Part shown: positions 1 through 64,000 of the stretch, piece by piece
How the letters are laid out: the number at the start of each line of letters is the position of its first letter
Position numbering within the stretch: the stretch's first letter is position 1
Origin: Clostridia bacterium
Lineage (GTDB): Bacteria > Bacillota > Clostridia > Oscillospirales > CAG-272
Length of the DNA: 64,000 nucleotides
Direction: 5' to 3'
Assembly: GCA_017407835.1 (NCBI GenBank)
Contig: JAFQVV010000015.1
Coordinates: forward strand, 10,954 to 74,953
The notes under the pieces: generated by a model
Databases searched by the model: none
Told to the model about the DNA's origin: nothing
Seen by the model: only the letters and a program-made list of their open reading frames with translations
Position numbers and translations under genes: made by a program

Positions 1-77
1 TTCAGCCACGGAATAATGATGGAGGTGTCAAGACCGCCCGAGTAGGCAAGAACGATTTTTTTGATGTTCTTTTTCAT
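1..77 (-). CDS. argG: argininosuccinate synthase, first 25 codons only (gene runs off the left edge)
   Basis: The reverse strand from ATG (75-77) reads [34 protein letters not shown] is the PP-loop signature at the ArgG N-terminus. An AAAGGA SD-like element lies upstream. It is absent from the ORF track because it is truncated. Confidence 0.7.
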
Positions 78-280
78 GATCTGGATATATCCTTTCTTTG
101 CGTATAATGTATATATTTGTGATGATAATATTATAGCGCATATTTATGCGAAAATCAATTGGTATATTCAACAAAAATGGAATAATATTCATTCGATTCC
201 TACTGCATAACCGCAAACCATCACTTCCCACGACTCATTTTTGCCCTTTTGCGCACACTTGGGGTGAAGGAGATGATGAA

Positions 281-1072
281 ATGAAATGGAAAAATATTCA
301 CTGTATTCGTTTTTTCGCGGCGCTTTGTGTATTGTTGACAATCCCGGTGGGTGCCCGTGAGGGAATGGGGTGGTATTGCGTACGCAATTCGGCCAATCAA
401 CAGCCCAGGTTTGGTGAGGATTTGTGCTGGGTTGAGCAATATGACGGATATTATATCGATCACCGCCACGGAGACGCGGAGAGGGAAAAAGTGGTTTATC
501 TCACGTTTGATGCGGGATATGAAAATGGAAATGTGGCAAAAACACTGGATGTGATGCGTGAGCATAACGTCACCGGTGCATTTTTTATCTTGGGTAATGT
601 GATCGAGCGCGAGCCTGCATTGGTTCGGCGGATGGTGGATGAGGGGCATCTTGTCTGCAATCACACCTATTACCATCCCGATATGACTACCAAGACGACC
701 TGCGCGGAATTTGCCGATGAATTAACCGCACTGGAAGAAGCCTATACCAATTTGATCGGACAACCCATGCCGAAATATTACCGTCCCCCCGAGGGCAGAT
801 TTAATGAAGAAAACCTCGCGTGGGCGCAGTCGCTTGGATATAAAACGATTTTCTGGAGCTTTGCTTATGCCGATTGGGACAATCAGCGGCAGCCGACACC
901 CGAGCAGGCGAAGGAAAAGATTCTGTCCAATTTGCACAATGGAGCGGTTATTTTGCTGCATCCGACATCGGCAACCAATGCCGCGGTTTTGGGGGATATC
1001 ATCACCCAATTGAAAGCAGACGGCTGGCGTTTTGGATCTTTGGATGAGTTGACAGCTGCGGAGGCAAAATGA
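281..1072 (+). CDS. pdaA: polysaccharide deacetylase, PdaA-like (spore-cortex delta-lactam de-N-acetylase family)
   Basis: The ORF is 146..1072; I prefer ATG 281 (MKWKNIH...), which follows GGTGAAGGAG and precedes a signal-like hydrophobic stretch. VVYLTFDAGYENGN...GAFFILGN...RRMVDEGHLVCNHTYYHPDM matches the NodB/PdaA pattern. Confidence 0.7.
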   Translation: MKWKNIHCIRFFAALCVLLTIPVGAREGMGWYCVRNSANQQPRFGEDLCWVEQYDGYYIDHRHGDAEREKVVYLTFDAGYENGNVAKTLDVMREHNVTGAFFILGNVIEREPALVRRMVDEGHLVCNHTYYHPDMTTKTTCAEFADELTALEEAYTNLIGQPMPKYYRPPEGRFNEENLAWAQSLGYKTIFWSFAYADWDNQRQPTPEQAKEKILSNLHNGAVILLHPTSATNAAVLGDIITQLKADGWRFGSLDELTAAEAK

Positions 1073-1761
1073 GGAGGCGGACGGGGGCGGTATGCTTGCT
1101 GCTGTGCTGCCTGCTCATGTTAATGCCGATTGCTGCAGCGGCAGGTGGGGACAGCAGTATTGTTTTCCACGCAAATGAAAATCATGAGGATAAGATCGCA
1201 CTGACCTTTGATGACGGTCCACATCCGCGCTATACTCCGCAAATTCTTGCTATTCTTCGCAAATACGGCGTACACGCAACCTTTTTTGTGATCGGACAGA
1301 ATGTTGAGTATTATCCCGAACTAATCGGACAGATTTTGGCAGATGGACATGAAATCGGAAATCACACCTATGATCATGGAAGAATGTCAACCCAAACAAG
1401 CGCACAAATTAAAGAAGAGATTTTGCGCACCGAATCGGCAATTTATGAGCTGTCCGACTATCGTACAAAGCTGCTTCGTCCGCCCGAAGGGATGCTCAAT
1501 GAGCAGGTTATCGCGGCGGCGGGCGAGCTCGATTATCGCGTTATTCTCTGGAATATCGATACTCGTGATTGGGATCATACCCCATCCGATGAGATTGCCG
1601 CACACATTTTGCACGAAGTAAAATCAGGCGATATTATTTTGATGCATGACTATATCGGACGGGAGAGCCCGACACCTGCGGCACTGGAAATTGTCATTCC
1701 CGCACTGATAGAGGCGGGCTATCGGTTTGTGGGCATCAGTGAATTGCTGGGCAGTAAATAA
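1069..1761 (+). CDS. polysaccharide deacetylase family protein (NodB domain), secreted
   Basis: ATGA overlap with the upstream gene. It has an N-terminal signal peptide. IALTFDDGPHPRYT...ATFFVIGQNV...DGHEIGNHTYDH are NodB motifs. Confidence 0.85.
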   Translation: MRRRTGAVCLLLCCLLMLMPIAAAAGGDSSIVFHANENHEDKIALTFDDGPHPRYTPQILAILRKYGVHATFFVIGQNVEYYPELIGQILADGHEIGNHTYDHGRMSTQTSAQIKEEILRTESAIYELSDYRTKLLRPPEGMLNEQVIAAAGELDYRVILWNIDTRDWDHTPSDEIAAHILHEVKSGDIILMHDYIGRESPTPAALEIVIPALIEAGYRFVGISELLGSK

Positions 1762-1766
1762 CACAA

Positions 1767-1796
1767 GGGGTGTCGCGAAAATGAGCGCGGCACCCC
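1767..1796. terminator. hairpin between convergent genes (probable terminator)
   Basis: GGGGTGTCGCG-aaaatga-GCGCGGCACCCC forms about 11 bp including one G-U pair. The T-tracts are weak on both strands. Confidence 0.45.
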
Positions 1797-1811
1797 CTCG
1801 TTTAGGCAGCA

Positions 1812-2810
1812 TTAAAGCAGAGCTGCCGCATCCGGATCGGCGAGCATATCTCCGTCGTCGTCATCATCGGTATGCTCTTCATCGTTTTTGTAGGGCTTGA
1901 TCATCAGCTCATCGATCTTGGGGTAAGCCGCATATGCTGCCATAAATGCCAGACTTGCGGGAACATAAAAAATGGGCAAAATGACAACCACAACCAGACC
2001 AAGCGGGCCGAGAAGGGAAATAACAATATAGTTGAGAATCAACAAAACAACCGCGCCAAACAGTGCCATGAAGTTGCGCTTGATGCCGACGACTGCGAAA
2101 ATAAAGGCATTTTTGATCAGCTTGCGAATGGGCAGGTCAAAGGTAACCAGCATGAGATAGAGATAAAAGCGCATGAATGTGTAGAGCAGAAGCAGAGCAA
2201 TGATGAGGTAGAACATGACATCCATGGCAAAGGTGCCGATCAGGTTGTAGAAATAAACCAGATCGAAAATCAGCAGAGCAAGGATGGAGAGATCGATGAT
2301 GCCGAGCAAAAGTCCTTGCTTGAGATTGCGTCGGATGGCATAAAAGAAATCGCTCCACATAAACACAGGCTCACCCCGTACCATACTGCGCAGAATATAG
2401 GTAGAACCGACATTGAGCCAGCCGAACACGCACAGCCAAAGAATACCAATTGCCGCGATGCCGATGATGAACCATACCGAGAGGAAGGGAAGCTGGAACT
2501 GAATGCCGTTAACACCGAACAGCGGAGCCAGAACCGGCGTCTGTATCACTTGAGATGCCCCCCATAACGCGGGATAAAGGGGAGAAAGGACGGAGGGCGT
2601 TTTCTCGCCGGTGAAGAAAAGATAGAACATGATTATCGGGGGGATAAAGATCAGCAGAAGGTAGAGATTGAGTGAGAGCAGACGGGTGAATTTTCGTCCG
2701 TAAAGCTTAAAAAAATTCGAAAGATTCGGCGGTCCGAGAGCCTCGTCCTTTTCAACACCTTTGCCGTCACGGTAGAGATTGAACAATTGAAATTTTTTCT
2801 TTTTTTCCAC
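1812..2810 (-). CDS. polytopic membrane protein, DUF624/YesL-like, with acidic C-terminal tail
   Basis: 332 aa with multiple TM helices. The segment GSTYILRSMVRGEPVFMWSDFFYAIRRNLKQGLLLG resembles the DUF624 core. The tail is DEEHTDDDDDGD. Confidence 0.45.
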   Translation of the reverse strand: MEKKKKFQLFNLYRDGKGVEKDEALGPPNLSNFFKLYGRKFTRLLSLNLYLLLIFIPPIIMFYLFFTGEKTPSVLSPLYPALWGASQVIQTPVLAPLFGVNGIQFQLPFLSVWFIIGIAAIGILWLCVFGWLNVGSTYILRSMVRGEPVFMWSDFFYAIRRNLKQGLLLGIIDLSILALLIFDLVYFYNLIGTFAMDVMFYLIIALLLLYTFMRFYLYLMLVTFDLPIRKLIKNAFIFAVVGIKRNFMALFGAVVLLILNYIVISLLGPLGLVVVVILPIFYVPASLAFMAAYAAYPKIDELMIKPYKNDEEHTDDDDDGDMLADPDAAALL

Positions 2811-2837
2811 GTTTTTTAACCTCGTTTGAATGGATGA

Positions 2838-3485
2838 TCAAAATAGAAAAGATGATAGAGAAGCATATAAGAAATTAACAATCAGCACAAACCCGAAAAT
2901 CGTCAGATAATGAAAGAGATATTGCCGAACAAACGGCGCCGTCAGTATCATGCGCGGTCTTGCGCAGATTTCCCGATACCGATGTGAGAAGATGACGGCT
3001 TGTGCGGAAAGTTCGACAAAAGAAGCGGCAATCAGGACATTCGCACCGAGAAAGAGCAGAAATGCGGCGGGGGCGCGATCCATGGTGATCATTCCTTCGG
3101 TGATTGCGGCACAGAGATAGGAGGAAGTGAATCCCAGCGAAAATCCTCTCCATACCGTTTGCAGCGAAAGTGCCAGGGGACAGAACATCGTAAATCCCGC
3201 GGTTAAAATGAAGAGCATGGAGCGAATATTTGCCCCCGCATCTTCAATGACGGTACAAATCCGTGCGAGAAGGGAGGCATCGGTATTCATTGCTCTGTCA
3301 AAATGCGCTTCAACATATGGTGTGAGTGCCGGAAGAGAGTTGATATCGAGGAGAGAGCAAAACACAATGCCGAACACAAAAGCCAATAAATACAAAAGCA
3401 GATACTGGCCCGTGATACGGAGACGAATATAAATGGGGGAATTACGGCGCGCGATAACGTGGGGCGGCGTAATGCATTCCTGCAT
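2838..3485 (-). CDS. spoIIM: stage II sporulation protein M-like membrane protein
   Basis: The ORF is 2838..3503; ATG at 3485 follows AGGAGG with a 7-nt spacer. The N-terminus HVIARRNSPIYIRLRITGQYLLLYLLAFVFGIVF parallels the SpoIIM N-terminus, followed by about 5 TM helices. Size is about 215 aa. Confidence 0.55.
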   Translation of the reverse strand: MQECITPPHVIARRNSPIYIRLRITGQYLLLYLLAFVFGIVFCSLLDINSLPALTPYVEAHFDRAMNTDASLLARICTVIEDAGANIRSMLFILTAGFTMFCPLALSLQTVWRGFSLGFTSSYLCAAITEGMITMDRAPAAFLLFLGANVLIAASFVELSAQAVIFSHRYREICARPRMILTAPFVRQYLFHYLTIFGFVLIVNFLYASLSSFLF

Positions 3486-3543
3486 GGTAGTACCTCCTGC
3501 CAATGGATTTGTTCCATTCTATGGCAGAGGACAAGGGTTTATG

Positions 3544-4347
3544 TCAAGTGCGGCCAAGCTCTTCGGCGCGTTTGGTACAGGCGAGCATGGCTTGGTGGAT
3601 TATCTCGGCAAACCGACCTTCTTCGAGCTTATGCATTGCCTGCTCGGTCGTGCCTTTCTTCGAGCAAACCATGGCAATCAGCTCATCAGGAGTTTTGTCC
3701 GATTGGAGCACCAGCTTGGCAGAGCCGATCACACTGTGGCAAACCGCTTCAAGCAAGCCCTCTTCGGCGAGTCCCTGTGCGAGACCGCTCTCGTAGATGG
3801 ACTTGATGAAGAGAAAAATATATGCAGGGGAGGAGGACGTCACCGAAATGATTTTGTTCATATCGGGTTCGTCAAGGACGATGGTGTGTCCCGTCGTATC
3901 AAAAACCTCACGAATGGCAGAGAAGGTTTCGTCATCCACCGCGGCATTGCGGCAAAGGGCGGTTACACCCTGTCCGATCAGCATGGGCGTGTTGGGCATC
4001 GTGCGGATAACGGGCAAATCACCGAATGCGTCGGTGAAGGTTTTGATGGAAATCCCCGCGGCAATCGAGACAATGATTTTGTTGTGACATACATCAGCCA
4101 GGCGAAGCTCGTCGAGCAGTTCCGGGATGTTCTGCGGTTTTACCGCAAAAAAAATACAATCGGCGGCAGCGACAGCCTCCGCGGCTGATGCGCAGCGGTG
4201 ATATGTACGTGCGGAGAATTTATTCAATGCCTCGGGAAGTCGGTCAAACAGATAGATATCTCGATCATCCACAATCTGCTGCAATCCGCCGAGAATGGCA
4301 GATGCCATGTTGCCGACACCGAGAAATGCAAATTTAAGTTGTTTCAT
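3544..4347 (-). CDS. proC: pyrroline-5-carboxylate reductase
   Basis: MKQLKFAFLGVGNMASAILGGL is a Rossmann N-terminus, and the C-terminus carries KKGTTEQA.. (the ProC signature region). Start 4347 follows GAAGAGG; the ORF track extends to 4410. Confidence 0.85.
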   Translation of the reverse strand: MKQLKFAFLGVGNMASAILGGLQQIVDDRDIYLFDRLPEALNKFSARTYHRCASAAEAVAAADCIFFAVKPQNIPELLDELRLADVCHNKIIVSIAAGISIKTFTDAFGDLPVIRTMPNTPMLIGQGVTALCRNAAVDDETFSAIREVFDTTGHTIVLDEPDMNKIISVTSSSPAYIFLFIKSIYESGLAQGLAEEGLLEAVCHSVIGSAKLVLQSDKTPDELIAMVCSKKGTTEQAMHKLEEGRFAEIIHQAMLACTKRAEELGRT

Positions 4348-4502
4348 TATCAATACCTCTTCGGGATCAAATACAACGTTCATTTTAACATATTCCATAC
4401 CTAAAATCAACGGGAAAGCAAAATAATTTACAACTTTTCGCTATATTGTTGCCAAATATAAGTCTTTTGCGGTCAAAGAAAAGAAAAAAGTCGCCATCCT
4501 AC

Positions 4503-4531
4503 TTGAATCCCGGGGAAAATCGTGATATAAT
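4503..4531 (+). promoter_or_regulatory. sigma-A type promoter for nfnAB
   Basis: TTGAAT (4503-4508), 17-nt spacer, TGaTATAAT (extended -10; TATAAT at 4526-4531). Confidence 0.5.
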
Positions 4532-4564
4532 TATACAATATCCTACCGATGGGAGAAGATCCTA

Positions 4565-5416
4565 ATGTTTAAGATTGTTCGTAAATATTCACTCAATGAC
4601 ACAACCGATTTTCTGTCGGTTTATGCCCCCCGTATTGCTGCCAAGGCAAAACCGGGACAATTTATTATTTTTCGCATTGATGAAACCGGAGAGAGAATCC
4701 CGCTGACCATTGCCGGCTATGACCGTGCGGCCGGGACAGTTTCGGTGATTTTTCAAAAGGTTGGCAAATCCACGATCAAGCTTGGCGAGATGAAGGAGGG
4801 CGATGAAATCCTCGATTTTGTCGGACCGCTTGGCACACCCTCGCATCTTGATGGTTATCGCCGTGTTGCCGTGATCGGCGGCGGACTCGGCTGTGCGATT
4901 GCCTATCCGCAGGCCAAATATTTGCACGAGCAGGGAACAGAGGTTGATATGATCGTCGGCTTCCGCTCCAAAGATATCATCATTCTCGAAGAGGAAATGC
5001 GTGCGTGCTCCAATACCCTCACCATTCTCACCGACGACGGTTCCAACGGCAATCAGGGTCTTGTTACCGATGGTCTCAAGCAAAAAATCGAATCGGGTGC
5101 GCAGTATGATCTTGTGATTGCGATCGGCCCGCCCATAATGATGAAATTTGTCTGCCGGCTGACTAAGCAGTACGGCATCAAAACCATTGTCAGCATGAAC
5201 CCCATCATGATCGACGGTACGGGAATGTGCGGCGGCTGCCGTGTGACGGTTGGAGGAAAGATCAAATTCGCTTGTGTGGACGGTCCGGATTTTGACGGCC
5301 ACGAGGTCGATTTTGATGAATTGATCCGCCGCAATCGTATGTATGCCGCCGATGAGCGTCATGCCCGCGATGCACATTGCAATCTGATGAAAATGGCCAA
5401 TACCGAACAGAGGTGA
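4565..5416 (+). CDS. nfnA: NfnA-like FAD/NAD(P)- and [2Fe-2S]-binding subunit (PyrK/SudB-like partner of homotetrameric-type GltD)
   Basis: 283 aa. FIIFRIDETGERIPLTIAG is an FAD-binding beta-barrel, and the C-terminal GTGMCGGCRV...FACVDGP is a 2Fe-2S Cys cluster. It is directly followed by a GltD-like subunit. Confidence 0.75.
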   Translation: MFKIVRKYSLNDTTDFLSVYAPRIAAKAKPGQFIIFRIDETGERIPLTIAGYDRAAGTVSVIFQKVGKSTIKLGEMKEGDEILDFVGPLGTPSHLDGYRRVAVIGGGLGCAIAYPQAKYLHEQGTEVDMIVGFRSKDIIILEEEMRACSNTLTILTDDGSNGNQGLVTDGLKQKIESGAQYDLVIAIGPPIMMKFVCRLTKQYGIKTIVSMNPIMIDGTGMCGGCRVTVGGKIKFACVDGPDFDGHEVDFDELIRRNRMYAADERHARDAHCNLMKMANTEQR

Positions 5417-5424
5417 AACTATCC

Positions 5425-6834
5425 ATGCCCAATATGCAGTTAAATAAAGTCCCCATGCCCGAGGCTTGCCCTGCTGTGCGCAGCCGCAATTTTGAGGAAG
5501 TCGCGCACGGCTATTCAGCCGAGGATGCCATGCTGGAAGCCCAACGCTGTCTGAATTGCAAAAATCGTCCCTGCGTGTCGGGATGTCCTGTGAATGTAAA
5601 AATTCCCGATTTTATCGCCAAGGTTGCCGAGGGCGATTTTGAGGGGGCGTATGCGATTATTCGCTCAACCAACGCGCTTCCCGCTGTCTGCGGCCGTGTT
5701 TGTCCGCAGGAAAATCAGTGTGAGGGTAAATGCGTGCGCGGTATCAAAGGAGAGAGCGTTGCCATCGGCCGTCTTGAACGTTTCTGCGCCGATTATCATA
5801 TGCAGCACGCAGAAAAAACAACGCCGTGCAAATCCGATGAGACCTCGGTTCGTGTCGCAGTTATCGGATCCGGACCGGCAGGTCTGTCCTGTGCGGGTGA
5901 GCTTGCCCGCCGCGGATATCGCGTCACGGTATTTGAAGCTTTCCATACAGCCGGCGGCGTTTTGGTTTACGGTATTCCTGAATTCCGTTTGCCCAAAGCA
6001 ATCGTCAAAACCGAAATTGAGGGCCTGCAGGCAATGGGGGTGGAGATCGCGCTGGATACCGTTGTCGGCCGTGCCGTTACGGTGGACGAGCTGTTCGAGG
6101 AGGGCTATGCTGCCGTCTTTATCGGCTCGGGTGCAGGATTGCCCGGTTTCCTCGGAATTCCCGGAGAGAACAGCTGCGGTGTCTATTCCGCCAATGAATA
6201 TTTAACTCGCGTGAATTTGATGAAAGCTTACCGCGAAGAATACGATACCCCCATTATCCATGCCAAGCGCGTCGCTGTTGTCGGCGGGGGCAATGTCGCA
6301 ATGGATGCTGCCCGCTGTGCGATGCGCCTGGGGGCGGAAGAGGTTTCGATTGTCTACCGCCGCAGTGAGGCCGAGATGCCTGCCCGCCGGGAAGAAGTAC
6401 ATCATGCCAAAGAAGAAGGAATCATTTTCCGCGTGCTGACAAACCCCGCAGCAATCTCCGCCGATGATGATGGCTTTGTTACCGCAATGACCTGCGACCT
6501 GATGCGGCTGGGGGATCCCGATGCATCGGGACGCTGCCGCCCGGAACCGACAGGAGAGCAGATTGCCCTTGATGTGGATACCGTGATTGTTGCGGTCGGT
6601 ACATCCCCCAATCCCTTGATTCGCATGACAACCCCCGGTCTTGATACCGATCGTCGAGGATGCATCATGACCGCCGATGGGGTGAGCACCAGCCGAGAGG
6701 GCGTTTTTGCCGGCGGCGATGCGGTTACGGGTGCGGCAACTGTCATTCTTGCGATGGGCGCAGGGCGAGAGGCCGCCAAGAAAATTGATGCCTACTGCCG
6801 TGAAAAAGGATACAGAGACGAGAAAAACAGTTGA
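5425..6834 (+). CDS. nfnB: NfnB-like / glutamate synthase (NADPH) small-chain family oxidoreductase
   Basis: Start ATG 5425 follows AGAGGTGA. CLNCKNRPCVSGCPV and CGRVCPQENQCEGKC are Fe-S motifs. VAVIGSGPAGLSCA and VAVVGGGNVAMDAA are two dinucleotide folds. Confidence 0.8.
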   Translation: MPNMQLNKVPMPEACPAVRSRNFEEVAHGYSAEDAMLEAQRCLNCKNRPCVSGCPVNVKIPDFIAKVAEGDFEGAYAIIRSTNALPAVCGRVCPQENQCEGKCVRGIKGESVAIGRLERFCADYHMQHAEKTTPCKSDETSVRVAVIGSGPAGLSCAGELARRGYRVTVFEAFHTAGGVLVYGIPEFRLPKAIVKTEIEGLQAMGVEIALDTVVGRAVTVDELFEEGYAAVFIGSGAGLPGFLGIPGENSCGVYSANEYLTRVNLMKAYREEYDTPIIHAKRVAVVGGGNVAMDAARCAMRLGAEEVSIVYRRSEAEMPARREEVHHAKEEGIIFRVLTNPAAISADDDGFVTAMTCDLMRLGDPDASGRCRPEPTGEQIALDVDTVIVAVGTSPNPLIRMTTPGLDTDRRGCIMTADGVSTSREGVFAGGDAVTGAATVILAMGAGREAAKKIDAYCREKGYRDEKNS

Positions 6835-6840
6835 TAAAGA

Positions 6841-6884
6841 AAACGGGGTGCCGTGCAAATCGCGCGGCATCCCGTTTGTTTGTG
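6841..6884. terminator. bidirectional rho-independent terminator (nfnB / lipoprotein convergent)
   Basis: AAACGGGGTGCCG-11 nt loop-CGGCATCCCGTTT forms a 13-bp stem with one G-U pair, followed by a TTTGTTTGT tract. Confidence 0.7.
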
Positions 6885-6896
6885 CTTGTATGAAAT

Positions 6897-7310
6897 TCAT
6901 TGCGCGCACCGCTTGCAGACACGTGATTTTCCCGCAGCCTGCGCCTCAGATTCTACGCCGGAATGCAGATTCTGCGCGTTTTTGAGCGAAGAGCAGGTGG
7001 CGTCGATATGCCAGACTTCTCCGCTGTCGGTCCAATAAACAAGAAATTTGCGCGTGGGCTCGGTGGCCGAGGCAGATGCATCATCTGTGTCGGTTGGCAC
7101 ACTCGTCTCCGTCGAGGGGAGAACAGTGGTGTTTTCAGCCGCAAGCATGGATGCCTGCGCCGATTGGATCATGGCACGGACTTGCTCGGCACTCACCGTC
7201 TCAAGCGCATCGGCAGAATCCTGTTCCGAACAGGCGAAGATTGAGAAAAGAGAAAGGGAAATAAAAAACAGCGAGAGGAATTTTCGCACAGTATTTTTGA
7301 ATGTTTTCAT
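6897..7310 (-). CDS. small lipoprotein with C-terminal Cys/His motif
   Basis: Start ATG 7310 gives MKTFKNTVRKFLSLFFISLSLFSIFAC (lipobox IFAC). The C-terminus is VYWTDSGEVWHIDATCSSL...GKSRVCKRC. The start overlaps the upstream stop (ATGA). Confidence 0.6.
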   Translation of the reverse strand: MKTFKNTVRKFLSLFFISLSLFSIFACSEQDSADALETVSAEQVRAMIQSAQASMLAAENTTVLPSTETSVPTDTDDASASATEPTRKFLVYWTDSGEVWHIDATCSSLKNAQNLHSGVESEAQAAGKSRVCKRCAQ

Positions 7311-8500
7311 TTGTTTTTGATTGCACGGACAATGCGTTCTGCCGCCTCGGCAAGCATTGCACGAGGCATGGCGACATTGATCCGCATATAGCCAAGATAG
7401 TCGGGGGAAAACCATTCACCGGGATCGGGAACAACACGGGCGACATCGCATAATCTGCGGAAAATTTCGTCGGACGGAATGCCGCATCCGCGAAAATCCG
7501 CCCACAGCAGATAGGTTGAATCGGGATCGGTCAGGCGTATTTCGGGGATATGTTCGCGCAGATACTTCCGCAGGAAGGTCATGTTTTCGGTCAGATATAC
7601 GCAAAGCTCGTCTGCATAATAAGCCGCAGGGCCGTAGGCTGCAGTAATCACTTCTGTCGACATGAATGAGGCAGTTGGCATATGCAGAGTATCCCAGAAG
7701 CGGCGAATCTGCGCACGCTCTTCGGCATCGGGGACGATCATGTATGCCGAATGTGTACCTGCAGCATTAAAGCTCTTGGATGGCGAGCCAAGCTGCAGAA
7801 TTCGCTTTCCACCTTCTGCCGCAAGAAGTGCAGGGGTGAATTTTGCCCCGCCCAACATGATGTCGGAGTGAATCTCATCGCTGACAAGATAGACATCGTT
7901 TTCGCTGCATATGCGATAAATTTCAGCCAGCTCATCATAAGTATAAAGCCGCCCGGTAGGATTGTGCGGCGAACAGAGAATCATCATCTTCGTGCAGGGG
8001 TCGGCGGCAAGTCTGCGCAGATCATCAAAATCGATTTCATAGCGAAGTGTGCCGGCGTCGTTGTGCTCGATGAGTTTGTTTTCGCGCACAACACGGCCCA
8101 TGTTGCACGTTACATGGACAAAGGGAGGGTATATGGGCGGCTGGACAATGATTCCGTCCCCTGCGGCGGTAAAGGCGGCGATGGCGGCAGAAATGCCCGC
8201 AACCACACCGGGAGAGGGCAGAATGGATTCGGGAGAGACGGCCAAGCCGTGCCGTGTTTGCATCCAATCGGCGATTGCTGTATAGAAATGCGGGTTGAGC
8301 GTTCGATAGCCAATTGCACCGGGGGAGAATGCGGAACAAACGGCATCAAGCAGCTCGGGCGCGCAGAAAAAGTCCATATCAGCCACCCAGAGAGGGAGAA
8401 TATCGTCGCCGGGCTGCAGATTGAATTCTGCCTCAAGGCAGTCCCATTTTACCGAATCGGTTCCGCGGCGTGCAGGGGCTTGGTCAAAATTCATTCTCAT
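7307..8500 (-). CDS. patB: PLP-dependent aminotransferase class I/II, MalY/PatB-type C-S lyase
   Basis: Start 8500 follows GGAGG with a 6-nt spacer; the ORF track extends to 8620. NFDQAPARRGTDSVKWD is the N-terminal signature of MalY/PatB, and SPSKSFN is the PLP lysine motif. Confidence 0.8.
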   Translation of the reverse strand: MRMNFDQAPARRGTDSVKWDCLEAEFNLQPGDDILPLWVADMDFFCAPELLDAVCSAFSPGAIGYRTLNPHFYTAIADWMQTRHGLAVSPESILPSPGVVAGISAAIAAFTAAGDGIIVQPPIYPPFVHVTCNMGRVVRENKLIEHNDAGTLRYEIDFDDLRRLAADPCTKMMILCSPHNPTGRLYTYDELAEIYRICSENDVYLVSDEIHSDIMLGGAKFTPALLAAEGGKRILQLGSPSKSFNAAGTHSAYMIVPDAEERAQIRRFWDTLHMPTASFMSTEVITAAYGPAAYYADELCVYLTENMTFLRKYLREHIPEIRLTDPDSTYLLWADFRGCGIPSDEIFRRLCDVARVVPDPGEWFSPDYLGYMRINVAMPRAMLAEAAERIVRAIKNK

Positions 8501-8534
8501 GCGAATCCTCCAAGTTCTATGTGTTGTTATTCCT

Positions 8535-8563
8535 ATTGTAACATATTTCGACTCAAAAGGCAA
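8535..8563 (-). promoter_or_regulatory. sigma-A type promoter for patB operon
   Basis: The minus strand reads TTGCCT, 17-nt spacer, TGtTACAAT. Confidence 0.45.
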
Positions 8564-8638
8564 GAGGAGAAATGCACCCGGACGAATGACTGTATACATT
8601 GATTTCGCAAAAAAACGCAAAAAAATACGGAATACCTC

Positions 8639-8667
8639 TTGTCAAGTCGAAGAATATATGATATACT
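8639..8667 (+). promoter_or_regulatory. sigma-A type promoter for SAM riboswitch-metK
   Basis: TTGTCA (8639-8644), 17 nt, TATACT (8662-8667). The riboswitch begins about 10 nt downstream. Confidence 0.5.
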
Positions 8668-8676
8668 ATATATAAT

Positions 8677-8802
8677 TCTTATCAAGAGTGGCGGAGGGAC
8701 TGGCCCTGTGAAGCCCGGCAACCTGCAGTCTGCAAGGTGCTAATTCCCGAGAGATGAGACACAGACAGTGTTGCGGTCCCTCGGTGACGAGGGCGTTTTT
8801 TT
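8677..8802 (+). promoter_or_regulatory. SAM-I (S-box) riboswitch with intrinsic terminator
   Basis: TTCTTATCAAGAGTGGCGGAGGGACTGGCCCTGTGAAGCCCGGCAACC...GGTGCTAATTCC matches the S-box core. The terminator CCCTCG-gtga-CGAGGG plus T7 lies at 8778-8802. It sits immediately upstream of metK. Confidence 0.9.
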
Positions 8803-8856
8803 ATGCGCACAGAAAGCCATTCAATACGACTTGCCGCGAAAAGGAAAGGTATGTTT

Positions 8857-10035
8857 ATGGAAAATAGACGTTTGTTTACTTCAGAATCTGTTACCGAGGG
8901 GCATCCCGATAAGATTTGCGATAAAATCTCGGATGCCATTCTCGATGCAATGCTGGCGCAGGATCCCATGTCCCGCGTCGCCTGCGAAACCTGTACGACC
9001 ACGGGTATGGTCATGGTCATGGGTGAGATCACAACCCAAGCGGTTGTCGATATTCCCGCGCTTGTTCGTGCTACCGTTGAAGAGATTGGGTATGACCGTG
9101 CAAAATACGGCTTTGACTGCCACACCTGCGCGGTGCTCAACTCCATTCACGAGCAGTCTCCCGACATTGCGCTGGGGGTAGATCGCTCCTATGAAGCCAA
9201 GCAGGGGGATACCGATGCGTATGACACGGGAGCCGGCGACCAGGGGATGATGTTCGGCTATGCCTGCGATGAAACCGAGGAGCTGATGCCCCTGCCGATT
9301 TCACTTTCCCATAAGCTGGCGCGCCGCCTGACCGCTGTCCGTAAGAACGGTACATTGGATTATCTCCGTCCCGACGGGAAAACGCAGGTGACGGTTGAAT
9401 ATGTGGATAACCGTCCGGTTCGTGTGGATACCATTGTTATCTCGACCCAGCATGCGCCTGAGGTTGAGCTGGAGCAGATCCGCCGCGATATGATCGCGCA
9501 GGTCATTGAGCCGATCATTCCCGCCGAGTTGATGCAGGATACCAAAATTTATGTCAATCCCACCGGTCGCTTTGTTGTCGGCGGCCCGCAAGGCGACAGC
9601 GGTTTGACCGGCCGCAAGATTATTGTTGATACCTACGGTGGCTATGCCCGTCACGGCGGCGGCGCTTTTTCGGGCAAGGATCCGACAAAGGTTGACCGTT
9701 CTGCGGCTTATGCCGCACGCTATATCGCCAAGAATGTTGTCGCAGCAGGGCTTGCGCGTCAGTGCGAGGTGCAGCTTGCATATGCGATCGGCGTGGCACG
9801 TCCCGTGTCGGTTCTTTTGGATACCTTCGGTACGGCTGTTGTGGATGAGGCGCGGATTCGTGATGCGGTTCTCGCCAATATTGATCTGCGTCCCGCAGCA
9901 ATTATTGAGCGCTTCGGTCTGCGCCGTCCGATCTATTCTCCTCTGGCAGCTTACGGACATATGGGAAGAGAAGATGTCGATGCACCCTGGGAGAGACGGG
10001 ATATGGCAGATGCTCTTCGTGCAGCATTGAACTGA
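8857..10035 (+). CDS. metK: S-adenosylmethionine synthetase
   Basis: [22 protein letters not shown]..., [12 protein letters not shown] and GGGAFSGKD are MetK signatures. ATG 8857 has a better SD spacing than ATG 8851; the ORF track starts at 8803, inside the riboswitch terminator. Confidence 0.95.
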
Positions 10036-10085
10036 TCGACACGAATTATGCTTTAACGCATATCCTGTACCGAGGAGGGGTGGAT

Positions 10086-10409
10086 ATGTGGCGCATAATT
10101 GCAGAAGTGACGGTCGCAATTTTGGCAGTCTGGGGCATTTACTGTGCCGTTGCCGCACTGGGAAAGGTGTTTTTTGTTCCCCGTGCCTATACAGTTGCAG
10201 TCCGTCTGCATTCGGACGAAACGATCGAGTCACTGACATCGCGAATTATAGAGGCTCGCCTGGCGCTTTGCGGCGGGGCAGAGCCGACGGTACTTTTGCT
10301 CTGTGAGCAGGGCGTATCTTTTGATGATGAAATCAAGGCACTTCTCCGCACACACAACGGAGAAGTGCTGCTTGTCACTCCCTATGCGGAGTCAAATGCA
10401 AATGTGTGA
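10086..10409 (+). CDS. hypothetical small membrane-anchored protein
   Basis: ATG 10086 lies 6 nt after GAGGAGGGG. There is one N-terminal TM helix (IIAEVTVAILAVWGIYCAVAAL). I recognise no family. Confidence 0.4.
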   Translation: MWRIIAEVTVAILAVWGIYCAVAALGKVFFVPRAYTVAVRLHSDETIESLTSRIIEARLALCGGAEPTVLLLCEQGVSFDDEIKALLRTHNGEVLLVTPYAESNANV

Positions 10410-10429
10410 CCGAGAAAGGAAATCTGGGG

Positions 10430-12676
10430 ATGGGTGAACGATTGCCGTATGGAGAAAGACTGCCCGATGAGGCGGGCTTGATTCGCATCGGCGGAAGTAT
10501 AGAACATGTAATTTACAGCAACGATGAAAACGGCTATTGTATTTGCGATATGGGCACCGATGACGACGAATTGATTACAATCGTCGGAACGATGCCCTTT
10601 ATTGCCGAAGGCGAAGAAATTGTTGTCTACGGAAAATGGATACACAATCCCAAATATGGCAGGCAATTTTCAGTGCAGACCTATGAGAAAATCCTCCCCG
10701 CTGATGTTAACTCCATTCTGCGCTATCTTTCATCGGGCAGCATCAAAGGAATCGGTCCCAAAACAGCCCTTCGCATCGTGGAAACCTACGGTGCCGACAG
10801 CTTTGACGTCATCGAAAACCATCCGGATTGGCTGAGCGAGATCAAAGGCATATCCCGCAAAGCGGCCGAGCGAATTTCCGAGGAGTTTCGTGCGCAGGCG
10901 GGGATGCGATCCGCCATGCTTTTCTTTCGTGATTTCTTCGGTCCCGCAACGACGATGCGGATCTATAAAAAGTGGGGGGGCGGCGCGGTCGATATTGCCC
11001 GCCATAATCCTTACCGCTTGTGCGATGAAATTGAGGGTGTGGGTTTTGAGCGTGCCGATGCTATGGCCGAGCGTTTGGGGCTGGCACGGGACAGTGAAGC
11101 ACGAATCACCAGCGGTGTGCGCTATTTGCTGACAGTGAATGCGGCACAGAACGGTCATGCTTGCCTGCCGCGTGAAAAATTGGCGGCATCGGCCGCGGCG
11201 CTGCTCGGTGTCGAGCTTGCTCGCGTCGATGCGGCGATCTCATCCTTGATGAAGTTGGAATTGCTCAAATATACCCGCATGGATGGTGTGCAATATATTT
11301 ATCTTGAAGATGTTTATTCGGATGAAAAGTATATTGCAGAAAAGCTGGTTTTGCTTGAGCGCAGCTGTGCGGGGCTGTCTCACGCCGATATCGAACGGTT
11401 TATCCTGCGTGAGGAACAGGCGGGCGGTCTTAGTTATGCCGCGCAGCAAAAGCAGGCGATTTATGATGCACTGCGCTCGGGTGTGATGCTTCTGACCGGT
11501 GGTCCCGGTACCGGAAAAACGACGGTTGTACGCGCACTGTTGGGAATTTTTGAAAGCATGGGATATAAAGTTGCGCTTGCCGCCCCCACCGGACGTGCCG
11601 CCATGCGGATGTCGGCTGCCTGTGCGCGTGAAGCCAAAACAATCCATCGTCTGCTCGAGATGGAATATACCGAAAACGAACGGATGCATTTTGTCCGCGA
11701 TGAGTCCAATCTGCTGGGGGAGAATGTGATTATCATCGACGAGGCATCCATGGTCGACAACGCACTGATGGCGGCACTTCTGCGTGCTGTCAAGCCGGGC
11801 GCGCATTTCATTCTGATCGGAGATGCTGATCAGCTTCCCTCGGTGGGGGCAGGGCGTGTCCTTCGGGATTTGATTGACAGCGGCCGTTTTGCCACCGTTC
11901 GTCTCACCGAAATTTTCCGTCAGGCGCAGAGCAGCTTGATCATCACCAACGCGCACCGTATCAATGCGGGAGAATATCCCGAGATGACGGTGAAAGATAA
12001 CGATTTCTTCTTTTTGCCCCGTTCCGGGGAGCGCGAAATTGTGGCAACCATTGCCGATCTTTGGCAGAATCGCCTGCCGCGCAGTTACGGCGAACAAACG
12101 AGAGAGCGGATTCAAGTTATCTCCCCCTCTCGAAAGGGCGGTGCCGGAACAGAGACCTTGAATATCACCCTTCAGCAGGTGCTCAACCCACCGAGCGCCG
12201 AGAAACGTGAATATAAATTCCGTGAAGTTGTCTTCCGCGAGGGCGATCGAGTCATGCAGATTCGGAATAATTATGATCTCGAGTGGGAAAAGGACGAGAA
12301 AAGCGGACAGGGGATCTTCAACGGAGACATTGGCGTGATCGAACGAATTAACCCGCACGATCGTTTGATGGAGATCAGCTTTGACGAGAAACGCGTGAAA
12401 TATGATTTCAGCAATCTCGAAGAGCTTGAACATGCGTATGCCATTACCGTGCATAAGAGTCAGGGCAGTGAATATCCGATTGTGATCTTGCCCGCGTTTT
12501 CCTGTGCGCAGATGCTCCAGACGCGCAATCTCCTTTATACCGCCGTCACCCGTGCGCAGAGCATGGTAATTATCGTGGGCAATGCCGACATCGTGCGAAT
12601 GATGGTGGAGAACAATCGGCAGTCCATGCGATATACGGGACTCGCTTCCCGCTTGCGCGAAGGGGATGCCGAATGA
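10430..12676 (+). CDS. recD2: ATP-dependent RecD-like DNA helicase (RecD2/YrrC family)
   Basis: LTGGPGTGKTT is Walker A, and IIDEASMVD, LIGDADQLPSVGAG and AITVHKSQGSEYP are SF1 helicase motifs. A HhH region (GIGPKTA) is present. ATG 10430 follows AAAGGA. Confidence 0.85.
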   Translation: MGERLPYGERLPDEAGLIRIGGSIEHVIYSNDENGYCICDMGTDDDELITIVGTMPFIAEGEEIVVYGKWIHNPKYGRQFSVQTYEKILPADVNSILRYLSSGSIKGIGPKTALRIVETYGADSFDVIENHPDWLSEIKGISRKAAERISEEFRAQAGMRSAMLFFRDFFGPATTMRIYKKWGGGAVDIARHNPYRLCDEIEGVGFERADAMAERLGLARDSEARITSGVRYLLTVNAAQNGHACLPREKLAASAAALLGVELARVDAAISSLMKLELLKYTRMDGVQYIYLEDVYSDEKYIAEKLVLLERSCAGLSHADIERFILREEQAGGLSYAAQQKQAIYDALRSGVMLLTGGPGTGKTTVVRALLGIFESMGYKVALAAPTGRAAMRMSAACAREAKTIHRLLEMEYTENERMHFVRDESNLLGENVIIIDEASMVDNALMAALLRAVKPGAHFILIGDADQLPSVGAGRVLRDLIDSGRFATVRLTEIFRQAQSSLIITNAHRINAGEYPEMTVKDNDFFFLPRSGEREIVATIADLWQNRLPRSYGEQTRERIQVISPSRKGGAGTETLNITLQQVLNPPSAEKREYKFREVVFREGDRVMQIRNNYDLEWEKDEKSGQGIFNGDIGVIERINPHDRLMEISFDEKRVKYDFSNLEELEHAYAITVHKSQGSEYPIVILPAFSCAQMLQTRNLLYTAVTRAQSMVIIVGNADIVRMMVENNRQSMRYTGLASRLREGDAE

Positions 12677-13440
12677 AATCTTATCGTCTTTCTCGATTTT
12701 TATGGTATTTGTTCGCTGTTCCGCGCTGTGCGGTCTGCCGGGAGCTCCTCTCGGCAGAGGATGTTTTGCGCGGCTATGTCGGTGCCGATGTCCTCTGTCC
12801 GTCGTGCCGCGCAGAGTGGGAGAGTGAAAAGCTGGAATCCTGTGAGATGTGCAGCTCTCCTGTGCTGGACTGCCGCTGTATGCCGGAGCTGCTCTCGACA
12901 GCAGGTGCCAAGAGCTTGATTTGTCTGGCCGATTACCGTCCCGACGGTGCGGTCGGCAGATTGATTCTTCGCCTGAAAACGGCAAAGCTTCGCCGTGCGG
13001 CGAAGTTTTCGGGCAAACAGCTTGCGGCAGGCATTAGGCGTGAGTGTCAAACATACGGAATTCTGCCCCGGGATTTGCTTGTGACCTGGTGTCCCCGCAG
13101 CAAAGAAAAACGGCGCAAAATCGGGCACGATCAAGCCGAACTTCTTGCGCGGGCAATCTCGGATTCTCTTGGTTGTACAATCCAGCCGCTTTTTCTTCGT
13201 GCCGCCGAGGGACAGGCACAGAAATTACTTGGCGCACAAGAGCGCGTGGAGAATGCCGGTGCGCTGTTTGTGCGCAATTCCGCATACAAAATCGATGGAC
13301 GTTCGATTTTGTTGGTGGATGATATTGTAACTACGGGTGCCACAATGGCACATGCTGCCGCACTTTTGCGTGGGGATGGGGCTGAAGTTGTGCTCTGCGC
13401 CGCCCTCGGACGAAGCAGATTGCGGAAAAATAAAAAATAG
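12673..13440 (+). CDS. comFC: ComF family protein (ComFC-like, phosphoribosyltransferase fold with N-terminal Cys-rich finger)
   Basis: ATGA overlap with recD2. CAVCRE...CPSCR and CEMC...CRC are Cys pairs. ILLVDDIVTTGATM is the PRT motif. Confidence 0.8.
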   Translation: MKSYRLSRFLWYLFAVPRCAVCRELLSAEDVLRGYVGADVLCPSCRAEWESEKLESCEMCSSPVLDCRCMPELLSTAGAKSLICLADYRPDGAVGRLILRLKTAKLRRAAKFSGKQLAAGIRRECQTYGILPRDLLVTWCPRSKEKRRKIGHDQAELLARAISDSLGCTIQPLFLRAAEGQAQKLLGAQERVENAGALFVRNSAYKIDGRSILLVDDIVTTGATMAHAAALLRGDGAEVVLCAALGRSRLRKNKK

Positions 13441-13442
13441 CA

Positions 13443-13471
13443 TTGCATTTTGTCGGGAAATCATGTATAAT
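13443..13471 (+). promoter_or_regulatory. sigma-A type promoter for mreB
   Basis: TTGCAT (13443-13448), 17 nt, TATAAT (13466-13471). Confidence 0.45.
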
Positions 13472-13553
13472 GATAATGAGAAGTTCTGTTTAATGCAAAG
13501 AAGAGTTAGCCGAGGAATTTAGCACTCGGTGATTTTTGACGAAAGGGAGAACC

Positions 13554-14621
13554 ATGTTTACAAAAGATATTGGGATCGACCTTGGCACGGCAACGGTACT
13601 GGTGTATGTACGCGGGAAGGGAATCGTGCTCAAGGAGCCCTCTGTTGTTGCCGTCAACACCGATACGGGTGCAATTAAGGCAGTCGGCAAGCCTGCACAG
13701 ACGATGCTGGGCAGAACACCCGAAAATATTGTTGCCATTCGTCCCCTGCGTGATGGCGTTATCAGCCGTTATGATGTGACAATGGTTATGATCCGTGAAT
13801 TTTTGCGCCGTGCACTGGGCAATACTTTGCTTAAGCCGCGTGTCATTATTTGTATTCCGAGCGGAATTACAGAGGTAGAGGCACGCGCGGTTCTTGATGC
13901 CGCCAAGCAGGCGGGGGCACAGCGTGTCCACCTCATTGAAGAGCCTGTTGCAGCCGCCATTGGCGCCGGGATTGATATCAACCGCGCAAACGGGAATATG
14001 GTCGTGGATATTGGCGGCGGAACAACCGATATTGCCGTCATTTCACTGGGCGGTGTCGTTGTCAGCGACTCGGTCAAGATTGCCGGCGATAAATTTGACG
14101 ATGCCATTATCCGCTATATGCGCCAACAGCATAATATCCTGATCGGTGAGCGAACCGCAGAAGCGATCAAAATCCGCATCGGTGCGGTTTACAGCCATCC
14201 CGAACAGCAGTTTATGCAGGTTAAGGGACGCTGCCTGATTCAAGGTCTGCCCCGTGTGGTCAATATCGGTTCGTATGAGATCATGCACGCACTGACGCCC
14301 CCCATCAGTGAAGTCATTGATGCAATCTGTGATGTCATCGAGCGCACACCTCCTGGCTTGATCGGCGATATTATGAATAACGGTATCGTCATGACGGGCG
14401 GCGGAAGTCTGCTCTACGGCTTTGACCGTTTGATTGAACATGTGACCAATATTCCCACGAGAGTGGCGCCGAAAGCGGTTTCCTGCGTTGCGGTCGGAAC
14501 GGGAATTGCGCTGGAAAGTTACGATCTTTTCTCAGAAAATGAGGTTTATGTGACCGCGGTGAGAAGTCCGGACAGACGTCCTCCCGACAGACGCCCCCCG
14601 GATAGACGAACCAATGGCTGA
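13554..14621 (+). CDS. mreB: rod shape-determining protein MreB/Mbl, with C-terminal PDRRP x3 tail
   Basis: MFTKDIGIDLGTATVLVY, EEPVAAAIGAG, VVDIGGGTTDIAV and GIVMTGGGSLL are actin-fold motifs. ATG 13554 follows AAGGGAGA. Confidence 0.9.
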   Translation: MFTKDIGIDLGTATVLVYVRGKGIVLKEPSVVAVNTDTGAIKAVGKPAQTMLGRTPENIVAIRPLRDGVISRYDVTMVMIREFLRRALGNTLLKPRVIICIPSGITEVEARAVLDAAKQAGAQRVHLIEEPVAAAIGAGIDINRANGNMVVDIGGGTTDIAVISLGGVVVSDSVKIAGDKFDDAIIRYMRQQHNILIGERTAEAIKIRIGAVYSHPEQQFMQVKGRCLIQGLPRVVNIGSYEIMHALTPPISEVIDAICDVIERTPPGLIGDIMNNGIVMTGGGSLLYGFDRLIEHVTNIPTRVAPKAVSCVAVGTGIALESYDLFSENEVYVTAVRSPDRRPPDRRPPDRRTNG

Positions 14622-14660
14622 TGCTTGCATTAAGTACAGATCATTTCGGAGGAATTAGGG

Positions 14661-16103
14661 ATGGAATATAAGATTCATGGCTATGAGCCTGCTTGTTTTT
14701 TTCGATTTTTTGAGGAAATCTGTGCCATACCGCACGGCTCCTGCAACGAAGCGGCAGTTGCCGATTATCTGGTTTATTTTGCCCGAGCTCGCGGACTTGC
14801 CGTTTGGCGCGATGAGATGCAAAACGTCTTCATCCGCAAGGCGGGGACGCCCGGAAGAGAGCATGAAGCGCCCATTTTGATTCAGGGGCATACCGATATG
14901 GTGTGCGAAAAAAATGCCGATGTTGTGCATGATTTTGCGCGTGATCCGCTCAAGCTTGCGCTGACTGATGACGGCAAGGTCTATGCGGAAGGAACGACAC
15001 TGGGCGCAGACAATGCGGTTGCCGTTGTGGCAATGATGGCACTGCTTGACGGTGCGCTTGATTCTCATCCGCCGCTGGAATGCCTCTTCACTTCGCAGGA
15101 AGAGATCGGTATGCACGGTGCCGCCGCGTTTGACTGCTCCTTGATCACAGCGCGTCGTATGCTCAATCTGGATAGCGAGTCGGATGATTCCGCGGTTGTC
15201 GGATGTGCCGGCGGACTTCGCTCGGATATGACCATTCCTGTGACGCGTACTCCGTTTGGCGGTGAAGCCCTGTCGATTGAAGTAAAAGGATTGATCGGAG
15301 GGCATTCGGGCGAGAACATTCATCTTGACCGTGGCAATGCCAATAAGATCATGGGACGGATGCTGAGTGCACTTTTGTTGGGTGAGCATGATCTTCACCT
15401 CTGCAGCATGGAGGGAGGAAGCAAGGACAACGCTATCCCGCGCGAATGTCGTGCACTGGTCTCGGTTTCCTCGGCAGATGCCGCCATGAAAAAGCTGAAT
15501 GCATTGGCAGAGGAAATTCGGGGAGAGTTGGTTGCCGATGACAGCGCGTTCTCGGTTGTGCTTGCCTCTGCGGCCGCTCCTGCGGTGATGTTGGATGCCG
15601 AGTCAACCCGCCGCGTGATTGTAACTGTTGAGGTTGCCGGAGTCGGTGTGCTGGCGATGAATCAGACGCTGAATGTAGTGGAGTTCTCTCGCAATCTTGC
15701 GGTAATTCGTACGGCAGATACGGCGGTTCGCATTACCTTTTCCTCTCGATCCCCCAAAAATTCTCAGCTTGACGCTTCCGCATTGGAGTTGGATACGTTA
15801 GCTGCATTTGTCGGCGGAACGGTGAACCACCACAGCCGATATCCCGGATGGGATTACACCGAGGTCTCCCCCCTGCGTGATGCATATGTTTCGGCATACA
15901 AAGCTCTCTGGGGTGAGGAGCCGATTGTAAAAATTATCCATGCCGGTCTGGAATGTGGGCTGCTGAAATCGAAAATCCCGGATATGGATATTATTGCCAT
16001 TGGTGTGAATCTGGAAAATATCCATTCGCCGCAGGAGAAAATGGAGCTTGCTTCCTGCGAAAAACTCTGGAAAATTATTGCGAAAATGCTTTCCAAATCA
16101 TAA
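14661..16103 (+). CDS. pepD: aminoacyl-histidine dipeptidase (M20 family, PepD)
   Basis: 480 aa. FFEEICAIPHGSCNE, ILIQGHTDMV, LGADNAVAVV and SQEEIGMHGA match the PepD pattern. Confidence 0.85.
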   Translation: MEYKIHGYEPACFFRFFEEICAIPHGSCNEAAVADYLVYFARARGLAVWRDEMQNVFIRKAGTPGREHEAPILIQGHTDMVCEKNADVVHDFARDPLKLALTDDGKVYAEGTTLGADNAVAVVAMMALLDGALDSHPPLECLFTSQEEIGMHGAAAFDCSLITARRMLNLDSESDDSAVVGCAGGLRSDMTIPVTRTPFGGEALSIEVKGLIGGHSGENIHLDRGNANKIMGRMLSALLLGEHDLHLCSMEGGSKDNAIPRECRALVSVSSADAAMKKLNALAEEIRGELVADDSAFSVVLASAAAPAVMLDAESTRRVIVTVEVAGVGVLAMNQTLNVVEFSRNLAVIRTADTAVRITFSSRSPKNSQLDASALELDTLAAFVGGTVNHHSRYPGWDYTEVSPLRDAYVSAYKALWGEEPIVKIIHAGLECGLLKSKIPDMDIIAIGVNLENIHSPQEKMELASCEKLWKIIAKMLSKS

Positions 16104-16142
16104 AGATAAGCGCTCGTGCAGTTGGCACGAGCGCTTATCTTT
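16102..16142. terminator. bidirectional terminator (pepD / regulator convergent)
   Basis: AAAGATAAGCGCTCGTGC-agttg-GCACGAGCGCTTATCTTT is a perfect 18-bp stem. Confidence 0.75.
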
Positions 16143-16824
16143 ATCGTGTGGGCAGAGACTCGCCGTAAGGCTCGACGAGGGTATATCCCATTTGGTGACG
16201 GAACTGCAGCAATTTGGGAATTCCGCCCCGTGCTGCGTGCACATTTATCGCATGAATATGCACGGGGATGCTTGTTATCGGCAGAGGGCGGTTGGGTTGG
16301 CGAAGAAACGCCGCCAAATGCTCGGCAGATATCACCGCCCGACTGAAAACGAGAATCCGGAGCAGCGCATATTGTGCAGCGGTCAGGGATGCTTGCTCAA
16401 CGCCTAACATAACAGCGTGGCGGTTTGTCGGCAAAAATAACCCGTGCAGGCAGATCGGCGGATGGTCTGTCCCGCCCCGAACGCCGATGTGATCCAGCAG
16501 ACCGCATACTTCCTCAACAGAATAGGGGGAGGATAGCTCAAGGTCACTTTGGGGCAGATTGCGCCAAATATTGGATCGATGTTTTCCGCCCAGCGCGAGA
16601 ATTCGAATGTTCGGGAAGTGCGCTCGTATCTCAACAGGATCGGGCAGCCCTTCGGGGGAGCGGTGAAAACAGAAAAGCGCAGCAGTGAAGGGCAGTGCAC
16701 ATAGATCTTTGACCAAGATCTCCTTTTCCGGAACACAGATCAAATATCCATGCCGTCTGAGCGCGCGGCAAAGGTCACGGCGCAGTGCAATTTTATAATC
16801 AGTCGAAGCAAAAAAGAGGATCAT
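16141..16824 (-). CDS. OmpR/PhoB-type winged-helix DNA-binding protein with degenerate receiver-like N-terminal domain
   Basis: Start 16824 follows GGGAGAA. The C-terminus LTAAQYALLRIL...IPVHIHAINV....LLQFRHQMGYTL is Trans_reg_C-like. The N-terminal roughly 110 aa has a receiver-like alternation but no DD pair or phospho-acceptor Asp that I can place. Confidence 0.5.
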   Translation of the reverse strand: MILFFASTDYKIALRRDLCRALRRHGYLICVPEKEILVKDLCALPFTAALFCFHRSPEGLPDPVEIRAHFPNIRILALGGKHRSNIWRNLPQSDLELSSPYSVEEVCGLLDHIGVRGGTDHPPICLHGLFLPTNRHAVMLGVEQASLTAAQYALLRILVFSRAVISAEHLAAFLRQPNRPLPITSIPVHIHAINVHAARGGIPKLLQFRHQMGYTLVEPYGESLPTR

Positions 16825-16948
16825 CGTTTCTCCCTTGCTGAATATGGCAATGATAGATATTTTAACACCAATCCACAAACGTGTCAAGAGAATTTTGGGA
16901 TTACCGTGAAAGGGAATAAAAAGTTTTCGGAAAAAATAAAAAACCCTC

Positions 16949-16977
16949 TATACAAACTCCAAAAAATGTGGTATAAT
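16949..16977 (+). promoter_or_regulatory. candidate sigma-A promoter for rlmB
   Basis: TATACA (weak -35), 17 nt, TGgTATAAT (extended -10, 16969-16977). Confidence 0.4.
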
Positions 16978-17035
16978 ATATCGAATATATAATGCGATTC
17001 ATATGCTCTGATGAGAATAAATAAAGGATTATACT

Positions 17036-18157
17036 ATGGAACAGAAGAAAAAGCAAACAACAGACAATTCTGCGATGCGTAAGCCCAATCAAAATCGGTA
17101 TCGCGGAAACAATCAACATAAGTCCCGTAAGCCAAACCGTGCAGCAGATACTTCCGCTGCTCCCGAATTCAAGGAAAACAAGCCGATATACAGCGATAAG
17201 TCTCATGCGCAAAATAAGCCTTACCGCGATCAAAAGAAAGACAACCGTCCGGATAACCGCCGCGGTGGGAAAAACGCCAGAGGCGGCCGAGGCGGTGCGC
17301 GGTATGATGCATCCCGTGCTGAGGACATTAAGCTTCGCCACAATGAGTATGTCGCCACTTACGAAGCAGATGAAGAGATGCTCGATGAGCGAAACGGTGA
17401 ACTGCATCCCAACGTCCAAGGAGACAGCGGTGCCGTCATCGGGCGCAATGCAGTTCGGGAATTGCTGAAATCCGAGCGGTCAATTGACAAAATCTTTGTC
17501 CGCCGCGGAGATCGGGAAGGTTCGATTGTTGTGCTGGTTGCCGAAGCTGTCAACCGCGGCATCCCCGTCATCGAAGTCGAGAAGAGCAAGTTGGATACAT
17601 TGGCGGGTTACGCACCCCACCAGGGCATTATTGCACTTGCCGCGGCAAAAGAGTACTCGACCGTGGAAGATATTCTTGACATCGCCAAATCGCGGGGGGA
17701 AAAACCGCTGATTGTTGTGGCAGACGGGATTGTCGATCCCTATAATCTCGGTGCACTTATCCGCTGTGCCGAGTGTGCGGGAGCGCACGGGCTGATTATT
17801 CCCAAACGCCGTGCTGTCGGTCTTACCCCGATCGTGACCAAAGCATCTGCCGGAGCGATTGAGCATCTTGCCATCGCTAAGGTGTCCAACATTGCCCAAA
17901 CGTTGACGTGGCTGAAAAAGCAGGGCATCTGGACCTATGCTGCGGAAGCGGGCGGAAAAAGTTATCATGACACCGATTTCCGCGGGCCTGCAGCCATTGT
18001 GTTCGGCAGCGAAGGCGACGGCGTTTCTAATTTGATTATGGAGAAATGTGACTTTATTACATCAATTCCGATGTACGGTAAGGTCAATTCATTCAATGTT
18101 TCCACCGCGGCTGCGGTTATTCTCTCCGAAGCTGCAAGGCAGCAACGCACAGAATGA
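17036..18157 (+). CDS. rlmB: 23S rRNA (guanosine-2'-O-)-methyltransferase RlmB (SpoU/TrmH family) with roughly 125-aa basic N-terminal extension
   Basis: GRNAVRELLKS is the SpoU substrate-binding domain. LGALIRCAECAGAHGLI, IVFGSEGDGVS and IPMYGKVNSFNVSTAAAV are SpoU methylase motifs. Confidence 0.85.
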   Translation: MEQKKKQTTDNSAMRKPNQNRYRGNNQHKSRKPNRAADTSAAPEFKENKPIYSDKSHAQNKPYRDQKKDNRPDNRRGGKNARGGRGGARYDASRAEDIKLRHNEYVATYEADEEMLDERNGELHPNVQGDSGAVIGRNAVRELLKSERSIDKIFVRRGDREGSIVVLVAEAVNRGIPVIEVEKSKLDTLAGYAPHQGIIALAAAKEYSTVEDILDIAKSRGEKPLIVVADGIVDPYNLGALIRCAECAGAHGLIIPKRRAVGLTPIVTKASAGAIEHLAIAKVSNIAQTLTWLKKQGIWTYAAEAGGKSYHDTDFRGPAAIVFGSEGDGVSNLIMEKCDFITSIPMYGKVNSFNVSTAAAVILSEAARQQRTE

Positions 18158-18188
18158 ACCTATCAACTGAGCAAGGAGTTTGGAATTC

Positions 18189-20864
18189 ATGAAACAAAAG
18201 AAATCTGAAAATCAAGACGCTTTGTCCACGGGTGAGCTGCTCGGGCGGCTCAAGAAAAATTATGCCTCGGATACGCATCCGACCAATATGCCGAAATCGG
18301 CACAAAATGCCGGGCAGCCCACAGGCGATGATGATTTGGATATTGCCGAGCTGCTCAAAAAATACCTGCCCGATGTGGAGACATCCAAGCCTTCGATGTC
18401 TGCACAGAGTGATAGCGCATCTCTATCGGGCACCGATCGGGAAATGCAGGTCGATGATGCGGCAACGACCGAGTTTACCGCAGTTCGTCCTGCCGATGCA
18501 CCCCGTCACGGGGAACGCTTTTCGGCACTGTTTGAAAACGATGATGAATTTATCGACGAACCGCTTTCCGCATTTTCTGCCGACGACGAAGACAAGATTG
18601 ATGCGGCGCCCGCCGTTCCCGCCGTACGCCGTCAAGTTTATCACTTCCGTCCGTCTGCACGTCAGCAGACGGTGACGCAAACCGTTAAGGTTCAGGAAAC
18701 CATTCCCGAAGTACAAGCTTCTCACTCTGCCGAGGTTGTATCCGGTGACAGTTATTTTACCGGGCGTGAGAAGCCCGAATTTGCGGTGGATGATGATCCC
18801 GTCCTGCCCGATGCATCGGCTTTTGATGAACTGATTCCGTCTTTGTTCAGCGAGCAGGATGCAATGGATGCACAACCCGCAGAGAAAACCGAGATCTTTA
18901 CATTTGCGTCGGAGTCTGCCGAGGAAACGCGCGAGACTTCCCGTACAGAAGATGCGGCCGAGGAAACCATCCGGCAGACATCTTCTGATGAAGCGGAAAC
19001 AGCTGAGCCTTCTCCTGAGAAAGCCGAATTGGACGAAACCGATATCAATTTGATGATCGCACTCGGCTACGAGGATGAGCTTGAACAGACGGTTGGCATT
19101 GATCGCGTGAGTGAGATCGAAGATAAATTGGATAAGGATGTCAGCGGTGACGACATCGACGAAAGCGTTGCTTTCCGTGGGTTTGAGTATACCGATAAAG
19201 AGCAGGCAAAAGAAATTATGCAGAATTATCGAGCAGAGTACAGTAGTGTCCTCCTTCGCTTGATTGGCAGCGCAATTCTTCTTATCGCCCTTTTCTTCTA
19301 CGAGAATATTGCACTCTTTGGTGCAGATCTTCCCGGTGCCCTCAATATGCGCCATTTCCCGACTGTACATACACTGGTATCGCTTCAGCTTCTGGTTTTG
19401 AGCGCGGCGTTGTCCTGGCGTCGGATTTTTGACGGCTTGCGCGGCGCAGTTACCTTTAAGCCGTCTCCGCAGAGCCTTGGTGCTGCAGCGGTGGTTATTG
19501 CTGTGGCATATGATTTAATCATCGCCCTGGTTGCCCCGGCAAACGGCGTGATTCTCTATAATTTCCCGGCAGCACTTTGCCTGACCTTGATGGCACTTTA
19601 TGATTTGATGAGCTTGAAGCGCGAAATTTACAGCTTCACGATTCTTGCAGACCGTCACAATAAATACGCTGCGCGCAGTGTTCTTGCCAAAGATGCGGTG
19701 AGCGGGGAAGAGTCGCTTACGCTCGATATCCGTCTTTCTTCCTTTGTAGATCGTTACTTTGCGCGTACCAATGCCAAAACATCTGCGGCGAATCACCTGA
19801 ACTTTGTCTTGCTTCCTGTTTTGGTTTTCTCTGTTGCCCTTGCCATTATCTCCTTCTCGGTGCATAAGGATGCCATCGGTGCGCTGAATATTTTTGCGCT
19901 GACCAATCTTTTCTGTCTGCCGGTGTCTACACTGATTGCATACAGTTATCCGCTTTTCCGCGCATCGCAGATTGCATATGCCCAAGACTCGGCAATCCTC
20001 GGTGAAGTATCGGCTGAGGAATACAGCGGTGCGGATGTGGTCAGCTTCGCCGATACCGATGTTTTCCCGTCTTATTCGGTAAAGCTTCGTTCAATCAAAC
20101 TTTATGGCAATTCCCGTCCGGACTTGGTGCTGTTTGCTGTCTCGGGTGTCTTCTCTGCGGTGGGCGGTCCGCTCGCCGATGTGCTTGAGCTTGCCACAAT
20201 GGAATTTGATTCTGCCGAGTCGGTGGAGCTTGTTCGCATCGCCGAAGATGGCATTGAAGCAACAGTTGACGGTCAAAGCGTAATGGTTGGCCGTGACAGT
20301 TTCCTTGAATCCTACAATATCCATCCTCTCCACGATGCAGAGGACGAGGCAAATCTCTCCTGCGGTGCACGTATTCTCTATATCGTGATGGACGGTGCAC
20401 TTTGCGCTAAGCTTTATATTCAATATGAGATGGATGTTGATTTTGAATATGCGCTTCTCGAACTGACCAAAGAGGGGATTACTGCTAAAATCCGCACCTA
20501 TGATCCCAATATTGATGATGCATTGCTTGCTGCCAAGCTGCGCGGAAAACAGATGTCCGTTCAGATTGACAAGCAAATGGTGCCGCCGGAGGAACCTGAG
20601 CCGATTGAGAGAATTGACAGCGGACTTGTGTCCCGTGCATCGGCGAAAGCGCTGGTTCATTCTGCCTTGATGTGCAGCCGCCTATCCCATGTTGAGCGGA
20701 CAAGTTCGATTATCCGCGGTGTGGCATTGGCAGTCAGCCTTTTGATTATGCTGCTTTTGACCATTTTCAGCGCATCAATTGGTATCACGTCATTCTATGT
20801 GGCGCTTTACCAGCTCTTCTGGATGATTCCCGGGCTGATCATTACCCGTTTGCTGATTAAATAA
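18189..20864 (+). CDS. P-type ATPase-like membrane protein with degenerate catalytic motifs and long acidic N-terminal region
   Basis: ATG 18189 lies 10 nt after AAGGAG. About 340 aa are D/E/A/P-rich and low-complexity, followed by TM helices. The C-terminal half is colinear with P1B ATPase P/N domains but reads FADTDV (20046-20063) in place of FDKTGT and TYDPN (20496-20510) in place of TGDN. No GDGxND is present. Confidence 0.6.
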   Translation: MKQKKSENQDALSTGELLGRLKKNYASDTHPTNMPKSAQNAGQPTGDDDLDIAELLKKYLPDVETSKPSMSAQSDSASLSGTDREMQVDDAATTEFTAVRPADAPRHGERFSALFENDDEFIDEPLSAFSADDEDKIDAAPAVPAVRRQVYHFRPSARQQTVTQTVKVQETIPEVQASHSAEVVSGDSYFTGREKPEFAVDDDPVLPDASAFDELIPSLFSEQDAMDAQPAEKTEIFTFASESAEETRETSRTEDAAEETIRQTSSDEAETAEPSPEKAELDETDINLMIALGYEDELEQTVGIDRVSEIEDKLDKDVSGDDIDESVAFRGFEYTDKEQAKEIMQNYRAEYSSVLLRLIGSAILLIALFFYENIALFGADLPGALNMRHFPTVHTLVSLQLLVLSAALSWRRIFDGLRGAVTFKPSPQSLGAAAVVIAVAYDLIIALVAPANGVILYNFPAALCLTLMALYDLMSLKREIYSFTILADRHNKYAARSVLAKDAVSGEESLTLDIRLSSFVDRYFARTNAKTSAANHLNFVLLPVLVFSVALAIISFSVHKDAIGALNIFALTNLFCLPVSTLIAYSYPLFRASQIAYAQDSAILGEVSAEEYSGADVVSFADTDVFPSYSVKLRSIKLYGNSRPDLVLFAVSGVFSAVGGPLADVLELATMEFDSAESVELVRIAEDGIEATVDGQSVMVGRDSFLESYNIHPLHDAEDEANLSCGARILYIVMDGALCAKLYIQYEMDVDFEYALLELTKEGITAKIRTYDPNIDDALLAAKLRGKQMSVQIDKQMVPPEEPEPIERIDSGLVSRASAKALVHSALMCSRLSHVERTSSIIRGVALAVSLLIMLLLTIFSASIGITSFYVALYQLFWMIPGLIITRLLIK

Positions 20865-20873
20865 CTTCATAAT

Positions 20874-20908
20874 AAAAATACGAGAACACATTGTGTTCTC
20901 GTATTTTT
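20874..20908. terminator. bidirectional terminator (P-type-like gene / serS convergent)
   Basis: AAAAATACGAGAACACattGTGTTCTCGTATTTTT is a palindrome flanked by A and T runs. Confidence 0.8.
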
Positions 20909-20960
20909 ATATGCGGCAACCAAGCATATTTTGCTCGCCGCCGAAAAGACAGAGCAGAAC

Positions 20961-22247
20961 TTATTTTTTCGGTACGATTTCGGTCATGCCGCCCATGTAG
21001 GGACGGAGTGCCTCGGGAATGGCAACCGATCCGTCAGCACGGAGGTTGTTTTCCAAGAAAGCAATGAGCATACGCGGAGGTGCCACAACGGTGTTGTTGA
21101 GGGTGTGCGCGAAATATTTGCCTTCCTTGGCGTTGACGCGGATCTTGAGACGACGCGCCTGTGCATCACCAAGGTTCGAGCAGGATCCGACCTCAAAGTA
21201 TTTCTTCTGACGGGGGCTCCACGCTTCAACGTCGATTGATTTCACCTTCAGATCGGCCAAATCACCCGAGCAGCATTCGAGCGTGCGCACGGGGATGTCC
21301 AGCGAGCGGAACAGATCAACCGTGTTCTGCCAAAGCTTCTCAAACCACATCGGGCTTTCCTCGGGCTTACAAACCACGATCATTTCCTGCTTCTCAAACT
21401 GATGAATACGATATACACCGCGCTCCTCCAGACCGTGCGCCCCCTTTTCCTTGCGGAAGCAGGGGGAATAGCTGGTCAGCGTGTAGGGAAGAGCCTGCTC
21501 ATCGATGATGGTGTCGATGAACTTACCGATCATCGAATGCTCACTGGTACCGATGAGGTAAAGATCTTCCCCCTCAATTTTGTACATCATGGCGTCCATT
21601 TCCGCAAAGCTCATGACACCGGTTACAACCTCGGAACGAATCATGAAGGGGGGGATGCAGTAGGTAAAGCCGCGGCCGATCATGAAGTCGCGTGCGTAGG
21701 AAATGACAGCAGAATGGAGACGCGCAATATCACCCATCAGATAATAGAAGCCATTGCCCGCAACCTTGCGTGCCGCATCCAGATCAATGCCGGCAAAACG
21801 CTCCATGATTTCGGTGTGATAGGGGACATCAAAGTCAGGGACAGCGGGTTCGCCGTAACGCTGAACTTCAACATTTTCGCTGTCATCCTTGCCGATTGGA
21901 ACACTCGGATCGATGATGTTGGGAATGGTCATCATGATCTTTTTGATTTTCTCCTCAAGCTCGCCTTCCTTGGCTTCTGCAGCAGCCAGTGCTTCGGCCG
22001 AAGCGGTGACTTGTTTCTTTACCTCTTCTGCCTCGTCGCGCTTGCCCTGTGCCATCAAGCCGCCAATTTGCTTGGAAAGACGGTTGCGCTCAGCACGCAG
22101 ACGGTCCGCCTCCTGCTTGTTGGCGCGATTTTCGGCATCGAGTGCGATCACCTCGTCCACCAAGGGGAGCTTATTGTCCTGGAACTTGCGGCGGATGTTT
22201 TCCTTGACAATCTCGGGATTTTCTCTGACAAAACGTAAATCTAACAT
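20961..22247 (-). CDS. serS: seryl-tRNA synthetase
   Basis: MLDLRFVRENPEIVKENIRRK is the N-terminal coiled coil; class II motifs (...FRKEKGAHG..., GSCSN) are present. ATG 22247 follows GGAGGAA; the ORF track start 22259 lies inside the SD. Confidence 0.95.
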   Translation of the reverse strand: MLDLRFVRENPEIVKENIRRKFQDNKLPLVDEVIALDAENRANKQEADRLRAERNRLSKQIGGLMAQGKRDEAEEVKKQVTASAEALAAAEAKEGELEEKIKKIMMTIPNIIDPSVPIGKDDSENVEVQRYGEPAVPDFDVPYHTEIMERFAGIDLDAARKVAGNGFYYLMGDIARLHSAVISYARDFMIGRGFTYCIPPFMIRSEVVTGVMSFAEMDAMMYKIEGEDLYLIGTSEHSMIGKFIDTIIDEQALPYTLTSYSPCFRKEKGAHGLEERGVYRIHQFEKQEMIVVCKPEESPMWFEKLWQNTVDLFRSLDIPVRTLECCSGDLADLKVKSIDVEAWSPRQKKYFEVGSCSNLGDAQARRLKIRVNAKEGKYFAHTLNNTVVAPPRMLIAFLENNLRADGSVAIPEALRPYMGGMTEIVPKK

Positions 22248-22290
22248 GGTTTCCTCCAAAATAAAAATATACCGAATTTTGTGGGCGAAA

Positions 22291-22509
22291 AAGAAAAAAC
22301 TCCCGCCCGATTACATGGGACGGAAGTCTCCGTGGTGCCACCCAATTTGCCGCAGTTCAACTGCAGCCGCTTGCTCCGTGCGGTAAAGGGCACGCCCCTT
22401 CGACTCGTCGCCGACAGCTCGGAAAGCGGAAACGCGCCATTACTCATCGGTTTGCACCCACCACCGACTCTCTGCACAGCAAAAAACGCGATAACTTTCT
22501 TCATTGCAT
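22291..22509 (-). promoter_or_regulatory. T-box riboswitch leader (Ser specifier) controlling serS
   Basis: The sense strand carries the AGAGAG box and the T-box sequence AATTGGGTGGCACCACGG (plus 22331-22347). A terminator stem plus T6 ends near 22294. The candidate specifier is TCC-G followed by CTTTCCGAGC (plus 22428-22430). Confidence 0.8.
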
Positions 22510-22515
22510 ACCGTT

Positions 22516-22544
22516 AGTATACACGATTTTATTTTTAAATGCAA
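22516..22544 (-). promoter_or_regulatory. sigma-A type promoter for serS T-box leader
   Basis: The minus strand reads TTGCAT, 17 nt, TATACT. Confidence 0.5.
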
Positions 22545-22712
22545 GAGGTTTTTCAAAATTTTTTCCAAGAATTCCGAAAACTTGATCAAGTTCTCATTTT
22601 TTCTTGCTTTGCGTCGTTTCAGCGAAAAATATCCCTGGGAATAAATCTTTGGCAGAATGAAATAATGAACGTATATCAAGCAAAGAGGAAAGCCGAAAAT
22701 CTGTGAATATCA

Positions 22713-22741
22713 TTGACAAACTTCCCCGAAAGGTGTATAAT
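22713..22741 (+). promoter_or_regulatory. sigma-A type promoter for atp operon
   Basis: TTGACA (22713-22718), 17 nt, TATAAT (22736-22741) preceded by TG. Confidence 0.65.
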
Positions 22742-22785
22742 ATTGTGAGTTAATTGGAAAAGGAGGGATTGTTCTGCCACAGTCG

Positions 22786-23103
22786 ATGCTTGGTTTTGTT
22801 ATCACATTTTTGATCGGCGTTTGTATTGCATATGTGAATTATCGTTTGACGGCGAAATCCGCGAAAAATCCCACCGGACAATTTGCTGTGGTGTCACTGG
22901 TGCGCCAATTTTTGAATTTTGGCTATCTTGCGGCGGTATTCTTTGTCGCTCCCCTTACCCCGTGGGACCGGACTTGGATGCTGGTCGGCGCTGTGCTGGG
23001 TGTCACGCTTCCCCTGTTTGTATTTACATTTCTCCTCCTTCGGCAGGTCAATGCCGAACGGAATGATCGTGCCGAGGAAGAAACGAAAGGAGGCGAAAAA
23101 TAA
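22786..23103 (+). CDS. atpI: small membrane protein, AtpI-like (ATP synthase protein I)
   Basis: 105 aa with hydrophobic helices, first gene of the atp operon. TAATG overlap with atpB. The call rests on position and size, not a strong motif. Confidence 0.5.
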   Translation: MLGFVITFLIGVCIAYVNYRLTAKSAKNPTGQFAVVSLVRQFLNFGYLAAVFFVAPLTPWDRTWMLVGAVLGVTLPLFVFTFLLLRQVNAERNDRAEEETKGGEK

Positions 23104-23774
23104 TGGGTGAAAAATCCGAAGTCATCATACGGCTCGGCGGTATATTGGACGTTACGGGCGAAGTGATTACCATGTGGATTATTCTTGCAATTGTTGCACT
23201 TCTCTCTTTTTTGGTAACGCGAAATATGAAAGAACGTCCCGGAAAATTTCAGAATATGATTGAGACGGGTGTCGAATATCTGGATAACTTTTTCTCGGGA
23301 ATTATCGGCAAGCACCACGCACGAAAGTACTTTTTCTTTCTCGGTTCGCTTTTTGTCTTTATTATTGTGGCAAACTACACGGGGCTTATCCCGGGCGTAG
23401 GTATGACCGATTATATTAAGGCGCCGACTGCCTCGCTTTCGGTAACCCTGGGGCTTGGCATCGTAACCTTTTTCTTTTTGCAGATTGCAGGTCTTCGTGT
23501 TGGTGTTAAGCATTATTTCAAACGCTTTATTAGTCCGATTGCCATTATGCTGCCCCTTCTTATTCTCGATGAGTTCATCAAGCCTGCATCGTTGGCACTT
23601 CGACTTTTCGGTAATGTATTTGGTGAGGAGACAGTGCTGCATAATTTGTATGATCTGCTTCCCATCGGTGTTCCCGTCATCATGATGGTGCTCTCAATTC
23701 TTTTCTGTGCCATTCAGGCCGTTGTTTATACGATGCTCGTTTCAATTTATCTTGAAGAAGCAATCGAAGAATAA
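23103..23774 (+). CDS. atpB: F0F1 ATP synthase subunit a
   Basis: LALRLFGNVFGEE carries the essential Arg of subunit a. The protein is polytopic, 223 aa. Confidence 0.9.
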   Translation: MGEKSEVIIRLGGILDVTGEVITMWIILAIVALLSFLVTRNMKERPGKFQNMIETGVEYLDNFFSGIIGKHHARKYFFFLGSLFVFIIVANYTGLIPGVGMTDYIKAPTASLSVTLGLGIVTFFFLQIAGLRVGVKHYFKRFISPIAIMLPLLILDEFIKPASLALRLFGNVFGEETVLHNLYDLLPIGVPVIMMVLSILFCAIQAVVYTMLVSIYLEEAIEE

Positions 23775-23831
23775 GGGCCGATTTATTGAACGTCAAAAAT
23801 TTATTGCAATAAATATTAAGGAGAAATAATC

Positions 23832-24062
23832 ATGGATAGTTCCGCTTATATCGCAATCGCCGCTGCAATCGCTATTGCCGTCAGCACAATTTTCCCCGCG
23901 CTCGGTCAAGGCCTGGCTGCGAAAGCAGCAATGGAAGGCATTGCCCGTCAGCCCGATGCAGCTAAGGATATTCGTTCGACGCTGATCATTGCGCTGGCTC
24001 TGATGGAGGCACTGACAATTTACGGCTTGCTGATCGCCTTCATTCTCGCTTCCAAAATCTGA
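23832..24062 (+). CDS. atpE: F0F1 ATP synthase subunit c
   Basis: [19 protein letters not shown]...[16 protein letters not shown] is the hairpin proteolipid with the carboxylate Glu. Confidence 0.9.
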
Positions 24063-24073
24063 GGAGGCAGGAC

Positions 24074-24490
24074 GTGACGATTCAACTTTCCGTCCTGATT
24101 TGGACGGTGATCACATTTTGCCTGTTTATTGTCGTGATCAATCGCCTGCTTTTTAAGCCCATGCTTGTATTTATGGATAAACGTCAGGCACGGATTGATC
24201 AGGCAAAGCAAAAAAAGATTGAATACGATCGTATGTTGGCTGATGCCGAGCAGAAGTTGGAGAACTTTTGCGCAGAGGAAAGCCGGCATTGTGCGCAGCT
24301 TGCCAAAGATGAACTTGACCGCGCCCATGGCGATGCGGAAAAAATTCTTGGCGAGGCTATGCATTTGCGTATGCAAAATATTTCCGAGCGCAGGGCTGAA
24401 CTTGGCATCGAACATCATGAGATTGAGGAGATTCTGGACGCCCGTGTAGAGGAGCTTGCAGCTGCCTATATCTCCACCCTCGTGTCCTGA
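24074..24490 (+). CDS. atpF: F0F1 ATP synthase subunit b
   Basis: GTG start after GAGGAGGCAGGAC. N-terminal TM helix, LFKPMLVFMDKRQARIDQAKQ, and a long charged helix. Confidence 0.75.
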   Translation: MTIQLSVLIWTVITFCLFIVVINRLLFKPMLVFMDKRQARIDQAKQKKIEYDRMLADAEQKLENFCAEESRHCAQLAKDELDRAHGDAEKILGEAMHLRMQNISERRAELGIEHHEIEEILDARVEELAAAYISTLVS

Positions 24491-24504
24491 ACAGGGAAGT
24501 ATAT

Positions 24505-26733
24505 ATGGAATTTGTCTATCAACTAATCAATTTTCTTCTTCTTGCAGCACTGATTTGGATCTTTGCGCGCAAGATGATTGTCTCTATTTTTGCCAATCGC
24601 AGTGAACGAATCAATACCGCACTGGATGAAGCAGAACGAATTGAGCAGAGCGATATGCAGCTGCCTCAAATTCCCGATGCTTTCAAGGAGGAAGTCTCTC
24701 CCACGATTCTTGAAGAGGCCCATGAGATCCGTCGTCTGGCAGAAGCAGAGAAGGAAAATATTCGGCAGCAGACTGAGCGTGAAATGTATGGTATGCGCCG
24801 TGAAATGCTGACCGGTGTAAAAGATGTGTTCATTCACAAAATGATCACGCGTGTAACAGAGCTCATCCAAACCGAGCCGTATGCATCTCAGCTTCGTGCC
24901 AAAGAGGCAGAGTTCGCCGAGATGATTATGGAGCGAATGGAGGTTACCCCCGGCGATATGGCCTATCTGCGCCGCTCGGATGTGCTCTATATTACGCTCA
25001 CCTCTGCTTATCCGCTTGCACAGGAAATTGTTGATGAAATCGGTCGCCGAGCAACCGAAATGCTGGAGCAGATCGGCGGAAAGCCTTCCTATTGGGTTAA
25101 GGTTGATCCCGATTTAATTGGCGGTCTGCGTTTCCGCGTGGGTGACACTGTGTATGACTGTACAGTTGCCGATCGTCTTTATTTGCTGCGTCATGAATTG
25201 GAAAAACGGGAAATTCACGGTGATGAAGATGCTGAGCAGATCGTGGCGGATTTGCTCCATGGCATCATGACAATGAAGCATGGCGTCAACGAGTTCCAGC
25301 TCGGTCGTGTCATCAGCGTATCGGATGGTATTTGCTGGCTTGACGGTCTTGCCGATATTATGTACGGTGAGGTGGTTGAGTTTGAGTGCGGAGAGCGTGG
25401 CATGGTGCTGGATATTGAGCCCGATCGCATCGGCTGTGTGATTTACGGTAAATACGAGCATATTGAAAGCGGAAGCCGTGTCAGACGTGTTGGCCGCATT
25501 GCTTCTGTCCCCTGCGGTGATGCACTGCTCGGACGAGTTGTTAACCCCATCGGCCAGGCACTGGACGGAAAGGGGCGTATTTGGACCAAAGAGCGCCGTC
25601 CGATTGAGTGCAAGGCCCCGAGCATTCCCGACCGTTCGGCTGTATTTCGTCCGATGCATACGGGAATCAAGGCGATTGATGCACTGGTGCCCATCGGCCG
25701 CGGTCAGCGAGAGTTGATTATCGGCGACCGCCAGACCGGAAAAACCTCAATTGCAATCGACGCGATTATCAACCAAAAAGGGAAGAATACTGTCTGCCTT
25801 TATGTTGCGATCGGTCAGAAAGATACCACCATTGTCGATATTCGCGAGAAGCTTGCCAAACACGGTGCCATGGAATATACAACAATTGTATGTGCCCCGG
25901 CATCCTCCTCGGCTTCCTTCCAGTATATAGCACCCTTTGCCGGTGCCGCAATGGCAGAGTATTTTATGTACGCGGGCAGAGATGTGCTTATCGTCTATGA
26001 TGATCTTTCCAAGCACGCTGTCGCATATCGCGAGTTATCCCTGCTGCTGCACCGTCCGTCCGGACGAGAAGCTTATCCGGGTGATGTGTTCTATCTCCAT
26101 GCACGCTTGCTTGAGCGTGCAGCACAGCTCTCCGCGGAAAATGGCGGCGGTTCAATCACCGCTCTGCCCATCATTGAGACACAGGCAGGCGATATTTCGG
26201 CATATATTCCCACCAATGTCATCTCAATTACCGACGGACAGATATTCTTGGATGCTGATCTCTTCAATGAGGGACAGCGCCCGGCTGTTAATGTCGGTCT
26301 TTCGGTTTCCCGCGTTGGCAGTGCGGCACAAACAAAGTTGATGAAGCAGGTTTCTTCCCGTCTGCGCATGGAACTTGCACAGTACCGTGAATTGGCAGGC
26401 TTCACGCAATTCGGTTCGGATGTTGACGCGGCAACCAAACGCATTCTCGATGCCGGTGAGCGGATGATGAGTGCTTTGCGCCAGAACCGCTATGAGCCGT
26501 TGCCCGACTGGAAACAGGTTTTGCTGATTTATGCCGTCGCCGAAGGGTATGCTGCGCATATCTCACCTGCTGAGCTGGATCGCTTTGCCGAAGAACTGTA
26601 TGTGTATTTTGAAACGGCACAGCCGGATACGGTGGAAATGCTGCGCCGTGGGCAAAAGATGTCTGATCAAGACAAAGCATGCCTTAATGCGGCACTTTCG
26701 GCCTTTGGGGCATCGATGGGTGAGGTGTCCTGA
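24505..26733 (+). CDS. atpA: ATP synthase alpha subunit fused in one ORF to N-terminal b-like and delta(OSCP)-like modules
   Basis: The ORF is a single 742-aa frame. Residues 1-30 form a TM helix, followed by a charged coiled coil (b-like). Residues about 160-230, LTSAYPLAQEIVDEI...DPDLIGGLRFRVGDTVYDCTVADRL, match the delta C-terminal pattern. From about residue 240 onward a full alpha subunit follows (VISVSDGICWLDGL, GDRQTGKTSIAIDAI, ITDGQIFL). No separate atpH gene is present in the operon. Confidence 0.85.
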   Translation: MEFVYQLINFLLLAALIWIFARKMIVSIFANRSERINTALDEAERIEQSDMQLPQIPDAFKEEVSPTILEEAHEIRRLAEAEKENIRQQTEREMYGMRREMLTGVKDVFIHKMITRVTELIQTEPYASQLRAKEAEFAEMIMERMEVTPGDMAYLRRSDVLYITLTSAYPLAQEIVDEIGRRATEMLEQIGGKPSYWVKVDPDLIGGLRFRVGDTVYDCTVADRLYLLRHELEKREIHGDEDAEQIVADLLHGIMTMKHGVNEFQLGRVISVSDGICWLDGLADIMYGEVVEFECGERGMVLDIEPDRIGCVIYGKYEHIESGSRVRRVGRIASVPCGDALLGRVVNPIGQALDGKGRIWTKERRPIECKAPSIPDRSAVFRPMHTGIKAIDALVPIGRGQRELIIGDRQTGKTSIAIDAIINQKGKNTVCLYVAIGQKDTTIVDIREKLAKHGAMEYTTIVCAPASSSASFQYIAPFAGAAMAEYFMYAGRDVLIVYDDLSKHAVAYRELSLLLHRPSGREAYPGDVFYLHARLLERAAQLSAENGGGSITALPIIETQAGDISAYIPTNVISITDGQIFLDADLFNEGQRPAVNVGLSVSRVGSAAQTKLMKQVSSRLRMELAQYRELAGFTQFGSDVDAATKRILDAGERMMSALRQNRYEPLPDWKQVLLIYAVAEGYAAHISPAELDRFAEELYVYFETAQPDTVEMLRRGQKMSDQDKACLNAALSAFGASMGEVS

Positions 26734-27566
26734 TGCCAAGCCTTCGTGACTTGAAAAAACATTTGCGCAGCATCGAGATGACGGGACAGCTGGCTGGGGC
26801 GATGAAAACAGTATCTGCTGCAAAATATTCGCGAATTAACAATATTCTGCAGAACTACGCCGATTATGCCGCTGTATGTGAACGGATTTCCCGACATTTT
26901 GGAAGCGCTTTGACCGAAGCTTACCCGTGTGTCAATCCAAACGCCCCCCGCGGGATCGTTGTGTTGGGCTCGAATCGAGGATTGTGCGGCGGCTATAATA
27001 TTGAACTCCTCAATTTTGCCGATGCATGCTTAGCGGATTCTGCGTCTTCTTGCGAGTTGATCGTTGCCGGAAAAACAGCGATTGCACATTTCCGTGATAA
27101 TGCTGTTCCCATCAAGCAGGAATTTTTGCTTCCCGATGTGGTGCAGTACAGCGATTGCCTGCCGCTGTTGGACTATGTGCTGGATCTCTATCGTGCAGGA
27201 GAGATATCCACAATTGAAATAATTAACCAGAAGTTTATCAATATGTTGACGCAATCGCCGATATTGACACAGCTTCTGCCATGGAAGGCGCCCGATGATC
27301 AAACGCCGGAAAAAGAGATTCTTTACCTGCCCGATCGCGGGACGGCTCTGCGCTCAGCCGCTGAGACTTGCATCAACGCCGGTGTTTATATGCGTATTTT
27401 GGAGTCGAGTGCAGGTGCACAGGCCGCGACATTGATGGCAATGCGTTCAGCCTTTGATAATGCGGAAAAGTCGTCAAATGAATTGCAGGCGGCCATCAGC
27501 CGAAAACGACAAAGCGATGTGACCGCAAGCGTGATTGAAACGGCCGGCGGTTATTTCGAGACATAA
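26733..27566 (+). CDS. atpG: F0F1 ATP synthase subunit gamma
   Basis: MPSLRDLKKHLRSIEMTGQLAGAMKTVSAAKYSR at the N-terminus and the C-terminal ...RQSDVTASVIE are gamma signatures. TGATG overlap with the alpha ORF. Confidence 0.9.
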   Translation: MPSLRDLKKHLRSIEMTGQLAGAMKTVSAAKYSRINNILQNYADYAAVCERISRHFGSALTEAYPCVNPNAPRGIVVLGSNRGLCGGYNIELLNFADACLADSASSCELIVAGKTAIAHFRDNAVPIKQEFLLPDVVQYSDCLPLLDYVLDLYRAGEISTIEIINQKFINMLTQSPILTQLLPWKAPDDQTPEKEILYLPDRGTALRSAAETCINAGVYMRILESSAGAQAATLMAMRSAFDNAEKSSNELQAAISRKRQSDVTASVIETAGGYFET

Positions 27567-29005
<1,439 letters not shown>

Positions 29006-29006
<1 letters not shown>

Positions 29007-29344
29007 TGGAGAATATAGCAGAAAAACTCCCGTTCCGACTCATTGTTTCAACGCCCGACAAAGCGGAACTTATCCTTCGCTGTGATTCGGTTTCCTTTTC
29101 TGTCCCTGATGGGAAGGATGGAAAACGGGGTGGCAGTGTTGGTGTTCGCAGCGGACATGTCGATGCTGTATTTGCTCTGGCAGCGGGGCGAATTTTCGCC
29201 AAGGTCGATTCTCAAACGGTTTTTGACGCAATGGCAGATGCCGGAGTTGCTTTTGTGGAGAATAACTGTGTGACTGTTCTGACCAATAAAGTGGAGATTT
29301 CTGTCATCGATCGAACTTCCTTTTGGGAAAGGGAAGAAGCATAA
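29006..29344 (+). CDS. atpC: F0F1 ATP synthase subunit epsilon
   Basis: ATG 29006 overlaps the atpD stop (TAATG). FRLIVSTPDK...DSVSFSVPDG is the epsilon beta-sandwich pattern. It is the last gene of the operon. The ORF track start 28985 is inside atpD. Confidence 0.8.
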
Positions 29345-29373
29345 TCGATGATAGATGAACATAATTAAATTTC

Positions 29374-29414
29374 AAAAGAGGTTGTCGCGCGATTAAGCGC
29401 GACAACCTCTTTTG
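29374..29414. terminator. bidirectional terminator (atpC / ABC ATPase convergent)
   Basis: AAAAGAGGTTGTCGCGC-gattaa-GCGCGACAACCTCTTTT is a perfect 14-bp GC-rich stem with A and T runs. Confidence 0.85.
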
Positions 29415-29430
29415 GAATGCGTGAATATGT

Positions 29431-30309
29431 TTACTGTGTATCTGTATTTCCAAACACATAGAGATAATAATCTTCTAATGTGGGTGAGACGATTTTGGCT
29501 TGATGGGTTGGGGGCGTATCTGCCAGAACGCGAAGCAGGATTTCTCCCGTGTTTGCGTTTCTTGTGATATTCGTTACGCGAAATTGATCCTGCATTGTTT
29601 GCACTTCGGAGTCGGTGCACGGTACAAGCCAGACCTGACCGTTAATTTTTTCGGTCAGTATTTTTGGGGGCGCGTGATCCACAATGACACCTTTTTTGAG
29701 TAAGATAATCTCTTTGGCAATAAACTCAATGTCGGAGACGACATGTGTGGCAATTAACACAATCTTGTTGAATGCAATTTGGGAGATGTAGTTGCGGATG
29801 GCGATGCGTTGTTTGGGATCAAGGCCTGCGGTGGGCTCATCGAGAATAAGGACCTGCGGATCGCCCAATACCGCCTGCGCTAATGTTAAACGCTGTTTCA
29901 TGCCGCCCGATAAGGCACTGATCTTTCGTTTGATCACATCATCCAATTCTACCGCGGAAAGAATATCGGGAATTTGTTGTACTGCTTCGGCTTTCGATAG
30001 CCCCTTGAGCGCCGCCATGTACCACATGAAACGTTCGACCGTAAAGTTTGGATATAATCCGGGATATTGCGGCATAAAGCCAAGTTTTTCCCGAAAACGT
30101 GTACCCATATCAAGGATATTCTCGTTGTCACACAGAATTTCACCCGAATCGGCTTTGAGGTTGTCGGTAAGAATATTCATCAGGGTCGATTTGCCCGAGC
30201 CGTTTGGTCCGAGCAGGGCGTAGATGCCCGCGTCGAGAGTAGCCGTGAAGCCGTTGAGTGCGAGGTTTGTGCCATAGGATTTGGAGATGTTTTGGATGGA
30301 TAGTGTCAC
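29431..30309 (-). CDS. ABC transporter ATP-binding protein (ABC-2/DrrA-like, single NBD)
   Basis: GTG start 30309 follows AAGGAGGT. LLGPNGSGKSTL is Walker A, LSGGMKQRL the signature motif and LILDEPTAGLD Walker B. It is the last gene of the minus-strand operon. Confidence 0.9.
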   Translation of the reverse strand: MTLSIQNISKSYGTNLALNGFTATLDAGIYALLGPNGSGKSTLMNILTDNLKADSGEILCDNENILDMGTRFREKLGFMPQYPGLYPNFTVERFMWYMAALKGLSKAEAVQQIPDILSAVELDDVIKRKISALSGGMKQRLTLAQAVLGDPQVLILDEPTAGLDPKQRIAIRNYISQIAFNKIVLIATHVVSDIEFIAKEIILLKKGVIVDHAPPKILTEKINGQVWLVPCTDSEVQTMQDQFRVTNITRNANTGEILLRVLADTPPTHQAKIVSPTLEDYYLYVFGNTDTQ

Positions 30310-30321
30310 TCTGATACCTCC

Positions 30322-31653
30322 TTAAGGTTCTGGTTGAATCATACGAATTTCGCCGAAAACATAGCTGTTTGAATTGACGCCGTTTGCGGCAAGATGCTCG
30401 CGGATGCGCTCCCCGTCAACCACGTTGCCCGAAACGATCAGATGTGCGTCTTGCATACCGATGATGCTTTGCCCATCAAAGCCAGGCGTGAAAATCTCGC
30501 GCAGCTCACCGCTGTCAAGATCAAGCGCAATCAGCGTTGATCCGCTGTCGGACACGATGTAATCCACCTGAATATGCTTGCCAAGCGAATCGACCACCGC
30601 ATCACCGGTTTCGCCCGTCATCGTTGCGGCAATCGCCTCAACAAACACCGGCTTATATGGGATAATGAACAACGTACCGTTAACAAGATACATCGGGGTA
30701 AATGCGCTGGTCGGCGTGTTAACACCATCATAAAGCAATTCCGGTTCAGCATCCAAAGCGGTAAGATTGATACGATAACACGCATGGAGCTGTTTTTCTG
30801 CGCGGACAGTGGCTTTACCGTCGGAAGACTGATTTTTGTCCTGCGGATGAGCATCAACTATCAGCGCTCCCGCGCGGTTTTCGCTTTTCTGTGTATAGTA
30901 CAGCCATCCATCATGAAGAAAACTGCCATACAGTGCAACGCCCTGCATCACTTTTTCTGTTGTCTGAAAATCTGCTGTGGAAGCATAAAGACAGGCATCC
31001 TCATAGCTGACCCAATATGCAGTTCTCTCCCCGTCCGTATCGGTTATACCGATGATATTGACCACATCATACGCTCCCTCGGTCAGCATACGCAGATTTT
31101 TTCCATCGGCATCCATGACGTAGAGATTGCTTCCGAGCCCGACGGCATTTCCGGTTTCATCGTAGGTAGTGCACTGAATGACCAGATAGATATCGTTTGC
31201 GAACAGCCAGAACCGATTGATCATCTCGGCATGCTCCACCAGGACTGTGCGGATGCCCTTTTTCATATCCAGCCGATACAGGCGGGAGATCTGCTTCTTC
31301 GTCTCAAGGTCGATCACGCGGTCGGTATAGTATACAATCGGTGTGCTGTCTTTGTCCGAAACAACGGCGATCTCCGGCTGAAGCCACAGATACGCCGGAC
31401 ATTCCGTGGAATCGTGAGCACAGAGCGGATCATAGCAGACGAGATTTTCTGTGCCGTCCGGGGCGGTATAGGCAAGCAGACCATCTGTGTTTTTATAATA
31501 GCGATAACCATTGTGCATAAATTGGCTGGCAGAAGCTGTGTAAGCATACTCGTTTTCCGCTGTGCATCCGACGAGCAGCAGAAGTACGGCAATTATGATT
31601 AAAACAAAATTTATGCCGTAGGATTTGGATATGTTTTGGATGGATAATGTCAT
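30322..31653 (-). CDS. lipoprotein paralog 4 (DPLC-motif family); N-terminus is a copy of the ABC ATPase N-terminus
   Basis: ATG 31653 follows AAGAGGA with a 6-nt spacer. MTLSIQNISKSYG (identical to ATPase residues 1-13) is followed by INFVLIIIAVLLLLVGC (lipobox LVGC). The motif is CYDPLCAHDSTEC. The ORF track start 31737 has no SD. Confidence 0.6.
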   Translation of the reverse strand: MTLSIQNISKSYGINFVLIIIAVLLLLVGCTAENEYAYTASASQFMHNGYRYYKNTDGLLAYTAPDGTENLVCYDPLCAHDSTECPAYLWLQPEIAVVSDKDSTPIVYYTDRVIDLETKKQISRLYRLDMKKGIRTVLVEHAEMINRFWLFANDIYLVIQCTTYDETGNAVGLGSNLYVMDADGKNLRMLTEGAYDVVNIIGITDTDGERTAYWVSYEDACLYASTADFQTTEKVMQGVALYGSFLHDGWLYYTQKSENRAGALIVDAHPQDKNQSSDGKATVRAEKQLHACYRINLTALDAEPELLYDGVNTPTSAFTPMYLVNGTLFIIPYKPVFVEAIAATMTGETGDAVVDSLGKHIQVDYIVSDSGSTLIALDLDSGELREIFTPGFDGQSIIGMQDAHLIVSGNVVDGERIREHLAANGVNSNSYVFGEIRMIQPEP

Positions 31654-31751
31654 GGTGTGTCCTCTTAGCGTAATTTTTCGCCAAACTGCATTTAGATGTG
31701 CGGAGAGCAACTGCTGTTTTTCGGAATTACTTATCATGTTTTCCTGATGAT

Positions 31752-33050
31752 TTATCCGAATTCATAGAGCGTGTATTCTCCCGTTTCCATATCATAGGCA
31801 GAAAATGCCGTATTGCTAAGGTATAGAATCCATTTGTCGCAGACCAGAATCCAGCGAGCGCCGGTAATTGGATTGGAAGCCTCCTGCTCCGGCGTTTGTA
31901 CCAGACGGAGTGGATTGCCGTCATGATCGCATTGCCAGAGACCGTCGCTAAAATTCAAATAGAGATAATGATCGGTAATACTCCCCCACATCAACGGATA
32001 TGCGCTTACCGTTTCCGGCACCTCTCCGAGCATTTCTTCTTCGCCCGTGAGGAGATTTCGCTTCGTATAATATAATCGATATAAAGCGGTAGTAATCGGA
32101 TTTCCGTTTTCATCTGTCAGAGGTTCTCCACGTCCATCCACTTCTTCCATCAACTTTACCGGTTCTCCGGAAGGCTTTTGGTAATAGCAGTAATCACCTG
32201 CCCGTGCGGTATTGATGTAATAATAGGGGAAATGAAGAAGCGCCGACTCGCCGCTGTTCCGATCGACACGCGTTACGCGATTGCTCTCTCCGATTCCCGT
32301 GTGAAAATAATAATACTGCTCGTCAATATCCTGAAGATTGCTGAACCCGTCCTCCGTCTGCTCAAACGTATAGAGGATTTCCTCCGTTTTCCCGAAGGAA
32401 TCGGGCTTCGTCCGGCAGAGAAGCCTGATCTTTTCACCGGTAGGATTGTCCGCGTATACCGGTCGGAAAACGCTGTAATAGAGATATCCGTCCGAAAGGA
32501 TCTTGTGAAGGGTATACTGCGAGCCGTCATCCGGGATGTCATAGAGCTTCTTTATGCTTTGAGATGCTATATTATAGCACAGAAATGAATAATCACGGAT
32601 TTCCGTTCTGCCGGAAATATCTCTTCTCCATTCGGTTGTTCCGGTGATAAAGTATACTTTATCATCATCAACCAACCATTGATCTGAGCCATTTGCAAAA
32701 ACACATTCTTCTCCGGTACACAGCGGATCGGTACAGACGCTGTTAAGGCTTCCGGTCATGGGATTGAATCGGTAAAAATTTCCGGTTTCTCCCGATGGCC
32801 AGAAATAAATCATATTGTCAAACAGTCTGATACAGGAATTGTTCGGTGTGAAGACATGGTCAAACCCGTCTATAGTCTCACTTAGAATATCCTCCGAAGA
32901 ATCCGGTATTGTATGCCCACCACTGCAGGAAGAGAAAAGAAGCAATATAAGAAAAATGGCTGCGATTAACTTACCTCCATTTCTCTTGCCTGCGTTGAGG
33001 GCGAGGTTTGTGCCGTAGGATTTGGTGATTCGATTGATTGTTATTTTCAA
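31752..33050 (-). CDS. lipoprotein paralog 3 (DPLC-motif family); N-terminus carries an ABC ATPase-derived segment
   Basis: TTG start 33050 follows AAGGAGGA with a 5-nt spacer and overlaps the upstream stop (TTGA). MKITINRITKSYGTNLALNA (ATPase-like) is followed by GKRNGGKLIAAIFLILLLFSSC (lipobox FSSC). The motif is CTDPLCTGEEC. Confidence 0.6.
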   Translation of the reverse strand: MKITINRITKSYGTNLALNAGKRNGGKLIAAIFLILLLFSSCSGGHTIPDSSEDILSETIDGFDHVFTPNNSCIRLFDNMIYFWPSGETGNFYRFNPMTGSLNSVCTDPLCTGEECVFANGSDQWLVDDDKVYFITGTTEWRRDISGRTEIRDYSFLCYNIASQSIKKLYDIPDDGSQYTLHKILSDGYLYYSVFRPVYADNPTGEKIRLLCRTKPDSFGKTEEILYTFEQTEDGFSNLQDIDEQYYYFHTGIGESNRVTRVDRNSGESALLHFPYYYINTARAGDYCYYQKPSGEPVKLMEEVDGRGEPLTDENGNPITTALYRLYYTKRNLLTGEEEMLGEVPETVSAYPLMWGSITDHYLYLNFSDGLWQCDHDGNPLRLVQTPEQEASNPITGARWILVCDKWILYLSNTAFSAYDMETGEYTLYEFG

Positions 33051-34291
33051 GAGTATCCTCCTTGTTCATCCATCCGATGCAGCATCATGATGCCATTTTC
33101 GATGCAGGCGCGGCAATGATATGTCGAAGTTTCCCCCGCATATTCGGTTTTACCATTGGTGATCTCAACCCATAATCCCGATGCCGCAGCGCAGCGGATC
33201 GTCACCGTGTCCTCCGGCTGAACGTCGCCGGCAAGCGTGTATCGAGTCACGGTGCCATCGGCGGGCTTGATACAGCAGACGGACAGCGTTGCATTGACAT
33301 AAAAGTCAATAGGATCGGTTTCCCCGTTTGGACCGCCTGTTGGCATTTCCCGGCTGCCAAGATAACGCTTTTCAGACTCGGTAAACCAGATTCCCCCGCC
33401 GAAAGTGAACCCATTCACACTTTCGCCTACCTTTTTCCATTTCCCGTTGTGATACACATACAGATACCATCGCTTATCGGTATAGACGTGCATTCCACCA
33501 TTTTCGCTTGGACATTCGGCAGAAAATTCAGCCACAGAACGTAAATAGGTTTTTTCGCCATATATTGTAATGTCATACAAACGACCTTCGACATCACCTG
33601 CCGCATCCACCTCTGCAACACCGCTTTTTCGGTCGATAATATCCATCAGGAGATCGCCGTTCACGTTCGGATAAAGCAGATAGTAACGGGCATCATCTGC
33701 ATAAAAAGAACTGCTGATATCGAGTTCGTCTTCCAATACTTTCTCGGCCTTTCCGCCGTTTGTCGCGATTCGCATGACATAAGCAGATTGTTCGCTGATG
33801 CCGAGGTGATTGTCTGAGAAATTTTCCTGCCCACTGTAAAAGCCCTGTTCAAAGTAAAGAAAGCCATCCGCATACTGCATATAGAGGGAGGTGTTGGTCG
33901 AGAAATCATAGGTGTGCAGGAGAGTGAAGTCTGAGCCATCGGGTTTCATGGAAAAAATCTGCCGATACACAGTGCCGTTTTCATCGGTGAGGGCGGGATT
34001 GGTGGCATTCATATAAAGCCGTTCCCCATCGGTAACCAGCGTCTTCATCCAAAGCTGCCGGGAGGAGGGGCAGAGGCTGTCCTCGCTGTCATGGGTGCAG
34101 AGAGGGTCACGGCAAATATCGTCGTACGTCGCGTCCCAATTCGGATTCCATACCTGCAGGTGGAGATTTTCGTAATATGTTTCTCCCAGCAGACAGCCCT
34201 CACGGGTGTTACAGTAGTCTTGCATCGGGGGTTTACCGCAACTGCACAGGAGCAGAAGAGCGGCAAGGGTTATGCAGAGCAGGTTTTTCAT
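33047..34291 (-). CDS. lipoprotein paralog 2 (DPLC-motif family)
   Basis: I prefer ATG 34291 (MKNLLCITLAALLLLCSCGKPP) over the track start 34303. The motif is CRDPLCTHDSEDSLC. Confidence 0.6.
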   Translation of the reverse strand: MKNLLCITLAALLLLCSCGKPPMQDYCNTREGCLLGETYYENLHLQVWNPNWDATYDDICRDPLCTHDSEDSLCPSSRQLWMKTLVTDGERLYMNATNPALTDENGTVYRQIFSMKPDGSDFTLLHTYDFSTNTSLYMQYADGFLYFEQGFYSGQENFSDNHLGISEQSAYVMRIATNGGKAEKVLEDELDISSSFYADDARYYLLYPNVNGDLLMDIIDRKSGVAEVDAAGDVEGRLYDITIYGEKTYLRSVAEFSAECPSENGGMHVYTDKRWYLYVYHNGKWKKVGESVNGFTFGGGIWFTESEKRYLGSREMPTGGPNGETDPIDFYVNATLSVCCIKPADGTVTRYTLAGDVQPEDTVTIRCAAASGLWVEITNGKTEYAGETSTYHCRACIENGIMMLHRMDEQGGYS

Positions 34292-34325
34292 TATTCTCAC
34301 CATTCTTTTATATTCGGTAAAAATA

Positions 34326-35624
34326 TCACTCGATATCCAACAATTCCCAAACCGTATATTTCAAACCGGAGTAACCGATATAATCGGTTTCATAATGCTT
34401 GTTGATCGTATCGATATCATAAACACTGCCGGAAACGAGGAACTTTCCTTTCCCCGTATACTCGATGGTCTTGATATCATAGCCGAGATCGGACAGAACC
34501 ACACGCTGCTCTTTGGTGTTAAGGTCAACCGCCCAAAGCTCGCCGTCCGTTTCGCTCCAGATGTAGGTCAAAGCGTTCTTTGCAACAGAATTGCTCCACT
34601 CGATTTTGCCCTGCAGTTCAAACTGTGCAGGAACACAGTAGAGCGTATCCTCCACGATGCACCAATCCGACCTTGTCGAAATGCCGGAGATCAGTGCTTC
34701 TGTTGTGCCGCTGCCGTCAAGCTTTGTGCGCATCAAGGTGCAGGTATTGGCGGCATCCAGCGCTTGGGGATACTGGCCGATGGCATATCCGTAAACCTCT
34801 CTGCCTTCCGGCTTCGGCTCATCGGGGGTAAGGGAGATGACCTCGCGCCGGTCGGTATAATAAACCCAGCCGTCGTGGATCATGATCCTCCACAGATTGT
34901 TGAGGCCATCCATCACAACCTCTTCCGTGACAAAATCATCTGTTGTGCGGCAGAGAGTTTCTCCGCAGCGATAGTAAAATAAACCGTCCTCGTAATACTC
35001 AACACGATAGTTGTCAACAAAGGCATTCTCACCAAAGGTGCATTGCTCCAGCTCGCCGCCGGAAAGCGGTGCGCGCCAGATGTTGACCTGCTGTACATCC
35101 GATTCGATCTGCATCCACGTGGAATTGAGCGTGAAATAGACGTGGGTATCGGTCAGAAGAAAGCGGATGCCATAGCCGAAAGCCGAATCGGGAATTGAAG
35201 TGATGACTCGGCATTTTCCGGTTTTCATATCCATCGCAAGCAAATCGGAACGATCGTCATACCCCTTGCTCGGATCATCGGGATCGCTGAGAAAGCTCTC
35301 CACGCGGAAGAAATAGATGACAAATCCCCTGTCCTGCGGAACAAGCGCAATCTGTGTGCCCGGCGCCCCGGCAAAGGCTGCACATTCCTTTTTGTCATGG
35401 GAACAGAGCGGGTCGACGCATCCCACATAAACCGTCTGTTCTTCGTCATCGATCTCGGTATAGGTCAGAAACGCTCCTTTGTCGGGAACGGACTGGATGG
35501 AATAGATCCGATCACCCCAAACAGCCCGTTCTGCGGAAAGGACACAGTCCTGCAGGGGTTCATTCTGTGCGCAGGATGACAAGAATATCAAAGCGATCAA
35601 AAGAATTGCAAACAGTTTTTTCAT
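34326..35624 (-). CDS. lipoprotein paralog 1 (DPLC-motif family)
   Basis: MKKLFAILLIALIFLSSCAQ has lipobox LSSC. The motif is CVDPLCSHDKKEC. It is rich in Y/W/D/G beta-strand-like repeats. Confidence 0.65.
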   Translation of the reverse strand: MKKLFAILLIALIFLSSCAQNEPLQDCVLSAERAVWGDRIYSIQSVPDKGAFLTYTEIDDEEQTVYVGCVDPLCSHDKKECAAFAGAPGTQIALVPQDRGFVIYFFRVESFLSDPDDPSKGYDDRSDLLAMDMKTGKCRVITSIPDSAFGYGIRFLLTDTHVYFTLNSTWMQIESDVQQVNIWRAPLSGGELEQCTFGENAFVDNYRVEYYEDGLFYYRCGETLCRTTDDFVTEEVVMDGLNNLWRIMIHDGWVYYTDRREVISLTPDEPKPEGREVYGYAIGQYPQALDAANTCTLMRTKLDGSGTTEALISGISTRSDWCIVEDTLYCVPAQFELQGKIEWSNSVAKNALTYIWSETDGELWAVDLNTKEQRVVLSDLGYDIKTIEYTGKGKFLVSGSVYDIDTINKHYETDYIGYSGLKYTVWELLDIE

Positions 35625-35656
35625 GAGCTTTCCGTCCTTTCGATAATATCAGAGAA

Positions 35657-38188
35657 TCACTTCACAAACATCCGCTTCGCGGGCATCATTATTGCCGACA
35701 CCGCCGCGATTGCCACCGCCATCCACAGCGTGAGCATCGCATAGCCGTTGCCAAACAACGCCATCTCAGCCGACTGCAAGAACAGCGGCGTACCTGCCAG
35801 CAGGTTGAGGAAATTGACTTGCTCCGCCGCCGCAAGTCCGAAATAGGCACACAGTGCGGGCAGGAGCGTGAGAATCACAGCCGTGCCGAGGACGGGAATA
35901 TACCGTGCCAACAGCTCCGACAGCGCACAGACGAGCATCGCCATCAGCAAAGCCCCTACCGTACGCATGATAAAGAAGACCGCGAAATATTGCCCTATTG
36001 TAATGTCGCCGGATACATCTGCGAACATTTGCATTGATACCAGAGGGGCATTCATGGCAGGCAGGTCGTAGCCCATGACAATGATTGCGGTATCCACAGC
36101 ACCGGTGAGAAGAGCCAGAATGATCGCGATCATACCGGAGGAGATGAGCTTTGCGTAGAAGGTCTTGTGCCGTCCGTTTTTGGTGGAGCGGAGAAGCTGC
36201 GCAAAACTGCCGGAAGAGGATTTTGAAGCATATTCTGCCGCAAACGATCCGGTTAAGAGAAGTAAAATAGCCGCGTAGAGGAAGAGATCCGCATCTTCTG
36301 CGTACATCTTCTGCCAGCCCGAATCATAGACGAACCAACCACGCACACCGGTCTCGGATTCCTTTTGCTTTAGATATTCTGCGTGGTTTTCGATAACGGT
36401 TAGCAGCTTTGCCCGGGAGTAGGCATAGTTGAAGTCGGAAAGATATGCGCAATATTCATCGAAGGAAATTTCTTGGTTTTCGTATGCTTGCTGCATGATG
36501 CTTTGCTTGGCGATTGCTTCATCAATGCGCTTGCGTTCTTGGGCGAGGTAAGCTGATTTTTCTTCGGTCAGCGGTCCCTCCAGAGTGGTCATGTATTCCT
36601 TATATACTGCATCGGCATAAGAGTTTGATGGCGTGTTGGTGTCGTAGGAATACCATGTCTTCACGCAGAGAATGAGTAAAACGATGACCAGAAAGCGGGA
36701 GGAGATAAGTGTTTTGAAAATTTCAGCCAGAACCAATGCGCGGCTATAGGTGCGCATTTTGCGGCTTCTCCTGCGATTCGGAACAGAAATTTTATGATGA
36801 TGAAATTTGGCAATATTTATCATGCACCATGCGAGGGCAGTATCGATCCACCCAAGACGGAGACAAATCTTTCCTTTGCAGTAGAGAAAGATGGTAACCA
36901 TTGCACACACTACAATCAGCAGTGAAAATACGGTCAGCATGACGGGTAAAAATCCGGCAACGGTACCAAAGAGATTCATAGCGCGATACCGCACAAATAT
37001 CGGATTTCCTACCGCCCCGGTCATAAGGTTGAGATTTTTGAGGACATTGTTGCCGTCGATATAGGATATTATATAAAGTAAGAAATTGAGTCCAAACATG
37101 CCAAGACCGGAGAGATAAATGAGGATATAGTTGTAGAACAGCACCGACAGGGTGAGCACAATCATGGAAAACACCGCGAACGTCAGCAATTTTATGCCGA
37201 TGTTGGTGAGAAAATACTGGCCGATGGTAATTTGATAGGGGGAGAGTGTGAAGGTATTCAGCGCTTGAATCACGTTATGCGGAGAGGAAAATCCGATCCG
37301 CAAACCGTATACGGCAAATGTGGATAGAGTGAACATCAGCACGAAGATAGAGGAGAGCAAGAGCATGGTGAGTATTTTTGCCGTTGCCGTTCTGAGTCGC
37401 CCATTTTTTGCCGTGCGCATGATGGGCAGAAATCCACTTTGCTTTTCCTGCGCAAAAATCAAGCTGCCCAGCATAATGAGCATCATAAAGATAAAGATGT
37501 TCACTGTGTCGTAAGCGAAATATTCATCCCAACCCCGAGTGTATTCCACTTCAATTTCCACAGCATCTCGCATCTGTTCATATAATTCAATCACACGAAG
37601 TTGATAGCGATAGGTAAACGAATCTTCGGTAATATTCATATCGGCAAAAGCATCTAAATTGTCGCGCGCGCGTGTAATTACCCGCTCAAGCAAAGCAGGA
37701 TATTCCCGTGCCGCTTCAACATTGCTGTAAAGCTTGGCAAATAACAATTGGTCCGGATAAGCTTCATCGGTCGAATAAAGATTGGGCATCACCTGCGGCA
37801 AAAAATCATCATTTCCGTCTCGCATGGCTTGACGATGCAGTGTTTCCTGCTCGGCATTGAATGCCTGCATCTCGGCATAGTATGCATCCAATTCGGTCGA
37901 ATTTGCAGTGTATTCGGCAAAGAAAGCAGAGATCATTTGGGTGGGCTCTTTGGCCGCTTCCGTTTGATCGGCGGTATACCATGCAATGGCAGTGTTGAGC
38001 ATCAAAAGGAGAAAGAAGAATACCCACAAATATTTCACACCGAGAAGTTTTTTTATCTCATAGCCGACAAATTGTCGATTTTTTTGTTTTTGTGAGCATG
38101 TCCTCACCGCATCCGATTCATTGAGCAAACTTAACCAGTGCTCATCCACATAGCCGATGCCTTCAAATAATTTTTCAGCATTCTTCAT
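35657..38188 (-). CDS. 843-aa membrane protein: short cytoplasmic N-terminus plus two tandem ABC-2-type permease modules, each preceded by a large helical extracytoplasmic region
   Basis: ATGA overlap with the sigma gene stop. TM1 lies at about residues 58-80. FAQEKQSGFLPIMRTAKNGRLRT and AAEYASKSSSGSFAQLLRSTKNGRHKT are two copies of the ABC-2 permease E-x-x-x-G-(T/S)...R motif, each followed by about 5 TM helices. Confidence 0.65.
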   Translation of the reverse strand: MKNAEKLFEGIGYVDEHWLSLLNESDAVRTCSQKQKNRQFVGYEIKKLLGVKYLWVFFFLLLMLNTAIAWYTADQTEAAKEPTQMISAFFAEYTANSTELDAYYAEMQAFNAEQETLHRQAMRDGNDDFLPQVMPNLYSTDEAYPDQLLFAKLYSNVEAAREYPALLERVITRARDNLDAFADMNITEDSFTYRYQLRVIELYEQMRDAVEIEVEYTRGWDEYFAYDTVNIFIFMMLIMLGSLIFAQEKQSGFLPIMRTAKNGRLRTATAKILTMLLLSSIFVLMFTLSTFAVYGLRIGFSSPHNVIQALNTFTLSPYQITIGQYFLTNIGIKLLTFAVFSMIVLTLSVLFYNYILIYLSGLGMFGLNFLLYIISYIDGNNVLKNLNLMTGAVGNPIFVRYRAMNLFGTVAGFLPVMLTVFSLLIVVCAMVTIFLYCKGKICLRLGWIDTALAWCMINIAKFHHHKISVPNRRRSRKMRTYSRALVLAEIFKTLISSRFLVIVLLILCVKTWYSYDTNTPSNSYADAVYKEYMTTLEGPLTEEKSAYLAQERKRIDEAIAKQSIMQQAYENQEISFDEYCAYLSDFNYAYSRAKLLTVIENHAEYLKQKESETGVRGWFVYDSGWQKMYAEDADLFLYAAILLLLTGSFAAEYASKSSSGSFAQLLRSTKNGRHKTFYAKLISSGMIAIILALLTGAVDTAIIVMGYDLPAMNAPLVSMQMFADVSGDITIGQYFAVFFIMRTVGALLMAMLVCALSELLARYIPVLGTAVILTLLPALCAYFGLAAAEQVNFLNLLAGTPLFLQSAEMALFGNGYAMLTLWMAVAIAAVSAIMMPAKRMFVK

Positions 38189-38721
38189 AGCGGTATTCCC
38201 TCCTTTTCCAGATGATTTTTTAATTGTTTTCGTAATTTTGCCAGGATTTTGGAAATTTGATTTTGTCTCATGCCGAGTTTTGCTGCGATTTCTTTCACCG
38301 GTTCGGAACAGAAATAGCGTCGGATAAAGATGATACTTTCCCGCTTCGGAAGCATCTCCAGAAAAGAATCAATCGCATGTCCGATGTCCTGTGGCGTCAT
38401 ATCCGTTATGTCTTCACTGATGCACTCGTTTAATTCCACCAAAACAGCAGAGCGTTTCTGCCGATTCTTCGCTTTGATTGTGTTGAGAGCAAAATTACGG
38501 CAAATGCGCAGAGCATATGCCCCAAGAAAATTCGGATTCTCGGGCGGAATAGAATTCCAGACAGCCAAACAGGTGTCATTGAAACACTCCTCGGCATCTG
38601 ATGCGTTTCCTGTAATTTCTTTTGCCGCACAGAGACACAGGCGTTTGTAGGCTCGTTCAAATTCGGTTATGGCGCGTTCATCACGCCGCCAAAACAAGGT
38701 GATAATTTGCACATCTTCCAT
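38185..38721 (-). CDS. RNA polymerase sigma-70 family, ECF-type sigma factor
   Basis: 178 aa. The region 2 pattern (FERAYKRLCLCAAKEITGNASDAEECFNDTCLAVWNSI, LGAYALRICRNFALN) and the region 4 HTH (RESIIFIRRYFCSEPVKEIAAKLGMRQNQISKILAKLRKQL) are present. AAAGGAGGG SD. Confidence 0.85.
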   Translation of the reverse strand: MEDVQIITLFWRRDERAITEFERAYKRLCLCAAKEITGNASDAEECFNDTCLAVWNSIPPENPNFLGAYALRICRNFALNTIKAKNRQKRSAVLVELNECISEDITDMTPQDIGHAIDSFLEMLPKRESIIFIRRYFCSEPVKEIAAKLGMRQNQISKILAKLRKQLKNHLEKEGIPL

Positions 38722-38751
38722 ATGTACCCTCCTTTCTTGTGGGGATAAGCA

Positions 38752-38781
38752 TAGACAAACGGCCCCCTTGTGGTCCTTTCA
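38752..38781 (-). promoter_or_regulatory. candidate ECF-type (autoregulatory) promoter
   Basis: The minus strand reads TGAAAG, 18 nt, TGTCTA, about 30 nt upstream of the sigma start codon. It resembles the TGAAAC-N16/17-CGTCTA class but is imperfect. Confidence 0.3.
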
Positions 38782-38874
38782 CCGATAAAGACAACATTTT
38801 GGGAGAAATCTGCCAACACGTGCAAGAAAAAACAAGATAAATGAATCTCTTATGCAAACTTAAACGGATACAAT

Positions 38875-38930
38875 CCAAAACAGCGGAAACAGCCGGAGGG
38901 AACAATCGGCGATAGTATCCGCTGTTTTGG
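38875..38930 (-). promoter_or_regulatory. 13-bp perfect inverted repeat (stem-loop) at the 5' end of the sigma-operon leader
   Basis: CCAAAACAGCGGA (38875-38887) and TCCGCTGTTTTGG (38918-38930) are separated by a 30-nt spacer that can itself pair (GCCG/CGGC). It lies just downstream of the sigma-A type promoter at 38945-38973. Confidence 0.45.
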
Positions 38931-38944
38931 CTTGTTTTATCTAA

Positions 38945-38973
38945 ATTATATCACGCACTGCGCGCCCAAGCAA
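38945..38973 (-). promoter_or_regulatory. sigma-A type promoter reading toward the ECF sigma operon
   Basis: The minus strand reads TTGCTT, 17 nt, TGaTATAAT. It is overlapped by an 8-bp inverted repeat, TATCACGC...GCGTGATA (38948-38981). Confidence 0.5.
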
Positions 38974-39007
38974 GGCGTGATAGCCGACGAAAATAAAGAA
39001 AAAACAC

Positions 39008-39037
39008 TTGACAGCATATTTGCAATTATTTTATAAT
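39008..39037 (+). promoter_or_regulatory. sigma-A type promoter for comEC
   Basis: TTGACA (39008-39013), 18 nt, TATAAT (39032-39037). Confidence 0.5.
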
Positions 39038-39077
39038 GATAAAAGTGAAAAATGCAATGTTGCCGGGAGGTGGCTGA

Positions 39078-41351
39078 ATGCAGCTCTTTTTCAGACGTCC
39101 GCTGTGTTTGTTGTGTACATTTGCTGTTTTGGCCATGCTTGGCGGGTATTTTCTTTCTTTTTCCTGCTTTTGGTGGCTCTGTCTGCTTTTCTTGTTTATG
39201 TGCATCGTGACTGTCGGAGGAATCTATACCAAGCGAATTGCGTTTTTTACCGGTTGTATGCTGGTCGCATCCATGTTGGCGATTGTATTGGGATTTTGCG
39301 TATCCGCAAGCTTTTTTCAATTGAAGCTTGTCGAATTGGAGAAAAAGCACGGAGAGACGCATATTGTCGAGGGGCAGCTTATCCGCCGTGAATGGGGAGG
39401 CAGTTATTACTCGGGTTATCTTATGCATTTGTATACGGTGGACGGCGAGAAAATATCGGCGGATGTTTTGCTTTCGTGTGAATATCCCGCAGCTTGGCGC
39501 GTAGGCGAGGTTGTATGCATATCGGTGGAATGTCAGGCGTTCGAGCAGGAAAGTGATGGATTTGCCGAACGGCGGTATTATTTATCCAAAGGCATCTTGA
39601 TGCGATTGTCCTCGGAAGATTCAAGTGATGTTTTATCCGTCAAGGAAGGAAAGCACTCACTTCGGATTTCGGCAGAACGCTTTAATCTTTTGCTCAGCGC
39701 ACGAATTGAGCAGGCAGTTGGAGACGAAGGCACAAGTTCACTGCTGTCAGCACTTTTTCTTGGACGTCGGGATGATCTTGATGATGCCGTTATTCGGGAT
39801 TTTCGTCGTCTCGGACTGTCTCATCTGCTTGCGTTGAGTGGATTGCATCTGACATTTCTTGTTCGGATTGTGGATTGGATGTTAGGCAAATTTTTGCGAA
39901 AATCAGCATTTCGATCATTGCTTATCTTGGTCGTGATCGGCGGATATACACTTCTCGCAGGAGCGCCCATCTCGGTGGTGCGCGCAGGGATTATGTTAGC
40001 AATCGCAGAGTTGTTTTCTCTGCTGTGGGATGAAAGTGACGGACAAACCGCGCTTTTCCTCGCCGTTTCGTTGATTTGTCTCTGCAATCCGCCGTCATTG
40101 CTCGATCTTGGGCTTTGGATGTCGGCATTTTCTACCTTGGCATTGATTTTGTTTGAGCGCATACAGCCATGGAATCGATGTGATCGCTTGATTCGCATTC
40201 CGCTTGAGACGGTGAGTGTTACGTTGGGCGCAACATTTGCAACACTCCCATTTGTTTGGCTGAGCGGCGGGGAACTTTCGCTTTTGGCAATTCCCGCGAA
40301 TTTGATTTTTGTTCCCCTTGTCTCTGTACTGCTTGCTTGTGCACCCGTTTGCATTGTATTGGGTGAGCTTGGAGAGTTGATTTGTCGACCGATGGTTTGG
40401 CTTGCGCAAGGTGTACTTTGGCTTGCGGAGAAATTTTCAGACGGGCGGGGAATTACGGTTTCCCTGCAATATGAATTTTTGCCTATCGTTTTATTGCCGG
40501 TCATCATTTTCATCTTGGTCGTTCTGTTGATCAGGATACGGCGGAAATGGATATTCGTCATTCCCGTGTGTTTGTTGATTGTTTCATTGCCGATCGGCGT
40601 GTTGTATGCGCAAAACGATTCGGCTGTTGATTTGATTTATGATGTCGATGGAAAGAACGAAACTATTGCCCTGCAGAGCAGCAGAGGGGCTTTGATTTGC
40701 GATTTGACCGATGGCTCGTATTCCGCACTTTATTCTGCGGCAAATCACATAAAAAGCCTGGGCGAAACAGAGGTAGAGGTGTTAATGCTGACGCACTATC
40801 ATACCGGACATATTGGGGCGGTTTTTCGTTTCTGCAATAAGGTAAAAGTCAGACAGTTGTGGCTTCCATATCCCAATACCGAACGAGAGTGGGAAATTCT
40901 GCTTGACCTTACCGAGAATGCAGAACTGCAAAACATCACGGTTTCACTGTATCACGAAGGGGAGGAGATTTATTTCGGCAACGCGGAAATTATTCCGTAT
41001 ACGCGGGAATTGCTGACGCGCTCATCTCAGCCGTTGCTTTTGCTGCAGATCAAAACAGGTGAGCGGGCGTTGACATATATCGGTGGGTCTGTACAGGAAG
41101 GCACACTTGGGGCGACGGCAGATGAATTTATAGCAGAAAGTCAAATTGTGATCTTCGGCGATCACGGACCGAATCGAAAAAAGGTATTTGCATGGGAATC
41201 TGCCCCCAACCTTGAAACGATGGTTTTTTCCACGCATGATTGTCTGTCTTGGGTAGACGTCGGCAATGTGTATGTGGCCCGGGCGATGATGGATAGTGCC
41301 GTCAGTATTGCGGAAGGGTGGACAAACGAACCTGTTTTTCGGCTTGAATGA
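39078..41351 (+). CDS. comEC: DNA internalization-related competence protein ComEC/Rec2
   Basis: 757 aa. The N-terminal TM/OB region, the polytopic competence domain (GLSHLLALSGLHLTFL) and the C-terminal metallo-beta-lactamase motif (MLTHYHTGHIGA) are present. SD is GGGAGGTGG. Confidence 0.85.
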   Translation: MQLFFRRPLCLLCTFAVLAMLGGYFLSFSCFWWLCLLFLFMCIVTVGGIYTKRIAFFTGCMLVASMLAIVLGFCVSASFFQLKLVELEKKHGETHIVEGQLIRREWGGSYYSGYLMHLYTVDGEKISADVLLSCEYPAAWRVGEVVCISVECQAFEQESDGFAERRYYLSKGILMRLSSEDSSDVLSVKEGKHSLRISAERFNLLLSARIEQAVGDEGTSSLLSALFLGRRDDLDDAVIRDFRRLGLSHLLALSGLHLTFLVRIVDWMLGKFLRKSAFRSLLILVVIGGYTLLAGAPISVVRAGIMLAIAELFSLLWDESDGQTALFLAVSLICLCNPPSLLDLGLWMSAFSTLALILFERIQPWNRCDRLIRIPLETVSVTLGATFATLPFVWLSGGELSLLAIPANLIFVPLVSVLLACAPVCIVLGELGELICRPMVWLAQGVLWLAEKFSDGRGITVSLQYEFLPIVLLPVIIFILVVLLIRIRRKWIFVIPVCLLIVSLPIGVLYAQNDSAVDLIYDVDGKNETIALQSSRGALICDLTDGSYSALYSAANHIKSLGETEVEVLMLTHYHTGHIGAVFRFCNKVKVRQLWLPYPNTEREWEILLDLTENAELQNITVSLYHEGEEIYFGNAEIIPYTRELLTRSSQPLLLLQIKTGERALTYIGGSVQEGTLGATADEFIAESQIVIFGDHGPNRKKVFAWESAPNLETMVFSTHDCLSWVDVGNVYVARAMMDSAVSIAEGWTNEPVFRLE

Positions 41352-41379
41352 TAAAGATTCACGCATACACTGTTTTTAT

Positions 41380-41410
41380 GGGGCGAACAGCTTGGTTCGC
41401 CCCATTTTTA
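41380..41410 (+). terminator. rho-independent terminator after comEC
   Basis: GGGGCGAAC-agcttg-GTTCGCCCC followed by ATTTTTAT. Confidence 0.8.
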
Positions 41411-41548
41411 TGATTCTTGATCTTTTCAATGTGCGCAAGAGGTGTTCATGATACGTCCAAAGCTCGGTTGGGGGCCGCACTTTTCATGTAGGATGGCATA
41501 TACTGTAGATGAAGCGCGAAAAACGTCTTCAGAACACCAAAAGGAGAA

Positions 41549-41899
41549 ATGTCAATGTACAACGTAGAGGATATCCGCACCCCGCGTGATCGGATTAACG
41601 AAGAAATGCTTCGCCGTCTGCTTGAGGATGAGCAGGGAAGTTGCGCGTGCGGAAATACCCGTGTTTCCCAAACTCGTTCGGAATCAGGCAGTTATATGCG
41701 CGGATGCGATCGCGTGAGCGACGGTATGCCGCTTGCGATGGTTTATTCACCCTGCCAGATCTGGCGTGGAATTTATGATTGCGAAACCGCGCTGCGTCGA
41801 GGGACACTTTTCAAAGAGCTTGACAAACCGTGGGGTGTTGAGCGCAGAAATTCCTGCGCATCAAATACGGTGAAAGGGGGATGCGGCTGTGGAAAATAA
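41549..41899 (+). CDS. cotJA: spore coat-associated protein CotJA
   Basis: The C-terminal MVYSPCQIWRGIYDCETALRRGTLFKELDKPW matches the CotJA signature. It is first of a cotJABC triplet. Confidence 0.75.
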   Translation: MSMYNVEDIRTPRDRINEEMLRRLLEDEQGSCACGNTRVSQTRSESGSYMRGCDRVSDGMPLAMVYSPCQIWRGIYDCETALRRGTLFKELDKPWGVERRNSCASNTVKGGCGCGK

Positions 41900-42149
41900 T
41901 TGTGGGAAAGCACTGCTTAACAAGCTGCGCATGATCGATTTTTCCATTTATGAAACCGTACTCTTTCTGGATGCTTATCCCGAGGACAACGAGGCCCTCG
42001 CTTACTATCATAAATTGCTTGAACAGCGAAAAGCATTGATGAGCGAATATGAAACCAAAGTCGGCCCGTTGACCATCTACGGGAATACCTGCGGCAACGA
42101 ATGGAAATGGATTAAACAGCCTTGGCCGTGGGAATATGACGCCAACTGA
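41889..42149 (+). CDS. cotJB: spore coat protein CotJB
   Basis: GTG start overlaps the cotJA end. LLNKLRMIDFSIYETVLFLDAYPEDNEALAYYHKL is the CotJB pattern. Confidence 0.8.
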   Translation: MENNCGKALLNKLRMIDFSIYETVLFLDAYPEDNEALAYYHKLLEQRKALMSEYETKVGPLTIYGNTCGNEWKWIKQPWPWEYDAN

Positions 42150-42178
42150 GCCAACGATCGAGGAAAGGATTTCTTTAT

Positions 42179-42793
42179 ATGTGGAATTACGAGAAAAAAT
42201 TGCAATATCCGGTGAAGATTAAGAATCCCAACCCCAAGTTGGCGCAAGTCATTATCAGCCAGCTCGGCGGACCTGACGGAGAATTGGCAGCATCCATGCG
42301 CTATCTCCATCAACGCTACGCAATGCCGTACGCGGAAATTACGGGGATTCTCACCGATGTCGGCACCGAGGAGCTGGCACATTTGGAGATGGTTGCTGCG
42401 ATTTTGTATCAGCTGACCAGAAATCTCAACGAAGAGCAAATCCGCGACGGCGGCTTTGAGACGTATTTTGTTGATCATACAACAGGAATTTATCCGATTG
42501 CCGCTTCGGGTGTTCCGTTTGATATGAAATACGTGGGCATTAAGGGGGATTTGCTTGCCGATATCCATGAGGATATGGCAGCAGAACAAAAAGCCCGTGT
42601 GACCTATGACAACATTCTGCGTCTGACGGACGATCCCGATGTCAGAGATCCCATCAAGTTCCTGCGCGAACGGGAGATTGTGCACTATCAACGGTTCGGC
42701 GATGCGCTGAGAATTGCACAGGATCATATGGACAGTCGAAATTATTATGTAAGCAACCCCTCATTTGACATGGGCTGCTCACAAAAATCGTGA
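42179..42793 (+). CDS. cotJC: spore coat protein CotJC (manganese catalase family)
   Basis: MWNYEKKLQYPVKIKNPNPKLAQVIISQLGGPDGELAASMRYLHQRY and EELAHLEMV are di-metal ligand motifs. Confidence 0.9.
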   Translation: MWNYEKKLQYPVKIKNPNPKLAQVIISQLGGPDGELAASMRYLHQRYAMPYAEITGILTDVGTEELAHLEMVAAILYQLTRNLNEEQIRDGGFETYFVDHTTGIYPIAASGVPFDMKYVGIKGDLLADIHEDMAAEQKARVTYDNILRLTDDPDVRDPIKFLREREIVHYQRFGDALRIAQDHMDSRNYYVSNPSFDMGCSQKS

Positions 42794-42808
42794 AAGCGGA
42801 CCAATAAA

Positions 42809-42839
42809 AAAGGAGCGGACAAATTTGTCCGCTCCTTTC
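42809..42839. terminator. bidirectional terminator (cotJC / oxidoreductase gamma convergent)
   Basis: AAAGGAGCGGAC-aaattt-GTCCGCTCCTTT. Confidence 0.8.
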
Positions 42840-42850
42840 GGTGTGTTTGC

Positions 42851-43387
42851 TTATACTTCGTAGGTATATCCAATCTCAAGTGCACGCTTGTTTTTTTCAA
42901 TCAGTGCAGATTTGGATGCGGGAATGCCCTTGATCATCAAATCAAGGAAGCTTGCATAGTCAAAGAGTCCGGTCTGCTTGAGCAGCTGCCCAAGAACAAT
43001 CACATTTGCAAAGCCTTCAAGCTTGTTTTCCGCTGCAAGACCGGTGGCGGGGAGGCGGCAGATGCGAATATCGTTGCGCGTTGATTCTTTTGCAATCAGT
43101 GTGCTGTCTGCAATGAGCAGGCCGCCGGGAACGATGGTCGGTTCAAATTTATCAAAGGAGGGGAGATTCAGTGCGATCAGCACATCGGGGGTGGTAACAA
43201 TCGGAGAACCGATTTCCTCATCCGAAATGATAACCGAGCAGTTTGCAGCACCGCCGCGCATCTCAGGTCCATAAGAGGGAAGCCAGGAAACCTGCAGATC
43301 AGAATACATTGCGGTTTTGGCAAGCTGCTTACCCGCGAAAAGGATGCCCTGTCCGCCGAAGCCCGCAAGAAGGATTTTCGTTGTCAT
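42851..43387 (-). CDS. 2-oxoacid:ferredoxin oxidoreductase, gamma subunit
   Basis: MTTKILLAGFGGQGILFAGKQLA...SYGPEMRGG is the gamma-subunit pattern. Confidence 0.85.
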   Translation of the reverse strand: MTTKILLAGFGGQGILFAGKQLAKTAMYSDLQVSWLPSYGPEMRGGAANCSVIISDEEIGSPIVTTPDVLIALNLPSFDKFEPTIVPGGLLIADSTLIAKESTRNDIRICRLPATGLAAENKLEGFANVIVLGQLLKQTGLFDYASFLDLMIKGIPASKSALIEKNKRALEIGYTYEV

Positions 43388-43388
43388 A

Positions 43389-44138
43389 TCAGTTCTCCTC
43401 CTTTGCGTCGATGTCTTTGTAGACGCCCAACGGATAGTGGGGCATCATATTTTGGCGAAGCCATTCAAGCGAATCGGCGGGGGACATACCCCAGTTTGTC
43501 GGACAAGTTGAGAGCACCTCGATGATAGAGAAGCCCTTGCCGTCGATCTGATTCTGGAATGCCTTTCGGATTGCTTTTTTTGCGTGATTGATGTTCTTGG
43601 GTGAATCCACCGAAACACGCTCGGCATAAGCGACACCATCAAGTGTGGAGAGCATCTCACACACGCGAACGGGATTACCCTGGATTTTGGGATCACGGCC
43701 ATAGGGCGAGGTGGTGGTCACTTGCCCGGGCAGAGTAGTGGGTGCCATCTGACCGCCCGTCATGCCGTAGATTGCGTTGTTGATAAAGATGATGGTGATG
43801 TTCTCACCGCGGGTGGCCGAATGAACGGTCTCGGCGGTACCGATGGCAGCCAAGTCGCCGTCGCCCTGATAGGTGAAAACGATGGAATCGGGATGTGTGC
43901 GCTTAACGCCGGTCGCAACTGCGGGTGCACGGCCGTGTGCCGCCTGAATCATATCACATTCAAAATAGTTATAAGCAAAAACCGAGCAGCCAACGGGAGC
44001 GACGCCCACCGTTTTGTCGGTAATATCCAACGCATCAAGTGCCTCTGCCACCAAGCGGTGGACGATTCCGTGCGTACAGCCGGGGCAGTAATGCAGCGGG
44101 ACATTGGAAAGTGATTTCGGTTTGTCAAATACGATCAT
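43389..44138 (-). CDS. 2-oxoacid:ferredoxin oxidoreductase, beta (TPP-binding) subunit
   Basis: HYCPGCTHGIVHR and GDGDLAAIG...NNAIYGMTGGQ are the TPP motif. Confidence 0.9.
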   Translation of the reverse strand: MIVFDKPKSLSNVPLHYCPGCTHGIVHRLVAEALDALDITDKTVGVAPVGCSVFAYNYFECDMIQAAHGRAPAVATGVKRTHPDSIVFTYQGDGDLAAIGTAETVHSATRGENITIIFINNAIYGMTGGQMAPTTLPGQVTTTSPYGRDPKIQGNPVRVCEMLSTLDGVAYAERVSVDSPKNINHAKKAIRKAFQNQIDGKGFSIIEVLSTCPTNWGMSPADSLEWLRQNMMPHYPLGVYKDIDAKEEN

Positions 44139-45202
44139 TTTGTAAGTCCTCCTGCAATTTTTTCGATTTCGGCGAGAACTTCCTCGGCAGAGGGCATGAC
44201 ACCGCCGGTGCGGCCGTAGAAGCTGACAGGACGTGCGCAGTCAATGGCAACCTTAACATCATCCACCATCTGACCCATATTCAGCTCGCAGACCATGAAG
44301 TGCTTTGCGGTCTCTGCAGCCTTCTTGAGAGCGGCAGAGGGGAAGGGCCACAGCGTGATCGGTCGAATCAGACCAACCTTGATTCCCTTGGCACGGGCTG
44401 CGTTAATTGCGGTTTTGCAGATACGCGAGGTGATGCCGTAAGCGACCATCACAATATCGGCATCCTCCACCATTACCTCTTCCCAGCGGGTTTCGTTGGC
44501 TTTGATTTCATCATAGCGCGCAAAGCGGGCTTTGATCGAATTCTCAAGATCGAGGGGATCCATATAAAGCGAGTTGACAATATTTTTCTTGCGTTTGCCG
44601 CCATGACCGTTGGTTGCCCAGGTTTTCTCGGGCAGAGCGGTCTTTTCTTCGATGTCGAAGTTGACGGGTTCCATCATTTGTCCCAGTGCACCGTCTGCAA
44701 GAATCATGGCAGGGGTGCGGTATTTGTCGGCAACATCAAAAGCAAGCCCGGTCAGCGATGCCATCTCCTGCACCGATGCGGGAGCCACAACGAAGAGATG
44801 CAGGTCTCCATGGCCGTTTGCTTTGGTTGCCTGATAATAATCGGCCTGTGAGGGCTGAATTCCGCCAAGACCGGGACCGCCGCGCTGAATATTGACGATT
44901 ACGCAGGGCAGATCACAGCCAACGATATAGCTGATGCCCTCACTCTTGAGCGAGACGCCGGGGGAGGAGGAGGAGGTCATGACGCGGCTGCCCGAAGCGG
45001 CTGCACCCATGACCATATTGATGGCCGCCACTTCGCTCTCTGCCTGCAGGCAAAGACCGCCAACCTGCGGCATGCGCTTGGCCAGATATTCGGAAATTTC
45101 GGTTTGCGGGGTGATGGGGTAACCGAAGAAATGCAGACAGCCGTTTTTGATGGCAGCCTCGGCAATTGCTTCATTACCCTTCATAAGTACTTTGTGTCCC
45201 AT
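44135..45202 (-). CDS. 2-oxoacid:ferredoxin oxidoreductase, alpha subunit
   Basis: MKGNEAIAEAAIKNGCLHFFGYPITPQTEI is the alpha N-terminal pattern. ATGA overlap with beta. The substrate (2-oxoglutarate versus branched-chain) cannot be determined from sequence reading. Confidence 0.9.
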   Translation of the reverse strand: MGHKVLMKGNEAIAEAAIKNGCLHFFGYPITPQTEISEYLAKRMPQVGGLCLQAESEVAAINMVMGAAASGSRVMTSSSSPGVSLKSEGISYIVGCDLPCVIVNIQRGGPGLGGIQPSQADYYQATKANGHGDLHLFVVAPASVQEMASLTGLAFDVADKYRTPAMILADGALGQMMEPVNFDIEEKTALPEKTWATNGHGGKRKKNIVNSLYMDPLDLENSIKARFARYDEIKANETRWEEVMVEDADIVMVAYGITSRICKTAINAARAKGIKVGLIRPITLWPFPSAALKKAAETAKHFMVCELNMGQMVDDVKVAIDCARPVSFYGRTGGVMPSAEEVLAEIEKIAGGLTK

Positions 45203-45229
45203 ATGTAGGTTCCTTTCTTGAAATTTCGA

Positions 45230-45442
45230 TTAAACGTCCCGTTCGACGCGGATAACCGTGTCGGGACACATGGTGGCACACATTGCGCAGGCGATACACT
45301 TGTCCATATCCGTGACTTCGGCAGGATGATAGCCTTTTGCGTTCAGTGTGTCGGGCGAGAGAATGAGGATCTTTTTGGGGCAGACTTGGGTACACAGACC
45401 ACAGCCCTTACAAAGATCAACTTGAAACGTGACTCTGTTCAT
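45230..45442 (-). CDS. 2-oxoacid:ferredoxin oxidoreductase, delta subunit (2x[4Fe-4S] ferredoxin)
   Basis: ATG 45442 follows GGAGGA with a 7-nt spacer. CKGCGLCTQVCP and CIACAMCATMCP are the two clusters. Confidence 0.8.
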   Translation of the reverse strand: MNRVTFQVDLCKGCGLCTQVCPKKILILSPDTLNAKGYHPAEVTDMDKCIACAMCATMCPDTVIRVERDV

Positions 45443-45469
45443 ATATATTTCCTCCAATATAATTTCGAA

Positions 45470-46183
45470 TTAAAAGATTTTCCGTGTGTGATTACGGATG
45501 GAAAGCAAGGGTGTATCCAGCGTGCTGAACGCTTGATTTTTTGTATCAAGCGGTGCACAAACCGTTGTAAAGAGGATCGGAAGGGCCGCAAGTGACGCAA
45601 ATTGCTGCATTGCAGGCATTTTATCGATGATATCTTCGGCTGTTGTTGCTTCGCCGAGATTGGTGTTGTTGATGATTGCATCAAACCGAAGTCGAGAATA
45701 GCCCTCGATCTCCCGCAGATTTTCAAGCATAGCCTCGGGCGTTTCGGTGAGAGGCCGATAAGCATTTTCCACACAGAGCATCATCGCCCCAAGACGAGTT
45801 AGTTGAGCATGGTAGCGACCAAGCGCGACAGCACCGTTGTCACCGCCGACATCAAAAATGACCGTTGCATTTTCCTGCTGCTCAAGCAGGGGGAAAACAC
45901 GTTGAATATCGGCACCGAGCACCGGAATATCCACATTGGTATTGGCAAACGGGGGATTGATATAGTGAATGCCCGCAGCCGCAAGCGACGCCTCCGAATC
46001 GGCAGCTCGAAAATACGGATTGACAATATCCAGATCAATCAGCGTGACATCGCGCCCTGCGTCATGAAGCATATATGCCAGATTAAGCGCAATATTTGTT
46101 TTACCCGCGCCGTAGTGACCGGCGATGATCAACAGCTTCGGCGTGGAGGGAAAATAAGCGGAGATATGCGAGATAATGATCAC
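45470..46183 (-). CDS. P-loop NTPase, MinD/ParA/CooC-like
   Basis: LLIIAGHYGAGKTNIALNLA is a deviant Walker A-like motif and TLIDLDIVNP is Walker B-like. It ends 27 nt upstream of the oxidoreductase delta gene. Confidence 0.6.
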   Translation of the reverse strand: MIIISHISAYFPSTPKLLIIAGHYGAGKTNIALNLAYMLHDAGRDVTLIDLDIVNPYFRAADSEASLAAAGIHYINPPFANTNVDIPVLGADIQRVFPLLEQQENATVIFDVGGDNGAVALGRYHAQLTRLGAMMLCVENAYRPLTETPEAMLENLREIEGYSRLRFDAIINNTNLGEATTAEDIIDKMPAMQQFASLAALPILFTTVCAPLDTKNQAFSTLDTPLLSIRNHTRKIF

Positions 46184-46282
46184 TCCTGTTTTGATTTTAT
46201 CTATTATATCATAAATCGACCAAAAAGAAAAGAGATATATTCGAGCAAATTATCATCAGGGAATGCAAAATTTTGTACAAAT

Positions 46283-47011
46283 TTACATTTTTTTATCTGT
46301 ATGAACCTGTTTGCTGTGTTTGCTGCAGAGTTTTCGATAGATGCAGATACCAATGAGACTGATCAATCCGGTGATGGCAAAGGCGAGGATCGCAAGGGTA
46401 TAATCGGCTTCCCCCAGTGCATTCCCGCTCAATGTTGAGGAAACCAACGAGGGCAGACGTGCGGTGAGTACAATCAGCAGCCAAGTGGAAAGTTTCATGT
46501 CGGTCACCCCGATAAAATAAGAGAGCAGATCTTTCGGGGTTCCGGGAATCAACATGATGATAAATGTCAGCCATTCAAGCCGTCCGCTGCTCTGCATAAA
46601 GCGGAGGGAACGGATTTTTTCGCGGGAGAAAAACAACTCAACCAGTTTGATTCCCCAACGGCGGACAAAAAGGAAGATCAGCGCGCTTCCAATGAGAATA
46701 CCGATCAGGGAGAGCAGGGAACCCTCCCAAAAACCGAAGGCATATCCCGCACCGATTTCAAACGGTTCACCGGGAATAATAGCGACAACAACCTGAAGCA
46801 CGACCATTGCGATAAAAATCAAACGTCCCATGAATCCCTTTGCCGAAACCCAATCGCGGAAACGATCCGGTTCATCCAAAAACGCAATCATAGGGCGGCC
46901 GACAAACCAAAAAACAAAGAAAAAGAACAGAATAAAAATCACAACGGCAATGACGCCGAATATCTTTTTTTGCCGTTCGCTCAAGTGATTCTCTGCGGCA
47001 CGATCAGCCAT
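46283..47011 (-). CDS. TVP38/TMEM64 (DedA-related) family membrane protein
   Basis: VVAIIPGEPFEIGAGYAFGFWEGSLLSLIGILIGSALIFLFVRRWG is the family core. Confidence 0.8.
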   Translation of the reverse strand: MADRAAENHLSERQKKIFGVIAVVIFILFFFFVFWFVGRPMIAFLDEPDRFRDWVSAKGFMGRLIFIAMVVLQVVVAIIPGEPFEIGAGYAFGFWEGSLLSLIGILIGSALIFLFVRRWGIKLVELFFSREKIRSLRFMQSSGRLEWLTFIIMLIPGTPKDLLSYFIGVTDMKLSTWLLIVLTARLPSLVSSTLSGNALGEADYTLAILAFAITGLISLIGICIYRKLCSKHSKQVHTDKKM

Positions 47012-47216
47012 ATTTTCCGCTCCTTTTTACATGATATGAATATTATTTTTATCATACCACAAAAAGTGACAACAAAACAAGACATATTTTGTAAACAGAG
47101 CAAAAACGAGAACGGAATGGGGCAGAGTTGGTGGTAAATAAATGAAAAATCTCTTGACAAACAGAACAAAATGGTGTATCCTATAAACATCAAATCGGAA
47201 TAAGGAGATGTACATT

Positions 47217-47444
47217 ATGAAGTCCATTGAAATTCGTCTTTCCACCATTCAGGACGTGCAGGGATTTGTCAATATTGTCAACCGTTATGACATTGACGTA
47301 GACCTTGCTTCGGGCCGCTATATCGTTGATGCCAAGTCGATTATGGGCATCTTCAGCCTTGATCTGCTCAATCCCATTACGCTGACGGCACACAGTGATG
47401 ATACCGATGCTCTGTTTGCTGAGTTGAAGCCTTATCTGGCATAA
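47217..47444 (+). CDS. HPr-fold protein lacking the His15 phosphorylation motif
   Basis: ATG 47217 lies 9 nt after TAAGGAG. IVDAKSIMGIFSLDL matches the HPr Ser46 region. No GLHARPA-type motif is present at the N-terminus. Confidence 0.55.
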   Translation: MKSIEIRLSTIQDVQGFVNIVNRYDIDVDLASGRYIVDAKSIMGIFSLDLLNPITLTAHSDDTDALFAELKPYLA

Positions 47445-47506
47445 CGACGAAAAATTTACCCCTCATACCGTTTTCGCGAACGATATGGGGGATATTTTTG
47501 TTCTAT

Positions 47507-47550
47507 AAAAACCGACACCGCCGCGAGGACGGTGTCGGTTTTCTGTTTTT
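47507..47550. terminator. bidirectional terminator (HPr-like / guaB convergent)
   Basis: AAAACCGACACCG-ccgcgagga-CGGTGTCGGTTTTCTGTTTTT. Confidence 0.85.
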
Positions 47551-47551
47551 C

Positions 47552-49030
<1,479 letters not shown>

Positions 49031-49078
49031 TTAAAAATGTGGTATTGGTTGGACTAAAAAAAGATTTTTATTAGAAAT

Positions 49079-49107
49079 ATTATAGCAAAATCCGCTATTG
49101 CTGTCAA
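49079..49107 (-). promoter_or_regulatory. sigma-A type promoter for guaB
   Basis: The minus strand reads TTGACA, 17 nt, TATAAT (perfect consensus). Confidence 0.65.
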
Positions 49108-49217
49108 GAGGGCAGTTCGAAAAAATTATCGATGTTGGTGTTTTGCTGTGCTTTGGGGGTATGTGCCGGAATAGCTTTTGCCGCCAATGCATAGATATTT
49201 GCACAAAGGAGTGATTG

Positions 49218-50000
49218 ATGATGCGCCATGATTCTGCCCGCACTTGCTCACCGCGAAAATTTACTGTCCAATATTTGTTGTTTTCGCTGATCTTTGCCGG
49301 ATTAACCCTTCTTTTGCTGTTTGTCGCTGTCTATTTCGATGGAGGAAAGTTTGTCAGCGAAACCGATGCGCTCCCCGATGAAACGACGATACAAAATGAC
49401 TTTTGCATTGTACTTGATGCAGGGCATGGCGGAGAGGACGGAGGAGCAGTCGGCGTAAACGGGGTGTTGGAAAAAACGATCAATTTACAGATTGCGGAAA
49501 TGCTCCATGATATGTTGGTTTTAGCAGATATTCCGGTTGTAATGACCAGAACCGAGGATAAAATGCTGTATGATCCCAATGCTGACTTTCGCGGCCGCAA
49601 AAAAATGTTGGATTTGCGCACTCGGCTGGATATTGCGGAGCAGACTAACGGTGGAATTTTGGTCAGTATTCATTTGAATTCTTTTTCGCAGTCAAAATAT
49701 CATGGCCTGCAGGTCTACTACTCGGCAAACCATTCAAACAGTCTTTCTCTGGCGGAGACAATACAAAGCACCGCACGAACCTATCTGCAGCCGCAAAACG
49801 ACCGTCAGGTCAAAGCGGCGGGCAGCAATATCTATTTGCTCGACCGCATTCAAAAACCGGGGGTTTTGGTGGAGTGCGGATTTCTATCCAATCCCGAGGA
49901 ATGTGCACAGCTGAGCGATGAGGCTTATCTTGGAAAACTGAGCACCATGCTTTTGCATGCAATTTTCACCTATCACGCACAGTGTACGGAGGGGTCTTGA
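49218..50000 (+). CDS. cwlD: N-acetylmuramoyl-L-alanine amidase (Amidase_3), CwlD-like
   Basis: ATG 49218 lies 6 nt after AAAGGAG. There is an N-terminal TM anchor, IVLDAGHGGEDGGAVG and ILVSIHLNS. The size and architecture are typical of germination-specific CwlD. Confidence 0.7.
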   Translation: MMRHDSARTCSPRKFTVQYLLFSLIFAGLTLLLLFVAVYFDGGKFVSETDALPDETTIQNDFCIVLDAGHGGEDGGAVGVNGVLEKTINLQIAEMLHDMLVLADIPVVMTRTEDKMLYDPNADFRGRKKMLDLRTRLDIAEQTNGGILVSIHLNSFSQSKYHGLQVYYSANHSNSLSLAETIQSTARTYLQPQNDRQVKAAGSNIYLLDRIQKPGVLVECGFLSNPEECAQLSDEAYLGKLSTMLLHAIFTYHAQCTEGS

Positions 50001-50057
50001 TTTTTTTGCCTGTATGCGATATAATGTAAAAAATGCAATACGTTGAAGGAGAGGACA

Positions 50058-51452
50058 ATGAAGACACCCAAAAGCATCTATTGCTGCAATGCGTGCGGTT
50101 ATCGTTCACCGAAATGGTTGGGCAAGTGCCCCACATGTGGGGAGTGGAATACCTTTGAGGAAGAAATCGAGTCCCCTGAGGTGAAGGAAAGCGGACGTCC
50201 GAATTATGCGGGAATGGATAATCACGCCGTGGCCTATTCATCCCTTGAGCTGCCGACGTATATGCGCTCTCTGACAGGATTGAATGAGCTTGACCGAGTG
50301 CTTGGGGGCGGCCTTGTCCACGGTTCGGTCGTTTTGCTTTCGGGTGAACCTGGGATAGGAAAGTCCACGCTCTTGATGCAGGTGTCGGATGTATTGGGAC
50401 GCACGCGCCGTGTGCTTTATGTGTCGGGGGAAGAATCGGGCGGACAGCTCAAACTGCGTGCCGAACGGCTCGGCGTCGGGGGAGAGAATCTTTATATTTT
50501 AACCGAAACCAATCTTGAGCGCGTGATGCGCGAGGTAGATGCCGTAAAGCCGGAGGTGCTGATTGTTGATTCAATTCAAACACTCTACAGCGATCGTTTA
50601 ACGTCAACTCCGGGCAGCGTCACCCAGGTAAGGGAAAACGCACTCTCGCTGATCAATCGCGCCAAAAGCGAAGGCATATCGGTGCTTTTGGTTGGTCATG
50701 TGAATAAAGAGGGTGGAATTGCAGGCCCTAAGGTGCTGGAGCATATGGTGGATGCCGTGCTCTATTTCGAGGGAGAGCGTCAGCAGGCATACCGTATTAT
50801 TCGTGCAATCAAAAACCGGTTCGGTTCAACCAACGAAATCGGGGTGTTTGAAATGGAGGAGCATGGACTCCGTGAGGTGGAAAATCCTTCGATGCTTTTG
50901 TTGGCCGGTCGTCCGCACGGAATGAGTGGAAATTGCGCTGTTTGTACGCTTGAGGGGACTCGTCCGTTGATTGCCGAGATTCAGGCTTTGGTGACACAAA
51001 CGCCATATCCGGCGCCGCGGCGCACCTCGAATGGCATTGATTACAACCGGATGTGCCTGACGCTGGCCGTTTTGGAGAAGCGTTTGGGGCTGAAATTTTC
51101 GGCGACCGATGTTTATCTCAATGTCATCGGCGGCCTCCGTCTGGACGAGCCTGCTGTCGACATGGCGGTTGCACTTGCGCTGATTTCCTCGCTGACCGAT
51201 CGTATTGTTCCCGATGATTTGATTGTGCTCGGGGAGCTGGGATTGTCGGGGGAATGCCGAGCTATCTCGGGGTTGGAAAATCGAGTGCGTGAGGCGATGC
51301 GGCTTGGGTTTAGACGTGCGATTGTTCCGGCGCGAAATCTGGAAAAACGAAAGCTTGATGTGGGCATCGAGCTGATTGCCGTCAAGAGTATTTTTGAGGC
51401 GATTCGCGTTTTGAAAAAACAGGAACCGCGAGAGAATGCCGAAGAATTGTAA
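50058..51452 (+). CDS. radA: DNA repair protein RadA/Sms
   Basis: YCCNACGY...KCPTCGEWNTF is the zinc finger, LLSGEPGIGKSTL is Walker A, and KNRFG and a Lon-like C-terminal domain are present. ATG 50058 follows GAAGGAGAGG. Confidence 0.9.
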   Translation: MKTPKSIYCCNACGYRSPKWLGKCPTCGEWNTFEEEIESPEVKESGRPNYAGMDNHAVAYSSLELPTYMRSLTGLNELDRVLGGGLVHGSVVLLSGEPGIGKSTLLMQVSDVLGRTRRVLYVSGEESGGQLKLRAERLGVGGENLYILTETNLERVMREVDAVKPEVLIVDSIQTLYSDRLTSTPGSVTQVRENALSLINRAKSEGISVLLVGHVNKEGGIAGPKVLEHMVDAVLYFEGERQQAYRIIRAIKNRFGSTNEIGVFEMEEHGLREVENPSMLLLAGRPHGMSGNCAVCTLEGTRPLIAEIQALVTQTPYPAPRRTSNGIDYNRMCLTLAVLEKRLGLKFSATDVYLNVIGGLRLDEPAVDMAVALALISSLTDRIVPDDLIVLGELGLSGECRAISGLENRVREAMRLGFRRAIVPARNLEKRKLDVGIELIAVKSIFEAIRVLKKQEPRENAEEL

Positions 51453-51473
51453 ATGAAGTATTTAGATAAAATG

Positions 51474-51504
51474 ACAGGGTGTCGCGCACAGCGCGACACC
51501 CTGT
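51474..51504. terminator. bidirectional terminator (radA / cysteine desulfurase convergent)
   Basis: ACAGGGTGTCGCGC-aca-GCGCGACACCCTGT is a 14-bp perfect stem. Confidence 0.8.
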
Positions 51505-52674
51505 TCAGTTTCTTGTGTTGTGTTCGTGTTGAATTTCTCCCAGCGCACGCACAAGAATTTCGTTATCATTGGGCTGATTGAATACCGAAAATCCCACTCG
51601 AAGAGCACCGTTTTCTCCGGTATTGAGCGTTTGGTGTCCAAGCGGAGAACAGTGAAAGCCGGCACGAAGACAAATCCCTCGTTTATCCAGCGATGCGGCC
51701 GCTTCCGGTGCGGGAATGCCGTCGAGATTGAAGAGCAGGGTTGAACCAACGTGTTCGGGGGCATAAAGCGTTACCCCCTGCATGTTGCCCAGCATTTCGC
51801 GCAGATGACGATAAAGCGCATGCTCTGCCGCGCGAATACTTTCTGTTCCGCGATCGCGTACAAAGCGAATTCCTGCATGAAGTCCGGCCAACACCGGGGT
51901 GGCGAGAGTTCCTGCCTCATATCGCTCGGGCGGAAAGTCGGGCATGAAATCGTCCAGCGAGTTGATACCGCTTCCTCCCTCGATGAGGGTTGCCATGGTC
52001 AAATCATCGCGAATTGCCAACAACCCGCTTCCTTGCGGACCGTATAATGCTTTGTGTCCGGGGGCACAAAGCGCATCAATCTGCATTTGGGTGCAGTTAA
52101 TCTCCTCAATTCCCGCACTTTGTGCGGCATCCAAGACAAAAAGAATCCCTCTCTCTCGGCAAAAATGACCAATCTCGGCAACGGGAAGTGCTGCCGAGCA
52201 TAGATTGGAAACATGAGATGCAACAAGCATTCGTGTGTTCGGACGGATCAAATTCGCAATGGAAGAGAGAATTTGTTCGGTGTTGCGATTCGGATGAAGG
52301 CAATGTGTGGGGAAGATATCATAGCTGATCTCTCCGAATGCGGCCAGTGCGTGAACGGGACGATATACGGCATTGTGCTCCATATCGCTGATGAGGACAT
52401 GATCACCTCGGCGCAAAAGCCCTTTGATCGCCATATTCAGTGCATAGGTGGTGTTATAGGTGAAGATAATTCGCTCGGGAGACGCTATCCCAAACAGTTC
52501 TGCAGCTTCCAGACGGCAATCGTAGATGGCTTTGGCTGCCGCAAGGGAAAGTGCATGAGCGCTTCGCCCGGGATTCCCGCAATATTCGCGCAGACATCGA
52601 TCAATTGCCCGGCGAACCGAATATGGCTTTGGGAATGTTGTCGCTGCATTGTCCAAATAAACGATTGCCCTCAC
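51505..52674 (-). CDS. cysteine desulfurase family aminotransferase (class V)
   Basis: (M)RAIVYLDNAATTFPKP..., SDMEHNAV, ASHVSN and the PLP lysine region (APGHKALYGPQG) are present. I place the start at GTG 52674, which overlaps the upstream DUF3343-like stop (GTGA). The ORF track extends it to 52911 through non-protein-like sequence. Confidence 0.8.
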   Translation of the reverse strand: MRAIVYLDNAATTFPKPYSVRRAIDRCLREYCGNPGRSAHALSLAAAKAIYDCRLEAAELFGIASPERIIFTYNTTYALNMAIKGLLRRGDHVLISDMEHNAVYRPVHALAAFGEISYDIFPTHCLHPNRNTEQILSSIANLIRPNTRMLVASHVSNLCSAALPVAEIGHFCRERGILFVLDAAQSAGIEEINCTQMQIDALCAPGHKALYGPQGSGLLAIRDDLTMATLIEGGSGINSLDDFMPDFPPERYEAGTLATPVLAGLHAGIRFVRDRGTESIRAAEHALYRHLREMLGNMQGVTLYAPEHVGSTLLFNLDGIPAPEAAASLDKRGICLRAGFHCSPLGHQTLNTGENGALRVGFSVFNQPNDNEILVRALGEIQHEHNTRN

Positions 52675-52895
52675 CCCCCGAGATAATTGCTGACTTGAAT
52701 TCCGCGTGCGGCAAGGACCGTTTTGACATTTTGCAGCTGGGAACAGGAAAATTCCAATCCATACGCACAGCCGTGCGTGGTTTGATTTGCGTTCAGCTTC
52801 ACGACAGACGTGCGGATGGCAGCTGAGGAAAGCGCCCTTTGGGCGCCGATTGCGACTGTCATGGAAGTGAACGCGGCGATGCAGGTTTGCATCAT
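52671..52895 (-). CDS. DUF3343-like small protein (putative S/Se carrier-like)
   Basis: ATG 52895 follows AAGGAGG with a 6-nt spacer. 74 aa; IAAFTSMTVAIGAQRALSSAAI....THGCAYGLEF resembles DUF3343 (conserved CG..l.f). It is translationally coupled to the desulfurase. Confidence 0.6.
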   Translation of the reverse strand: MMQTCIAAFTSMTVAIGAQRALSSAAIRTSVVKLNANQTTHGCAYGLEFSCSQLQNVKTVLAARGIQVSNYLGG

Positions 52896-52983
52896 ACCGC
52901 ACCTCCTTCAATGTCAGAATATGTCGATGGTTCGGTAAATGTTCATCTGCGTATAATGCAGGAAATCTTTTTTCAAAAAAGAA

Positions 52984-53012
52984 TTGACAAGAAGAGTGGA
53001 ATGTGCTATAAT
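52984..53012 (+). promoter_or_regulatory. sigma-A type promoter for ilv T-box leader
   Basis: TTGACA (52984-52989), 17 nt, TGcTATAAT (TATAAT at 53007-53012). Confidence 0.65.
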
Positions 53013-53039
53013 GCTAATTAACATTTGAATATAGACGGC

Positions 53040-53302
53040 AATGACGAAGACGGTCAAGGTTGAGCTGCTTACAGAGAGCCGATGATGGTGTAAAATCGGC
53101 AGAGTGATATCTAACGGCCCCTCACTTCCGAGCCGAATGACGGAATGCGACAGATGAAGATTTCCGTTTGCTTGATTGAAGCATAGGATCAGTTTGATCC
53201 CAAAGAGGTGGCGGGCTCAGTCCGCAATTTGAGTGGTACCGCGAGTGTAAACGGATTTACACCCGTCTCAAAGCAACCGAGAACGCTTTGAGACGGTTTT
53301 TT
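53040..53302 (+). promoter_or_regulatory. T-box riboswitch leader (probable Leu specifier) controlling ilvBNCD
   Basis: The AGAGAG box is at 53072-53077, followed by a distal loop with GGTGTAA. The candidate specifier is CTC-A followed by CTTCCGAGCC (CTC at 53121-53123). The T-box sequence AATTTGAGTGGTACCGCG is at 53226-53243. The terminator CCGTCTCAAAGC-10 nt-GCTTTGAGACGG plus T6 is at 53263-53302. Confidence 0.8.
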
Positions 53303-53390
53303 GTTTCTGTATTCCGGCTCGAAATATGCGGTTTAATATGGAACACAGCAGAATTTTGAGAATGAAATAAAGAAAAAGGAGTGTGAACGG

Positions 53391-55073
53391 TTGATGGGGG
53401 AAACCAAGTATTTATCCGGTGCGGATATTCTGGTCAGAACGTTAATCGAACAGGGGTGTGATGTTGTTTTCGGTTATCCGGGCGGGCAGATCATCCACGT
53501 TTATGACAGCCTTTATAAATATCAGAATGAGATTACGCATATCCTGACTGCGCATGAGCAAGGGGCGGCACATGCAGCCGACGGCTACGCCAGAACGACG
53601 GGACGAGTCGGTGTTGTGCTCTCCACTTCAGGACCGGGTGCCACCAATTTGGTAACGGGAATTGCAACTGCGTATCTGGATTCTATCCCGCTGGTTGCAA
53701 TTTGCGGCAATGTGCCAACAACGCAGATCGGTACGGACAGTTTTCAGGAAATCGATATCACCGGTGTAACGCTTCCCATTACCAAGCACAATTATTTTGT
53801 CGGGTCTGTAGACCAGCTGGCAGATACACTGCGAGAGGCATTTGCACTGGCACAGTCGGGAAGACCGGGGCCCGTTCTGGTTGATGTTCCCAAAGATGTG
53901 CAGGTCGCAATGTGCGAATATACTCCGCAGCCGCCGGTGGAAGCGGAGGAAAAACAGGCCGCAAAGGAAATGCGGATAGAGGAAGCGGCAGCCTGCATCA
54001 ATCTGGCTGAACGCCCCTATATCTACTACGGCGGCGGTGTGCTTGCAGGCGGTGCACAGGAAGAAATGCTGGCGCTTGCCGATAAGATTGATGCCGTAAT
54101 CGGCTGCTCGATGATGGGGCTTTCGGCAATTCCTACCGATCATCCGCGTTTTCTTGGGATGCAGGGTATGCACGGGCATTATGCTTCATCCATGGCGATG
54201 CACAATGCCGATCTGATCATTTCTCTCGGCGCGCGCTTCAATGATCGCGTGACGGGAAACCGTGCAAAATTTGCACCTCGTGCAAAGATTGTACATATTG
54301 ATATCGACGGCTCTGAGCTGTCCAAGAACATCAGTGCGGCACACGGTCTGCGCGGCGATATAAAACTGACGCTGCAAAAATTGCTTCCTATGGTTGATGA
54401 AGTCAAGCATAACGACTGGCAGGCAAAGGTTTCCGATTTGCGGCACAAGGAAGAGGAGATTACCGATTCTCGTCAAGGCGTCACTCCCAGAAATGTGATT
54501 ATGACGTTGAACCGTCATCTGCATCCCAATACACCGGTTGCAACCGATGTGGGACAGCATCAGATGTGGTCGGCACAGTATCTCACCTGGAAAACCGCAC
54601 GGCGCTTTGTCTCAAGCGGCGGTCTGGGGACGATGGGAGTTGGTCTTGGTGCTGCGATCGGTGCGGCATTCGGCACGGGTGAGCATGCCGTCCTTGTCAC
54701 GGGAGACGGCAGCTTCGGTATGTGTCTCAACGAACTGGCAACTGCGGTAAAATACCGTGTTCCCATTGTGATTTTGATCATGAACAACGGCGTACTCGGT
54801 ATGGTGCGGCAATGGCAGACACTCTTTTTCGATAAACACTATTCCAATACAGTTCTTGAACGAAAGACCGACTTTGTTGCATTGGCATACGCATTTGGGG
54901 CCAAAGGTGAGCGTGTCGCTGATTTGGATGCACTTGATCGGGCGTTTGCCAATGCATTCGCCGATGACGGCCCGTATGTAATCGATTGTGCAATCGAGCG
55001 GGATGAATTTGTTCTTCCCATGCTGCCCCCCGGCGGCTCAATGGATGATATCATTGTAAAGGTGGGTGACTGA
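53391..55073 (+). CDS. ilvB: acetolactate synthase, large (catalytic) subunit
   Basis: GADILVRTLIEQGCDVVFGYPGG and the TPP motif GDGSFGMCLNELATA...NNGVLGMVRQWQ are present. The start is either TTG 53391 or ATG 53394, after AAGGAG. Confidence 0.9.
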   Translation: MMGETKYLSGADILVRTLIEQGCDVVFGYPGGQIIHVYDSLYKYQNEITHILTAHEQGAAHAADGYARTTGRVGVVLSTSGPGATNLVTGIATAYLDSIPLVAICGNVPTTQIGTDSFQEIDITGVTLPITKHNYFVGSVDQLADTLREAFALAQSGRPGPVLVDVPKDVQVAMCEYTPQPPVEAEEKQAAKEMRIEEAAACINLAERPYIYYGGGVLAGGAQEEMLALADKIDAVIGCSMMGLSAIPTDHPRFLGMQGMHGHYASSMAMHNADLIISLGARFNDRVTGNRAKFAPRAKIVHIDIDGSELSKNISAAHGLRGDIKLTLQKLLPMVDEVKHNDWQAKVSDLRHKEEEITDSRQGVTPRNVIMTLNRHLHPNTPVATDVGQHQMWSAQYLTWKTARRFVSSGGLGTMGVGLGAAIGAAFGTGEHAVLVTGDGSFGMCLNELATAVKYRVPIVILIMNNGVLGMVRQWQTLFFDKHYSNTVLERKTDFVALAYAFGAKGERVADLDALDRAFANAFADDGPYVIDCAIERDEFVLPMLPPGGSMDDIIVKVGD

Positions 55074-55074
55074 T

Positions 55075-55581
55075 ATGAACCGATATACCGTAGCTGTTCT
55101 GGTGCGCAACCAGTTTGGTGTCCTCAATCGTGTCACCAGTATGTTCCGCCGCAGACAGTTCAATATCAGCGCACTGACCGTCAGCGAAACCGAGTCAAGT
55201 GATTATTCCCGTATTACTGTAATTTTTGACGGTGAAGAGACCTATAAGCAGCAGTTGATCAATCAGCTTTATAAGCTTCCCGATGTTTGTTCAATCAAGG
55301 AGTTTAATGCCGAGGATTCGGTCAGCTGTGAGCTGCTGCTGATCAAAATGCAGAATGATGCCTCCACGCGTGAGGAAATTCGCGCGGCAGCTGAGGCATT
55401 CAACGCAAAAACGGTTGATTATGCCAAAGAATCGATTGTATTCCGTCTCGCCGATGACAGCAGACGCATTGATGATTTCATCAATCTGATGCGCGACTAT
55501 ACCATTCTCGAGATTTGCCGAACCGGTAGTGTCTCACTCGAGAAGGGAAGCTCGACCATTCGCAAAGTTACAAATCTTTAA
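55075..55581 (+). CDS. ilvN: acetolactate synthase, small (regulatory) subunit
   Basis: MNRYTVAVLVRNQFGVLNRVTSMFRRRQFNISALTV is the ACT domain. ATG 55075 lies just after the ilvB stop. Confidence 0.9.
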   Translation: MNRYTVAVLVRNQFGVLNRVTSMFRRRQFNISALTVSETESSDYSRITVIFDGEETYKQQLINQLYKLPDVCSIKEFNAEDSVSCELLLIKMQNDASTREEIRAAAEAFNAKTVDYAKESIVFRLADDSRRIDDFINLMRDYTILEICRTGSVSLEKGSSTIRKVTNL

Positions 55582-55600
55582 TAATAAATTTCAAGTATAG

Positions 55601-56632
<1,032 letters not shown>

Positions 56633-56641
56633 GACATCATG

Positions 56642-56664
56642 GCCAAGGGGGTAACCCCCTTGGC
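56642..56664 (+). other. intercistronic GC-rich stem-loop between ilvC and ilvD
   Basis: GCCAAGGGGG-taa-CCCCCTTGGC is a 10-bp perfect stem. No T-tract follows. Confidence 0.6.
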
Positions 56665-56689
56665 TAATCCTCTATGAAAGGAGCTTCTT

Positions 56690-58348
56690 ATGATGAAAAG
56701 TGATGCACTGAAAAACGGGATGCAGAACGCCCCCCACCGTGCGCTTTATCATGCCCTTGGCTTGACCGAGGAAGAAATCGCCCGCCCACTGGTGGGTATT
56801 GTCAGCTCATATAACGAGATCGTTCCCGGCCATACCAACATCGATAAGGTGGTGGATGCCGTAAAATTGGGCGTTGCCATGGCGGGCGGAACCCCCATTG
56901 TTTTCCCCGCGATCGCGGTTTGTGACGGCATTGCGATGGGACACACGGGAATGAAATATTCGCTGGTTACGCGTGACCTCATTGCCGACTCTACCGAAGC
57001 CATGGTCATGGCGCACGGATTCGATGCCCTTGTCATGGTGCCAAACTGCGACAAAAATGTTCCCGGCCTGCTGATGGCAGCCGCACGTCTGAATATCCCC
57101 ACGGTATTTGTCAGCGGCGGTCCTATGCTTGCCGGTCATATCGACGGCGCCAAAACCAGCTTCTCCTCAATTTCCGAGGCGGTGGGTGAATTTAACGCCG
57201 GCAAGATCTCCGAGGAAAAGCTCAAGGAATACGAATGCAAGACCTGTCCCACTTGCGGTTCCTGCTCGGGAATGTATACCGCCAATTCCATGAACTGCCT
57301 GACCGAGGCACTCGGTATGGGCTTGCGGGGCAATGGTACGATTCCCGCGGTTTATTCTGCGCGCATTGAACTGGCCAAGCACGCAGGCATGGCGGTCATG
57401 AAGCTGCTGGAAAAGAACATTCGCCCCCGCGACATCATGACCGAGAAAGCCATGATGAACGCGCTGACGGTGGACATGGCCCTGGGCTGTTCCACCAACA
57501 GTATGCTCCATCTCCCCGCCATCGCCCATGAGTGCGGCGTGGAGATCAATCTCGACATCGCTAACCGGATCAGCGAAAAGACGCCCAATCTTTGCCATCT
57601 CGCCCCTGCGGGCCGCACCTATATGGAGGAGCTGGACGAGGCCGGCGGCGTTTACGCTGTCATGAATGAGCTGGACAAAAAGGGCTTGCTTTACACCGAC
57701 TGCATGACGGTGACGGGCAAGACGGTTGGAGAAAACATTGCCCACTGCATCAATCTCAATCACCATGTCATTCGCCCCATCGAAAATCCCTACAGCGAGA
57801 CCGGCGGTATTGCCGTTCTGCGCGGTAACCTTGCGCCTGAGGGGAGTGTGGTCAAACGCTCGGCAGTTCTTCCCGAAATGCTGGTGCATGAAGGTCCGGC
57901 TCGTGTTTTTGAATGCGAGGAAGACGCCCAGGAAGCCATCAACGCAGGGAAGATCAATCCCGGTGACGTGGTGGTCATCCGATATGAAGGCCCGAAGGGC
58001 GGTCCCGGTATGCGAGAGATGCTCAATCCCACCTCTGCAATTATGGGCATGGGGCTGGGCAACAGCGTAGCGCTCATTACCGATGGTCGTTTCAGCGGTG
58101 CGACAAGAGGCGCTTGTATTGGTCACGTCTCTCCCGAGGCGGCCTCCGGCGGTATGATCGGCGTGGTTGAGGAGGGCGACATCATCAGCATCAACATCCC
58201 CGAAAACAAGCTTGAATTGAAGGTGGATGCCGATGTCTTGGCTGAACGCATGAAAAACTTTGTTCCTAAGACAAAGCCGCTCACCGGATATTTGAAGCGC
58301 TATGCCGCACTTGTTTCCAGTGGCGCATCCGGTGCAATTTTGAATTAA
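56690..58348 (+). CDS. ilvD: dihydroxy-acid dehydratase
   Basis: [32 protein letters not shown] and TDGRFSG are IlvD signatures. Confidence 0.95.
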
Positions 58349-58376
58349 ACAGGGGTATTTATCTGTTTTACCCAAA

Positions 58377-58425
58377 ATAAAAATCGGTCAGCGCACACGA
58401 GAATTCGTGTCTCTGACCGATTTTT
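58377..58425. terminator. bidirectional terminator (ilvD / Cys-rich miniprotein convergent)
   Basis: AAAAATCGGTCAG...CTGACCGATTTTTT has 9-bp outer arms plus an inner CACG/CGTG stem. Confidence 0.75.
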
Positions 58426-58655
58426 TATTCGGCGAAGGGTTCTTCGCTGAGTGCAGGCGCAAGATCAGCCTGGATTGCAGGGAATCGCTTGGGCGCACGT
58501 TTGAGCGGATCATAGACAAAGTGGCGACAAACGTGGGTGTCGCATACAACGCCTTTTTTGTTGCAGAGGATGTAATCGCATTGTTTGAGCAGTGTCGCAT
58601 GCTCGCATCGTGCGCAGCAGCGCTCGATCTCGGGGCGTTCAGTTTTTTTCTTCAT
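58425..58655 (-). CDS. 76-aa Cys-rich protein (7 Cys)
   Basis: ATG 58655 follows GGAGG with a 7-nt spacer. The sequence reads MKKKTERPEIERCCARCEHATLLKQCDYILCNKKGVVCDTHVCRHF. The ORF track extends it to 59015 across the ylbJ 3' end, which I reject. Confidence 0.5.
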   Translation of the reverse strand: MKKKTERPEIERCCARCEHATLLKQCDYILCNKKGVVCDTHVCRHFVYDPLKRAPKRFPAIQADLAPALSEEPFAE

Positions 58656-58717
58656 GGTCCTACCTCCGACGATTTCTGACAATAGTATATCACAAAAATT
58701 GACGGATTTCCATAGCT

Positions 58718-59845
58718 TCAGCGGATTTTCTTGAAATTTTTCATTTTTTGTGTCCCAAGAAAGCACCAAATTGCCAGTGCGCCGGCGAAAATAATCCAAA
58801 CAAAATGCTGATAAGCGGGCGGGAAGGTATCGTTGACGCAAGCAATCGCAGTGCTTGGTGCAAATATTGATGAGGGCAAGAACAGTATCCATACTGCTGC
58901 GAAAATGCCGCTCAGGAGACACTGAAGGCCCTTGGCTGCAATATATGGGCGATAGGAGATGCCTCGTCCTTCGGTGAGGGCAAAAATTTGGAAATGTACG
59001 GCGATTCCCGACCATCCCGCAAAACAGGCTGAAAGAAAAATGCCAAGATGAGCATCTGCCAGAGAAGCCGCGGCGTTCATGCCGGAGGAGAGCTCAAAGC
59101 AGCCGAACAGAATCGCATCTAAGAGGGGAGAAGCCGAAAGCCGATCAAGCAGAATGCCCAACGTTCCGATGACTGACGAAAAAAACACCACATAAGCACA
59201 GATCATCATCATGCTGTTTGCGGAATTGGCAATGGCACGGGAAAAGGAGATCGGAGCTGATTTCGGGGGGACAGCCATGATTGGCGTGCTCTCCTGTTTT
59301 CTTTTTTTGCAGATATTGCCCAGAATGCCGATCAAAACGGCGGAGAGAAGCTGAATCACATACAGCATCAGACCGATTGTTCGCGAAGACCATAATGCAC
59401 TGCCGACAGTACCGATCATAAAAGCCATGCCTGTATTGTTGCAAAATGTCAGTAAACGAATAAAATCTGCCCGATCAATGCTTCCGCGATCATAAAGTGA
59501 GGCGGCAATGCGTGCACCGACGGGAAAACCGCAAAGCGCACCCAAAATAAGTGCAGTGGCCGCTTCTCCCGCAAAACCAAACAGGGTGCGCATCGGACGC
59601 TCCAACAAACGAGTTGCCGCACCATCTATTCCGCTTGCAATAATCAGTTCGGCCAGAACAATCGACGGAAAAAGCGAGGGAATGATTTTATTGGCACAGA
59701 GTGAGAGGCTGTCTCGAACAAATGAAGCGGCAATATCGGCATTGCGCAGGAGCAAAAAAAGCAGAAAAACCGAAAAAACCAGCATACTTACACGGCTGAC
59801 TGGGAAGTTTGCGGTGTCACAAATACAGCGTCGGTTGTTGGTCAT
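58718..59845 (-). CDS. ylbJ: sporulation integral membrane protein YlbJ (nucleoside-recognition/Gate domain family)
   Basis: 375 aa, polytopic. FVRDSLSLCANKIIPSLFPSIVLAELI is the YlbJ N-terminal pattern. SD is AAGGAGGAG. Confidence 0.7.
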   Translation of the reverse strand: MTNNRRCICDTANFPVSRVSMLVFSVFLLFLLLRNADIAASFVRDSLSLCANKIIPSLFPSIVLAELIIASGIDGAATRLLERPMRTLFGFAGEAATALILGALCGFPVGARIAASLYDRGSIDRADFIRLLTFCNNTGMAFMIGTVGSALWSSRTIGLMLYVIQLLSAVLIGILGNICKKRKQESTPIMAVPPKSAPISFSRAIANSANSMMMICAYVVFFSSVIGTLGILLDRLSASPLLDAILFGCFELSSGMNAAASLADAHLGIFLSACFAGWSGIAVHFQIFALTEGRGISYRPYIAAKGLQCLLSGIFAAVWILFLPSSIFAPSTAIACVNDTFPPAYQHFVWIIFAGALAIWCFLGTQKMKNFKKIR

Positions 59846-59941
59846 GTCGCGCTCCTCCTTTGCATAGACTACGGTGACGGAATCCGTTGTACTCTATGCG
59901 GATTTCAGCAAATTTATGATGTGGAAAGGATGGGGAGATAG

Positions 59942-60256
59942 GTGAAAAAGGAAAAAAGCGGCAAATTGGCACGTTCGGCACGTGAGAGCTTTGCAATGGT
60001 TGAGGATTTATTTTGCGACGGACCGTTCATCGAACTGCGCGGACGGCATGAGCTTGCTGTGCAGGGGTGTCGAAAAATATTGACCTGCACCGAAAATGAG
60101 GTTTGTTTAGCCTTGCGGGAGACAGGGTTACATGTTGCAGGGAAGCGTTTGCATTGCACAACCTATTATGCAGGCGCCGTTTCGGTCAATGGCGAGATCG
60201 ACGCACTGTTCTTCGATGATGATATATCGGGTAAAAAGAACGGAGGGGCATCGTGA
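59942..60256 (+). CDS. yqfC: sporulation protein YqfC (YabP family)
   Basis: GTG start after GGGGAGATAG. IELRGRHELAVQGCRKILTCTENEVCL...GAVSVNGEIDAL is the YabP/YqfC pattern. Confidence 0.8.
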   Translation: MKKEKSGKLARSARESFAMVEDLFCDGPFIELRGRHELAVQGCRKILTCTENEVCLALRETGLHVAGKRLHCTTYYAGAVSVNGEIDALFFDDDISGKKNGGAS

Positions 60257-61443
60257 TCCTGTTTCTTTTGCGCTTTTTGGGGGGATGGTATGTCATTTCG
60301 GGCAGACGGGAGCAAGCGGCGGCATTTTTGGATTTGTGTATGCGAGAGCGTTTTGTCCACTGGCGATTTTGCTACACAGATGATGAATTTTTCTGTCGTG
60401 TCAGCCGTCGCGGATGGCGGCGATTATCGTCTGCAGCTTGCTCTTGCGGAATTGCGCTGTGCTGTTGCGCTGAACACGGATTACCTCGGCGTATTGCGCC
60501 TTACCGACATCGCACAGGATTGATATTGGGCGCAATTTTCTTTTGTGCCATACTTGTTTTGTCGGGGAAATTTGTCTGGCGGATAGAGGTCATCGGTACG
60601 GAAAAATATCGCTCTGCCGATGTGATCGAGGAGTTGTCGGCGCAGGGATTTGGGATAGGCGCGTATATTCCCAGTGTAGAGGTGAACAGTTTGCAGAATC
60701 GGTTGCTTCTGTATTCCGACCGTTTTGCCTGGCTGTCGATCAATTTAATCGGGACTACAGCGCGTGTTGAGGTAGTGGAGCAAAAAGATCGGGAGATGCC
60801 GACAAACGATAATGCTCCCGCTAATTTGATTGCGTCGGCCGATGGGCAGATTGTGCAATTCTCTCTGCAGGACGGATGGACGGCCGTTGGGATCGGGGAT
60901 GTCGTTCGTGCGGGAGATTTATTGGTCAGCGGAATTGGTGAACGCAAGGATGGCGGAACACAGCTCGTCTGTGCACAGGGAGCGGTTTATGCCCAGGTTA
61001 TGCATGAACTCAGCGTGGAAATTCCGCTGACATATGACCGAAAAACCTATGGAAAAGAGAAAATTACCGAAAAAAGTATAATTTTTTTCGGAAAAGAGAT
61101 AAAACTTTTGCAAAACACTGGCATTTTGGGGGAGAGTTGTGATACAATAAATAATGAGCGGATATTGACCTTTTTCGGCGGTGTATCGGTACCCGTGGCT
61201 TTTCGAACACAGACGCAGCTGCCATATACGTTGGAGCCTGCGTCCCGAACGGTGGATGAAGCGCTGACACTTGCCGAATACCGACTGCGGCAGCAGACCG
61301 ACGCATTGTGCGCAGACCGAGAGTTGATCTCGCAAATCCGTTCAACCACTGTCACCGAGACATCGGTACGGTTGGATTGCAGACTGTTTTGTATCGAAAA
61401 TATTGCCCAGTCATCGCCGATTTTGCTTGGCGAATCGGACTGA
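60253..61443 (+). CDS. yqfD: sporulation protein YqfD
   Basis: GTGA overlap with yqfC. About 396 aa with a central TM helix and VWRIEVIGTEKY...IEELSAQG. The conserved yqfC-yqfD pairing supports the call. Confidence 0.8.
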   Translation: MILFLLRFLGGWYVISGRREQAAAFLDLCMRERFVHWRFCYTDDEFFCRVSRRGWRRLSSAACSCGIALCCCAEHGLPRRIAPYRHRTGLILGAIFFCAILVLSGKFVWRIEVIGTEKYRSADVIEELSAQGFGIGAYIPSVEVNSLQNRLLLYSDRFAWLSINLIGTTARVEVVEQKDREMPTNDNAPANLIASADGQIVQFSLQDGWTAVGIGDVVRAGDLLVSGIGERKDGGTQLVCAQGAVYAQVMHELSVEIPLTYDRKTYGKEKITEKSIIFFGKEIKLLQNTGILGESCDTINNERILTFFGGVSVPVAFRTQTQLPYTLEPASRTVDEALTLAEYRLRQQTDALCADRELISQIRSTTVTETSVRLDCRLFCIENIAQSSPILLGESD

Positions 61444-61466
61444 ACGCAGGTAAAGGAATTTGAATT

Positions 61467-62504
61467 ATGCATCAAAAAAATATACCCACCAATACAAGTG
61501 AGGAGACCGCCCGCATTTTTGGCAGCTATGATTGCCATGCCCGCGAGATTGAGAAAGCATTTGGTGTAACACTGCACAATCGCGCGACCGATCATGGAGA
61601 TTCAATTCTGATCAGCGGCGAAGAAGACGGAGTTCGTAAAGCGGCGGAAACTGTTGAGTATCTGCGGCGGATGTCGGCTTACAGTGAGCTCTCTGAACAA
61701 TCGGTCGGTTATGTCATCGGCATGGTTGCCGATGGTCGTTCTGATGAGCTGGGGGCGTTGGATGACGACTGCATCTGCATCACTAACCGCGGAAAGCCCA
61801 TCAAGGCCAAAACCGTAGGGCAAAAAAAATACGTTGAACTGATCCGCCGCAATACCATCGTCCTGGGTGTTGGACCTGCCGGTACGGGTAAAACCTTCCT
61901 TGCCGTAGCAATGGCGGTTAAAGCACTGCGCGAAAAGCAGGTGAATCGAATTATTTTGACGCGCCCCGCCGTTGAAGCGGGAGAGAAGCTCGGCTTTCTT
62001 CCGGGCGATCTGCAAAATAAGATTGATCCCTATCTGCGCCCGCTGTATGATGCGCTGTTTGAGATGATGGGGGCGGAGAATTACGCCCGCTGCCTGGAAA
62101 AGCAGACCATCGAAATCGCCCCTCTCGCCTATATGCGCGGACGCACCTTGGATGATTCGTTCATTATCCTCGACGAAGCGCAGAATGCAACACCCGAGCA
62201 GATGAAGATGTTCTTGACGCGACTGGGATTCAACTCCAAGGCGGTTGTAACGGGTGACTTAACACAGACAGACCTGCCCGACGGGAAGAAGAGCGGTCTT
62301 GGGATGGCGGTCAAAATTTTGCGTGATATCGATGACATTGGTATCCACTATTTCACCGAGCGCGATGTGGTACGGCACAAGCTGGTACAGAAGATTATTC
62401 TGGCATATGAGAAATACGAGCGAACTGCCGCGGCAGCCAAAGCGGAGCCGAAACGATACCACACCATGCCGCATCGAGAGGGCGGAAAAACCGAGAAAAA
62501 ATAA
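61467..62504 (+). CDS. phoH: PhoH family ATPase (YbeZ-like)
   Basis: GPAGTGKTFLAVAMAV is Walker A. LTRPAVEAGEKLGFLPGD, ILDEAQN and VVTGDLTQTDLP are further PhoH-family motifs. Confidence 0.9.
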   Translation: MHQKNIPTNTSEETARIFGSYDCHAREIEKAFGVTLHNRATDHGDSILISGEEDGVRKAAETVEYLRRMSAYSELSEQSVGYVIGMVADGRSDELGALDDDCICITNRGKPIKAKTVGQKKYVELIRRNTIVLGVGPAGTGKTFLAVAMAVKALREKQVNRIILTRPAVEAGEKLGFLPGDLQNKIDPYLRPLYDALFEMMGAENYARCLEKQTIEIAPLAYMRGRTLDDSFIILDEAQNATPEQMKMFLTRLGFNSKAVVTGDLTQTDLPDGKKSGLGMAVKILRDIDDIGIHYFTERDVVRHKLVQKIILAYEKYERTAAAAKAEPKRYHTMPHREGGKTEKK

Positions 62505-62522
62505 AACACTGCGAGGTTTAAG

Positions 62523-63008
62523 ATGAAATTACAACTTTATTTTCAGAACAGTCAGAGCACCTGTCCCATTACCTATTCCATGAAAATGCTGATTCGTTCC
62601 GCAATTGCCGAAACACTGGAGGCAGAGCATTTTGTGGCATATGATCGTGTGGATATTTCAGTGACGTTTGCCGACAACGAGGGCATTCGTGCCATCAACC
62701 GCGAATACCGCAAAATCGATGCTCCTACCGATGTACTTTCTTTCCCCCAGTATGATTTTGCCGATGGCAGTGAGCCTGAGGATGAACCTGTTGTTGTGCT
62801 GGGCGACATTGTTCTCTCACTTGAACGTGCCGCCGAGCAGGCGGAGGAGTTCGGCCACGGATTTGCGCGGGAAATTGCCTTTCTCTGTGTACACTCCACT
62901 CTGCACCTGCTCGGATATGATCATGAGCGTTCCGAAGCAGAGGAGAAAGATATGCGCCGCCGCCAACGCCATGTAATGGAAGTCTTGGGGCTTTCGGTGA
63001 AAGAATGA
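62523..63008 (+). CDS. ybeY: rRNA maturation RNase YbeY
   Basis: TDVLSFP and the zinc motif HSTLHLLGYDH. Confidence 0.9.
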   Translation: MKLQLYFQNSQSTCPITYSMKMLIRSAIAETLEAEHFVAYDRVDISVTFADNEGIRAINREYRKIDAPTDVLSFPQYDFADGSEPEDEPVVVLGDIVLSLERAAEQAEEFGHGFAREIAFLCVHSTLHLLGYDHERSEAEEKDMRRRQRHVMEVLGLSVKE

Positions 63009-63038
63009 TCAATCATAGAGAATAAGGACGGAAAATCA

Positions 63039-63926
63039 ATGAAAAAAACAGGATTTATCGCCATTGTCGGCCGACCGAATGTCGGCAAATCTACTCTGCT
63101 CAATAAAATTCTCGGCGAAAAAATTGCGATTGTATCGGCAAAGCCCCAGACCACACGAAATCGTATTCTGGGCATTCATACAACGGGTGACGCACAGTTT
63201 GTTTTCCTTGATACACCGGGTATCCATCGCCCCAAAAACAAATTGGGTGACTATATGGTCAAAGCAGCCAATGCCAGTATGCGGGATGCTGATGCAGTTA
63301 TTCTCGTGGTCGAAGCGGACAAGCCGATCAGCAGCGTTGAAGAAAATGTAATCGCTTATTTGAAGCGTACTGAAACACCGTCTGTACTTGCGATCAATAA
63401 AGTTGATCTGACCAACAGGGAAGTGATTGCCCAGACAATCACCGCTTATGCGGCAATGCATGAGTTTAATGCATTTGTGCCGATCTCCGCGAAAAAAGGG
63501 GACAATGTTCCCGCACTGTTGGAGGAATGTGCCAAGTTCCTCGAACCTTCTGACTGGTTCTTCCCCGAAGATATGATCACCGACCAGCCCGAGCGTCAGG
63601 TAGCGGCTGAAATCATCCGCGAGAAGCTGCTGCGCACGCTGGACAAAGAAATCCCGCACGGGACGGCAGTTGTAATTGAAGAATTCAAGGAAGAGAAGGG
63701 CTTGGTCAGCATTCGCGCCGAGATCTTTTGCGAGAAGGCTTCGCATAAGGGGATCATTGTCGGGAAAAACGGCGCTTCGCTGAAGCTGATCGGCAGTTAC
63801 GCCCGTGCCGATCTGGAGAAATTGCTCGGCACGCGTGTCTACCTCAATCTTTGGGTTAAGGTTAAGGAAAATTGGCGGGAAAGCACGGCGATTGTCGGCA
63901 ACTTCGGCTATAAAAACGAAGAATGA
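63039..63926 (+). CDS. era: GTPase Era
   Basis: IVGRPNVGKSTLLN, DTPG, NKVD and a KH domain (VVIEEFKE...IIVGKNGASLK). Confidence 0.95.
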   Translation: MKKTGFIAIVGRPNVGKSTLLNKILGEKIAIVSAKPQTTRNRILGIHTTGDAQFVFLDTPGIHRPKNKLGDYMVKAANASMRDADAVILVVEADKPISSVEENVIAYLKRTETPSVLAINKVDLTNREVIAQTITAYAAMHEFNAFVPISAKKGDNVPALLEECAKFLEPSDWFFPEDMITDQPERQVAAEIIREKLLRTLDKEIPHGTAVVIEEFKEEKGLVSIRAEIFCEKASHKGIIVGKNGASLKLIGSYARADLEKLLGTRVYLNLWVKVKENWRESTAIVGNFGYKNEE

Positions 63927-64000
63927 CCTACACAACGGATGCGTTGATCATTCGCGAAGTCGCGTACGATGACAACGATAAGATGCTGACGCTGCTCACG
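63923..64000 (+). CDS. recO: DNA repair protein RecO, first 26 codons (runs off right edge)
   Basis: ATGA overlap with the era stop. MTYTTDALIIREVAYDDNDKMLTLLT resembles the RecO N-terminal OB-fold start. The era-recO order is conserved in Firmicutes. Confidence 0.5.
   Translation, partial: MTYTTDALIIREVAYDDNDKMLTLLT

Follow-up and report, generated by a model that had tools for sequence, protein, structure and literature searches.

The window (the whole stretch of 64,000 nucleotides analysed) holds an operon of seven minus-strand genes encoding, in order, an ECF sigma factor, a fused double ABC-2 permease of 843 aa, four lipoproteins and an ABC ATPase. With slightly more confidence than doubt, it is read here as an autoregulated ECF-sigma operon for a three-component envelope machine in which the transporter serves as the anti-sigma factor. 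Though inferred, sequestration of sigma by the transporter is the best-supported reading of the locus, and the arrangement looks like a so far undescribed means of linking a transporter straight to gene regulation. The conserved core consists of a fused 12-TM ABC-2 (type V) permease, its cognate ATPase and at least one beta-propeller lipoprotein with a CxDPxCxHx4C motif. In the sigma clade, the sigma gene lies immediately upstream of the permease gene and is translationally coupled to it, the permease has gained an N-terminal segment of ~40 aa, and the lipoprotein genes have increased in number to form arrays whose members belong to separate, old subfamilies. Feature coordinates are given in Table 1.

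Table 1. Features of the operon and its borders (window positions; L numbers denote related loci).
Feature	Position	Strand	Basis
Terminator hairpin, bidirectional, between convergent atpC and ATPase gene	29369..29418		22-nt arms, 95% complementary; terminator scan, 18 pairs
ABC ATPase, 292 aa, GTG start	29431..30309	-	Pfam ABC_tran 4.6e-32
Lipoprotein 4, 443 aa from ATG at 31653	30322..31653	-	Weak DUF5050 match; ortholog 52% identity, L017
ATPase 5'-end copy, in frame with lipoprotein 4 (first ~15 codons)	31596..31652	-	77% identity, repeat family D1, alignment
Lipoprotein 3, 432 aa, TTG start overlapping lipoprotein 2 stop	31752..33050	-	Ortholog 78% identity, L009
ATPase 5'-end copy, in frame with lipoprotein 3 (first ~19 codons)	32993..33049	-	79% identity, repeat family D1, alignment
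Lipoprotein 2, 418 aa	33047..34303	-	Lipoprotein family HMM E=4.7e-59; ortholog 48% identity, L017
Lipoprotein 1, 432 aa, predicted beta-propeller	34326..35624	-	AF2 pLDDT 87.4; Foldseek matches are propellers
Fused double ABC-2 (type V) permease, 843 aa, 6+6 TM helices	35657..38188	-	AF2, Foldseek, homologues
Candidate sigma-binding (anti-sigma) segment, permease codons 1-40, cytoplasmic N-terminal extension	38069..38188	-	Comparison of homologues, AF2
ECF sigma factor, 178 aa, regions 2 and 4 only	38185..38721	-	Pfam, NCBIfam
Conserved ECF-type promoter, GGCAGAAA-N14-TGTCTTAT	38785..38814	-	Alignment of 16 loci
Inverted repeat, 21-nt arms, between comEC promoter and ECF promoter	38870..38935		Repeat/hairpin detection
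Sigma-70-like site, TTGCTT-17-TGATATAAT, function uncertain	38945..38973	-	Read from sequence; proposed in the earlier note

The host is an uncultured gut Clostridia. An earlier note on this DNA had described seven co-directional genes between two conserved loci; all ORFs were found where it had placed them, with the atp operon and comEC on either side of the block. The ATGA overlap at the sigma-permease junction and the TTGA overlap between lipoproteins 2 and 3 were as described, and the remaining junctions are gaps of 32, 22, 98 and 12 nt. The strong terminator proposed downstream of the block was recovered as a hairpin, and the inverted repeat upstream of the operon gave no match in an Rfam search.

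The sigma gene product was matched to Sigma70_r2 and Sigma70_r4_2 (Pfam) and scored 79.8 bits against TIGR02937 (NCBIfam; cutoff 42.9). Small ORFs upstream of the sigma gene were checked and none was credible as an anti-sigma gene, in keeping with the earlier statement that a small stand-alone anti-sigma gene is lacking. The presumed autoregulated operon promoter precedes the sigma ATG by ~64 nt and comprises a -35 element GGCAGA (38814-38809), a -10 element GTCTTTAT (38792-38785) and then a conserved TGAAAGG box. The motif GGCAGAAA-N14-TGTCTTATA-N3-TGAAGG was aligned across 16 loci with intergenic regions that are unalignable elsewhere, and the ECF promoter is its sole strict match within the window. 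Promoters had previously been placed at 38752-38781 and 38945-38973. These placements were not upheld: the conserved promoter lies at 38785-38814, and the second site is an unconserved sigma-70-like match, absent from the consensus promoter scan listing and with no counterpart within 130 nt upstream of sigma in the related loci inspected.

The permease was modelled by AF2 (pLDDT 82.5) with a helical extracytoplasmic domain in each half, following its first TM helix (~residues 75-225 and 520-635), and with a basic, cytoplasmic linker between the halves. The best Foldseek matches were PmtD, NosY, ABCG25 and KpsM (marginal E-values of 0.03, probabilities ~1), and each half has the predicted type V (PmtD/NosY-like) fold. 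The window permease gave a sub-threshold ABC2_membrane_3 match in Pfam and nothing more; its homologues form 110 clusters, some with PF12698, PF12730 or PF12679. Walker A, signature, Walker B with catalytic Glu and H-loop motifs were read intact from the ATPase translation. The nearest NCBIfam models of the ATPase were GldA, DrrA, the PQQ-system ATPase (TIGR03864, 158 bits, cutoff 302) and the lantibiotic-protection ATPase (143 bits), all below cutoffs, as was PmtC (106 bits).

The permease start codon overlaps the sigma stop, and the protein opens with an extension of ~40 aa placed directly before the elbow helix. The extension begins LFEGIGYVDEHWLSLL, followed by a basic stretch, and carries the clade motif GIGxIDxKW. 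It was modelled as short, low-confidence helices (pLDDT ~45), as would be seen in a segment that takes up its fold upon binding a partner. The extension was present in 35/35 sigma-linked permeases and in 0 of ~45 sigma-less ones, and the NTGA overlap was kept at 33 of 36 sigma-permease junctions. Divergence of the extension follows that of sigma beyond what the permease core explains (partial Mantel r=0.58, reached by 0 of 2000 permutations), a signal that may stem from sigma and the 5' end of the permease gene being physically linked. Other ECF sigma genes in the same genomes overlap by 4 nt with the genes next downstream, which encode single-pass proteins that have a similar N-terminal xxAxGxIDxxaIxEA motif and basic stretch. 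Together with the lack of a stand-alone anti-sigma gene, these comparisons lend support to the earlier proposal that the permease itself also regulates sigma.

It is rather unlikely, though arguable, that sigma merely drives the operon as its regulon, with control exerted transcriptionally or by an unlinked factor, and that the extension serves the transporter (e.g., ATPase regulation or assembly). Consistent with this, the extension matched no known anti-sigma domain (Pfam, NCBIfam), an extension HMM found no significant match among other putative anti-sigma N-termini (best E=0.12), and ECF groups without any anti-sigma factor exist (PMC7826278). In addition, the sigma-linked permeases form a single clade that includes the window, so the perfect co-occurrence of sigma and extension represents one gain never lost and not repeated independent events. 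Against it, the permease gene occupies the place canonical for an anti-sigma gene (+1, 4-nt overlap), with the overlap retained in nearly all loci, and the extension is found solely where sigma is and co-varies with it.

With the transporter as anti-sigma factor, the N-terminal permease segment would hold sigma at the membrane and release it on a change in transporter state, possibly triggered by substrate or lipoprotein engaging the extracytoplasmic domains or by the ATPase cycle beside the elbow helix. This release mechanism is speculative, since a 12-TM protein would be hard to remove by the usual regulated proteolysis. Freed sigma would transcribe the whole operon from the GGCAGAAA-N14-TGTCTTAT promoter, and the lipoproteins may dock on the permease as its partners or receptors outside the cytoplasm. 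In L087, permease half 2 is naturally fused to a lipoprotein-like propeller, which supports a physical partnership of permease and lipoproteins.

The four window lipoproteins are 18-29% identical and have C..CxDPLC in common. The earlier note had them sharing only a Cys motif and a general beta-rich composition; a whole predicted beta-propeller fold is in fact common to all. The models (pLDDT ~87), Foldseek matches to propellers and PF16472 matches agree with the suggestion that they are beta-propellers distantly similar to DUF5050. PF16472 was matched by 13 of 34 diverse family members (best E=1.4e-10); three window lipoproteins gave no match and lipoprotein 4 a weak one below the gathering score. 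Among the 34 members, the C, C, H and C of CxDPxCxHx4C are invariant and D and P are conserved in >=90%; in lipoprotein 1 this knuckle spans residues 69-81 (nt 35382-35420). Lipoprotein 1 is also conserved in position, with orthologs first after the permease in L017, L028, L011 and L010.

The related loci number 77, all from uncultured Clostridia. A lipoprotein gene was adjacent in 68/76 permease clusters and an ATPase gene in 42. Sigma-less clusters are mostly lipoprotein-permease-ATPase (L-P-A) with exactly one lipoprotein, whereas sigma-type arrays hold 1-7, and 8 follow the permease in one array ending at a contig end. Searches of Pfam, NCBIfam, PADLOC, PDB, PLSDB and the full-text literature returned no Pfam family, PDB entry, paper or characterised system matching the arrangement; as far as these sources reach, the architecture is conserved and undescribed, as had been proposed.

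By analogy, the most likely guess for the physiological role would be export, detoxification or immunity against an envelope-active compound. A specific form is immunity to bacteriocins or antimicrobial peptides like that of LanFEG with LanI, in which the lipoproteins would capture different toxic peptides, the pump would expel them and sigma would replace the two-component regulator. We regard this form as doubtful, and it is compatible with sequestration of sigma by the transporter. Two permease halves, one ATPase and lipoproteins are a fitting architecture, in structure the permease comes closest to the peptide exporter PmtCD, and several old lipoprotein subfamilies would suit several specificities. 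One sigma-less L-P-A module is cargo of a conjugative element, and the ATPase matches the lantibiotic-protection and PmtC models, but every ATPase match is far below its family cutoff. The lipoproteins are, moreover, predicted propellers and not LanI-type folds, and no bacteriocin genes were noted beside the loci.

It is improbable that the lipoproteins are clients, with the transporter maturing them or delivering a metal or cofactor to the CCHC site, as NosDFY-NosL does for the propeller enzyme NosZ. The conservation of CCHC with D and P, the presence of NosY among the best permease matches and the 1:1 core ratio of lipoprotein to permease would fit, but conservation is limited to the N-terminal knuckle and one Tyr, the blades hold no conserved metal-ligand set, no NosD-like or NosL-like partner is present, and the Foldseek match is to a generic type V fold.

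Lipoproteins 4 and 3 both start with an in-frame copy of the 57-nt ATPase 5' end (77-79% identity), which was found in none of ~200 other lipoprotein genes. Conservation of these scars far exceeds that of the gene bodies, and they are therefore taken as rearrangement junctions and not as recent duplication of neighbours. Each lipoprotein has its own ortholog elsewhere (48-78% identity) and the window paralogs are far less alike, at most 26% identical to one another in this comparison, which makes them ancient paralogs. Very improbable, then, is the reading of the lipoproteins as a tandem array of interchangeable receptor modules that arose recently and is still growing. The in-frame scars and a copy number differing between species (1 to at least 7 in complete arrays) would favour it, but these ortholog and paralog identities already largely refute it. 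The restriction and conservation of the scars and the agreement of same-species contigs with the window also count against it. Strain-level copy-number variation was not seen: same-species contigs from other samples match the window over the stretches covered, among them L088, which runs through the four lipoprotein genes and the ATPase. Of the earlier interpretation, the architecture, the permease-regulator idea and the propellers were retained; recent expansion, the promoter coordinates and strain copy-number variation were not.

Among known systems, B. subtilis SigY-YxlCDEFG (ECF31) likewise has an ECF sigma co-transcribed with an ABC-2 transporter (ATPase and permease) and is autoregulated; there, SigY is held by the small stand-alone anti-sigma YxlC together with YxlD (PMC7826278). 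In the window, by contrast, the +1 gene is the 12-TM permease with its N-terminal extension and no small gene is present, beta-propeller lipoproteins are added and the ATPase is at the far operon end. PmtCD, NosDFY-NosL and LanFEG-LanI resemble the window in their 6-TM permease fold (Foldseek) and a lipoprotein partner encoded alongside, and the window ATPase is of the DrrA, GldA or lantibiotic-protection type, as in type V exporters. The window differs from them in its fused permease halves, which each bear an extracytoplasmic helical domain (115-150 aa), and in a partner that is a predicted beta-propeller with a CCHC knuckle; all matches were below cutoffs and a PDB sequence search was empty, so sequence-level membership was not found. 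The lipoproteins have the predicted fold of DUF5050/LRP1-like beta-propellers (PF16472), for which we know of no function, but their family is marked by a lipobox and by an invariant N-terminal CxDPxCxHx4C motif of its own. The PQQ-dependent alcohol dehydrogenase-associated ABC-2 transporter (TIGR03864) goes with a YVTN beta-propeller protein (TIGR03866) and thus also pairs an ABC-2 transporter with a propeller partner; unlike the window, it is proteobacterial and periplasmic, without a sigma factor or a fused permease, and the window ATPase falls under its cutoff. Finally, in BceAB-BceRS flux sensing, FecA-FecR-FecI, SusC-like cell-surface signalling and MalK-MalT, a transporter reports activity or occupancy to a transcription regulator, relayed via a separate histidine kinase, a separate anti-sigma factor or ATPase-activator contact (BceB being an FtsX-type permease, not ABC-2), whereas in the window the proposed sigma-binding segment would belong to the permease polypeptide.

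Seven tightly packed ORFs were read from the window (Table), and the block outlined by the earlier note was recovered in its gene order, ATGA and TTGA junctions and gaps. The sigma and permease genes share the ATGA overlap and lipo2 and lipo3 the TTGA overlap, with remaining intergenic gaps of 32, 22, 98 and 12 nt. The flanks also agreed with that description: a hairpin with 22-nt arms, corresponding to its strong terminator, parts the block from the convergent atpC of the atp operon, and comEC is the divergent neighbor on the other side. The comEC–sigma interval was searched for small ORFs and contained none that was credible. The block is real and conserved, and it makes up an apparently undescribed system of known parts, in which ECF sigma/anti-sigma signaling would be coupled to an ABC-2 transporter.

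Table. Positions of features in the window and in related contigs (L numbers) from other genomes or samples.
Feature	Sequence	Position	Strand	Length	Remark
Seven-gene block	window	29431-38721	minus
ECF sigma factor	window	38185-38721	minus	178 aa	first gene of block
Membrane protein (double permease)	window	35657-38188	minus	843 aa	+1 after sigma
Lipoproteins lipo1/2/3/4	window	between 35624 and 30322	minus	432, 418, 432, 443 aa	+2 gene is a lipoprotein
ABC ATPase	window	29431-30309	minus	292 aa	last gene of block
Hairpin	window	29369-29418			22-nt arms
ECF promoter motif copy	window	38814-38785			upstream of sigma
TGAAAGG box	window	38780-38774			3' of -10 element
Earlier promoter candidate	window	38752-38781			rejected
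Earlier promoter candidate	window	38945-38973			sigma-70-like match
Inverted repeat	window	38870-38935			21-nt arms, 24-nt loop
Sigma-70 consensus promoter	window	39008-39037	plus		just upstream of comEC
Uninterrupted atp operon ORF	window	24505-26733	plus	742 aa
cotJA, cotJB, Mn-catalase genes	window	about 41.5-43 kb			beyond comEC
cotJA, cotJB, Mn-catalase genes	L001	5396-6634
Scaffold gap of Ns in L001	window	33257-33277			in lipo2
Lipoprotein with solute-binding-like tail	L045	6137-8239		700 aa
Lipoprotein with LRR_5/BspA-like tail	L038	5040-6902		620 aa
Split-permease locus	L087	4483-7792			distant relative

Several features were recorded around the block. The promoter upstream of comEC was a perfect 12/12 match to the sigma-70 consensus (TTGACA-18-TATAAT). 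The atp operon contained a single long ORF in which b-like, delta and alpha subunits appear to be fused; its counterpart on the same-species contig L088 carries the Pfam domains ATP-synt_B, OSCP (delta) and those of the alpha subunit. The presence of cotJA, cotJB and a cotJC-like Mn-catalase gene beyond comEC suggests that the organism forms spores.

The sigma factor consists of regions sigma-2 and sigma-4 alone and falls within the size range used for ECF (sigma-70 group 4) factors (about 170–200 aa). Sigma70_r2 (35.1 bits) and Sigma70_r4_2 (34.1 bits) both scored over the Pfam cutoff, as did NCBIfam TIGR02937 (79.8 vs cutoff 42.9), and the ATPase matched ABC_tran (4.6e-32, Pfam), so that the identities first proposed for these two products were upheld. 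ATPase motifs read from the translation were intact (Walker A, GPNGSGKS; signature, LSGGMKQR; Walker B, LILDEPTAGLD; H-loop, ATH). In a PADLOC comparison the ATPase showed similarity of a generic kind only, and the block is thus not a known defense system.

A promoter motif, GGCAGAAA-N14-TGTCTTAT, was kept 5' of the sigma gene in 16 of the loci that have an intergenic region before sigma, and the fuller form GGCAGAAA-N14-TGTCTTATA-N3-TGAAGG was common to them. Judged by its sequence, GGCAGAAA-N14-TGTCTTATA is a putative ECF-style two-block promoter, and its position upstream of its own sigma gene suggests autoregulation. The strict motif occurred once in the 64-kb window, upstream of sigma. 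Neither promoter proposed by the earlier note was supported by the comparison of loci. The one nearer to sigma begins at TGAAAGG, which is the conserved box 3' of the -10 element and which in relatives lies too near the RBS for a -35 role; the conserved motif lies upstream of it instead. The other is a sigma-70-like match for which the inspected sequences upstream of relatives' sigma genes showed no counterpart. Between the comEC and ECF promoters lies an inverted repeat with 90% complementary arms and a T-rich run 3' of it on the plus strand (leader region folding z=-3.4). An Rfam scan gave no match to this repeat and nothing real across the whole block.

Homologues of the permease formed 110 clusters, every one of them from MAGs of uncultured Clostridia or Eubacteriales, and nearly all were labeled hypothetical. 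The query scored under its Pfam cutoff (16.7 vs 31.6), and some homologues carried PF12698, PF12730 or PF12679. PDB sequence searches with the permease and lipoprotein profiles returned nothing meaningful, and tblastn of the permease against PLSDB plasmids gave zero matches. The AF2 model (pLDDT 82.5) was confident except for residues 1–38 (pLDDT about 45, three short helices), short loops of 6–8 residues and the inter-half linker. Best Foldseek matches were PmtD (PmtCD), NosY (NosDFY), ABCG25, ABCH and KpsM, one per half, with probability 0.9–1.0 and a target-normalized TM-score of about 0.5 per half. On the model, each half is predicted to have a type V (ABC-2) fold of the 6-TM Wzm/ABCG/NosY/PmtD kind. 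Topology was read from charge distribution plus the AF2 model, from which a cytoplasmic N-terminus, 6+6 TM helices and a basic, cytoplasmic inter-half linker would follow. An all-helical extracytoplasmic domain follows TM1 in each half and ends with a conserved aromatic motif (EYTRGWxEYFxYD in half 1, GWFxYDTGW in half 2).

All 35 of 35 permeases with a sigma gene immediately upstream carried an N-terminal extension of 35–45 aa that contains the motif L[YF]xGIGxIDxKW[IL]xLA; a basic stretch, the conserved elbow YE[IL]KK and TM1 come next. Sigma-less permeases (about 45) started directly at MKxxxYEIKK, equivalent to query residues 39–42, without an extension. An NTGA overlap was present at 33 of 36 sigma–permease junctions. 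By partial Mantel analysis with the permease core controlled, sigma divergence tracked extension divergence (r=0.58, reached by 0/2000 permutations); this signal may derive from linkage of sigma with the permease 5' end. Sigma-linked permeases form one clade nested inside sigma-less diversity, and their co-occurrence with sigma therefore goes back to one acquisition that at least 35 loci have kept.

Other ECF sigma genes in the same genomes overlap the next gene by 4 nt, and that gene encodes a single-pass protein with a similar-looking N-terminus (FLDAVGRVDKQYIEE, FFDAMDYIDDNMIEA and LLDALAYADADLILEA), in each case with a basic stretch and then a TM helix behind it. An extension HMM searched against every ORF in the fetched loci gave no significant match outside permeases (best E=0.12), so the likeness to the N-termini of other putative anti-sigma proteins is at motif level only. 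Sigma/anti-sigma pairs near some sigma-less modules (L041, L063, L070, L072, L073, L085, L087) were few, were judged by eye to be near background in frequency and were set aside as evidence. The earlier observation that no small stand-alone anti-sigma gene is present held, the +1 product being the permease with no small ORF.

Sequestration of the sigma factor by the permease is well motivated by these sequence comparisons and is kept here as the candidate function of the extension. A rival reading takes sigma as a mere operon activator and gives the permease no part in anti-sigma function. Set beside it are the single gain behind the co-occurrence, the permease cytoplasmic N-terminus of only about 40 aa and the Pfam and NCBIfam anti-sigma models, which gave zero matches to the 843-aa protein at E<=0.1 (known types being class I ASD, zf-HC2, RskA, FecR and DUF4179); on the other side stand the extension in every sigma-linked permease and its covariation with sigma. 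In the 2021 ECF classification, predicted anti-sigma factors have 0–6 TM helices (1, 2, 3, 4 or 6 listed) and ABC transporters are mentioned solely as genomic neighbors, of ECF258, ECF234 and ECF31 (PMC7826278). A transporter-fused anti-sigma factor was not found in full-text literature searches.

Gene neighborhoods, which the earlier note had proposed to mine, were collected by a pattern scan of species-representative genomes that yielded 77 loci, and their ORFs were classified by phmmer and an iterated lipoprotein HMM. At least one adjacent family lipoprotein was found for 68 of 76 permease clusters and an ATPase for 42/76, and C.DP.C was present in 175 of the 202 lipoproteins next to permeases. 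Distant permeases (under about 47% identity, 780–800 aa) lay in the order lipoprotein–permease–ATPase, usually with exactly one upstream lipoprotein and with sigma absent. Closer permeases lay in the order sigma–permease–lipoprotein(s)–ATPase, with array copy number differing between loci (1–7 lipoproteins in complete arrays) and with additional lipoprotein genes sometimes 5' of sigma or 3' of the ATPase. Since sigma occurs in only one of the two architectures, lipoprotein, double permease and ATPase make up the conserved core, to which sigma was added. Neither comEC nor atp genes adjoin the block in relatives, so its location is not conserved; a ComEC scan of species-representative genomes found no relative. 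Several paralogous systems per genome were seen (L011, L028, L036, L064, L066, L076 and others), and MAG RGIG6940 had five loci of mixed sigma-linked and sigma-less types.

In the distant relative L087 the permease is split into two genes, and half 2 (residues 1–360) is joined to a lipoprotein-like DUF5050-type propeller via an additional TM helix that was once a signal peptide (LLTGC). Such a naturally occurring fusion is an argument for lipoprotein and permease acting together in one complex. Divergently upstream in L087 are a sigma gene and a gene for a single-pass protein of 94 aa. In L083 and L084 (P0103), a conjugative element carries a sigma-less set of genes for a lipoprotein, a permease, a 79-aa protein and an ATPase; the element also encodes a relaxase, a NikA-like protein, IS110 transposases, a serine recombinase and PemK. 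Within the contig collection, the P0103 permease was indexed in 44 blocks.

The four window lipoproteins share 18–29% mutual identity and a common C..CxDPLC. With lipoboxes read from the translations as FLSSC, LLCSC (atypical), LFSSC and LLVGC, and a Cys at least 90% conserved in the family, they have the signal peptide and lipobox Cys of predicted bacterial lipoproteins. An exhaustive representative search placed the family at 560 clusters at 50% identity among 1.84 billion; a profile search in a word-indexed database had contributed almost no members. In the family motif C-x-D-P-x-C-x-H-x4-C, the C, C, H and C positions are invariant and D and P at least 90% conserved. The beta-propeller raised earlier as a structural check was borne out for lipo1, which gave a confident propeller model (AF2, pLDDT 87.4) with generic propellers only as Foldseek neighbors (TM-score at most 0.41). 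The accompanying DUF5050 (PF16472) guess stood in part: 13 of 34 diverse family members touched the model at E<=0.01, but lipo4 reached 22.3 bits against a gathering cutoff of 27 and lipo1–3 gave zero match. By sequence, the relationship appears distant rather than one of clear membership. Extra C-terminal domains, judged by eye, were seen in L045 and L038. Besides a receptor or partner role, these proteins could be clients loaded with metal in the manner of NosDFY, a rival reading beside which stand the NosY match of the permease and the invariant Cys and His positions.

Orthologs in other species were found for lipo3 (78% identity, L009), lipo1 (73%, L017; always the first gene after the permease), lipo4 (52%, L017) and lipo2 (48%, L017). 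Recent tandem expansion, by which the earlier note had explained the array, is largely rejected because ortholog identities of 48–78% against paralog identities of at most 26% indicate old subfamilies that were reshuffled, gained and lost. The scars cited for expansion are real copies of the ATPase 5' end, and it is their reading as recent duplication that fails. A 57-nt copy, from the RBS to about codon 19, lies in-frame at the starts of lipo3 and lipo4 and is far more conserved than the lipoprotein gene bodies; none was found in about 200 other lipoprotein genes, placing the scars in this lineage only. They testify to at least two rearrangements whose junctions have a breakpoint in the ATPase gene, within its first ~60 nt, and the fragments now provide the n-region of two signal peptides. 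No array variation of the sort anticipated between strains appeared: same-species contigs from other samples match the window where they cover it, and L088 has the same four lipoprotein genes and the ATPase. A lipo2 difference in L001 was rejected as strain variation, because the scaffold there has a gap filled with Ns. Several metagenome contigs whose permease is identical end inside lipo1 or lipo2 (L002–L005; N-gap in L001), which may be a coverage or assembly effect.

Well-studied membrane-bound anti-sigma factors release sigma by proteolysis or partner switching, and in type V transporters the elbow helix contacts the ATPase. In the preferred reading, the extension would tether sigma; since it directly precedes the ATPase-contacting elbow helix, transporter state or ATPase docking could control release, and freed sigma would switch on the operon. 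The lipoproteins would serve as receptor or partner modules that bind to the helical extracytoplasmic domains. That a whole ABC-2 permease acts as anti-sigma factor via its N-terminal tail, with release by the transport cycle or by lipoprotein–ligand engagement, is a tentative proposal to which we give somewhat less than an even chance. The same proposal, held no more firmly, would place flux sensing in one polypeptide without a kinase, a separate anti-sigma factor or regulated proteolysis, controlling an expandable set of propeller-lipoprotein receptors. A role in export, detoxification or immunity is guessed from the analogy to PmtCD and LanFEG/LanI, with weak support from mobile-element carriage of one module version; such carriage is a hint that the trait is selectable, as resistance or immunity would be. 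Bacteria use ECF sigma factors as one of their main signaling routes; if the proposal is true, a 12-TM transporter as anti-sigma factor would bring a new kind of input logic, transport activity itself being the signal, and would provide a compact, potentially orthogonal sensor–regulator pair. The module of lipoprotein, double permease and ATPase is itself widespread and wholly uncharacterized in uncultured gut and rumen Clostridia.

The block was also compared with known systems and factors. BceAB-type transporters have an FtsX-domain 10-TM permease and an adjacent BceRS two-component system, whereas the block has no two-component genes and its permease has a predicted type V fold and no FtsX match. 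Against LanFEG/LanI, the ATPase scored 143 bits where the TIGR03740 cutoff is 309.75, and a beta-propeller lipoprotein stands where a LanI-type lipoprotein is expected. Known anti-sigma factors carry a recognizable domain in the +1 protein, unlike the +1 protein here. SigY-YxlCDEFG (ECF31) has small YxlC-like and YxlD-like proteins at +1 and +2, whereas in the block sigma is followed by the 843-aa permease and then by a lipoprotein.

Follow-up and report, generated by a model that had tools for sequence, protein, structure and literature searches.

Arrays of orphan cassettes, in one account (PMC5361080), are built up by displacement beside a conserved anchor gene, with homology-facilitated illegitimate recombination as the suggested mechanism; the examples given there are Rhs C-terminal displacement, the orphan cdiA-CT/cdiI modules of CDI and the effector-immunity arrays of the Vibrio cholerae T6SS. 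The locus described here, an operon of ABC transporter and lipoprotein genes in a window of 64,000 nucleotides (the whole stretch of DNA analysed, from a gut Clostridia bacterium, contig JAFQVV010000015.1), resembles these arrays in that divergent cassettes stand in a row beside a conserved gene, pieces of which remain attached to them, cassette content and order vary between species and strains, and orthologous cassettes are found in other genomic contexts. Unlike them, the operon is not a toxin-immunity system, its anchor, an ABC ATPase gene, stands downstream and leaves its 5' end behind, and the attached piece (the stub) appears to have been recruited as the ribosome-binding site, start and signal-peptide N-terminus of a gene instead of lying as a silent orphan. 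For the cassettes of the window no donor was found, and for the mechanism suggested below these arrays serve as an analogue from the literature.

Join points of tandem duplications give fusion genes in bacteria, as is known from work on duplication and amplification in Salmonella and E. coli. The window shares with them a 5' end of one gene standing in frame with the body of another and a duplicated 5' segment, but the expected second lipoprotein copy is missing and the lipoprotein bodies long predate the fusions. In the variable lipoprotein multigene families vsp, vlp and vsa of Mycoplasma the 5' ends are conserved, and here, too, tandem lipoprotein genes are more similar at their 5' ends than in their mature parts (66 identical nt between g8 and g9 of the related locus L084); however, neither the flanks nor the operon itself holds a site-specific recombinase, the shared 5' sequence comes from an unrelated ATPase gene, and a single operon contains all the genes, with no expression-site logic. 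Long N-terminal extensions of signal peptides are also known, as in the autotransporter ESPR and the YSIRK-type peptides, and like them the chimeric proteins carry an extension (10–27 aa) before a normal hydrophobic region and cleavage site, but this extension appears to be an accidental ATPase fragment, which has no conserved motif and decays in the related species L169.

Organization of the operon

All features of the locus lie on the minus strand, in the order ECF sigma factor, 843-aa permease, L1, L2, L3*, L4* and ABC ATPase. The first gene encodes an ECF-type sigma-70 factor (38185–38721; Pfam Sigma70_r2 and r4_2; NCBIfam TIGR02937, 1.8e-22), and its stop is overlapped by the start of the gene for an 843-aa polytopic membrane protein (35657–38188), a putative ABC-2-type permease with a weak match to ABC2_membrane_3 (E 0.004, below the Pfam cut-off). 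Its orthologues in L084 and L086 occupy the same position and are 57–62% identical; judged from position alone, the protein could possibly have an anti-sigma N-terminus. L1 (34326–35624; MKKLFAILLIALIFLSSC; orthologue L086_g3, 73%) and L2 (33047–34291; orthologues L086_g10, 47%, L084_g5, 46%, and L010, 45%) are lipoproteins with ordinary signal peptides. They are followed by the chimeric lipoprotein genes L3* (31752–33050, 432 aa), whose TTG start is overlapped by the TGA stop of L2, and L4* (30322–31653, 443 aa), the two separated by a 98-nt spacer (31654–31751). The last gene encodes the 292-aa ATPase, with a GTG start (29431–30309; MTLSIQNISKSYGTNLALNGF; Pfam ABC_tran, 4.6e-32), and an intrinsic terminator with an 18-bp stem (29373–29414) closes the operon. 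The ATPase scores 192 bits against the GldA model and 163 bits against the DrrA model, both below the cut-offs, in likeness to the ATPases of ABC-2-type exporters, and L4, which has a weak DUF5050 match (E 8e-5, below the cut-off) and an all-beta structure model with six-bladed propellers among its matches, may resemble the DUF5050 and LRP1-like beta-propellers. Unlike the members of these groups, the lipoproteins and the permease reach the threshold of no curated family.

The 5' ends of L3* and L4* are copied from the ATPase gene

L3* and L4* are chimeric genes whose N-termini have been copied from the 5' end of the ATPase gene, as the initial annotation had claimed. The L4* protein begins with MTLSIQNISKSYGIN and continues with FVLIIIAVLLLLVGC; its stub (31609–31653) corresponds to ATPase codons 1–15, with 39/45 identical nt (39/43 in a local alignment), and L4* codons 16–23 match neither parent. 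The L3* protein, from its TTG start, runs through MKITINRITKSYGTNLALNA, the linker GKRNGGK and LIAAIFLILLLFSSC, and its stub (32991–33050) corresponds to ATPase codons 1–20 (30250–30309 in the ATPase gene), with 34 identical nt of 39 over codons 8–20, not 35 as first counted, and 34/37 in a local alignment. The breakpoints differ, as had been annotated, and that of L3* does lie at codon 20, but that of L4* is at codon 15 rather than 13. The L3* linker (32970–32990), aligned on the lipobox Cys with the L3 orthologues L086_g11 and L169, contains GGAGG; it probably once served L3 as 5' UTR and ribosome-binding site and is translated today.

With at most two mismatches, a 19-nt core occurs three times in the window and in none of 100 shuffles. 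When about 165 ATPase-bearing loci were each searched with the 5' end of the locus's own ATPase, with the reversed query as the null, the window copies scored 35 and 33 and the null never exceeded 16. An assembly artefact is ruled out by the point differences of both stubs from the ATPase, by four independent assemblies that carry the same arrangement, and by a 3839-nt Logan contig that spans it with 0 mismatches. The L4* stub and the window ATPase share derived states (TCC at codon 4, ATC at codon 5) that the outgroup ATPases lack. The L3* stub is a mosaic, with 0/30 differences from the ATPase type in codons 10–19 versus ~10/27 in codons 1–9, and this pattern makes plausible some gene conversion with the ATPase start, which had been among the explanations offered for the similarity.

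Translation from the copied segments

Each chimeric start has a Shine-Dalgarno sequence of its own, in agreement with the initial annotation: AAGGAGGA (33056–33063), 5 nt from the TTG of L3*, and AAGAGGA (31660–31666), 6 nt from the ATG of L4*, in a region that resembles the ATPase upstream region of L001. In neither gene is there an in-frame ATG, GTG or TTG between the stub start and the hydrophobic region, or a usable in-frame start between the stub and the lipobox, and therefore translation must start in the stubs, not downstream of them. From its stub L4* takes the start codon, the charged N-terminal portion of its signal peptide (K10) and the onset of the hydrophobic part, and it conforms to the Gram-positive lipoprotein pattern. 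In L3* the charged N-terminal region (net charge +6, and +7 in the L169 protein) runs to 27 aa and the lipobox Cys comes at position 42, beyond the usual limits of rule-based lipoprotein signal-peptide prediction. The chimeric signal peptides may still permit export.

The lipoprotein bodies are older than the fusions

The lipoprotein bodies are of ancient origin. L1–L4 are old paralogues with a mutual identity of 19–28%, and their orthologues in sister species (43–73% identical) have ordinary MKK-type N-termini and stand in shuffled orders, implying that the fusions arose long after the paralogues had split. Orthologues of L3 and L4 with ordinary signal peptides are present in L086, L084 and L001; the L3 orthologue L086_g11 (73% identical) starts with MKKLLGIIITLLLLSSC, and the L4 orthologues start with MKYPLLSLLLITLLLLSGC (P0002, 67%), MKKILLAAILLIGALLGLTSC (P0003, 52%) and MKKNILICIALICISILFSSC (L001, 43%). 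No donor of L4 was found, the best match being the one at 67% identity. The order in L086 is L1, L4, five other genes, L2, L3 and ATPase, versus L1, L2, L3*, L4* and ATPase in the window, and L2 and L3 are adjacent there with neither a stub nor an ATPase between them.

The two fusions are independent events of different relative age, which bears out the claim of at least two events first made from the breakpoints. The L3* junction is common to the same-species haplotype L167, in which the stub is identical, and to the 81%-identical orthologue L169, and L3* is older than L4* because the latter is absent from L167. Comparison of L169 with the window gives 35% aa and 55% nt identity for the stub versus 84% and 85% for the mature part; among orthologues, no part of the L3* gene evolves faster than the stub, which in L169 decays almost neutrally. 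The initial annotation had considered the scars far better conserved than the bodies, a view that came from comparing ancient paralogues and does not hold between these orthologues. Very rapid divergence of the mature lipoproteins, one reason it had offered, is at odds with a pN/pS of 0.4–0.6 between strains, and selection on the initiation region, another, finds no family-wide constraint at the nucleotide level, as in 122 members of the family ATPase codons 9–20 show no excess of synonymous conservation.

L4* is an accessory cassette

L4* is present in some strains only. L167 and L168 have the order permease, L1, L2, L3*, 67 nt, ATPase, with L4 absent; in run X9, L1–L3 and the ATPase have a depth of 6–7 and L4 a depth of 0, with a contig that joins the L3* stop to the ATPase, and in run X12 the same 30 nt follow the L3 stop and L4 has no depth. 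Of the two features that the initial annotation had singled out for comparison across strains, copy number varies (L4* is missing in L167, L168 and X9) and the L3* junction is the same in L167 and L169. The ATPase of L086 and L167 begins right after L3, at the place where the window has the L4* stub, and the 67-nt spacer before the L167 ATPase is homologous to part of that before the L4* stub (18/24 nt, shuffle p = 0.008). Upstream of the L4* stub lies the old L3–ATPase spacer, which matches the present ATPase upstream region at ~10/15 nt, versus 39/45 in the coding part. Up to the L3 stop, L167 agrees with the window at 99.1% identity, and its ATPase has 2/819 differences after codon 20 but 15/60 in codons 1–20, the right-hand end of a strain-variable patch. 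This patch, the spacer and ATPase codons 1–20, differs in the L4-less haplotype by ~25% from both window copies, with flanks differing by ≤1%, so that at least one further replacement of the patch must be assumed; the L4-less haplotype is not a simple "before" state of the L4* event.

Origin of the fusions

Taken as a whole, the locus is probably best explained by old, diverged lipoprotein genes and two young, lineage-specific fusions to a duplicated ATPase 5' end. L3 and L4, as old beta-propeller lipoprotein genes, would have lost their own ribosome-binding site and start, and the copied ATPase Shine-Dalgarno sequence, start codon and first 15–20 codons would now serve as the translation start and the N-terminal part of the signal peptide. 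In each of two separate lineage-specific rearrangements, the L3* event first and the L4* event later, a lipoprotein cassette would have come to lie immediately upstream of the conserved ATPase, with duplication of the 5' end of that gene; the old start of the ATPase, now displaced, would have remained in place, fused in frame to the incoming cassette. Joins in frame, with ribosome-binding site, start codon, hydrophobic region and lipobox all retained, would be the survivors, and only these would be seen because only such joins yield an exported product. As to mechanism, we tentatively suggest ATPase-anchored recombination, one-sided homologous and illegitimate ("sequential displacement"), possibly with DNA from related strains. 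Given the L2–L3 adjacency in the stub-free L086, the L3* event looks as if an ATPase 5' fragment had been inserted between L2 and L3, or as if L086 had lost a stub, and neither alternative follows directly from the placement of a cassette.

It is also conceivable, though unlikely, that an ancestor with the order L2, ATPase, L3, ATPase, L4, ATPase arose by whole-module duplication or fusion of tandem operons, and that the redundant ATPase bodies were then deleted from codon 15–20 into the next lipoprotein start, leaving in-frame stubs. Relatives offer the parts for such a history: an ATPase directly followed by a lipoprotein gene is common (L001, L002, L046, L049, L070, L084, L086), two ATPases lie ~6.4 kb from each other in the tandem modules of L049, L052, L070, L071, L077 and L079, L2 orthologues (L009, L010) and an L4 orthologue (L001) sit directly upstream of an ATPase, L002 has an unfused, internally deleted ATPase (codons 1–54 plus a 3' tail), and L037 has an unfused 14-codon ATPase stub where the ATPase of a module should be. 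However, the proposed intermediate of this array is seen in no relative, each fusion would need two steps, L086 has no ATPase between L2 and L3, and the divergent patch of L167 is explained no better.

The initial annotation had read the stubs as tandem-duplication scars, with L3 and L4 made in situ as new paralogues by unequal crossover between a signal-peptide region and the ATPase 5' end, and the stubs, as duplication junctions, kept alike by gene conversion or selection. Such end points would give exactly this type of chimera, the chimeric genes are those closest to the ATPase in L084 as well as in the window, other members of the family have recent tandem lipoprotein duplicates (85% identical in L015, 72% in L020 and L099), and the mosaic L3* stub fits a conversion tract. 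The stubs are indeed recombination scars, but that they mark the joins of the duplications from which the paralogues arose is very improbable, and this origin is largely refuted: the orthologues with ordinary N-termini place the divergence of the genes before the fusions, the array holds no second L3 or L4 copy or other close paralogue (≤28% identity), the sequence upstream of the L4* stub was not copied from that upstream of the present ATPase, and between orthologues the stubs evolve faster than the bodies. That the repeated segment is a selected functional element, a shared RNA site of translation or regulation or else a site at which recombination would bring programmed gain and loss of cassettes, is hardly credible despite the weakly folded initiation regions at all three starts (MFE -3.7, -8.7 and -8.5 vs an operon mean of -12.7), the presence or absence of L4* between strains and the shared 5' ends of L084 g8 and g9, as ATPase codons 9–20 lack excess synonymous conservation, the stub decays freely in L169, no Rfam family matches, no recombinase gene is near the locus, the longest perfect repeats are 14–16 nt, and the L4-less haplotype, given its different spacer, is not the product of a repeat-mediated deletion.

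Fusions in related species

In L084, the three genes adjoining the ATPase (g8, g9 and g10) each carry a short ATPase-like stub and a Shine-Dalgarno sequence before their native MRK start; their orthologues have no stub, and g8 and g9, identical at their 5' ends, have unrelated bodies. The unfused ATPase stubs of L002 and L037 are further instances of a copied ATPase 5' end. The same kind of fusion recurs in other species, and the fusions of L084 arose independently.

Two lipoprotein genes start with copies of the ATPase 5' end

The operon lies on the minus strand and consists of an ECF sigma factor gene in first position (38721-38185), a gene for an 843-aa membrane protein that is weakly ABC-2-like (38188-35657), the four lipoprotein genes L1 (35624-34326), L2 (34291-33047), L3 (33050-31752, with a TTG start) and L4 (31653-30322), and, as the last gene, the ABC ATPase (30309-29431), after which a strong terminator (29414-29373, minus strand) closes the operon. 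ComEC-like, pyruvate:ferredoxin oxidoreductase and ATP synthase genes flank it. The ComEC/Rec2-type competence protein (757 aa; PF03772, 1.4e-44) is encoded divergently from the operon at 39078-41351 on the plus strand, and only shows that DNA-uptake machinery may exist in the organism. On the identical contig L080, one gene called within the ATP synthase operon (742 aa), corresponding to about 24505-26735 (plus strand) of the window and lying directly upstream of the gamma-subunit gene (26733-27566), matches ATP-synt_B, OSCP (delta) and three alpha-subunit domains; this predicted product would be an unusual b/delta-alpha fusion. An Rfam search of the operon returned no RNA family, only noise at the terminator, and the initiation regions fold weakly, like most gene starts, which decides nothing.

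The ATPase starts with MTLSIQNISKSYGTNLALNGF. L4 starts with MTLSIQNISKSYGIN, followed by FVLIIIAVLLLLVGC, and L3 with MKITINRITKSYGTNLALNA, followed by GKRNGGK and then LIAAIFLILLLFSSC. In local alignments, 39/43 nt of L4 and 34/37 nt of L3 match the ATPase 5' end (39/45 nt over codons 1-15 and 34/39 nt over codons 8-20, respectively), and a 19-nt core of these copies, which we call stubs, occurs three times in the window compared with none in 100 shuffles. When about 165 ATPase-bearing loci were scanned with the 5' end of their own ATPase, the window copies scored 35 and 33, whereas the reversed-query null reached at most 16. The similarity between the stubs and the ATPase is far beyond chance. 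An assembly artefact was ruled out by the presence of the arrangement in four independent assemblies and in a mismatch-free 3839-nt contig. The alignments, null scans and independent assemblies together confirm the claim of the initial annotation that two lipoprotein genes carry copied ATPase 5' ends.

The stubs end at codon 15 (L4) and codon 20 (L3), ahead of Walker A (residues 34-41). Walker A, the ABC signature and Walker B are absent from the stubs, the ABC_tran match is confined to the 29431-30309 gene, and the stubs are thus fragments of the ATPase, not ATPases. An extension of the L4 stub to codon 19 through assumed C-to-T changes was dropped (10/24 matches, not significant). The ATPase 5' end and the stubs form direct, imperfect repeats of 37-45 nt. 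Upstream of the start codon the L4 stub and the ATPase copies share about 10/15 nt, compared with 39/45 in the coding part, and farther upstream L3 and a spacer precede one copy and the 3' end of L4 the other. The L4 junction falls within the signal-peptide region. That of L3 lies ~15 nt upstream of the old L3 start, so that the GKRNGGK linker, which contains GGAGG, is probably the old L3 5' UTR, now read through.

Compared with the ATPase, the L3 stub is a mosaic, in which codons 1-9 differ at about 10/27 positions and codons 10-19 at 0/30. Such a pattern would be accounted for by conversion with an ATPase copy or by a second stub overlapping the first. Family-wide nucleotide constraint on ATPase codons 9-20 was rejected, as the excess codon homozygosity among 122 homologues amounts to 0.07, the mean over the gene being 0.06; this ordinary synonymous conservation does not explain the mosaic. 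Some gene conversion with the ATPase start, one of the processes offered in the initial annotation, is plausible; selection on the nucleotides lacks family-wide support.

The lipoprotein bodies are older than the stubs

L1-L4 are only 19-28% identical to each other, and their orthologues are found in related loci: L086_g3 for L1 (73%), L086_g10, L084_g5 and L010 for L2 (47%, 46% and 45%), L086_g11 for L3 (73%), and L084_g4 (P0002), L086_g4 (P0003) and L001 for L4 (67%, 52% and 43%). All the sister-species orthologues carry ordinary N-termini (MKKLLGIIITLLLLSSC for L3; MKYPLLSLLLITLLLLSGC, MKKILLAAILLIGALLGLTSC and MKKNILICIALICISILFSSC for L4), implying that the split of L3 and L4 predates these species and that the stubs were added later. 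The codon states agree with a late addition of the L4 stub, which shares with the window ATPase the derived codons TCC (4) and ATC (5), missing from the L001, L084 and L086 ATPases, and still has the ancestral ATG and TAC at codons that have become GTG and TAT in the window ATPase.

The bodies share a C-x-DP-L-C motif, which may be a disulfide or metal knot. Near the N-terminus, this motif is invariant in all the array lipoproteins, in most cases with H-D and another Cys after it; in L4 it spans residues 73-85 (about 31399-31437) and falls in a low-confidence part of the structure model. The bodies resemble beta-propellers: L4 matches DUF5050 weakly, and its model, of only moderate quality (pLDDT 61), is all-beta at low confidence and matches six-bladed propellers, a beta-propeller-like fold being all that the model supports.

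A member of the L3 protein cluster led to the JGI contigs L169 and L170, L169 being from a related species. Their L3 orthologue, at 81% identity, shares the junction of the window gene (codon 20 GCA, then a 7-codon linker, no indels), indicating that the L3 fusion predates the split of the window species and L169. The L169 stub now reads MTLSLWNRARSYSTSPARNADKKNRRK. Between the window and L169, the stub is 35% identical in amino acids and 55% in nucleotides, the linker 43% and 62%, the hydrophobic region with the lipobox 80% and 89%, and the mature part 84% and 85%, the lowest 20-codon stretch of the mature part having 65% nucleotide identity. A nucleotide identity of 55% in the stub against 85% in the mature part means that little constraint acts on the stub sequence. 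The impression that the scars are better conserved than the bodies was an artefact of comparing ancient paralogues; when orthologues are compared, no part of the gene evolves faster than the stub. The stubs differ in age and can be compared as stages, with that of L4 fresh, that of the window L3 mosaic, and that of L169 decayed, yet open and positively charged.

L4 is a cassette that varies between strains

In the public sequencing runs X1-X8, 56-99% of the sampled words of the locus were present, and in X1, X5 and X10, which were mapped to the locus, L4 is present. In X9, the depth is 6-7 over L1-L3 and the ATPase and 0 over L4, and a contig connects the L3 stop (31752) with ATPase codon 9 (30285), with 91 other letters in between. 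In X12 the L3 stop is followed by the same 30 letters, and depth over L4 is nil; X11 and X13 show no L4 depth either, but at low coverage. A joint of 30250 and 31610 in X11 was rejected as a structural variant because it reflects an ATPase from another species that cross-maps to the L4 stub.

The same haplotype is assembled in two contigs, L167 (7416 nt) and L168, which contain the permease, L1, L2, the chimeric L3, 67 nt and the ATPase (MILTIQSISKSYGTNLALDDFT). L167 is 99.1% identical to the window over 4849 nt ending exactly at the L3 stop. L4 is thus a cassette that varies between strains 99% identical in its flanks, being absent from L167, L168 and X9. The comparison across strains that the initial annotation had proposed bears out two events of different breakpoint.

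The L167 and window ATPases differ at 15/60 positions in codons 1-20 and at 2/819 from codon 21 on. The boundary of this patch (window 30250-30309, L167 5291-5350), codon 20, coincides with the L3 breakpoint. The patch has diverged too far for one haplotype to descend directly from the other, and at least one further replacement of the patch, by recombination with more distant DNA, must be assumed. The L167 spacer between L3 and the ATPase is largely unlike that of the window, and a repeat-mediated deletion as the source of the L4-less haplotype is ruled out because its spacer differs. The 98-nt spacer before the L4 stub is partly homologous to the L167 ATPase spacer (18/24 nt, shuffle p = 0.008), so that the L4 stub occupies the position of the ATPase start in L167 and L086.

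The stubs as putative signal-peptide N-termini

Translation from a start downstream of the stubs, the alternative raised in the initial annotation, has no candidate: L3 and L4 contain no in-frame alternative start between the beginning of the stub and the hydrophobic region, so translation of the two genes, if any, has to begin in the stubs. Upstream of L4, an in-frame ATG at 31737 (to 31654) would add 28 residues (MISNSEKQQ...), and one ENA assembly calls L4 from it (471 aa, P0008). Since it is preceded only by a weak AGGA, the ATG at 31653 is taken as the L4 start.

Lipoproteins were recognized by a lipobox, [LVI][ASTVI][GAS]C, after an uncharged hydrophobic region of 7-22 residues, and by an N-terminal region with the Cys at positions 15-35 and K/R near the N-terminus. 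L3 (LIAAIFLILLLFSS-C) and L4 (SYGINFVLIIIAVLLLLVG-C) both have the lipobox and hydrophobic region, as well as the PROSITE-type core pattern. With its Cys at 30 and first K at 10, L4 fits the Gram-positive G+LPP pattern and misses the rule requiring K/R within the first 7 residues. L3, with its Cys at 42 and a charged N-terminal region of 27 aa (net +6), misses both rule sets by length alone. The L3 stubs stay open and positively charged (net +6 in the window, +7 in L169), and an open, charge-gaining stub would fit translation as the N-terminal part of a signal peptide. Between strains, pN/pS is 0.4-0.6 and the reading frames of L3 and L4 are intact, which argues that the chimeric genes are in use. 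For annotation, such N-termini have the look of ATPase fragments or of wrongly called starts and do not pass the standard rules for lipoproteins.

Recurrence in related arrays

In the related loci L084 and L085, the three lipoprotein genes closest to the ATPase (g8, g9 and g10) start with MTLT(T/I)T(N/D)(N/I)RRG, after which comes the native MRK start, and their 5' nucleotides, including the Shine-Dalgarno sequence, match the start of their own ATPase with scores of 22, 21 and 17 (null maximum 16). No such extension is present on the orthologues of these genes in L086 and L169. At their 5' ends (L084 15221-15290 and 16417-16486), g8 and g9 have 66 identical nt in common, comprising the stub and the first half of the signal peptide, and the mature parts belong to different families, with L086_g7 and L086_g6 as the best orthologues; this points to possible 5'-end conversion or recombination junctions within the signal-peptide coding region.

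A strict motif scan of the first 79 related loci had found no ATPase N-terminus on lipoproteins, its criteria being too strict; L084 and L037 came to light only in a nucleotide scan judged against a null distribution. A metagenome scan with the ATPase as the query gave no relative closer than 76%, the informative relatives having been reached through a protein search with L4 and through members of protein clusters, and a search for an L4 donor gave none above 67% identity.

Genes of the same lipoprotein families stand in shuffled order when the window, L084, L086 and L169 are compared, and paralogues within an array are only 20-30% identical. Recent tandem lipoprotein duplicates are found in relatives (85% identical in L015, 72% in L020 and L099), which shows that whole-gene tandem duplication occurs in the operon family, though not in the window array. 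In L015, four tandem paralogues, 52-85% identical, occupy 3319-8700.

Origin of the fusions

The comparisons show two independent in-frame fusions, in which the ATPase Shine-Dalgarno sequence, start and first 15-20 codons were placed on pre-existing lipoprotein genes. The explanation that we prefer, though with less than even confidence, is an ATPase-anchored insertion, or sequential displacement. A segment spanning a lipoprotein gene into the ATPase would recombine homologously within the resident ATPase, its other end would be joined illegitimately to the resident gene a few codons past the start, and the incoming cassette would be left with the resident ATPase start as its stub. Such an insertion matches the sharp right-hand boundary at ATPase codon 20, which is compatible with a crossover in the ATPase anchor, the conserved stub position, the strain polymorphism, and the L001 orthologue of L4 directly upstream of an ATPase. 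Judged by its spacer, the L4-less haplotype does not exactly represent the state before an insertion.

A collapse by deletion of interleaved ATPase-lipoprotein modules is unlikely. ATPase remnants in two related loci resemble its intermediates: in L002 (about 2365-2650) the middle of the ATPase is deleted, so that codons 1-54 run out of frame into the last ~20 codons, and L037 (5378-5421) has a free 14-codon ATPase stub, then a stop, directly behind a permease, where the ATPase of a tandem module should start. Neither remnant is fused to a lipoprotein gene.

A simple tandem duplication creating the L3 and L4 paralogues is excluded by the old bodies with ordinary orthologues and by the shuffled order. 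The window contains no second L3 or L4 (best identity within the array 25-28%), and the same upstream sequence on both duplicated 5' ends, expected of a tandem-duplication junction, was not found. The unequal crossover proposed in the initial annotation thus falls together with the conserved scars, while its two separate events stand. A phase-variable family driven by site-specific recombination was dismissed, as the flanks examined contain no recombinase gene and the repeats are direct and imperfect.

Anchored insertion parallels the published models for Rhs, CDI and T6SS arrays (PMC5361080). Shared with these orphan arrays are a conserved anchor beside variable cassettes with anchor fragments retained, here on L3 and L4 of the window, L084 g8-g10 and L169 L3, and as free stubs in L002 and L037, as well as cassettes whose presence varies between close strains and whose orthologues lie in other contexts. 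Fusion and displacement scars in cassette arrays are an event type already known. It is possible, if somewhat doubtful, that the arrays diversify generally by repeated, horizontally fed cassette displacement at the ATPase start, with the displaced starts reused as ribosome-binding site, start codon and signal-peptide N-terminus, which would mirror the orphan arrays, but in a non-toxin system. If so, a cytoplasmic ATPase sequence has repeatedly been made into working export signals.

The fusions document repeated recruitment of a cytoplasmic ATPase fragment as the putative N-terminus of export signals in an uncharacterised operon family of gut Clostridia. They offer a clean natural case in which a signal peptide would gain a new N-terminus and start from a fragment of an unrelated cytoplasmic protein, with stages that can be compared. 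Sigma-factor- and ABC-linked lipoprotein arrays turn over by cassette exchange, even between strains of 99% identity, which points to variable selection on the surface lipoproteins of these uncultured ruminant-gut Clostridia.
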